Shown here: piece by piece, positions 1 through 21,676 of the stretch | Layout: each line of letters starts with the position of its first letter | Numbering within the stretch: the stretch's first letter is position 1 | Assembly: GCA_038213805.1 (NCBI GenBank) | Contig: JBBQSO010000086.1 | Span: 1 to 21,676, forward strand | DNA length: 21,676 nt | Direction of reading: 5' to 3' | Origin: Planctomycetota bacterium | GTDB lineage: Bacteria; Planctomycetota; UBA11346 | Translations under genes and position numbers: made by a program | Notes under the pieces: model-generated | What the model saw: the letters and a program-made list of their open reading frames with translations, nothing else | What the model was told of the DNA's origin: nothing | Databases searched by the model: none

Positions 1-214
1 TCTCGAATGACAGGCGCAACGAGCGCGTATCCAAAGGGACATGCTGTCAAGGCGCTGAGGAAAAGCCAACCTTCATTTTGGGGATGGACGCTGGAGGGGG
101 GCAACGCAGGAGCTGGGAATCGCTCCACTTTCCGCGCGCCGCGCGTGGATCAGCGGCGAACCACCGCATCAACTTGCCGTGTGGCGCGTCCGGCGCCGAC
201 TATGTTCCAGCCTA

Positions 215-1342
215 TCACGGCCGCGTCGACGTGCGCGGGATCAAGCGGTACGGCAGCGCCACCTGCGACGGGCACGCCTCGCCGCGCAGCAGGCGCAGCA
301 TCATGCCGGCGGCCTCGGCGCCGACCTGCTCAAGGGGCTGGCGCAGGCTGGTCAGGCCGAAGTCGCGTTCACGGTCGTCGAAGCCGATGATGCCGTAATC
401 GCGTCCATCCGCCCAGCCGGCCTTGGCCGCGACCTGCATGAAGGCGGCGGCCATGGCGTCGTTCGGCGCGATGATGCCGGTGCCGGGCGCCATCCCGGCC
501 ACGAGCAGCGCACTTGCCGCGGTGGCGCCGGCGAACGCCTGGCCGGCGCCGTCCATCGGGGCCTCGCCGGTGGGGGAGGCCGGGAATACGGTCAGCATGC
601 CGTGCGGCGCAGCGGTCCGCGCGCCGGCGAGGCGCGCTTCGACCCAGGTGGTGGTGAAGGGGCGGAGGTAGACGAGGTGCTGGTAGCCGCGGCTGCGCAG
701 GTGCTGCACCGCCAGGGCGCCGGCGGCGAGGTCATCGGCGCACACATGCGGCACGCGTTCCTGGACCGGGTCGAGGGCGGCGCAGACCACCGGGGTGCCG
801 GCCGCGATGAAGGCGCGGATCATGCGCCGGCCGGCGGCGCCGGGCTCGATGAAGATCACCGCGTCCACTGCGTCCGCCTGCAGCCGGAGCACGGCGGCGT
901 CGGGATCTTCGGAGCGGCGCGGTTCCGGTTCCATGTTGATGAAGGTGTGGCTGACCCCGGGCTCCGCCGCCAGCGCGTGCTCGCAGGCTTCGAGCATGCG
1001 CGCGGGCCACTGCTCGCGGCGCACGGTAGGCGAATCATAGGGCACCAGGCCCGCGACCAGGCCGACGTTCGCATACACCTGGGTCCGTGAGGCGGGCGTA
1101 CTCGCAAGGGCGGCGGGCGCCGACGGCGCACTGACGTAAGTGCCGCGCCGGTCGTCCGCGCGCAGCAGGCCTTCGGCGATGAGCGTGGCAACGGACTTCT
1201 CGACCGTGGAGAGCGCGGCGCGGTACTCGAGGGTCAGCGTCCGCCGGCCGGGGATCATGGTCCCTGGCGCCCACTCACCGGAGGCGACGCGCTGGCGGAG
1301 ACGCTCGGTCAGCCAAGGGGCGCTTTTTCGGGTATCGTCCAT
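215..1342 (-). CDS. GntR-family transcriptional regulator, AraR-type (GntR wHTH fused to a LacI/GalR-type sugar-binding domain), 375 aa
   Basis: N-terminal GntR wHTH (LRQRVASGEWAPGTMIPGRRTL...STVEKSVATLIAEGLL...RRGTYV). C-terminal LacI effector-domain motifs (DDLAAGALAVQHL, GIIAPNDAMA, DYGIIGFDD, LTSLRQPLEQVG). Confidence 0.92.
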   Translation of the reverse strand: MDDTRKSAPWLTERLRQRVASGEWAPGTMIPGRRTLTLEYRAALSTVEKSVATLIAEGLLRADDRRGTYVSAPSAPAALASTPASRTQVYANVGLVAGLVPYDSPTVRREQWPARMLEACEHALAAEPGVSHTFINMEPEPRRSEDPDAAVLRLQADAVDAVIFIEPGAAGRRMIRAFIAAGTPVVCAALDPVQERVPHVCADDLAAGALAVQHLRSRGYQHLVYLRPFTTTWVEARLAGARTAAPHGMLTVFPASPTGEAPMDGAGQAFAGATAASALLVAGMAPGTGIIAPNDAMAAAFMQVAAKAGWADGRDYGIIGFDDRERDFGLTSLRQPLEQVGAEAAGMMLRLLRGEACPSQVALPYRLIPRTSTRP

Positions 1343-1375
1343 GGCCCAGGCTCCGCGTAGAGCCTATCGCCCGCC

Positions 1376-1390
1376 TCTGTAATGTACAGA
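1376..1390. promoter_or_regulatory. Putative GntR/AraR-type operator 1 (TCTGTAATGTACAGA)
   Basis: 15-bp imperfect palindrome 33 nt upstream of the regulator start. Near-identical second copy at 1485-1499. The TGTAC/GTACA core resembles the B. subtilis AraR operator. Confidence 0.75.
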
Positions 1391-1393
1391 TGC

Positions 1394-1484
1394 AGGCTAG
1401 TCGCAAAGCGAAATAAAATCATAACTTTATTAAATATAGCATATTACATTTTTTATCAACGTCACATTGCGATTACTGTACTCT
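1394..1484. promoter_or_regulatory. AT-rich divergent promoter region
   Basis: Strongly AT-rich island (aaataaaatcataactttattaaatatagcatattacatttttt) in otherwise high-GC DNA, between two divergent starts and two operators. Exact -10/-35 elements not assigned. Confidence 0.6.
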
Positions 1485-1499
1485 TCTGTACTGTACAGA
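1485..1499. promoter_or_regulatory. Putative GntR/AraR-type operator 2 (TCTGTACTGTACAGA)
   Basis: Perfect 7-1-7 palindrome 41 nt upstream of the ATG at 1541. An extra CTGTAC half-site lies at 1476-1481. Confidence 0.8.
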
Positions 1500-1540
1500 T
1501 GCCCCGCCATCCGATGACCTCTTCCTGCTCAAGGACTCCC

Positions 1541-4500
1541 ATGCGACCCGCCTCCCTGCTGTTGGCCTTCGCCGCGTCCCTATGTTCTGCCGGCATGCTC
1601 GCCGCCACCGAGACCGAAAACCACGGCATCCCCATCATTCCCGCGCCGGGCCCGGTGGTGATCGACGGTGCGTTCGCGGACTGGGACCTGTCCGGCGGCG
1701 TCTTCGTGTGCAGTGATGTGGAAAACCTGCGCGGCCGATTCTCGAGCTGGCTGCACCTGATGTACGACCAGGACAACCTGTACGTGCTGGCGCGGTGGAA
1801 CGACGACACGCCGATGAACAATCCGGGCCTGGTCTCGGGCGATCAGGGGTTTGCGGGCGACTGCCTGCAGCTGCGCCTGTCGATCGCAGCGCAGGGCCTG
1901 CCGGACTTCGGCCGGGATGAGCCGCCGACGCAGCGCACCACGCACATCACGGCATGGCGCGGGCGCGATGGCAAGGATGTGATCGACCTCGCCTGGGGCG
2001 CGAAGTTCGATCAGGGCGGCCTCAAGGACGCGAAGGCCAAGGGCGGGGCCCAGGCCTTCGCGCGCAATGCCGACGGCAAGGGCTACGTGCAGGAGCTGTC
2101 AATTCCCTGGAGCGTGCTCGCGCCCGCCGGTTGGAAGCCCACGGCCAGCGCGCAGCTCGGCGTCACGGTGGAGCCGAACTACGGCACCGAGTCGCGGATG
2201 CGCGTCACCACCAAGGACATCTTCAAGGCCGGCGTGGTCATCGATCGCGTCTTCACCTTCGGCAACGGCACGTCCTGGGGCACGGGGACCTTGGCCACGC
2301 ACGCCAGGCTCGAGCCCGCTGCGGTGCGCCTGAGCGATGGCCGCGAATTCCCCGTGCGCATGGATGCGGGCGGCCAGCCGCTGATCGACTGGGGTGGCCT
2401 GTACGCCAAGCACGAATCCGCCGGCTTCGTCACGCTGCCCTTCACCATGCTCGAGGACGGGTACGTCTCGCTCAATGTGCGCAACCCGCAGGGGCAGGTG
2501 GTGCGGCAGCTGCTCAACGCGGCGTGGTTCGCGAAGGGCGCGAACAGCGTGAAGTGGGATGGGTTGACCAACACCAGCTACCGTCGCCCGGGCGAAGCGG
2601 TGGTCGCGGGCGACTACACCTGGGATGCGATCTGGCACAAGGGGCTCGGCCTACGCCTGGTCGGCTGGGCAAGCAACGCCGGCAAGGCGCCCTTCGATTC
2701 GCCCGGTGGCAACTGGGGCGGTGACATGGGCACGCCGACCGGTGTAGCCACCACCGGCGAGACCATGCTGCTGGGTTGGAGCGGCGCCGAGGCGGGGGCG
2801 GCGGTGGTCTGCACCGATCTCGACGGCGTCGTAAGATGGCGGCACAAGCGCGGCGGTTTCGGCGGCGCGGCCCTGGTTGCCGCCAGTGCCGGCGTCGCCT
2901 ACGTCTACGATGCCTTTCAGGGCAACATGCTCTACCGGCTGAAGACGGCGGATGGGACGTATTCGCCCTGGACCGGGAGCGAGGACGCCGCGATGTCCGC
3001 GATCGCGGGCCTTTCCGCGGACGTGCGCGCGCGCACGGCTGCAGCAGGAACCGATGGCGTGCGGCTCTCCGGACTCGATGCCGCCGACGGCAAGCTCTGG
3101 CTGACCTACGGACCGCGCACGCCCTGGGGCGCGCAGCAGCCCTCCGCCGATGTGGTGGTGGTCGCCGATGCGGGCACCGGCAAGGCGCTGGCCACGCTGG
3201 CGGTGCCCCGGCCCGGCGACCTCGAGATCGCGGCCGATGGTCGCGCCTATGTGCTGTCTGATGGCACATCGCTGCTGCGCCTGGATCCGCAGGGGGGCGC
3301 GGCAGTGTCGGTGGTCACCGGACTGGTCAACGCGACCGCTCTGGCCATCGACGCGGCGGGCTGCTTCTACGTCGGACTCGGTGAGCCGGCAAACCAGGTC
3401 CAGGTCTTCAGCGCCGCGGGCAAGCCACTGCGCGCCATCGGCAAGGCCGGCGGGCGTCCGCTCACCGGACCGTGGGAAAAGGACGGGATGCGCTTCGTCG
3501 CCGGCCTGCGCGTCGACACGCGCGGGCGGCTGTGGGTCATGGAGAGCGATCCGACGCCGAAGCGCATCTCAGTGTGGGACGCCACGAGCGGGGCGTTCGT
3601 TCGCGAATTCTTCGGACCGACGGCCTACGGCGCGGGTGGCGGTGCGATCTCGCCCGATGATCCGCACATGCTGATCGGCCACGGCAGCGAGTGGCGCATC
3701 GACGCGGAGACCGGCACCGCCGCCTGCGTCGGCGTGTTCGATCGCCGCGATTCGCCGCAGGCGCGCCTCGGCCGCGGTGCGAACGGCCACCTGTATGCCG
3801 CCATGGGCGCCGACCAGTGGAGCAACGGCACGGTGGCGATCTACGAGCGCCTGGCGCCGGGCGTGTGGCAGCTGCGCACCGAGCTGCGCGCGACCAAGGC
3901 CCAGGGCGCGGACACCGGCATGATCGTGTGGGCGGACGCCAACGGCGATGGCAAGGAGCAGCCGGACGAGGTGAAGACCTACGACGTGAAGCTCGGCGGT
4001 TGGGTGACCGGCTGGTACATGCCGATGACCCAGACGATGATCTTCTACGGCTCGCGCTACCGCCTGACGCCGGTGTCGTGGACCGCGTGTGGCGCGCCGG
4101 TCTACGATCCGACCGCCTCCAAAGTGATGGCTGGACCTGCCGATGCCGAGCAGCGCGGTGGCATGGGCGCGCGCATCGGCTGCGGCAGCGAGGACGGGAA
4201 GCTGATGCTCTACAACGGCCTGTACGGCACCGAGCACAGCGACTTCCAGTGCTGGGACATCGAGCGCGGCACGCTCGCCTGGAGTTACCCCGACAATTAC
4301 ACCGGCGTGCACGGCGGACACGGCGCGCCGCCGGCGGCGGTCGGCATGATCCGCGGCGCCTACGATGTGGTGGGTTCGGTGAAGCTGCCGGACCCGATCG
4401 GCGACCTCTTCGTGATCGCCACCGACAAGGGCGAGTGGCACCTGCTCACCGGCAGCGGCTACTACCTGTCCGCGCTGTTCCAGCCGGATGGCCTCAAGGT

Positions 4501-5464
4501 GCAATGGCCCGAGCCCTGCATCCCGGGCGCGATCATGGACAACACCCCCCCCGGCATGGGCGCCGAGGACTTCGGCGGCGCGGTCGCGGCCACCAGGGAT
4601 GGGCAGCTCTACCTGCAGGCCGGCAAGTCCGCCTTCATCGATCTCAAGGTGGTGGGACTGGAGGCGGTGCAGAAGCTGGCGGCGGGCAGCTTCACTGTCA
4701 GTGCGGCGGATGCGCTGCAGGCAGTTGGCTTCCGCCAGGCGCTGCTCGCCGGTGCGACCGCGGCAAAGAGCGCGCCAGTACATCACCGGACGGTCGGCTT
4801 CACCGGCGACGTGCGCACGGATTTCAGCGAGACCAAGCCGGTCGCGTTCAGCAAGAGCGGTTCCAGCGTCGTCTGCAGCGCCGCCTATGATGCGACCACG
4901 CTCTACCTGGGGTGGGCGGTGGCCAACGACACCACGCCGTGGATCAACGGCGCGACCGAACCGGCGGTGATGTACGCCAAGGGCGACACTGTGGATTTCC
5001 AGCTCGCGACCGATCCCCAGGCGGATGCGACCAGGGCCAAGGCTGCTCCCGGCGACCTGCGCCTGTCGATCGGCGACCCGCAGGGCAAGGGCGCGGTTGC
5101 GGTGCTGTACCGTCCTTTCGCCAGCGGCGCGAAGCACCCGCGGAAATTCTACTCGGGAACGATGAAGGACGGCTATGAGATGGAGAGCGTCGACGTGCTG
5201 AAGAACGCGAAGATCAGCGTGAAGGTCGACAAGGCGGCGCACGGGTACGTCGTCGAGGCGGCCATCCCGCTGGCCGACCTCGGCATGCAGCCCGCGGCAG
5301 GGGCGACGCTGCGCGGCGACTTCGGCGTGACCTACGGCAATCCGGCCGGCGACGACACCGTCGTGCGCAGCCACTGGAGCAACCTCGCCACCGACTTCGT
5401 CGCCGACGAGGTGTGGGAGCTGGTGCTCGAACCCCGCACCTGGGGCGTGCTCACCTGCGAGTGA
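1541..5464 (+). CDS. Large secreted protein, ~1307 aa: CBM9/DOMON-like, FlgD Ig-like, NHL/PQQ-like beta-propellers, C-terminal CBM9/DOMON-like
   Basis: Start moved from 1382 to ATG 1541 (AAGGA RBS; signal peptide MRPASLLLAFAASLCSAGMLAA). CBM9-like motifs VVIDGAFADW, YDQDNLYV, YVQELSIPW and again AYDATTLYLGW, YVVEAAIPLADL. FlgD-Ig motif GYVSLNVRNPQGQVVRQL...VKWDG...GDYTW. NHL-like repeats (ALAIDAAGCFYV, NQVQVFSAAGKPLRAIG). Confidence 0.85.
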   Translation: MRPASLLLAFAASLCSAGMLAATETENHGIPIIPAPGPVVIDGAFADWDLSGGVFVCSDVENLRGRFSSWLHLMYDQDNLYVLARWNDDTPMNNPGLVSGDQGFAGDCLQLRLSIAAQGLPDFGRDEPPTQRTTHITAWRGRDGKDVIDLAWGAKFDQGGLKDAKAKGGAQAFARNADGKGYVQELSIPWSVLAPAGWKPTASAQLGVTVEPNYGTESRMRVTTKDIFKAGVVIDRVFTFGNGTSWGTGTLATHARLEPAAVRLSDGREFPVRMDAGGQPLIDWGGLYAKHESAGFVTLPFTMLEDGYVSLNVRNPQGQVVRQLLNAAWFAKGANSVKWDGLTNTSYRRPGEAVVAGDYTWDAIWHKGLGLRLVGWASNAGKAPFDSPGGNWGGDMGTPTGVATTGETMLLGWSGAEAGAAVVCTDLDGVVRWRHKRGGFGGAALVAASAGVAYVYDAFQGNMLYRLKTADGTYSPWTGSEDAAMSAIAGLSADVRARTAAAGTDGVRLSGLDAADGKLWLTYGPRTPWGAQQPSADVVVVADAGTGKALATLAVPRPGDLEIAADGRAYVLSDGTSLLRLDPQGGAAVSVVTGLVNATALAIDAAGCFYVGLGEPANQVQVFSAAGKPLRAIGKAGGRPLTGPWEKDGMRFVAGLRVDTRGRLWVMESDPTPKRISVWDATSGAFVREFFGPTAYGAGGGAISPDDPHMLIGHGSEWRIDAETGTAACVGVFDRRDSPQARLGRGANGHLYAAMGADQWSNGTVAIYERLAPGVWQLRTELRATKAQGADTGMIVWADANGDGKEQPDEVKTYDVKLGGWVTGWYMPMTQTMIFYGSRYRLTPVSWTACGAPVYDPTASKVMAGPADAEQRGGMGARIGCGSEDGKLMLYNGLYGTEHSDFQCWDIERGTLAWSYPDNYTGVHGGHGAPPAAVGMIRGAYDVVGSVKLPDPIGDLFVIATDKGEWHLLTGSGYYLSALFQPDGLKVQWPEPCIPGAIMDNTPPGMGAEDFGGAVAATRDGQLYLQAGKSAFIDLKVVGLEAVQKLAAGSFTVSAADALQAVGFRQALLAGATAAKSAPVHHRTVGFTGDVRTDFSETKPVAFSKSGSSVVCSAAYDATTLYLGWAVANDTTPWINGATEPAVMYAKGDTVDFQLATDPQADATRAKAAPGDLRLSIGDPQGKGAVAVLYRPFASGAKHPRKFYSGTMKDGYEMESVDVLKNAKISVKVDKAAHGYVVEAAIPLADLGMQPAAGATLRGDFGVTYGNPAGDDTVVRSHWSNLATDFVADEVWELVLEPRTWGVLTCE

Positions 5465-5501
5465 GCGGCCACGCCATTCCACCCTCTCTTTGGATCATCC
5501 C

Positions 5502-8500
5502 ATGCGCCACCGTATCCTGCTGCTGTTGTTGTCGATCCTCGCGCTGACCCGTGGAGCATCAGCCGGCGCGACCGAGAGCTCTGGCGACTGGCAGGAGGCG
5601 GAGTTCGAGCCGATCTCCAGCGGCGTGGCCACGCCTGCGCGCATCGCCCTGCACCAGGATGTCCAGGGACTGGCCGTGGCGTTGGAGATCGACGCGATCC
5701 CCGGTTGCACGGAGCCGCCGCAAGTCGTCCTCGCGGTGGCGGCAGTGCGCCAGCAGGTGGTGACCGCGCCGGCACCGGTGCGTGGCGCCGCGGCGGGGCG
5801 CTTCCGCGTCGCCTTCGCCATCCCCGCCGCGTCCCTGGCCGCCAGCGACGCCGAATGGGCGCGGCTGCGCCTCGCCGCGACCGCGACCTTCCCCGGCACC
5901 ATCGACGGTCAGCCGCTCTACCGCGTCCGTTACCGCCACCAGGACGGCCGCGCCCTGCACGATGAGCTGGCGAAGGATCCCCAGGCCTGGCAGCCCTTCG
6001 ACCTCAATGCCTACCGGCTGCGCGTGGCCGACCGGCGCGCGCGCGTGGCGCTCGCGTTCGACCAGCCGCTGAACGGCAAGGCGACCATCGCCATCGACAA
6101 CGCCCAGGGGCGGCGGGTGCGCAACCTGGTCAGCGGCCAGCCTTACCTGAAAGGACGGCAGTCCGTGGAGTGGGACCTGCTCGACGATGACGGCAAGGTG
6201 GTGGCGCCCGGCGACTACACCTGGCGCTCGCTGCACCACGCCGGGATCACGCCCGATTACCAGTATTCGTTCTGCAACGATGGCGCGCCGCCGTGGAAGA
6301 CCGGGTCGGGGACCGACATGTGGGGGCCGGACCACAGCTGTTTCACCGCGGTCGCGGCGGTTGGTGATCAGGTGCACATCCTCAGCCCCTGCGCCGAGGC
6401 CGGCTACCAGGGCGCGATCACCGATCTGCAAGGGGTTAAAAAGAAGAGCTGGGGCGCGCCGACGGTGCCGAGCCACTTCCTACTCGCGACGGACGGCGCG
6501 GAGGTGTTCGCCGCGGCTGACAACGGCAAGCAGCAGATCCTGCTGCGCTACAAGCCCGGCGCGGACTGGCTGCCCTTCGGCAACGGGCAGAATGAGATCG
6601 TGTGGGGCACGGCGGCGATGAACGGCTTCGGCAAGGATGATGGCGCCTTCAGCCAGGCGACGTGGGCAGGCTTCAGTCTCGCGGGCTTCGCGGTGTGGGG
6701 CGACCGCCTGGTGGTGGCGAGCCGGGCGGATCAGGCACTGCTGGTGTTCGTGGCGGCGTCGGGCGCGAAGGAGGCGACCATCCCGTTGCCCGACCCCGGC
6801 GCGCTGACCGGTCTGCCCGACGGGTCCCTGCTCGCGGTCAGCGGTGGCGCGATCGTGCGCTTCTCCGCGCATGCGGTCCGGTCCGCACCGTTCATCGGCG
6901 CGGGCAAGCTGCAGCCCGGCGCGATGGCGGCGGGTGCGGACGGGAAGCTCTACGTCATCGACCAGGCATCGTCGCAGATCGTCATCCTCGATGCGGGCAC
7001 CGGCCGCGAGACCGGCCGCCTGGGCAAGCCGGGTGGCGCCTACGCCGGGGCCTATGATGCGGAGCGCATGGTGCGTCCGCTGGGGCTGTCGCTGGCGGCC
7101 AACGGCTGGCTGTGGGTGACCGAGAACCGCTTCAACCCCAAGCGCGTACTCGCCTGGGATCTGAAGACCGGGCGCGTCGCGCTCGAGAAATTCGGTTCCA
7201 CCAGCTACGGCGCCTCGGGCGGCGGCCTCGACGGCGCCGATGGCGGTCGCGCCATCGGCCAGGGCGTGATCTGGAAGCTCGATCCGGCGCACCATACCGC
7301 GCGGCCGTCGAGTGTGCTCTTCGCCGCGGCGGACGCGCTGCCGGGCGCGATGCACTGGCGCTTCCTGCGCCGCGACGGCCGCACCTTCCTGCTCGGCTAC
7401 AGCAGCAGCTGCAGCCTGGTCGAGCTGCTGCCCGACGGCAGCGGGCGCCTGCTCGCCCAGCACGGCTCGGCGATGAGCTTCTGCCTGGGCCTCGGCAGCC
7501 GCGTGCCACCGCTGTTCCTCGAGACCTACTACCAGAAGCGCGGCTTCGACACGGCGGAGAAGCGCAAGCAGCTGCCGGAGGGGCGCCTGCCATCGATGTG
7601 GGACATTTTCGTGTGGAGCGACGTCAACGGCGATGGCGTGATGCAGGCGGATGAGCTGGAATTCGGCGAGCGTTTCGGCGGCGGCTACTGGGGTGCGGAC
7701 AGCGAGGGCCTCGACCTGGTCGTGCCGCTGTTCAAGGACCTCGGCGGGCGGCCCGGCAACTGGCGCCTCGAGCTGCCGCTGCTCGGCTGGTATCCGTCCG
7801 GCGCGCCGCGCTGGAAGCCGCTCGCCGAGGGCGAGGCGGCGGCCAAGCCGACGCTGCCGGTGCACTGGGGCAACGAGTCGTCGCTGACCGATCGGAACGG
7901 AGTGCTGTTCCTCAACGCCGTGGACCATCTGATGTGCTATGGACCGGATGGCGCCCTGCGCTGGACCTACCCGAACAAGTGGTCGGGCGTGCACGGTTCG
8001 CATGGCGCCCCGCTGCCGTCGATCGGCGAACTGCAGGGCGCCCTGTTCTTCCTCGGCAACGCGCCGCTGGACGACGGCAAGACCGACGTCTTCGTGCTCA
8101 ACGGCAACCACGGGCGGTTCTTCGCCCTGACCAGCGACGGATTCTACGTCGACGAGTTCTTCAAGGACGTGCGCATGGGCTCGGTGGTCGACGCCTACCT
8201 GATCGGCGGCGAGTGCTTCGGCGGCTCCTTCTGTCGCGGCGCGGACAAGGTCTACCGCCTGCTCAGCGGCCACACCGACTACCGCCTCTTCACGCTGCGC
8301 GGCTTCGACAGCATTGTGCGCGGTCCGGGTGGGAAGCTGACGGTGACGCCGCCGCAGATCGACGCGGCCGACCGCCGCGCACAGGCGGTGGTGGCGGGAC
8401 ATGCGGAACCGCGCAGCGGCAGCATCCCGTGGCTGCAGGCGCCGCCCGCGCTCGATGGCAGCGGCGGCGGCTGGCCGGCGGAGCCGGTCGCGAAATGGGA

Positions 8501-9122
8501 CAAAAGCGGGATGTTCCCAGTGCAGGTCCAGGCCGGGTGGGACGCGACCTCGCTGTATGTGCGTTGGACCGTCGAGGATGAATCGCCGTGGTCGAACCAC
8601 GGCGCCGACGAGCGCATGCTGTTCAAGACCGGAGATTCGGTCGACCTCCAGCTGGGCACCGATGCCGGCGCGCTCGCCAACCGCGTCGCACCCGTAGCGG
8701 GCGATCTGCGCCTGCTGATCGCCCCGTTCCAGGGCAAGCCGGTGGCGATGCTCTACCGTCATCGCGTGCCGGGCGCCAAGGATCCGGTGGCGTTCACGTC
8801 GCCCTGGCGCACCGAGAAGGTCGATGTGGTGCAGCGGCTCGACGGGGTGCGGATCAACGCGGTCGTCGGGCGTACGCGGACCAACCGCGGCTTCTGCACC
8901 ATCGAAGCGGCGATCCCGCTAGCGGACCTGGGACTGAAGCCCGCGGCGGGCCGCGACTACCGCGCGGACTTCGGCGCGATCTTCGGCGACCCGGACGGGC
9001 AGATGGACCAGCTGCGATCGTACTGGTCGAACCAGGCGACCGGCCTCGTCAACGATGTGCCCGGTGAGATCATGCTCTTCCCGAATGCCTGGGGCACCGT
9101 CCGTTTCCTGGAGGCCAAATGA
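5502..9122 (+). CDS. Large secreted paralogue, ~1206 aa: FlgD Ig-like, beta-propellers, C-terminal CBM9/DOMON-like
   Basis: ATG 5502 with signal peptide MRHRILLLLLSILALTRGASA. FlgD-Ig motif ATIAIDNAQGRRVRNL...VEWDLLDDDGKVVAPGDYTW. NHL-like repeats. C-terminal GWDATSLYVRW, GDSVDLQL, GDLRLLI, EAAIPLADLG are collinear with the upstream paralogue. Confidence 0.85.
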   Translation: MRHRILLLLLSILALTRGASAGATESSGDWQEAEFEPISSGVATPARIALHQDVQGLAVALEIDAIPGCTEPPQVVLAVAAVRQQVVTAPAPVRGAAAGRFRVAFAIPAASLAASDAEWARLRLAATATFPGTIDGQPLYRVRYRHQDGRALHDELAKDPQAWQPFDLNAYRLRVADRRARVALAFDQPLNGKATIAIDNAQGRRVRNLVSGQPYLKGRQSVEWDLLDDDGKVVAPGDYTWRSLHHAGITPDYQYSFCNDGAPPWKTGSGTDMWGPDHSCFTAVAAVGDQVHILSPCAEAGYQGAITDLQGVKKKSWGAPTVPSHFLLATDGAEVFAAADNGKQQILLRYKPGADWLPFGNGQNEIVWGTAAMNGFGKDDGAFSQATWAGFSLAGFAVWGDRLVVASRADQALLVFVAASGAKEATIPLPDPGALTGLPDGSLLAVSGGAIVRFSAHAVRSAPFIGAGKLQPGAMAAGADGKLYVIDQASSQIVILDAGTGRETGRLGKPGGAYAGAYDAERMVRPLGLSLAANGWLWVTENRFNPKRVLAWDLKTGRVALEKFGSTSYGASGGGLDGADGGRAIGQGVIWKLDPAHHTARPSSVLFAAADALPGAMHWRFLRRDGRTFLLGYSSSCSLVELLPDGSGRLLAQHGSAMSFCLGLGSRVPPLFLETYYQKRGFDTAEKRKQLPEGRLPSMWDIFVWSDVNGDGVMQADELEFGERFGGGYWGADSEGLDLVVPLFKDLGGRPGNWRLELPLLGWYPSGAPRWKPLAEGEAAAKPTLPVHWGNESSLTDRNGVLFLNAVDHLMCYGPDGALRWTYPNKWSGVHGSHGAPLPSIGELQGALFFLGNAPLDDGKTDVFVLNGNHGRFFALTSDGFYVDEFFKDVRMGSVVDAYLIGGECFGGSFCRGADKVYRLLSGHTDYRLFTLRGFDSIVRGPGGKLTVTPPQIDAADRRAQAVVAGHAEPRSGSIPWLQAPPALDGSGGGWPAEPVAKWDKSGMFPVQVQAGWDATSLYVRWTVEDESPWSNHGADERMLFKTGDSVDLQLGTDAGALANRVAPVAGDLRLLIAPFQGKPVAMLYRHRVPGAKDPVAFTSPWRTEKVDVVQRLDGVRINAVVGRTRTNRGFCTIEAAIPLADLGLKPAAGRDYRADFGAIFGDPDGQMDQLRSYWSNQATGLVNDVPGEIMLFPNAWGTVRFLEAK

Positions 9123-10942
9123 TTCGCGCGCTCACGTTCTTCGCCGCCATCCTGACCTGCGCCGGAACTCTGACCGCGGGCGAGGCCACCATCACCGCTG
9201 CCGGGGTCATCGGCAACACCGGTGGTCAGGGGGCCGCGCTCATCCACCAGACGACCGACCTGGGCTTCCGCGGGCACGGCAACCAGGTTGGCTGCGGTCT
9301 GGTGCTCGACCGCCGCGGCGCGTTGTGGACGCGCCTGGACGACAGCGCGGTCTCGCGGCTGAGCCTGGATGGCCGCCAGCTCGCCCGCTTCACCGCGCCG
9401 CACAGCAACAGCGGCTACGACACCATCTCATTGCTTGGCGACCAGGTACTGCTGCTCGCAAGCGGCGAGCTGCTGAGCCTGCCGATCGAAGCCGCGTCGG
9501 GCAGCGCCTTCACACCGCTCGGCGCGAAGCTGCGCGCCCTCGCGCACACGCCGGTGGCGGGGCGGATGGCCGCCATCACGTCCGAGGGCGCGGTGGTGTG
9601 GATGGCGGGCGACGGCCGCAGCGAGGAGATCGCGCGCCTGCCCGACGCGTGGATCGTCGAAGCCGATGGCGGTGGCGCCCTCTACGTCGGCACGCGCTCG
9701 CAGGCCAATTTCGACGATGGCATGATGCACAAGCTCGTCGGTGGGAAGGAGGTCAGCGGCAGCGGCTGGCCCAAGCCCTGGGCGATCGTCCGCCCAGGTG
9801 TCGCCATGGCGGCGAATTTCCTGCACTGGGACGAGGGCGGCTTCTTCGCTGGCGGTTCGGGTCAGTTATCGCATTTCACCGCGGATCTTGAACCGTCGCC
9901 GGGCACGGTGCTGGGCATGCAGGGCGCGTACGTGATCGGCGTCGGCGCCGACTGGCGGCAGGAGCTTGGCGTGGCGCGCGGCATCGTGCGCATCCGTCCG
10001 GGGCTCTATGCGGTCGGTGGCGCCTGGGGGCAGCCGTTCTTCGCTGCGTGGCCCGACGTGACACGTTCGATGCACCTGATCGCGTGGTTCACCGCACGTC
10101 CCGATTGCCAAGCGCTGAACATCGATGCCGACGGCATGGTCTTCGCCGATCGCCTGGCCTACGCGTGGGACGCCACACCGGACAGCTTCCCACTGCAGGT
10201 CGAGGGTTCCGAGCTCGCCAGCCAGATCGTGCGCGCCGGTCCCAATCTGCTGATCCGCCAGGACCGCTGGGCGCATGGCAGCGATGATTGGGCGCTGCCG
10301 CTCCATTCCGGTGCGCGCATGGAGAACACCGATTGGCTGAATCGCGACAAGGTCGACCGGCCGGGGTGGTGGGATCGCGCCGAACACGGACCTGCCCGGG
10401 TCTTCCCCGCCGTGGCCTATGTGGAGGGCGAGGGCTTCACCTTCCTCTGCCTCGCCGACGCCAGCGGCGCGCGCAGCCTGCATCTCGCCGGCAACGGTCG
10501 GCTGGTCGGTGTGGGCGGCGCCGTCGCCTTCCGCTCCGCCCAGCCCGGGAAGGAATTGACGTCGCTGGCGCTGGGCGATGGCCAAACGCTGCTCGCGGCG
10601 ATCGATGGCCAAGTGGTCGAGTTCGCGCCCGCCGGCAGCGATTGGCAGGAGCAGCGGCGCTGGAACTCCTGGGGAGATGCACCGGAAGAGCGCTTGGGGG
10701 CGCGCATCCACCTCGCCTGCGATCACGGCCGCCTGCTGGTCGCGGACCAGGAGCGCAATCGCGTGCTGTGGTTCGCCGCTGCCGGCGGCAGACCGTTGGC
10801 GGTCTTCGGCGGCGTGGCAGGGGGGAGCGATCTGCGTTCGCTGGCCGCCCCGGGCCTGGTCGCGATCTGCGGCGAGCGCGCGGTGGTGCACGATGCTGGC
10901 AACCAGCGGTTGGTGAAGCTGGTGCTCGCGCCTCAGGAGTGA
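9119..10942 (+). CDS. Secreted hypothetical protein with NHL-like beta-propeller repeats, 607 aa
   Basis: ATGA overlap with the upstream stop. Signal peptide MIRALTFFAAILTCAGTLTA. NHL-like blades (GLVLDRRGALW, RLLVADQERNRVLW, VVHDAGNQRLVKL). Confidence 0.8.
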   Translation: MIRALTFFAAILTCAGTLTAGEATITAAGVIGNTGGQGAALIHQTTDLGFRGHGNQVGCGLVLDRRGALWTRLDDSAVSRLSLDGRQLARFTAPHSNSGYDTISLLGDQVLLLASGELLSLPIEAASGSAFTPLGAKLRALAHTPVAGRMAAITSEGAVVWMAGDGRSEEIARLPDAWIVEADGGGALYVGTRSQANFDDGMMHKLVGGKEVSGSGWPKPWAIVRPGVAMAANFLHWDEGGFFAGGSGQLSHFTADLEPSPGTVLGMQGAYVIGVGADWRQELGVARGIVRIRPGLYAVGGAWGQPFFAAWPDVTRSMHLIAWFTARPDCQALNIDADGMVFADRLAYAWDATPDSFPLQVEGSELASQIVRAGPNLLIRQDRWAHGSDDWALPLHSGARMENTDWLNRDKVDRPGWWDRAEHGPARVFPAVAYVEGEGFTFLCLADASGARSLHLAGNGRLVGVGGAVAFRSAQPGKELTSLALGDGQTLLAAIDGQVVEFAPAGSDWQEQRRWNSWGDAPEERLGARIHLACDHGRLLVADQERNRVLWFAAAGGRPLAVFGGVAGGSDLRSLAAPGLVAICGERAVVHDAGNQRLVKLVLAPQE

Positions 10943-10948
10943 GGCGCG

Positions 10949-10988
10949 CGGGGATGCTGGTGCGGGGAATTCCAGCGGCGCGTCCCCG
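10949..10988. terminator. GC-rich hairpin between convergent operons (possible bidirectional terminator)
   Basis: CGGGGATGC (10949-10957) pairs with GCGTCCCCG (10980-10988), with an inner GCTGG/CCAGC stem. No U-tract, so intrinsic termination is uncertain. Confidence 0.4.
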
Positions 10989-10993
10989 GCATC

Positions 10994-12175
10994 CTACCAG
11001 TTCGTGGGCTCGCTGACCAGCCGCTGGATCCAGCGGAAGGTGCCACCCATGTGGCGGTCGAAACTCGGGCTGCGCGGGCCGTAGCTCCACGAGTGGCTGG
11101 CGTTCATCGGCCACTGCAGATAGGAATCCCACTGCACAGAGGGATCCAGGCCGCCGGTGGCGTGGTGCAGCTCCCAGTGGTAGGTGCCCTCCGGACCGGA
11201 GGCGGACCATTCGACGCGGTACCAGAAGCGGATTTCCTGGTCCTGGAGGGATTTGAAGAGCTGGCCGTCATCGTTGAACAGCGCGCCCATGCCCTGGTTG
11301 TTGGCCTCGAGCATGCTGCGGAAACCCTGGGTGGCGCCGGCGCCGCAGGTGATCAGGAAGGTCGATGGCCCATCGCGCAGCACGCGGAACCACGATTTGC
11401 CGGTGGATTGCACGCGCGGTTCGGCGCGGCCGGTGGCGTTGGCGATGTAAGCGGCCCTGGCCGCGGATGGGCTGCCGTAGGTGCCGTTCTCGCCCTTGCT
11501 GCCGAGCGGCTGCGGATCGGGATGGCGCAGGTAGGGCCACAGGTAGTCGCTGGCGGCGCTCTGCGCAGGATCGGCCTGGATCGGATTGTAGCAGACCGTG
11601 GGCTGGATGGCGAAGGGCGGCTGCCGCCACACGTACATCGGGCAGCGCGCGATGCCGCCTGGCGCCGGCCAGTAGGGGCGGAGCCGGACGCCATCGTGTT
11701 GGGCCGGAGTGACGTCAAAGACCGCGCGGTAGGAGTGCGGCGTGGGGTCGCTGGCTGGCGTCGAGGAATCGGGCATGGCGGTGCGCGGTCCGATCGAGCC
11801 GTCGCGCACGTCGATCCAGCCGAAGGCCTCTTCGTGGATGCGCACCGTCGCGGAGCCGCTCGCGCCGCCGCCAGGGAAGGCGTCGTTGTCGGCCGTCATC
11901 AGCGGCGGGCTGGATGGGAAGGCCGGATCCGGCGTGGTGTCCGCGGGGTCGCCGGGGGGCAGGCGCGGATAGCGGTCCCAACCGATGCGCGAGCACTCCT
12001 GGACGTAGTTGAGCGCCGCCACGAGCATGATGCGCGCCTGGACCTCCTGCAGCGTCGCGCGCGTCTCCTCGGCGTCGCTGCGGTTGCGCACCATGAAGGT
12101 CAGGGCCAGCGAGGCGAGCAGCGCCGAGATGCCGGCGACGAGGATCAGGACGGTGCCCTGGCGGGTGCGGATCAT
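10994..12175 (-). CDS. PilX/GspK-like minor pilin, 393 aa
   Basis: True start is ATG 12175 (ATGA overlap with the upstream stop). MIRTRQG|TVLILVAGISALLASLALTF has a basic leader, Gly-1 and a hydrophobic helix without Glu5, followed by the PilX-like QARIMLVAALNYV segment. Confidence 0.8.
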   Translation of the reverse strand: MIRTRQGTVLILVAGISALLASLALTFMVRNRSDAEETRATLQEVQARIMLVAALNYVQECSRIGWDRYPRLPPGDPADTTPDPAFPSSPPLMTADNDAFPGGGASGSATVRIHEEAFGWIDVRDGSIGPRTAMPDSSTPASDPTPHSYRAVFDVTPAQHDGVRLRPYWPAPGGIARCPMYVWRQPPFAIQPTVCYNPIQADPAQSAASDYLWPYLRHPDPQPLGSKGENGTYGSPSAARAAYIANATGRAEPRVQSTGKSWFRVLRDGPSTFLITCGAGATQGFRSMLEANNQGMGALFNDDGQLFKSLQDQEIRFWYRVEWSASGPEGTYHWELHHATGGLDPSVQWDSYLQWPMNASHSWSYGPRSPSFDRHMGGTFRWIQRLVSEPTNW

Positions 12176-13539
12176 GGCGAGTCCAGGTTGCGGTCGATGA
12201 TCGCGCCGGTGGCGTTGTCCCAGCGCGCCCAGCCGGTGCCGGAGTCGGGGTGCAGACGCTGCATGCGCGCGCCGCGCAGGGTGGTGCCGACGCCGGTGAA
12301 GGACAGCTCGGCGAGCTGGCCGGTCAGGGGGCTGACCCAGCGCACCTTGGCGATGTTGACGAAGTGCGCGCTCTTCAGGAAGTGCGCGACGCCGACCGTG
12401 ACCACCGGCCACTGCGCCGGGCTCTGATCCAGCACCTTGACCATCGGCAGGGACGCGGTGATGAACTGGCCCAGGGCGGAGGTCGCGGTGCTCTGGTTGA
12501 CCACGCTGTAGTCCGTGCTCCAGTGGCGGTAGTGCTCGGAGGCGAGGACGCCGGTGGTGACCGTCCGCCCTGCGGGATTGGTCACCCCGAAGCTGTTGGC
12601 GTTGCTGAACGCGTAGATGCCAAGGGTGGTCGGCCCCATGCCCGTGCCGATGAAAATGCCGTTGGTCTCGAGGAAGACCCGCGCCATGCCGCCCTGGTTG
12701 GTGTTCGCGCCGTCGCTGTAGGTGCCATAGCAGCCGTACACCGCGTTGCTGGGCAGGTAGTCGCACATGCCGTAGAAGCCGAGCGCGCGGCTGAGCCCGC
12801 GCAGCTGCCGACCGTACCACAGGTGCAGGGGGAACTCGCCGGTGCTCGCGGCGTAGCCAGCGCTGTACGGCGTCGGCGTGGTCAGCGGGTCCGCCACGAT
12901 GTTGGCGAAAGACATGAAGGTGGGATTGGTATCGGTGTTGGTGAAGATCCCGTAGCGTCCGAACCACAGCGGCGGGATGGCGCCATCTACGGCCGGAGGA
13001 TTGCCGCGCAGCTTCTCGCAGACGTTGCCGCGGAACCAGGTGCGGGGGTCGTGGGCCGCCCAGGCGTAGGTCGGGTCGAAGCCGGTGTCCTGCTCCCAGC
13101 TCGGATCGGGCGGCGTGGTGCCGCCCTGGAGGATGACCGGCGCGGCGCTGATGGTGGCCGCGCCGGCGAGGGCGCGCGGCACGCCACCTCCCGCGGGGAA
13201 GACCTGCGACAGGGGCGCGAAGGGCAGGCCGACGGTGCCGCCCCCGGGTTGGCCGACGACCAGCGGACCGAATCCCGCAGGATTGACGGCGAAGGTCTGG
13301 CGCAGTCTCTGCCCGGAGGCGTTCGGATCATCGAGGTTGGTCCAGAAGTCGAGCTGCTCGTGTGCCAGGCTGATGCCGGTGCGCATCAGCGAGTTCTCGA
13401 GCGACAGGCGGTTGGCGATGGTGATCGACTGCGAGGCGACGCGGAAGCCGGCGGTGGCGGTGAAGATCAGCACCAGCCCGAGGCTGAGCGCGATCATCAT
13501 CTCGATCAGGGTGAAGGCGGTGCGGCGCGGGTGGCTCAT
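12172..13539 (-). CDS. PilW/GspJ-like prepilin-type N-terminal cleavage/methylation protein, 455 aa
   Basis: ATG 13539 with GAAGGA RBS. MSHPRRTA|FTLIEMMIALSLGLVLIFTATAGF is a class III signal with Glu5. Lies between PilV-like and PilX-like genes. Confidence 0.85.
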   Translation of the reverse strand: MSHPRRTAFTLIEMMIALSLGLVLIFTATAGFRVASQSITIANRLSLENSLMRTGISLAHEQLDFWTNLDDPNASGQRLRQTFAVNPAGFGPLVVGQPGGGTVGLPFAPLSQVFPAGGGVPRALAGAATISAAPVILQGGTTPPDPSWEQDTGFDPTYAWAAHDPRTWFRGNVCEKLRGNPPAVDGAIPPLWFGRYGIFTNTDTNPTFMSFANIVADPLTTPTPYSAGYAASTGEFPLHLWYGRQLRGLSRALGFYGMCDYLPSNAVYGCYGTYSDGANTNQGGMARVFLETNGIFIGTGMGPTTLGIYAFSNANSFGVTNPAGRTVTTGVLASEHYRHWSTDYSVVNQSTATSALGQFITASLPMVKVLDQSPAQWPVVTVGVAHFLKSAHFVNIAKVRWVSPLTGQLAELSFTGVGTTLRGARMQRLHPDSGTGWARWDNATGAIIDRNLDSP

Positions 13540-13555
13540 GCTCGTCCTTCGGGTC

Positions 13556-15595
13556 TCAGCGCAAGATGCAGGGGATGCGCGGATCGTAGTAGTTGAAGCG
13601 CGCCACCGACGTCGCGCGCAGCCGCACCGACTTGGGTATCGGCCCACGGTCGAGCAGCTTGTTGAAGTTGCGGTCGGCGCCGTAAAGGCCGACGAAGGTC
13701 TTACGGTGGACCAAGTCCGGGCCGCTGTCCTGGGAATCGCCGTTTAGGACCTCCTGCGCGCCCATGGCGGTGCCGGTCGGCAGGTCCGCGGGCACGCCGC
13801 CCGCGCCGGGGAACCACAGCTCCGTCTTCTCGGGATTGCGGTAGCAGAACAGGTGCGGGTCGACGAAGGCGACATCGCTCATGCGACCGGAGAAGTCGCG
13901 AAAATTGCCGCTGCTGTCGGTGCGCGGGCCCGCGATCGGGTAGCGGCTGGCGTCGACCGGCGCGCTCGGCAGGGTCTCGAAGTCCTCGTATGACTGCCAG
14001 TCCGCGGTCCAGAACACGATCTCACGGCAGCGCTCGGACGGAGCGAAGGGCAGCCCCAGGTTGTAGTGGTCGAGGTCGCCCATCAGGTTGCTCACGCGGC
14101 CAGGCTGGATGGTGCCCTCGAGCTTGTTGCGGCCGCCGCTGGTCTGGTTGAGCGGGTAGGTGAAGCCGACGCCGATGTTGCGGATCGGCCGCGGTGACAG
14201 TGGTGCCCACTGCTCGGCGGTGACGCTGCCGCTGCCGAAGATGGTCCCGGCCAGCGCCGGTGAGAACAGGTCGTACTGCAGCAGCGGATAGTCGATCATG
14301 AGCGTGCGCTCGATCGGCCGCGGCACCGCCCAATCGTAGGGGAAGCTGGCGGCGAAATCCATGATCAGCTTCACGCAGCGCTCGTGGTAGTAGAGGATCA
14401 GCGCGTTGGTGAGGGGCGGGTCGCCCGCGCCGCTGCCAGCCAGACTGCCGCCCGTGACACCGTCCCAGCTCACCGCGGTGACCTTCACGCCCTTGGTGTG
14501 GAGGTCCTCGTCCATGCCGGTCGCGTCCAGCGGGTACCACGCGGTCAGGCAGGTCGCCGCGTGGCTGAGGAAGCGCATCGCCTGGACCTGCTTCCACTTC
14601 TGGTCGTCGGGAGTGCCCGGCTCGTAGGTCGGGATGCCGCCGGAATGGGGATCGTTCCAGAACGTGTCGGACAGGCCCTTCTTCTTGCAGTACCAAAGCG
14701 CCGCCTGGAGGTAGCGCACGGCCGCGGTGCGAGTCGGCCAGTCGCCGTCCGCGCCGCCGCCGAGCGGGGTCGGCGACTGGCCGGAGTCGAGCTGCCGGCC
14801 GCAGGCGTACGGGAAGTAGCCGTAGTGGACGCCTGAACCCGGGTCTGGCCAGTCGAAGACCTTCTGCAGGTCCGGATCGGTGCCAGGGATGGCGGCGCCG
14901 GGGATGCGGGTGGACTCCCAGCAGTACGCCTTGTCCTCGGCGCCGTTCCTGGGGAATTCATAGAGGTGCCAGTAATTGGTCCCGGCCGTGGTCTGCTCGG
15001 GCGGCATCCAGCCGTACTGCATGTGGATGCTGTACAGCGGCGGCGACGGGTAGGCGGCGAGGTAGGGCCAGTTCTTCAGCGGCAGACCGTGCATCGCGTT
15101 TTGCTGGGCATAGCCGGTGATGCCGATGAGCAGGCGCTGCGCCTCATTGGGTGGCGCCTCCGCCTGGCCGGTCTCCTCGGTGCTGGTGCTGGCCTGTGGC
15201 TGCGAATAGTAGATGTAGCCGCCTTCGTCGAGGATCTGCTTGATCTCGTCGTTGTCGGAATCGAGCCGGCGCGCAAGTTCGAGCGGTACCGGCATCATGC
15301 CGTAGCGGTGCGAGGAGATGCGCGCATCCAGGTCCCATGCCTGACTGCGGTAGCCGACCGCCGCCTCCCAGCAGTCGGTGCCTTCGGAATCGGCGGTGGC
15401 GTTGTCGCTGTGCGCGCTGCTGAACTGTTCAACCATCTCCTCGGCCTTGGCCGCTGCATAGAGTTGGAAGCGCGACATCTGCTGGGCCTTGAGGCCCATC
15501 GGGAACAACACCAGGATGCTGACCACCCCGAAGGCTACCAGGCCGAGCGAGATGGCGACCTCGAAGAGGGTGAAGGCGGCGCGGGGGGTGCCCAT
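13556..15595 (-). CDS. PilV/GspI-like prepilin-type protein, ~679 aa (N-terminus resembles Verru_Chthon cassette protein B)
   Basis: MGTPRAA|FTLFEVAISLGLVAFGVVSILVLFPMGLKAQQ...AAAKAEEMVE is a class III signal with Glu5 and the LFPxGL pattern. Start 15595 preferred for the short leader; ATG 15685 is an in-frame alternative. Confidence 0.82.
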   Translation of the reverse strand: MGTPRAAFTLFEVAISLGLVAFGVVSILVLFPMGLKAQQMSRFQLYAAAKAEEMVEQFSSAHSDNATADSEGTDCWEAAVGYRSQAWDLDARISSHRYGMMPVPLELARRLDSDNDEIKQILDEGGYIYYSQPQASTSTEETGQAEAPPNEAQRLLIGITGYAQQNAMHGLPLKNWPYLAAYPSPPLYSIHMQYGWMPPEQTTAGTNYWHLYEFPRNGAEDKAYCWESTRIPGAAIPGTDPDLQKVFDWPDPGSGVHYGYFPYACGRQLDSGQSPTPLGGGADGDWPTRTAAVRYLQAALWYCKKKGLSDTFWNDPHSGGIPTYEPGTPDDQKWKQVQAMRFLSHAATCLTAWYPLDATGMDEDLHTKGVKVTAVSWDGVTGGSLAGSGAGDPPLTNALILYYHERCVKLIMDFAASFPYDWAVPRPIERTLMIDYPLLQYDLFSPALAGTIFGSGSVTAEQWAPLSPRPIRNIGVGFTYPLNQTSGGRNKLEGTIQPGRVSNLMGDLDHYNLGLPFAPSERCREIVFWTADWQSYEDFETLPSAPVDASRYPIAGPRTDSSGNFRDFSGRMSDVAFVDPHLFCYRNPEKTELWFPGAGGVPADLPTGTAMGAQEVLNGDSQDSGPDLVHRKTFVGLYGADRNFNKLLDRGPIPKSVRLRATSVARFNYYDPRIPCILR

Positions 15596-15701
15596 GGGCG
15601 CCAGGGGAGCGGAGGTTCCGCCGCCGGCCGGTTCCTCGGCAAATATCGCAATGCACGCTGCTGGAACAGTTGACCTCGTGCTCATAAATAATAGACGACT
15701 C

Positions 15702-16243
15702 CGCGTGGCCGGACCGGACACGTGCATTTATGGCTATTCAAGAGGAAAAAGCTAATGAAATGCGATTCCTCGGCTTTTCGCTGAGGTGATTACGAATCAA
15801 TACGATAACGACAAATGGTGTCGTCCGGACGCGACGCGCTGACCGGCCCCGTAACCATTTGTAAGCTTCAGCCGCCAAGTGATCACAAGTCGCGGTCGCC
15901 CGATCGCGGTAGGATACACTCATTAACCGCACTCGTGGCCTTCACGTTTCACGAAAAGCGCGTGGTGGATCGGGCGTATCCCTTTGCGCTGTGCTGTGAT
16001 AAACGGGATACAGCCGGCTGCCCGCAATGCCTACGGACGTTAGCGGCTGCAGAGAGGGTGGTTCTGCTCATTTCCAGACATTCGCCATGTCGGTGGGGTG
16101 GGCCGCATCCACTTATCGCCGCTAGCCGGGTTTATTGGACAAGCGGTTTCACTACCCCGCGGCATCTCGTGATGGAGTGTGCGCGTGCATTCAGTCAGTC
16201 GAGTGCCGATGCGCCCCCGGAAGCACCGGCGCGAGCCGCATCC
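15702..16243 (+). ncRNA. Candidate large structured non-coding RNA (unassigned)
   Basis: No credible ORF; about 56% GC by hand count over 15661-16200. Back-to-back stems include two perfect 9-bp helices and multibranch junctions. Most of the non-Watson-Crick pairs seen are G-U on the + strand. Confidence 0.45.
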
Positions 16244-16245
16244 GT

Positions 16246-17094
16246 TCACGGTGTGCCAGGCCTCGTCTTCCCGGTCTTCGCCGGGATGAGCCCGCGCAGC
16301 CCGATGCGGTTCTTGGCCAGCGCCAGGTCATCCATCCATACCACGAAGCCGTCACCGACGGTGGCGCGATAGTTGCACCAGCCAAAGGACAGGGACTGGA
16401 AGACCGCGGCGATCTCGGCACCGGTGAAATTGCCGGCACCATTGTGCAGCGCTATTTCGGCAACCTCGATGCCGTTCATGAACATGCGGTAGGTCTGAGT
16501 GGCGTGGTCGACGTGCCACTCCACCAGCGTCCACTCGTCGGTGAACCGGTAGCCCGATTTTCCGGCGGTGGCGAACTCCTTGCGCGATTTCGGCTGGATG
16601 TTGTAGAGCCAGTAGTAGGTGCCGTTGCCGCCCTGGAGGGTGTCGAGCAGGCGCACGTCGATGGGGTCCTTGAAGCCGGGGCTTTCGGCGGTGCCGGAGA
16701 CCAGTGTGGAATGCAGGAAGCCGTCGGCCGCCAGCGGCACCGGCTGTTGCACGCGGAAGAACAGCCGCCCCCAGTGTGTCCCGCCTAGGTCGATCAGCAC
16801 CTTACCCGTTAGCGTTATACGGCGTGGGCCTTTGGGCACCGCATCCAGGCGCAGCGCGTGCAGGCCGGTGTGCGCGACATCGTCTACAACCTCGACCTTG
16901 CCGGTCTTCGTGAAGCCGCGGGGTATGGCGCCCGACGCGGTGCCTTCGAAGTCCTCAACAAGGCTGAGCGGACCGTTGCCGACCGGCGGGTCGGCGAAAG
17001 GCGCAGCGGCGCCCTTCGCCTCGGCCGCGGCGAGTTGAAGGGATGTGCCAGCGAGAGCGATGATCGAGACCGAGCGCAGCAGAGAGGTGGCCAT
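16246..17094 (-). CDS. Secreted Cip1-like (polysaccharide-lyase-like beta-jelly-roll) protein, ~282 aa
   Basis: Start ATG 17094 with signal peptide MATSLLRSVSIIALAGTSLQLAAA. Motif order EDFEG, VVDDVAHTGLHAL, WTLVEWHVD, FMNGIEV, LSFGWCNY, VWMDDLALAKNRIG matches the Trichoderma Cip1 core as I recall it. Confidence 0.72.
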   Translation of the reverse strand: MATSLLRSVSIIALAGTSLQLAAAEAKGAAAPFADPPVGNGPLSLVEDFEGTASGAIPRGFTKTGKVEVVDDVAHTGLHALRLDAVPKGPRRITLTGKVLIDLGGTHWGRLFFRVQQPVPLAADGFLHSTLVSGTAESPGFKDPIDVRLLDTLQGGNGTYYWLYNIQPKSRKEFATAGKSGYRFTDEWTLVEWHVDHATQTYRMFMNGIEVAEIALHNGAGNFTGAEIAAVFQSLSFGWCNYRATVGDGFVVWMDDLALAKNRIGLRGLIPAKTGKTRPGTP

Positions 17095-17310
17095 GGGGTG
17101 TTCCGGGATGACCACCCAGGGTGCGTGCGCGGCGCATGGGGCAAGCCGTGGAAGATCGGTCCGCCTACGACGTCCCAGACAGGAGCATGTGAGCATGGCG
17201 GCGGTCATTCGGCTCCTGGCCTTGCCCCGCCCTCTTCCGACACTGGTCGACCTCAGCCTAGTGTATAGGAATCAATCTTCCCAACCGCCTGCCCCGCCCA
17301 GGGATCGCCG

Positions 17311-19098
17311 ATGCCACCCGTGCGCCTGATCCTCCTCCTCATTCCCCTGCTGCAGGCCTGCGCCGCGCCGCTCACCGCCGCCGAGCCGCGCGCGGATGGC
17401 GTGGAATTCGCCGACACCGTGCGCACCTTCGATGTCGAGGAATCCACCGTCTCGCGCTTCTACAACCTGCCCTGGGCCGACGCCTGCAACGCGCGGCGGG
17501 CGCAGATGTACGCGGCCTGGCAGGCGACGTTGGCAGCGGCAGACTTCGACGCGCTGGGTGTGGCGGGCCGCGTCGACTGGCTGCTGCTGCGCACCCAAGT
17601 GACCTACGAGCTCGCCAAAATCGCGGAGGATCGCGCGCGGCTGGCGCAGCTCGCCGACCTGCTGCCGTTCCGCACGCCCGTGGCGGACCTGCTGATGTCG
17701 CGCTGGCGCCATGCACAGGTCGACCAGGCGGCGGCCGCGGCGACGCTCGCGGCCATCCCCGACCAGGTCCGCCGCATCCGCGCGCGGTTGGAACTGGGAC
17801 GCAAGGTCGCCGACAAGGATCAGGTCGCAGAGCATCCCGCGGTTGACGGCGTCAAGATGGAGGAGGTCGCGCCGCTGCCGATCACGCCGCTGCTCGCGCT
17901 GCGCGCGACCCAGACCATCGCGGCGATGCGCGACGCGACCAAGGCCTGGTACGAGGCCTATGATGGGGCCCAGCCGGGCTTTTCCTGGTGGATGAAGTCT
18001 CCGTACGAGCAGTCCGAGAAGGCGCTCGACGAGTTTGTGAAGTACCTGCGCGAGGACTGCGCCGGGTTGAAGGGCAAGGACGAGGACCCGCTGCTCGGCG
18101 AGGCGCTCGGCGCCGCCGGCTTGGCGCGCGATCTCGCCAAGGAGTTCCTGCCGTACGCCCCGGATGAGCTGCTGGCGATTGGTGAACGCGAGTTCGCCTG
18201 GTGCGAGGCACGCATGCGCGAGGCGGCCAAGGCAATGGGCTGTGGCGACGATTGGCATGCGGCGCTGAACCGGGTGAAGGCGGATTTCGCTCCGCCCGGT
18301 GAGCAGGACGCGTACATCGCCAGCCAGGCCGCCGAGGCCATCGCCTTCGTCACGAAGCGCGACCTGGTCACCGTGCCACCGCTGTGCGAGGAGACCTGGC
18401 GCATCAAGCTGATCTCCAGCGACGCCCAGCGGCTGACGCCATACGTGGCCTACGACGGCATGAACGTGCTGGCGGCCTACGCGCGCGAGGACATGAGCAA
18501 CGCCGACAAGCTGATGAGCATGCGCGGCAACAACCGCCATTTCACGCGCCTCACCACCGCGCATGAGCTGATCCCTGGCCATCACCTGCAGAGCTGGTAC
18601 GCGCAGCGCTTCCGCGCCTACCGCGGCGAATTCACCACGCCGTTCCTGGTCGAGGGCTGGGCGCTGTACTGGGAGATGGCGCTGTGGGACCAGGGCTACG
18701 CACGCTCGCCCGAGGACCAGGTCGGCATGCTGTTCTGGCGCATGCACCGCGCAGCGCGCATCATCGTCACGCTCAAGTTCCACCTTGGGCAGATGACCCC
18801 GACGCAGATGGTCGACTTCCTGATCGGGCGCGTCGGCCACGAGCGCTTCGGCGCGACCAGCGAGGTGCGCCGTTTCATCAGCGGTGACTATGCGCCGCTC
18901 TACCAGTGCGGTTACATGATCGGCGGCCTGCAGCTGCGCGCCCTGGCCAAGGAGCTGACCGCGACGGGCATGACCACCAAGCAGGTCAACGACGCCGTGC
19001 TGCATTGCGGGACGATCCCGGTCGAGCTGATCCGCGCCAGCCTGCGCGGAGTGCCGCTGGGGCGGGAGTCACGGGCGGCGTGGCGCTTCGATGGTTGA
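17311..19098 (+). CDS. DUF885 family protein (putative secreted Zn metallopeptidase), 595 aa
   Basis: AHELIPGHHLQ, FLVEGWALYWE, RAARIIV, EVRRF and YMIGGLQL are DUF885 hallmarks. N-terminal signal, possibly a lipobox (LQAC). Confidence 0.9.
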   Translation: MPPVRLILLLIPLLQACAAPLTAAEPRADGVEFADTVRTFDVEESTVSRFYNLPWADACNARRAQMYAAWQATLAAADFDALGVAGRVDWLLLRTQVTYELAKIAEDRARLAQLADLLPFRTPVADLLMSRWRHAQVDQAAAAATLAAIPDQVRRIRARLELGRKVADKDQVAEHPAVDGVKMEEVAPLPITPLLALRATQTIAAMRDATKAWYEAYDGAQPGFSWWMKSPYEQSEKALDEFVKYLREDCAGLKGKDEDPLLGEALGAAGLARDLAKEFLPYAPDELLAIGEREFAWCEARMREAAKAMGCGDDWHAALNRVKADFAPPGEQDAYIASQAAEAIAFVTKRDLVTVPPLCEETWRIKLISSDAQRLTPYVAYDGMNVLAAYAREDMSNADKLMSMRGNNRHFTRLTTAHELIPGHHLQSWYAQRFRAYRGEFTTPFLVEGWALYWEMALWDQGYARSPEDQVGMLFWRMHRAARIIVTLKFHLGQMTPTQMVDFLIGRVGHERFGATSEVRRFISGDYAPLYQCGYMIGGLQLRALAKELTATGMTTKQVNDAVLHCGTIPVELIRASLRGVPLGRESRAAWRFDG

Positions 19099-19224
19099 GC
19101 GGGCGCTGCTGCGTCGGCGCGCCGCTGCACCTCATCAACGGCGGCACGCTCGTGCGCGTACGATGAACATGCCCCGCGCGCCCGCTTTCGGCGTCGGTCG
19201 ATCCCCCACTCCAGAGATGAACCC

Positions 19225-20079
19225 ATGAACGCACGCCTGCACGGTCTCCTCGCGGTGGCGATCTTGATCTGTGCCGCTTGGCCGCGCTGCGGCGCGGTCG
19301 AGACCACGGTCGCCGCCGATGTCGCCTACAAGACTGGCCCGGCCCTGAGCGAGTACGAACGGACGCGCTGCGCGCTCGACGTCTACGCGCCGGCCGGGGC
19401 GAAGGACCTGCCCTGCGTGGTGTGGTTCCACGGCGGCGCGCTGACCGAGGGGGACAAGCACAGCGTGCGGGCCGGCGCCCGGGCGCTCGCGCAGGACGGC
19501 GTGATCGTGGCCGCGGTCAACTACCGCCTCAGCCCGCGCGCCCCGTATCCCGCCTATGTCGAAGATGCGGCCGCGGCCGTCGCGTGGGTGCGCCAGCACG
19601 CCACCACCTATGGCGGCGATCCGCGGCGGGTCTTTGTCGCTGGGCACTCCGCCGGCGGCTACCTCGCGGCGATGGTCTGCGCGGACCCGCGCTGGCTGAA
19701 GCCCCATGACCTGATGCCGCACGACCTCGCCGGGGTCATTCCGCTCAGCGGACAAATGGCCACGCACAACACCATCCGCGGCGAGCGCGGCCTGACCCCC
19801 ACCACCATCCTCATCGACGACGCCGCGCCGCTGGGCCACGCCGGCAAGGACTCGCCGCCGTGGTTGGTGCTGTACGCCGAGCATGACATGACCCTGCGCG
19901 GTGACGAGAACCGCTACTTCGCCGCGGCCCTGACCGCCGCTGGCCACACCCAGGTCGAGATCCACGAGATGGCCGGGTATGATCACGGCGGCATTGGTGG
20001 CCGGCTCGGAGAGCCGGACGATGCGGTGCGCGCGAAACTGGTGGGGTTCATCGCGCGAGCTGCGCTGGCCGGTCGCTGA
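19225..20079 (+). CDS. Secreted alpha/beta hydrolase (HSL/BD-FAE-like esterase), 284 aa
   Basis: LDVYAP, VVWFHGGAL oxyanion motif, VNYRLSP, nucleophile elbow GHSAGG, AEHD and GYDH catalytic Asp/His candidates; signal peptide. Confidence 0.92.
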   Translation: MNARLHGLLAVAILICAAWPRCGAVETTVAADVAYKTGPALSEYERTRCALDVYAPAGAKDLPCVVWFHGGALTEGDKHSVRAGARALAQDGVIVAAVNYRLSPRAPYPAYVEDAAAAVAWVRQHATTYGGDPRRVFVAGHSAGGYLAAMVCADPRWLKPHDLMPHDLAGVIPLSGQMATHNTIRGERGLTPTTILIDDAAPLGHAGKDSPPWLVLYAEHDMTLRGDENRYFAAALTAAGHTQVEIHEMAGYDHGGIGGRLGEPDDAVRAKLVGFIARAALAGR

Positions 20080-20082
20080 GCG

Positions 20083-20502
20083 TCAGCGCATGCGGGAGCG
20101 GAAGGTCTCGAACAGCTGCCAGCAGCTGCCGGCCGGAATAGCCGGGCCCGGGCCGGTGAAGGAGTGGTTGAGAAATGCGTCGTAACCCGGGGTGCTGAGT
20201 ACCTGTGGATCATCGAGGTCGCGGAACGCCATGGACCAGGTCGGGAAACGCGTCTCGGCCTGTTCTCCTTGCAGCAGGATCATGCAGCCGCGGTGCCGCC
20301 GATCGGTGGCTATCCGCTCGTAGAGAGTCGTCACGACCTCCCGTCCGCCTTCCAGGCACTGCATGAAGTTGCCGCCTTTGTAGAGCAGAATGCCGGTGAT
20401 GCCGAGCGCCGTGTTGGTGGCGCGGGCGCGTTCGAGCAGGTCGAGAAGGTCCTGGTTTGAGAAGGGAATCGTGGCGGAGCTGACATAGATGAGGTGGTGC
20501 AT
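20083..20502 (-). CDS. Stand-alone BLUF blue-light sensor, 139 aa
   Basis: Start ATG 20502. LIYVSSA (Tyr), NTALGITGILL, FMQCLEG (Gln), IATDRRH and FPTWSM (Trp/Met): the BLUF signature residues are present. Confidence 0.93.
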   Translation of the reverse strand: MHHLIYVSSATIPFSNQDLLDLLERARATNTALGITGILLYKGGNFMQCLEGGREVVTTLYERIATDRRHRGCMILLQGEQAETRFPTWSMAFRDLDDPQVLSTPGYDAFLNHSFTGPGPAIPAGSCWQLFETFRSRMR

Positions 20503-20582
20503 AGGTGGGCGCTGCGGAGTGGGGCGGAGTGATGCGGCGCAGGGAGTCTGCAACACGGCGGGTTCGCCGTCAAACCTCCGTC

Positions 20583-21676
20583 TCAGGGTTTCAGCGCGCC
20601 CCTGCCCGCCTGTGGCGCCACGAACGCCGGTATCACATAGCTGTACGCCGCATACCGGATCTCACTCCACGCCAGCTCGCCCTCCGCACGTCCCGGCACC
20701 AAGGGATGGTGCACCGGCACGCACATCACGCGCATTCGGATCGCCGAACGACCGTGTGTCAGGTCGCGCGGCAGCAGGAATTCGTCGTCGCGGAAGCGAC
20801 GGTTGGAGGTGCGGACGTCGTGCTCGCTGGCGCCGAGCTCGCCCTTGGGATCGGAGGACACCCAGGAGTTCGAGCCCGCCAGGTACCAGGTGCCAGCCGC
20901 CTGCCACGTGGCGCTGCCGCCCGTGGCGGCGCCGTCCGCGACCCACACCTCGGCGCGCTGATCGGGCAGCGCGTAGTCCAGGGTGCGGCGCAGTAGCACG
21001 CCGACGTTCGCGGGGTCGATGGCGAGGGTGAACTCCGAGGTGCCGGCGGTCTTCCGTGCCGTCATGGTCTCGGGCGCCTGGACCTGCTTGCCGAGCACGG
21101 TGTCGACGCCGATCTCGTACAGCGAGGTGATCTGGTAGGGGGGCGAAGCGGCGGGCGAGGCGTAGCGGTGCGCGGTCTCGTTCGCCGCGTCGCCGATCTC
21201 CAGTGCGTCGGTCTTCACCAGCGACGCCGCCGGCAAACCGTACCAGTACGCAACGGTGCGGTAGTGTTCGGTCGACTCGTCGGTACCGCCGTGCTCCATC
21301 TGGATGAGCGCATTGCTGCCGAAGGGCATGAGGTCGCCGAGCAGGAAGCGGTAGCCCGACTCGATCATGTCTTCGGGTCCCTGCGCGTCCTTGCGGTTGC
21401 GCGCGCCGACCGGGTGCCCGGCGAAGGGCAGCGTCATGGTCACGCCGCCCCAGTAGTCGCCGCCGCCGCCCCACTCCTCGCTGCCGGTGCCCTGCACCTG
21501 CGGGCTGCGGCTGTCGTCGAAGAAGAAGCGCGGATCGCCCTCAAGCGTGCCCAGATCGGCGCGGTCCGAAAAGACGAACGTGGTCCCGACCAGGCTGCCC
21601 GACCACACCGCGCTGCCCTCTTCACCGCGGGAATCGAGCAGCACCAGGTCCTTACCCGGCGTGGGCGTGCCCTGGT
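20583..21676 (-). CDS. DUF2961 / GH172-like protein, C-terminal part (5' end beyond the window)
   Basis: LEGDPRFFFD...QGTGSEEW matches the DUF2961 EGD...GTGxEDY motifs; also YRFLLGDLMPF, MEHGG and VAYWY. The frame stays open to the window edge (QGTPTPGKDLVLLD). Confidence 0.8.
   Translation of the reverse strand, partial: QGTPTPGKDLVLLDSRGEEGSAVWSGSLVGTTFVFSDRADLGTLEGDPRFFFDDSRSPQVQGTGSEEWGGGGDYWGGVTMTLPFAGHPVGARNRKDAQGPEDMIESGYRFLLGDLMPFGSNALIQMEHGGTDESTEHYRTVAYWYGLPAASLVKTDALEIGDAANETAHRYASPAASPPYQITSLYEIGVDTVLGKQVQAPETMTARKTAGTSEFTLAIDPANVGVLLRRTLDYALPDQRAEVWVADGAATGGSATWQAAGTWYLAGSNSWVSSDPKGELGASEHDVRTSNRRFRDDEFLLPRDLTHGRSAIRMRVMCVPVHHPLVPGRAEGELAWSEIRYAAYSYVIPAFVAPQAGRGALKP

Follow-up and report, generated by a model that had tools for sequence, protein, structure and literature searches.

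Three adjacent genes in a Planctomycetota genome, here called A, B, and C, probably encode an exchangeable tip or initiation complex of the PilI/J/K (GspI/J/K, PilV-W-X) type with bulky, lineage-specific heads, a reading to which we assign a probability of roughly 0.6; we infer that the complex is incorporated at the tip of a filament and has a ligand- or substrate-specific role. The genes lie in a stretch of 21,676 nt (the window), which at 70% G+C holds long open reading frames on both strands. An ORF check of the window verified A (13556-15595, 679 aa), B (12172-13539, 455 aa), and C (10994-12175, 393 aa) as co-oriented minus-strand genes with a 16-nt gap between A and B (13540-13555) and a 4-nt ATGA overlap between B and C, just as an earlier, sequence-only reading of this DNA had described them; by our assignment they take the PilI/GspI, PilJ/GspJ, and PilK/GspK positions, respectively. 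GC3 is 0.89 in the reading frame of A, and among the candidates scored there were 182 homologues of A, 244 of B, and 457 of C at E≤0.001. Within the same GTDB family, A was found in 12 of 23 further genomes; among 377 others sampled from the phylum, it was found in none. A, B, and C are genuine genes, and the family to which they belong is restricted to one lineage.

The N-termini of all three products carry the signals that the same reading had proposed, namely FTLFE, FTLIE, and a Glu5-less TVLIL. A begins with a seven-residue leader (MGTPRAA) followed by FTLFE (15560-15574) and a long N-terminal pilin helix at residues 10-60, the whole occupying 15416-15595 on the minus strand; B reads MSHPRRTA and then FTLIE (13501-13515), and C reads MIRTRQG and then TVLIL (12140-12154), the family consensus of C at this point being GTILIIVAG. 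Glu5 is part of the class III signals of A and B but is missing from C, the pattern of PilI-J-K and GspI-J-K; counting against the assignment, Ala rather than Gly precedes the cleavage site in the A and B of the window. Among the 61 A homologues listed, FTLFE occurs in 56 and a close variant in four more, the remaining entry being a mis-called site. Pfam N_methyl matches B (23.9 bits vs. a cut-off of 21.2), and it is found in 48 of 52 members of the B family and 20 of 51 members of the A family.

Counting against the tip-complex reading, Pfam T2SSI, T2SSJ, T2SSK, and PilX_N gave no match at E≤0.01 in A, B, or C, nor any among their relatives (51 A, 52 B, and 49 C). Profile searches of the three against PDB sequences returned matches to the N-terminal helix only, or none; for B, they yielded no family or PDB match apart from N_methyl. 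In a protein atlas, A fell only into a cluster of its own kind (score 0.82) and B into N_methyl clusters, and when profiles of A and B were aligned with hhalign to the genome's small GspI/J-like proteins and to each other, only the N-terminal 20-49 residues could be aligned. The claim that the extra residues of A match nothing recognisable stands for Pfam, NCBIfam, PDB sequences, and PDB folds, all searched with its globular part, and these results speak neither for nor against the earlier suggestion that an adhesin or enzyme is built into the pilins. The accompanying description of this region as rich in Trp, Tyr, and Pro was accurate for two of the three residues—relative to other proteins of the window, A is enriched in Tyr (5.0% vs. 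2.6%) and Pro (8.4% vs. 5.8%) but not in Trp (2.7% vs. 2.6%).

Predicted structures place C closest to the GspK fold. The AF2 model of C (pLDDT 75.1) has a C-terminal strand at residues 379-386, in cis, and its best structural match for residues 36-388 among 48,161 chains is GspK (3ci0_K; Z 8.1, rmsd 3.0, 102 residues aligned), a Z near the level that the tool calls common for models with no clear match, with the GspK alpha-domain left unmatched. XcpX (5vtm_X, Z 5.6) and ComZ (Z 5.3) come next, followed by the FimA and PilA pilins. On this weak match, the C model has the pilin fold with C-terminal beta-strand of a GspK/PilK third subunit. With Foldseek, neither A nor C matched any PDB entry at E≤0.001, and a second aligner applied to Foldseek's 84 chains for C found nothing above Z 3.5. 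The AF2 model of A (pLDDT 80.2, pTM 0.75) shows the helix at residues 10-60; its fold matched none of the PDB chains, the best Z of 5.8 lying on the helical background.

A and C are predicted to bind each other. Complex prediction for A(39-679) with C(36-393) gave an ipSAE of 0.79 (0.78, 0.81, and 0.79 in separate runs), a statement of model confidence and not a measurement, and the best of three controls reached 0.01; the runs showed at least 42% agreement and a partner pLDDT of at least 64. Of 157 solved complexes, 116 attained this ipSAE mark, as did 2 of 215 mismatched pairs, counts that are approximate here because our own alignments were used. The contact is predicted to run through the alpha-1C helices and beta-strands, and residues at the predicted interface are more conserved than the rest (0.71 vs. 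0.54 in A, 0.66 vs. 0.46 in C), a comparison that is not independent of the model. Gene order, the signal, and this predicted contact with C are together what puts A, provisionally, in the I position.

The cassette is one of many. This genome holds 11 A-B-C cassettes (10 complete and one cut), and a further C stands by itself where a contig ends; matches in relatives reach 44. The order A-B-C, equivalent to the conserved I-J-K order, is complete in 50 of 59 related loci; the other nine are cut by contig ends, and no other order was seen. The divergence of A, B, and C is correlated across 52 cassettes (r 0.79-0.87, Mantel p≤0.001), and therefore the trio duplicates as a unit. No conserved fourth gene accompanies it: with antisense shadow ORFs set aside, none of the other families is shared by more than 4 of 12 loci. 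Several cassettes of this genome adjoin glycan enzymes, a TonB-dependent receptor, or ECF sigma/FecR pairs, and several are flanked by large secreted proteins. In the window itself, the convergent giant proteins at 1382-10942 were considered as cargo and set aside, as such pairing is not seen at other cassettes.

A comparison with a sister genome shows that at least one site holds different cassette versions in close relatives. Positions 10931-17297 form a variable, unstranded island comprising C, B, A, the spacer upstream of A, and a Cip1-like gene of 320 aa (16246-17208, minus strand). Both flanks share 88-91% DNA identity with the sister genome (91% on the left, up to 10930, and 89.3% on the right, 17298-21676, to locus L021), and identity drops inside gene C from 0.87-0.93 to 0.45-0.70. 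At the protein level, the two cassettes are 55-57% identical in A and 51% in C, and five other cassette pairs from the same two genomes are 94-98% identical. With 11-12 paralogous copies and a different version between conserved flanks, the earlier notion of an exchangeable module is supported. The spacer 5′ of A (15596-16245, minus strand) is 650 nt of lower G+C and presumably serves as promoter region; a promoter and terminator consensus scan of the window found nothing in it, recovering only one promoter-like and one terminator-like site, both intragenic and no more than in shuffles. Nor do all 11 upstream regions in this genome have a motif in common, no k-mer occurring in more than 3 of 11.

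If the trio forms a filament tip, its machine would be supplied in trans. Profile searches of window proteins found no pilin, ATPase, peptidase, or PilY1-like gene besides the cassette, and no major pilin or machine gene lies beside it in the window or at the 11 loci of this genome. Pfam T4P_PilY1 and SBP_bac_10 (DUF1559) gave no hit anywhere in the genome, a result that carries no weight because the control searches for these profiles came back equally empty. Elsewhere, the genome has nine T2SSE matches (four full length), one peptidase A24, and six secretin matches; a prepilin peptidase gene on contig C91 and a 204-aa pilin on C4; a contig (C5) with gspE-F-G and small pseudopilins in a row that we read as gspE-F-G-H?-I?-J?; and another (C26) with PilT/PilB/PilC-like genes. 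The cassette is accordingly stand-alone, as first described, and the check then suggested for filament machinery elsewhere in the genome turned up peptidase, GspE/F/G-like, PilB/C/T-like, and secretin genes. No link between any one cassette and a particular machine was found, and at least one machine may have a tip of its own, given the small GspG/H/I/J-like genes on C5.

These data bear on whether the cassettes are alternative tips of a type II secretion pseudopilus, each selecting or pushing a different class of cargo, and not adhesins. C does resemble the GspK of type II secretion, with its terminal strand in cis (PMC13533445), Pfam T2SSK has no match in this genome (90.3% complete), the gsp row on C5 shows no K before it stops at the contig end, and large secreted proteins flank several cassettes; nevertheless, small I- and J-like genes are already present in that row, and cargo-cassette pairing is not conserved, no fourth gene family occurring at more than four loci. 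We consider this unlikely, and it is in any case a sub-case of the tip-complex explanation and not a true alternative.

The isolation of the cassettes from machine genes, both in the window and at the 11 loci, also suits a complex that stays anchored in the membrane and is never raised on a filament, its class III signals serving only for processing and inner-membrane anchoring and A-B-C acting as a periplasmic or surface binding complex. The 'bindosome' of Sulfolobus, made of sugar-binding proteins, is an analogue. Such a role would fit the neighbouring glycan enzymes, TonB-dependent receptor, and ECF sigma/FecR pairs at several cassettes, as well as the great bulk of the heads, given that they would have to pass a secretin. 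Against it, a strict I-J-K-like succession that ends in a GspK-like member devoid of Glu5 is the hallmark of complexes that initiate filaments, and a mere binding protein would not need three co-evolving pilin-like subunits, leaving this explanation rather improbable. That A or B forms the bulk of a thick filament of its own, and is not a tip component, is very hard to credit: each has a complete pilin helix including Glu5, but a one-to-one-to-one cassette with a Glu5-less member suits a capping complex, small pilin candidates (141-260 aa) exist in the genome, and the major pilins known to us are all far smaller than 455-679 aa.

According to the tip-complex explanation, A, B, and C would be cleaved by the genome's single prepilin peptidase and would assemble via their N-terminal helices and conserved globular surfaces. 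The resulting complex would both prime a type IV filament, either a pilus or a secretion pseudopilus, and cap it, with the filament machine encoded elsewhere. Its exposed head would be formed by the large domains of A and B that are specific to the lineage, and the genome would keep about a dozen such heads, each under separate regulation. With about a dozen heads in this genome, and with close relatives carrying different complete cassettes at one and the same site, the cassettes would therefore act as interchangeable tips. More speculatively, the cassettes might constitute a tool-head library for one filament machine, with each trio a bulky, new-fold tip for a different polymer, surface, or cargo, specificity residing in the I- and J-position pilins and not in PilY1 or the K subunit, and whole cassettes swapped between strains at fixed sites, as phages swap receptor-binding proteins; we regard this extension as possible but doubtful.

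For a single type IV filament machine, the routes to many functions known so far are a small number of alternative minor-pilin/PilY1 sets or else individual modular pilins. An uncultured soil and sediment lineage of Planctomycetota in which self-contained tips of three genes number up to dozens, their largest parts being of no known fold, would, if the proposal is true, offer a natural series for studying the rules of tip-complex assembly and tip-encoded specificity and add two or three new protein folds. Literature searches found no description of A-B-C cassettes; the analogy with PilV-W-X and GspI-J-K that was drawn at the outset is supported by the order of the genes, by which of them carry Glu5, by the resemblance of C's predicted fold to GspK, and by the predicted binding of A to C.

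GspI is about 120 aa long and GspJ about 200 aa, unlike the I- and J-position subunits here, which at 679 and 455 aa do not conform to a pattern of small I and J subunits beside a major (pseudo)pilin and its machine. With GspI-GspJ-GspK (PDB 3CI0; XcpV-W-X, 5VTM), the cassette shares three consecutive genes, the first two with Glu5 and the third without, a third product with a GspK-like pilin core and C-terminal strand in cis, and a predicted interaction of the first with the third; it differs in that A, B, and C match no T2SSI/J/K profile, that the GspK alpha-domain is not matched by C, and that the cassettes lie outside any gsp operon, adjoin no GspG or GspH, and number 11-12 per genome. PMC13533445 provides the framework for these roles, a PilI-J dimer with a PilK whose C-terminal strand is supplied in cis or in trans.

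Among type IVa pili, PilV-W-X(-PilY1)/PilI-J-K sets are similar in providing alternative tips for one machine, as in Myxococcus xanthus with its three alternative minor-pilin/PilY1 sets (PMC7541494), and in that the tip complex primes assembly and presents the functional head. Compared with these systems, the cassettes lack a PilY1/PilC-like gene and FimU/PilE-type linker genes, carry their bulk in the pilins themselves, and are present in far more sets per genome. The Verru_Chthon cassette proteins A-D (TIGR02598 and relatives) are likewise encoded by a multi-copy, prepilin-type cassette in a lineage of the PVC group, but by four genes and not three with no conserved fourth, and TIGR02598 matches only the 36 N-terminal residues 7-42 of A (17.7 bits vs. 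a cut-off of 51.4) and neither B nor C, in agreement with the distinction from that cassette made in the sequence-only reading.

Finally, minor pilins with large insertions are represented by ComZ of Thermus (6QVI), CpaL of Caulobacter, and the modular pilins PilB/PilC of Streptococcus sanguinis (PMC8179133, PMC13533445), in all of which the filament displays a sizeable additional domain borne by a pilin module; ComZ also ranks third among the structural matches of C (Z 5.3). A has the pilin helix, its remainder matching no family or fold, and B has no PDB-sequence match, whereas the module grafted in those proteins is often of known fold. There, the enlarged subunit is a K-type or single pilin, whereas here the largest subunits are those in the I and J positions.

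Our analysis shows that A, B, and C, the three minus-strand genes of the cassette in the window, encode pilin-like proteins, follow the I-J-K signal pattern of minor pilins (Glu5 absent only in the third), and are inherited together; the cassette occurs in many copies, with filament machinery in trans and, here, in a variable island. The window spans contig C86 (21,676 bp) from end to end. Gene A (13556–15595, minus strand) encodes 679 aa with the N-terminus MGTPRAA/FTLFE, gene B (12172–13539, minus) 455 aa with MSHPRRTA/FTLIE, and gene C (10994–12175, minus) 393 aa with MIRTRQG/TVLIL; a 16-nt gap separates A from B, and B and C share an ATGA overlap. At about 70% G+C, both strands commonly show long open reading frames, but the GC3 of A's frame (0.89) and homologues in the hundreds establish these three as genes. 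The sequence-only reading had described A as Trp/Tyr/Pro-rich, which holds for tyrosine and proline, both enriched, but not for tryptophan. The sole family-profile match among the three proteins was the N-terminal methylation motif (23.9 bits in B). Of the relatives examined, 48 of 52 for B and 20 of 51 for A matched it as well; the 49 relatives of C matched no pilin family. A candidate identity with the Verru_Chthon cassette was rejected by family-profile search, in keeping with the earlier view that the two are distinct.

Paralogous cassettes, which the same reading had singled out for counting, number 11 by tblastn in the window's own genome (5.5 Mb, 180 contigs, 90.3% complete, G+C about 70%)—10 complete and one cut by a contig end—with an additional lone C at a different contig end. 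When one genome per species was scanned, relatives of A were encoded on 179 stretches, and all 59 loci kept from it are titled Planctomycetota MAGs. The order A, B, C was found at 50 of these 59 and no other order at any; at the remaining nine the DNA runs out in A or B; cassettes stood in tandem at four loci and as a divergent pair at one. Among 400 other sampled genomes of the phylum, A was present in 12 of the 23 that belong to the window's GTDB family and in none of the remaining 377. In that family, a C profile had matches in 25 of 40 other genomes, 2 to 44 in each; match counts do not equate to exact copy numbers. The globular part of A, used in an exhaustive profile search, recovered 376 cluster representatives at E ≤ 0.001, the C-terminal half being most widely retained; almost all full-length matches listed begin 50–110 residues into the protein, thus leaving space for a pilin helix. 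Across 52 complete cassettes, pairwise divergences of A, B, and C were strongly correlated (r 0.79–0.87, Mantel p ≤ 0.001), which shows that the cassette is inherited as a unit, although correlation alone does not demonstrate binding. Separately, other genera of the family (genomes G012, G178, and G386) contain open frames of 986–1578 aa that match parts of A only, perhaps even larger or rearranged versions of it, and a 600-aa protein that bears an N_methyl motif (P0168), 57% identical to C over 58% of the query, may represent a fusion of B with C or a wrongly called gene.

Both flanks of the window's cassette are present in the sister genome, a close relative, at 91% DNA identity on the left (5492–10930, against L092) and 89.3% on the right (17298–21676, against L021). 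At the end of gene C, identity falls from 0.87–0.93 to 0.45–0.70; the sister's C protein at this site is 51% identical and its A protein 55–57% identical to the window's, and no counterpart of the spacer and Cip1-like gene was found there. In five other cassettes common to the two genomes, the A proteins are 94–98% identical. Conserved flanks, a divergent cassette, and near-identical cassettes elsewhere together indicate that the site carries different cassette versions in close relatives, a difference that arose by replacement or very fast divergence. The window's A has closer relatives, at 82–89% identity, in other metagenomes. Two sister contigs (L020 and L021) carry A genes 93.8% identical with differing upstream DNA, which could reflect a recent duplication or two strains within one bin.

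Neighboring genes vary between the cassettes of the window's own genome, and no further gene family lies next to them at more than four loci. ECF sigma and FecR genes adjoin cassettes at three loci; a TonB-dependent receptor, PA14 and beta-helix giants, a fucosidase–GH2–LacI set, and a melibiase each occur at one. The octamer CAAACCAG precedes A on contigs C1, C26, and C72 (3 of 11 cassettes), two of which also have an ECF sigma/FecR pair upstream; its recurrence may be chance. In the window, one side of the cassette holds the Cip1-like gene (16246–17208, minus; 320 aa), DUF885, an esterase, a BLUF blue-light sensor protein (20083–20556, minus), and DUF2961. For the first, which belongs to the variable island, the Cip1-like/polysaccharide-lyase-like match is weak (E 0.0013, under the cut-off), and paralogues 52–57% identical lie on C10, C11, and C48. 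On the other side are three consecutive, convergent giant secreted proteins (1382–5464, 5490–9122, and 9119–10942, plus; 1360, 1210, and 607 aa) with weak CBM9-like and FlgD Ig-like matches, paralogues 30–45% identical on C12, C46, C107, and C111, and 91% DNA identity in the sister genome. A regulator joining a GntR helix-turn-helix to a periplasmic-binding-protein-like domain lies at 215–1342 (minus).

The machinery that the earlier reading had proposed to look for in trans is encoded on other contigs of the genome: nine T2SSE matches (four of full length), one prepilin peptidase, six secretin matches, and six PilM_2 matches (three above the family's cut-off). On contig C5 (108166–110236), three small Glu5 pilin-like genes (204, 151, and 184+ aa) come after gspE-gspF-gspG; no GspK-type gene was seen in this row, which reaches the contig end, and Pfam T2SSK had no match in the 90.3% complete genome. 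PilT-, PilB-, and PilC-like genes lie on C26, 11 kb from another cassette. A and B proteins account for 22 of the genome's 45 Glu5 class III ORFs.

The model of A was confident (pLDDT 80.2, pTM 0.75), with a helix at 10–60 and then a mixed fold for which neither Foldseek nor a wide structural search found a relative (best Z 5.8, on a helical background), consistent with the earlier impression that its extra residues resemble nothing recognized. For C (pLDDT 75.1), the best match among 48,161 chains was ETEC GspK (3ci0_K; rmsd 3.0, 102 aligned, 16% identity), with a modest Z of 8.1 and an alignment covering the pilin core only, followed by XcpX (Z 5.6), ComZ, FimA, and streptococcal PilA; the pilin core of C is thus predicted to be GspK-like. 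Modeling also predicts that A binds C: A(39–679) with C(36–393) gave an ipSAE of 0.79 (three runs: 0.78, 0.81, and 0.79), whereas the best of three controls reached 0.01. Of 157 solved complexes, 116 attained the level of the A-C pair, as did 2 of 215 mismatched pairs, counts only roughly valid here because our own alignments served as input. The runs share at least 42% of contacts, with partner pLDDT of at least 64. The modeled interface comprises the alpha-1C helices of both proteins (A 41–59, C 38–60) and the C-terminal strand of A (665–679), and pairs A's most conserved blocks (512–525 and 543–554) with C 176–224; consecutive contact runs (A 547–549/C 197–199 and A 523–524/C 181–182) suggest strand pairing between the molecules. 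Conservation is higher at interface residues than elsewhere (0.71 vs 0.54 in A, 0.66 vs 0.46 in C), which is not independent support, since such models favor conserved regions anyway.

We propose that A, B, and C would first be cleaved and then join into a tip or initiation complex capping a filament; its exposed head would be formed by the large domains of A and B, and different cassettes would supply different heads. According to PMC13533445, PilK homologues obtain their last strand in one of two ways: from PilY1/PilC in trans, or in cis, the case for GspK. The last strand of C is in cis and the cassette has no PilY1-like gene, which would make the trio self-sufficient. Both modular pilins and alternative minor-pilin sets are established concepts (PMC8179133, PMC7541494); literature searches found no published description of the A-B-C family. 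In its presumed working, the cassette may be likened to both GspI-J-K and PilV-W-X, but A, B, and C fall outside the Pfam families of both by sequence, their I- and J-position subunits are the largest, and the cassette stands apart in its genomic isolation and copy number.

Follow-up and report, generated by a model that had tools for sequence, protein, structure and literature searches.

Large non-coding RNAs of bacteria include OLE, GOLLD, ROOL, HEARO and raiA. An earlier note on the planctomycete DNA studied here had proposed that positions 15702-16243 encode a highly structured RNA of about 540 nt, and in this claimed size and in its multi-stem look the interval is similar to these RNAs. 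It differs from them, however, in that the 540 nt are not conserved, the z-score for folding of the entire interval is near zero, and no match to a large RNA was obtained with Rfam.

The interval lies beside a cassette of genes for prepilin-type proteins. In variable type IV pilin-like loci the N-terminal segment is conserved and the remainder diverges. The cassette shares with such loci, and with the Verru_Chthon cassette (NCBIfam TIGR02598), an N-terminus of the FTLFEV type, and the first 179 nt of its pilin-like gene are 85% identical to the corresponding stretch in a sister genome. Other common properties are the presence of many paralogous cassettes and an upstream spacer that differs from cassette to cassette. 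The cassette is unlike pilins in the size of its proteins, which at 650–800 residues are far larger, and in family scores that stay below the cut-off. No literature was found under the name "Verru_Chthon cassette" and, with respect to intergenic regions and non-coding RNA of Planctomycetes, the available part of PMC10632474 contains nothing bearing on the interval.

Candidate structured RNA motifs have been obtained by comparative genomics of intergenic regions (e.g. Weinberg et al. 2010, PMC2864571). A core of 149 nt within the interval is like such motifs in that a consensus fold is predicted for it, substitutions keep its pairs, one strand is preferred and a coding signal is lacking. Motifs of this kind, however, rest on many independent sequences, whereas the core rests on two, both from sister genomes.

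The pilin-like cassette and its upstream spacer

The window, i.e. the whole stretch of 21,676 nt that was analysed, is contig C86 of a 5.5-Mb assembly of 180 contigs (G000, referred to below as the own genome). The interval and its surroundings comprise the following features:

13556–15595, minus strand: gene for a 679-residue prepilin-type protein, first gene of the cassette (FTLFEV N-terminus in the translation; probable start ATG at 15595)
15596–16245, no strand: non-coding spacer of 650 nt that separates two minus-strand genes and contains the interval 15702-16243 (from the ORF list)
16246–17208, minus strand: gene for a 320-residue protein, upstream of the spacer (weak Cip1/polysaccharide-lyase-like match below the cut-off)
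17311–19098, plus strand: DUF885 gene, where the conserved right flank begins (Pfam DUF885, E 1.9e-49)
19225–20079, plus strand: esterase gene (GC3-based gene call)
20083–20556, minus strand: BLUF protein gene (GC3-based gene call)

The 679-residue protein has NCBIfam matches to PilV and to Verru_Chthon cassette protein B, both sub-threshold; its family has 22 matches in the own genome, and 11 N-terminal copies. The next protein of the cassette, encoded by 12172-13647, scores 23.8 bits with Pfam N_methyl (cut-off 21.2), and the 320-residue protein reaches 18.5 bits against a Pfam cut-off of 27, its gene having a GC3 of 0.81. Further into the cassette, two long ORFs of the minus strand, 10994-12967 and 12172-13647, share about 800 nt in different frames, and the crude gene caller left 10943-12171 uncalled; a gene boundary or a frameshift is in question within 10994-13647. 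Towards the right end of the window, the gene with the BLUF (blue-light sensor) domain is located between the esterase gene and a DUF2961 gene (20583-21644).

Both genes that flank the spacer are on the minus strand, and the interval therefore sits between co-directional genes. Its earlier description as divergent from the pilin cassette is true only for a transcript of the plus strand. The ORF stretch of 132 nt that precedes the ATG at 15595 (15596-15727) has a GC3 of 0.61, against 0.91 in the pilin-like gene, from which we conclude that 15595 is the likely start of this gene and that 15596-15727 is non-coding. The small ORFs within the spacer each have a GC3 of 0.52–0.66, compared to 0.81–0.91 in the flanking genes. 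Pfam matches could not be found for the six small ORFs of the spacer, and a tblastx comparison of the spacer with the own genome and with 113 loci yielded noise only; with a flat GC3, no Pfam match and no translated similarity in these collections, a small protein was rejected as an identity of the spacer. As the earlier note had rightly observed, the interval has a lower GC content than the flanking genes (0.58, and 0.535–0.59 in 200-nt windows, versus 0.635–0.745, with a genome value of 0.69).

The RNase P RNAs of the own genome and of the sister genome (G010) are 100% identical. Contig C368 of G010 is 81-89% identical to the window from 17227 rightwards, and 15579-17226 of the window, i.e. 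the gap and the gene for the 320-residue protein, is replaced there by 1039 nt without a coding-like ORF; the 320-residue protein gave only noise in a tblastn search of this G010 spacer. In a second relative (G003) the flanks are conserved and the middle is rearranged. The best matches of the 320-residue protein in G010 and G003, with 56% and 49% identity, are encoded on other contigs or at other places, and the closest paralogue in the own genome (C10:88781-89584, 56%) has an in-frame TAG. The presence of this gene at the locus looks like a gain in the own genome or a loss in the sisters.

The DUF885 proteins of the own genome and G010 share 92% of their residues, and 85% of the 4-fold degenerate sites of their genes are identical (262/307). 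In the pilin-like gene only 64% of 208 such sites are identical, with 44% expected from composition, and identity in 160-nt windows of the whole-gene alignment ranges from 51% to 83%. The lower value at 4-fold sites, compared to the DUF885 flank, suggests that the cassette and its spacer form a deeply diverged, exchangeable segment. From this divergence we estimate that neutral non-coding DNA of the segment would be expected to be about 53% identical. By sequence comparison, the region 13556-17226 of the window has the look of a surface-protein locus that is hypervariable or exchangeable.

Rearrangement of the locus between the sister genomes, and the fact that the adjoining gene for the 320-residue protein is specific to the own genome at this place, would fit a spacer that is the remnant of a decayed gene or a scar left when cassettes were exchanged. 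The coding signals described above speak against a decayed gene, since translated similarity (own genome, 113 loci) and Pfam matches are lacking, GC3 is flat at 0.52-0.66, and a GC of 0.58 is well below that of coding DNA. We regard such an origin as the least probable of the explanations considered here.

Folding and identity of the interval

All ten stem pairs listed in the earlier note are present in the interval at the positions given for them. Their sum, however, does not amount to an unusually stable overall fold. The minimum free energy (MFE) of the plus strand is -209.2, compared to -204.1 +/- 7.1 for dinucleotide shuffles, which served as the reference for all single-sequence folding scores (z -0.72; 22 of 100 shuffles as stable), and the minus strand behaves in the same way (z -0.69; 26/100). 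Thus the z-score is near zero on each strand, which speaks against a structured unit of 540 nt. In addition, the plus-strand MFE structure has an ensemble frequency of about 0, with a centroid of only -144.5. The four-way junction that had been described is, on the plus strand, one long hairpin, and a multiloop is formed on the minus strand only.

Short hairpins are mildly enriched in the interval. Perfect inverted repeats number 37 versus 23.8 in shuffles for k=6 (18/500), 12 versus 6.3 for k=7 (37/500), 5 versus 1.6 for k=8 (22/500) and 2 versus 0.43 for k=9 (44/500). Likewise, when pairs are restricted to a span of at most 50 nt, the interval has a z-score of -2.54 on the plus strand (1/100) and -1.40 on the minus strand, and the whole gap 15596-16245 of -2.04 (2/100) and -0.46, respectively. 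These values were compared with those of all 41 other gaps of 450-900 nt with a GC of at most 0.62 that the crude gene caller left in the own genome. On their better strand, 13 of the 41 reach -2.04 and 11 reach -2.54 (median -1.23); among co-directional gaps, 5 of 23 reach -2.04. The own gap, when run through the same pipeline, scored -1.97 / -1.09. As 13/41 comparable gaps equal this hairpin excess, the caveat of the earlier note that other intergenic regions also fold was correct.

Some low-GC gaps elsewhere in the genome have much lower scores. Gaps C17:3329-3936 and C5:92300-92997 have span-50 z-scores of -6.3/-7.2 and -4.2/-4.0, and gaps C36:38522-39016 and C18:54759-55283 contain 120-nt windows with z-scores of -7.37 and -4.64 and have no Rfam match. 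Judging by these predicted folds, the four gaps may be better candidates for non-coding RNAs or terminators than the interval 15702-16243.

Windows cut by hand around the hairpins gave z-scores of -1.0 to -3.2 on the plus strand and of +0.4 to -2.2 on the minus strand. In an unbiased scan with 52 windows of 120 nt the strongest signal was on the minus strand (15840-15959, z -4.08), and became weaker when the window was re-cut to 15818-15912 (z -2.22, 5/200). The plus-strand preference proposed earlier holds for the hand-cut hairpins and for the consensus fold of the 149-nt core described below, but not for the strongest unbiased window. Two local hairpins deserve separate listing:

15830–15908, minus strand: local hairpin, -40.7 kcal/mol (most negative window of the unbiased scan; plus strand of the same stretch z +0.51)
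16039–16136, plus strand: long hairpin followed by TTTATT (16131-16136), terminator-like (closing stem 16041-16047/16118-16124; z -1.53)

The first of these is without significance after a choice among 52 windows, and two of eight control gaps hold stronger windows. The second occurs in the own genome only, with no counterpart in G010, and is absent from the output of a terminator scan, which found a single terminator-like site, inside the pilin gene. An intrinsic terminator of the gene for the 320-residue protein, which would follow the stop at 16246, was rejected, as the scan finds none in the spacer and the hairpin at 16208-16242, with a minus-strand z-score of +0.36, lacks a U run. A scan of the spacer with the promoter consensus gave no sigma-70-like site on either strand; the TTGACC-N16-TAGACG element that had been considered promoter-like is not among the sites that pass, of which there are none. 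As positive controls, the RNase P RNA and the tmRNA of the own genome had z-scores of -1.97 and -4.28. The thermodynamic test is hence a weak one, since a genuine RNase P RNA scores only -1.97.

No member of a known RNA family could be identified. The 4227 models of Rfam 15 gave no match at gathering score in the whole window; at E<=10 the only match in 15400-16500 was Guanidine-III, at noise level (E 8.1; 12.9 bits, where the threshold is 36), and neither the core of the own genome nor that of G010 gave any. A tRNA/tmRNA scan of the window was negative as well. Several other identities were considered and rejected. A REP-like repeated hairpin does not fit, because the gap is single-copy in the own genome by blastn and nhmmer, none of its 14-mers has over 8 occurrences, and those that are frequent are GC-rich words. 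An inverton would have a bounding inverted repeat, and there is none, the best distant pair being 20 nt at 75%. For a plasmid or phage origin, matches were found neither in plasmid and phage collections nor by distant blastn.

Conservation of the spacer and of its core

A DNA search with the gap was negative in the 10 same-genus genomes (0/10) and in 47 family genomes (0/47), and among 60 relatives gave only three GC-rich matches of 23-43 nt, in three genomes. In a control search with the own RNase P RNA, matches were found in 56 of the 60 relatives and in 9 of the 10 genomes of the genus (87-100% identity), and a conserved RNA in the gap would therefore have been seen by the same search. Searches with nhmmer and blastn of 94 loci (421 kb) with relatives of the cassette and its flanks, including metagenome contigs, revealed nothing beyond the three short matches.

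The upstream regions of 11 paralogous cassettes in the own genome share no sequence. Upstream of orthologous cassettes, the neighbouring genes encode an ECF sigma/anti-sigma pair (gap of about 500 nt), NadA (about 650 nt) or an unnamed product (about 230 nt), the ECF sigma/anti-sigma and NadA assignments being read from translations. In these sequences, long spacers are usual upstream of such cassettes, and their sequences are not shared. The putative sigma and anti-sigma factors correspond to two divergently oriented ORFs before an orthologous cassette (L006 476-1003 and 3-479; G007:C26), and their presence beside it is a possible clue to the control of such cassettes.

The earlier note had offered, as its alternative, a long structured leader of the pilin operon. 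This idea, and with it a cis leader or riboswitch in general, found no support: nothing recurs upstream of orthologous or paralogous cassettes, and the consensus fold described below is on the strand opposite to that of the operon.

One part of the spacer does have a counterpart in the sister genome:

15906–16054, plus strand: conserved core, 149 nt (sole part of the spacer that can be aligned with the syntenic spacer of G010, L105:1001-1153)

It was recognized with a covariance model (R1) built from 15895-16018 alone; two further models (R2 and R3) are two-sequence models. In the 60 relatives R1 had two matches below E = 1, one of which, with 21 bits, is inside the 1-kb syntenic spacer of G010 and in the same orientation. 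When R1 was run unfiltered, no other match in 43 kb scored above 12 bits, and 58 matches at E<=10 were obtained in these 43 kb versus 10 expected, so that E-values of such short-calibrated models are about six-fold too optimistic on GC-rich DNA. Nevertheless, a match whose score would be met at any place about once in 60 genomes fell in the syntenic spacer and in the same orientation, and we consider the homology with G010 to be real. In agreement with this, Smith-Waterman comparison aligns 15904-16051 (148 nt) with L105:1001-1153, and none of 300 shuffles scores as high; 78 of 129 alignment columns are identical, with an overall identity of 54-60%. The spacer to the left and right of the core cannot be aligned (227/300 and 176/300 shuffles score as high). 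The interval thus has a homologue for 148 of its 542 nt and none for the other 394 nt (15702-15903 and 16052-16243), the syntenic spacer of G010 included.

R1, R2 and R3 revealed no further member, whether among the 60 relatives, in 10 genomes of the genus, 47 of the order/family and 150 of the phylum, or among 99 loci; within the genus, the core was not found in the 8 other genomes, whose assemblies are 62-89% complete. The best extra matches, two in the 47 order/family genomes, are both inside coding ORFs, an assignment of weak model matches that leaves out a match in G030 and five weak matches in phylum genomes.

In our view, the interval is not one RNA of 540 nt. It is true that its stems are all present, that the span-50 z-score on the plus strand is -2.54 and that the hand-cut plus-strand windows are all negative, as they would be if the whole of 15702-16243 were one large strain-specific structured RNA of this strand. 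With the near-zero global score and ill-defined ensemble, the 394 nt without a counterpart, similar features in about one of every three to four comparable gaps, no Rfam match and no promoter, we consider such an RNA very improbable.

For the core the evidence is less one-sided. RNAalifold was run on a MAFFT alignment of 15895-16055 with G010 that was not fitted to any structure, and the following helices were predicted, with coordinates converted from the columns of alignment A4:

15906–15930, plus strand: predicted core hairpin
15932–15948/16036–16054, plus strand: predicted long core helix
15964–15975/16020–16031, plus strand: predicted inner core helix
15977–15988/15995–16010, plus strand: predicted inner core hairpin

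The consensus of the plus strand has an energy of -29.05 kcal/mol and 42 pairs, and that of the minus strand -14.05. In the plus-strand consensus, 9 pairs have two-sided and 8 have one-sided changes, and pairing is retained in all of them; three of the two-sided changes fall in ungapped blocks of alignments made from sequence only. The one-sided changes yield G-U pairs on the plus strand, where they would be A-C on the minus strand. Column shuffling gives a z-score of -3.7 for the plus strand (0/500) and of -0.46 for the minus strand (159/500), and simulations that preserve dinucleotides give -3.9 (0/300) and -0.3 to -0.5, respectively. Five of six alignment variants agree, with plus-strand z-scores of -2.5 to -4.15, and the minus strand is never below -1.14. 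As a control, 104 windows of similar identity were taken from four pilin-gene alignments: two reach -2.5, one reaches -3 and none reaches -3.7.

This combination could point to a small structured RNA of about 150 nt on the plus strand (15906-16054), directed away from the cassette and common only to the own genome and G010. The predicted RNA would act in trans as a small RNA or be what is left of a cis leader, and the other parts of the 540 nt would be plain spacer. Besides the strand-specific consensus scores, the two-sided and one-sided substitutions and the coding controls, it is in favour of such an RNA that the core of the own genome, folded alone, adopts the consensus architecture and that its two copies have no similarity at the protein level. 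As arguments against a plain spacer, the patch is the only alignable part, its homology is real, and the thermodynamic test, by which even RNase P RNA reached only -1.97, has low power. The copy in G010 is situated in the divergent spacer between cassette and DUF885 gene, about 360-510 nt upstream of the latter and pointing towards it.

Several observations, on the other hand, make us doubt a small RNA. The comparison involves two sequences only, with an SCI of about 0.5 at most (0.32-0.50), and the sixth alignment variant has a z-score of only -1.19. The G010 copy has an MFE structure without the long helix, and as single sequences the cores have fold z-scores of -1.55 (own genome, 14/200) and -0.38 (G010, 61/200). 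A G-INS-i alignment breaks 14 of the 37 pairs that the single-sequence structure contains (P 0.18). The perfect 9-bp closing stem of the earlier note is mostly deleted in G010, and the arms of the GTATCCC/GGGATAC hairpin (TATCC/GGATA) are kept without covariation. The identity of 54-60% is, moreover, near the neutral estimate of about 53%. Neither a promoter nor a shared terminator is present, neither copy has an Rfam match, and no further member occurs in the genus (8 others, 62-89% complete), in order/family or phylum genomes or in the loci. On balance, we consider the small RNA a possible but doubtful interpretation of the predicted fold.

The arms of TATCC...GGATA and the CGTTTCA-GAAAA block are identical in both genomes, and the loop differs in sequence and length. 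Since the spacer is directly upstream of the cassette, conservation of this kind could also reflect elements acting at the DNA level, with the inverted repeat and the block as operator or promoter, or a minus-strand leader hairpin at 15830-15908, where the strongest unbiased local fold is found. However, the own genome has the conserved motif words at this locus only, and the fetched loci that contain them are all copies of this locus or of that of G010, which gives no signal of a regulon. The minus-strand hairpin has a z-score of -2.2 after the choice among 52 windows and is outside the conserved patch, and the minus strand has a consensus fold z-score of -0.46 and no sigma-70-like site. Elements of either kind appear improbable to us, though less so than the 540-nt RNA.

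Interpretation and significance

We favour, at a probability of roughly 55%, the interpretation that the interval is an ordinary non-coding spacer, specific to its lineage and evolving fast, within a variable pilin-like locus, and that the fold signal of the core is a false positive of a two-sequence comparison. By its position, the spacer would carry the 3' end region of the transcript of the gene for the 320-residue protein, and, for the pilin-like cassette, a promoter and 5' leader. The short hairpins of the spacer would be a common trait of long low-GC spacers in this genome, and the 148-nt patch would be homology left over in a deeply diverged segment, with an identity close to the neutral level.

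A new structured RNA of 540 nt would have been a notable find in a phylum that has received little study, and the evidence falls short of it. If the small-RNA interpretation were true after all, which we think doubtful, the core would be an orphan small RNA restricted to the genus and linked to the variation of surface structures in uncultured Planctomycetota, kept through deep allelic divergence by structure-preserving substitutions. It would then be one more orphan small RNA candidate, with far thinner support than published motifs. For the organism itself, the locus serves as a worked example: hairpin-rich, low-GC spacers are common in its genome, and are not to be read as RNAs unless they are conserved.
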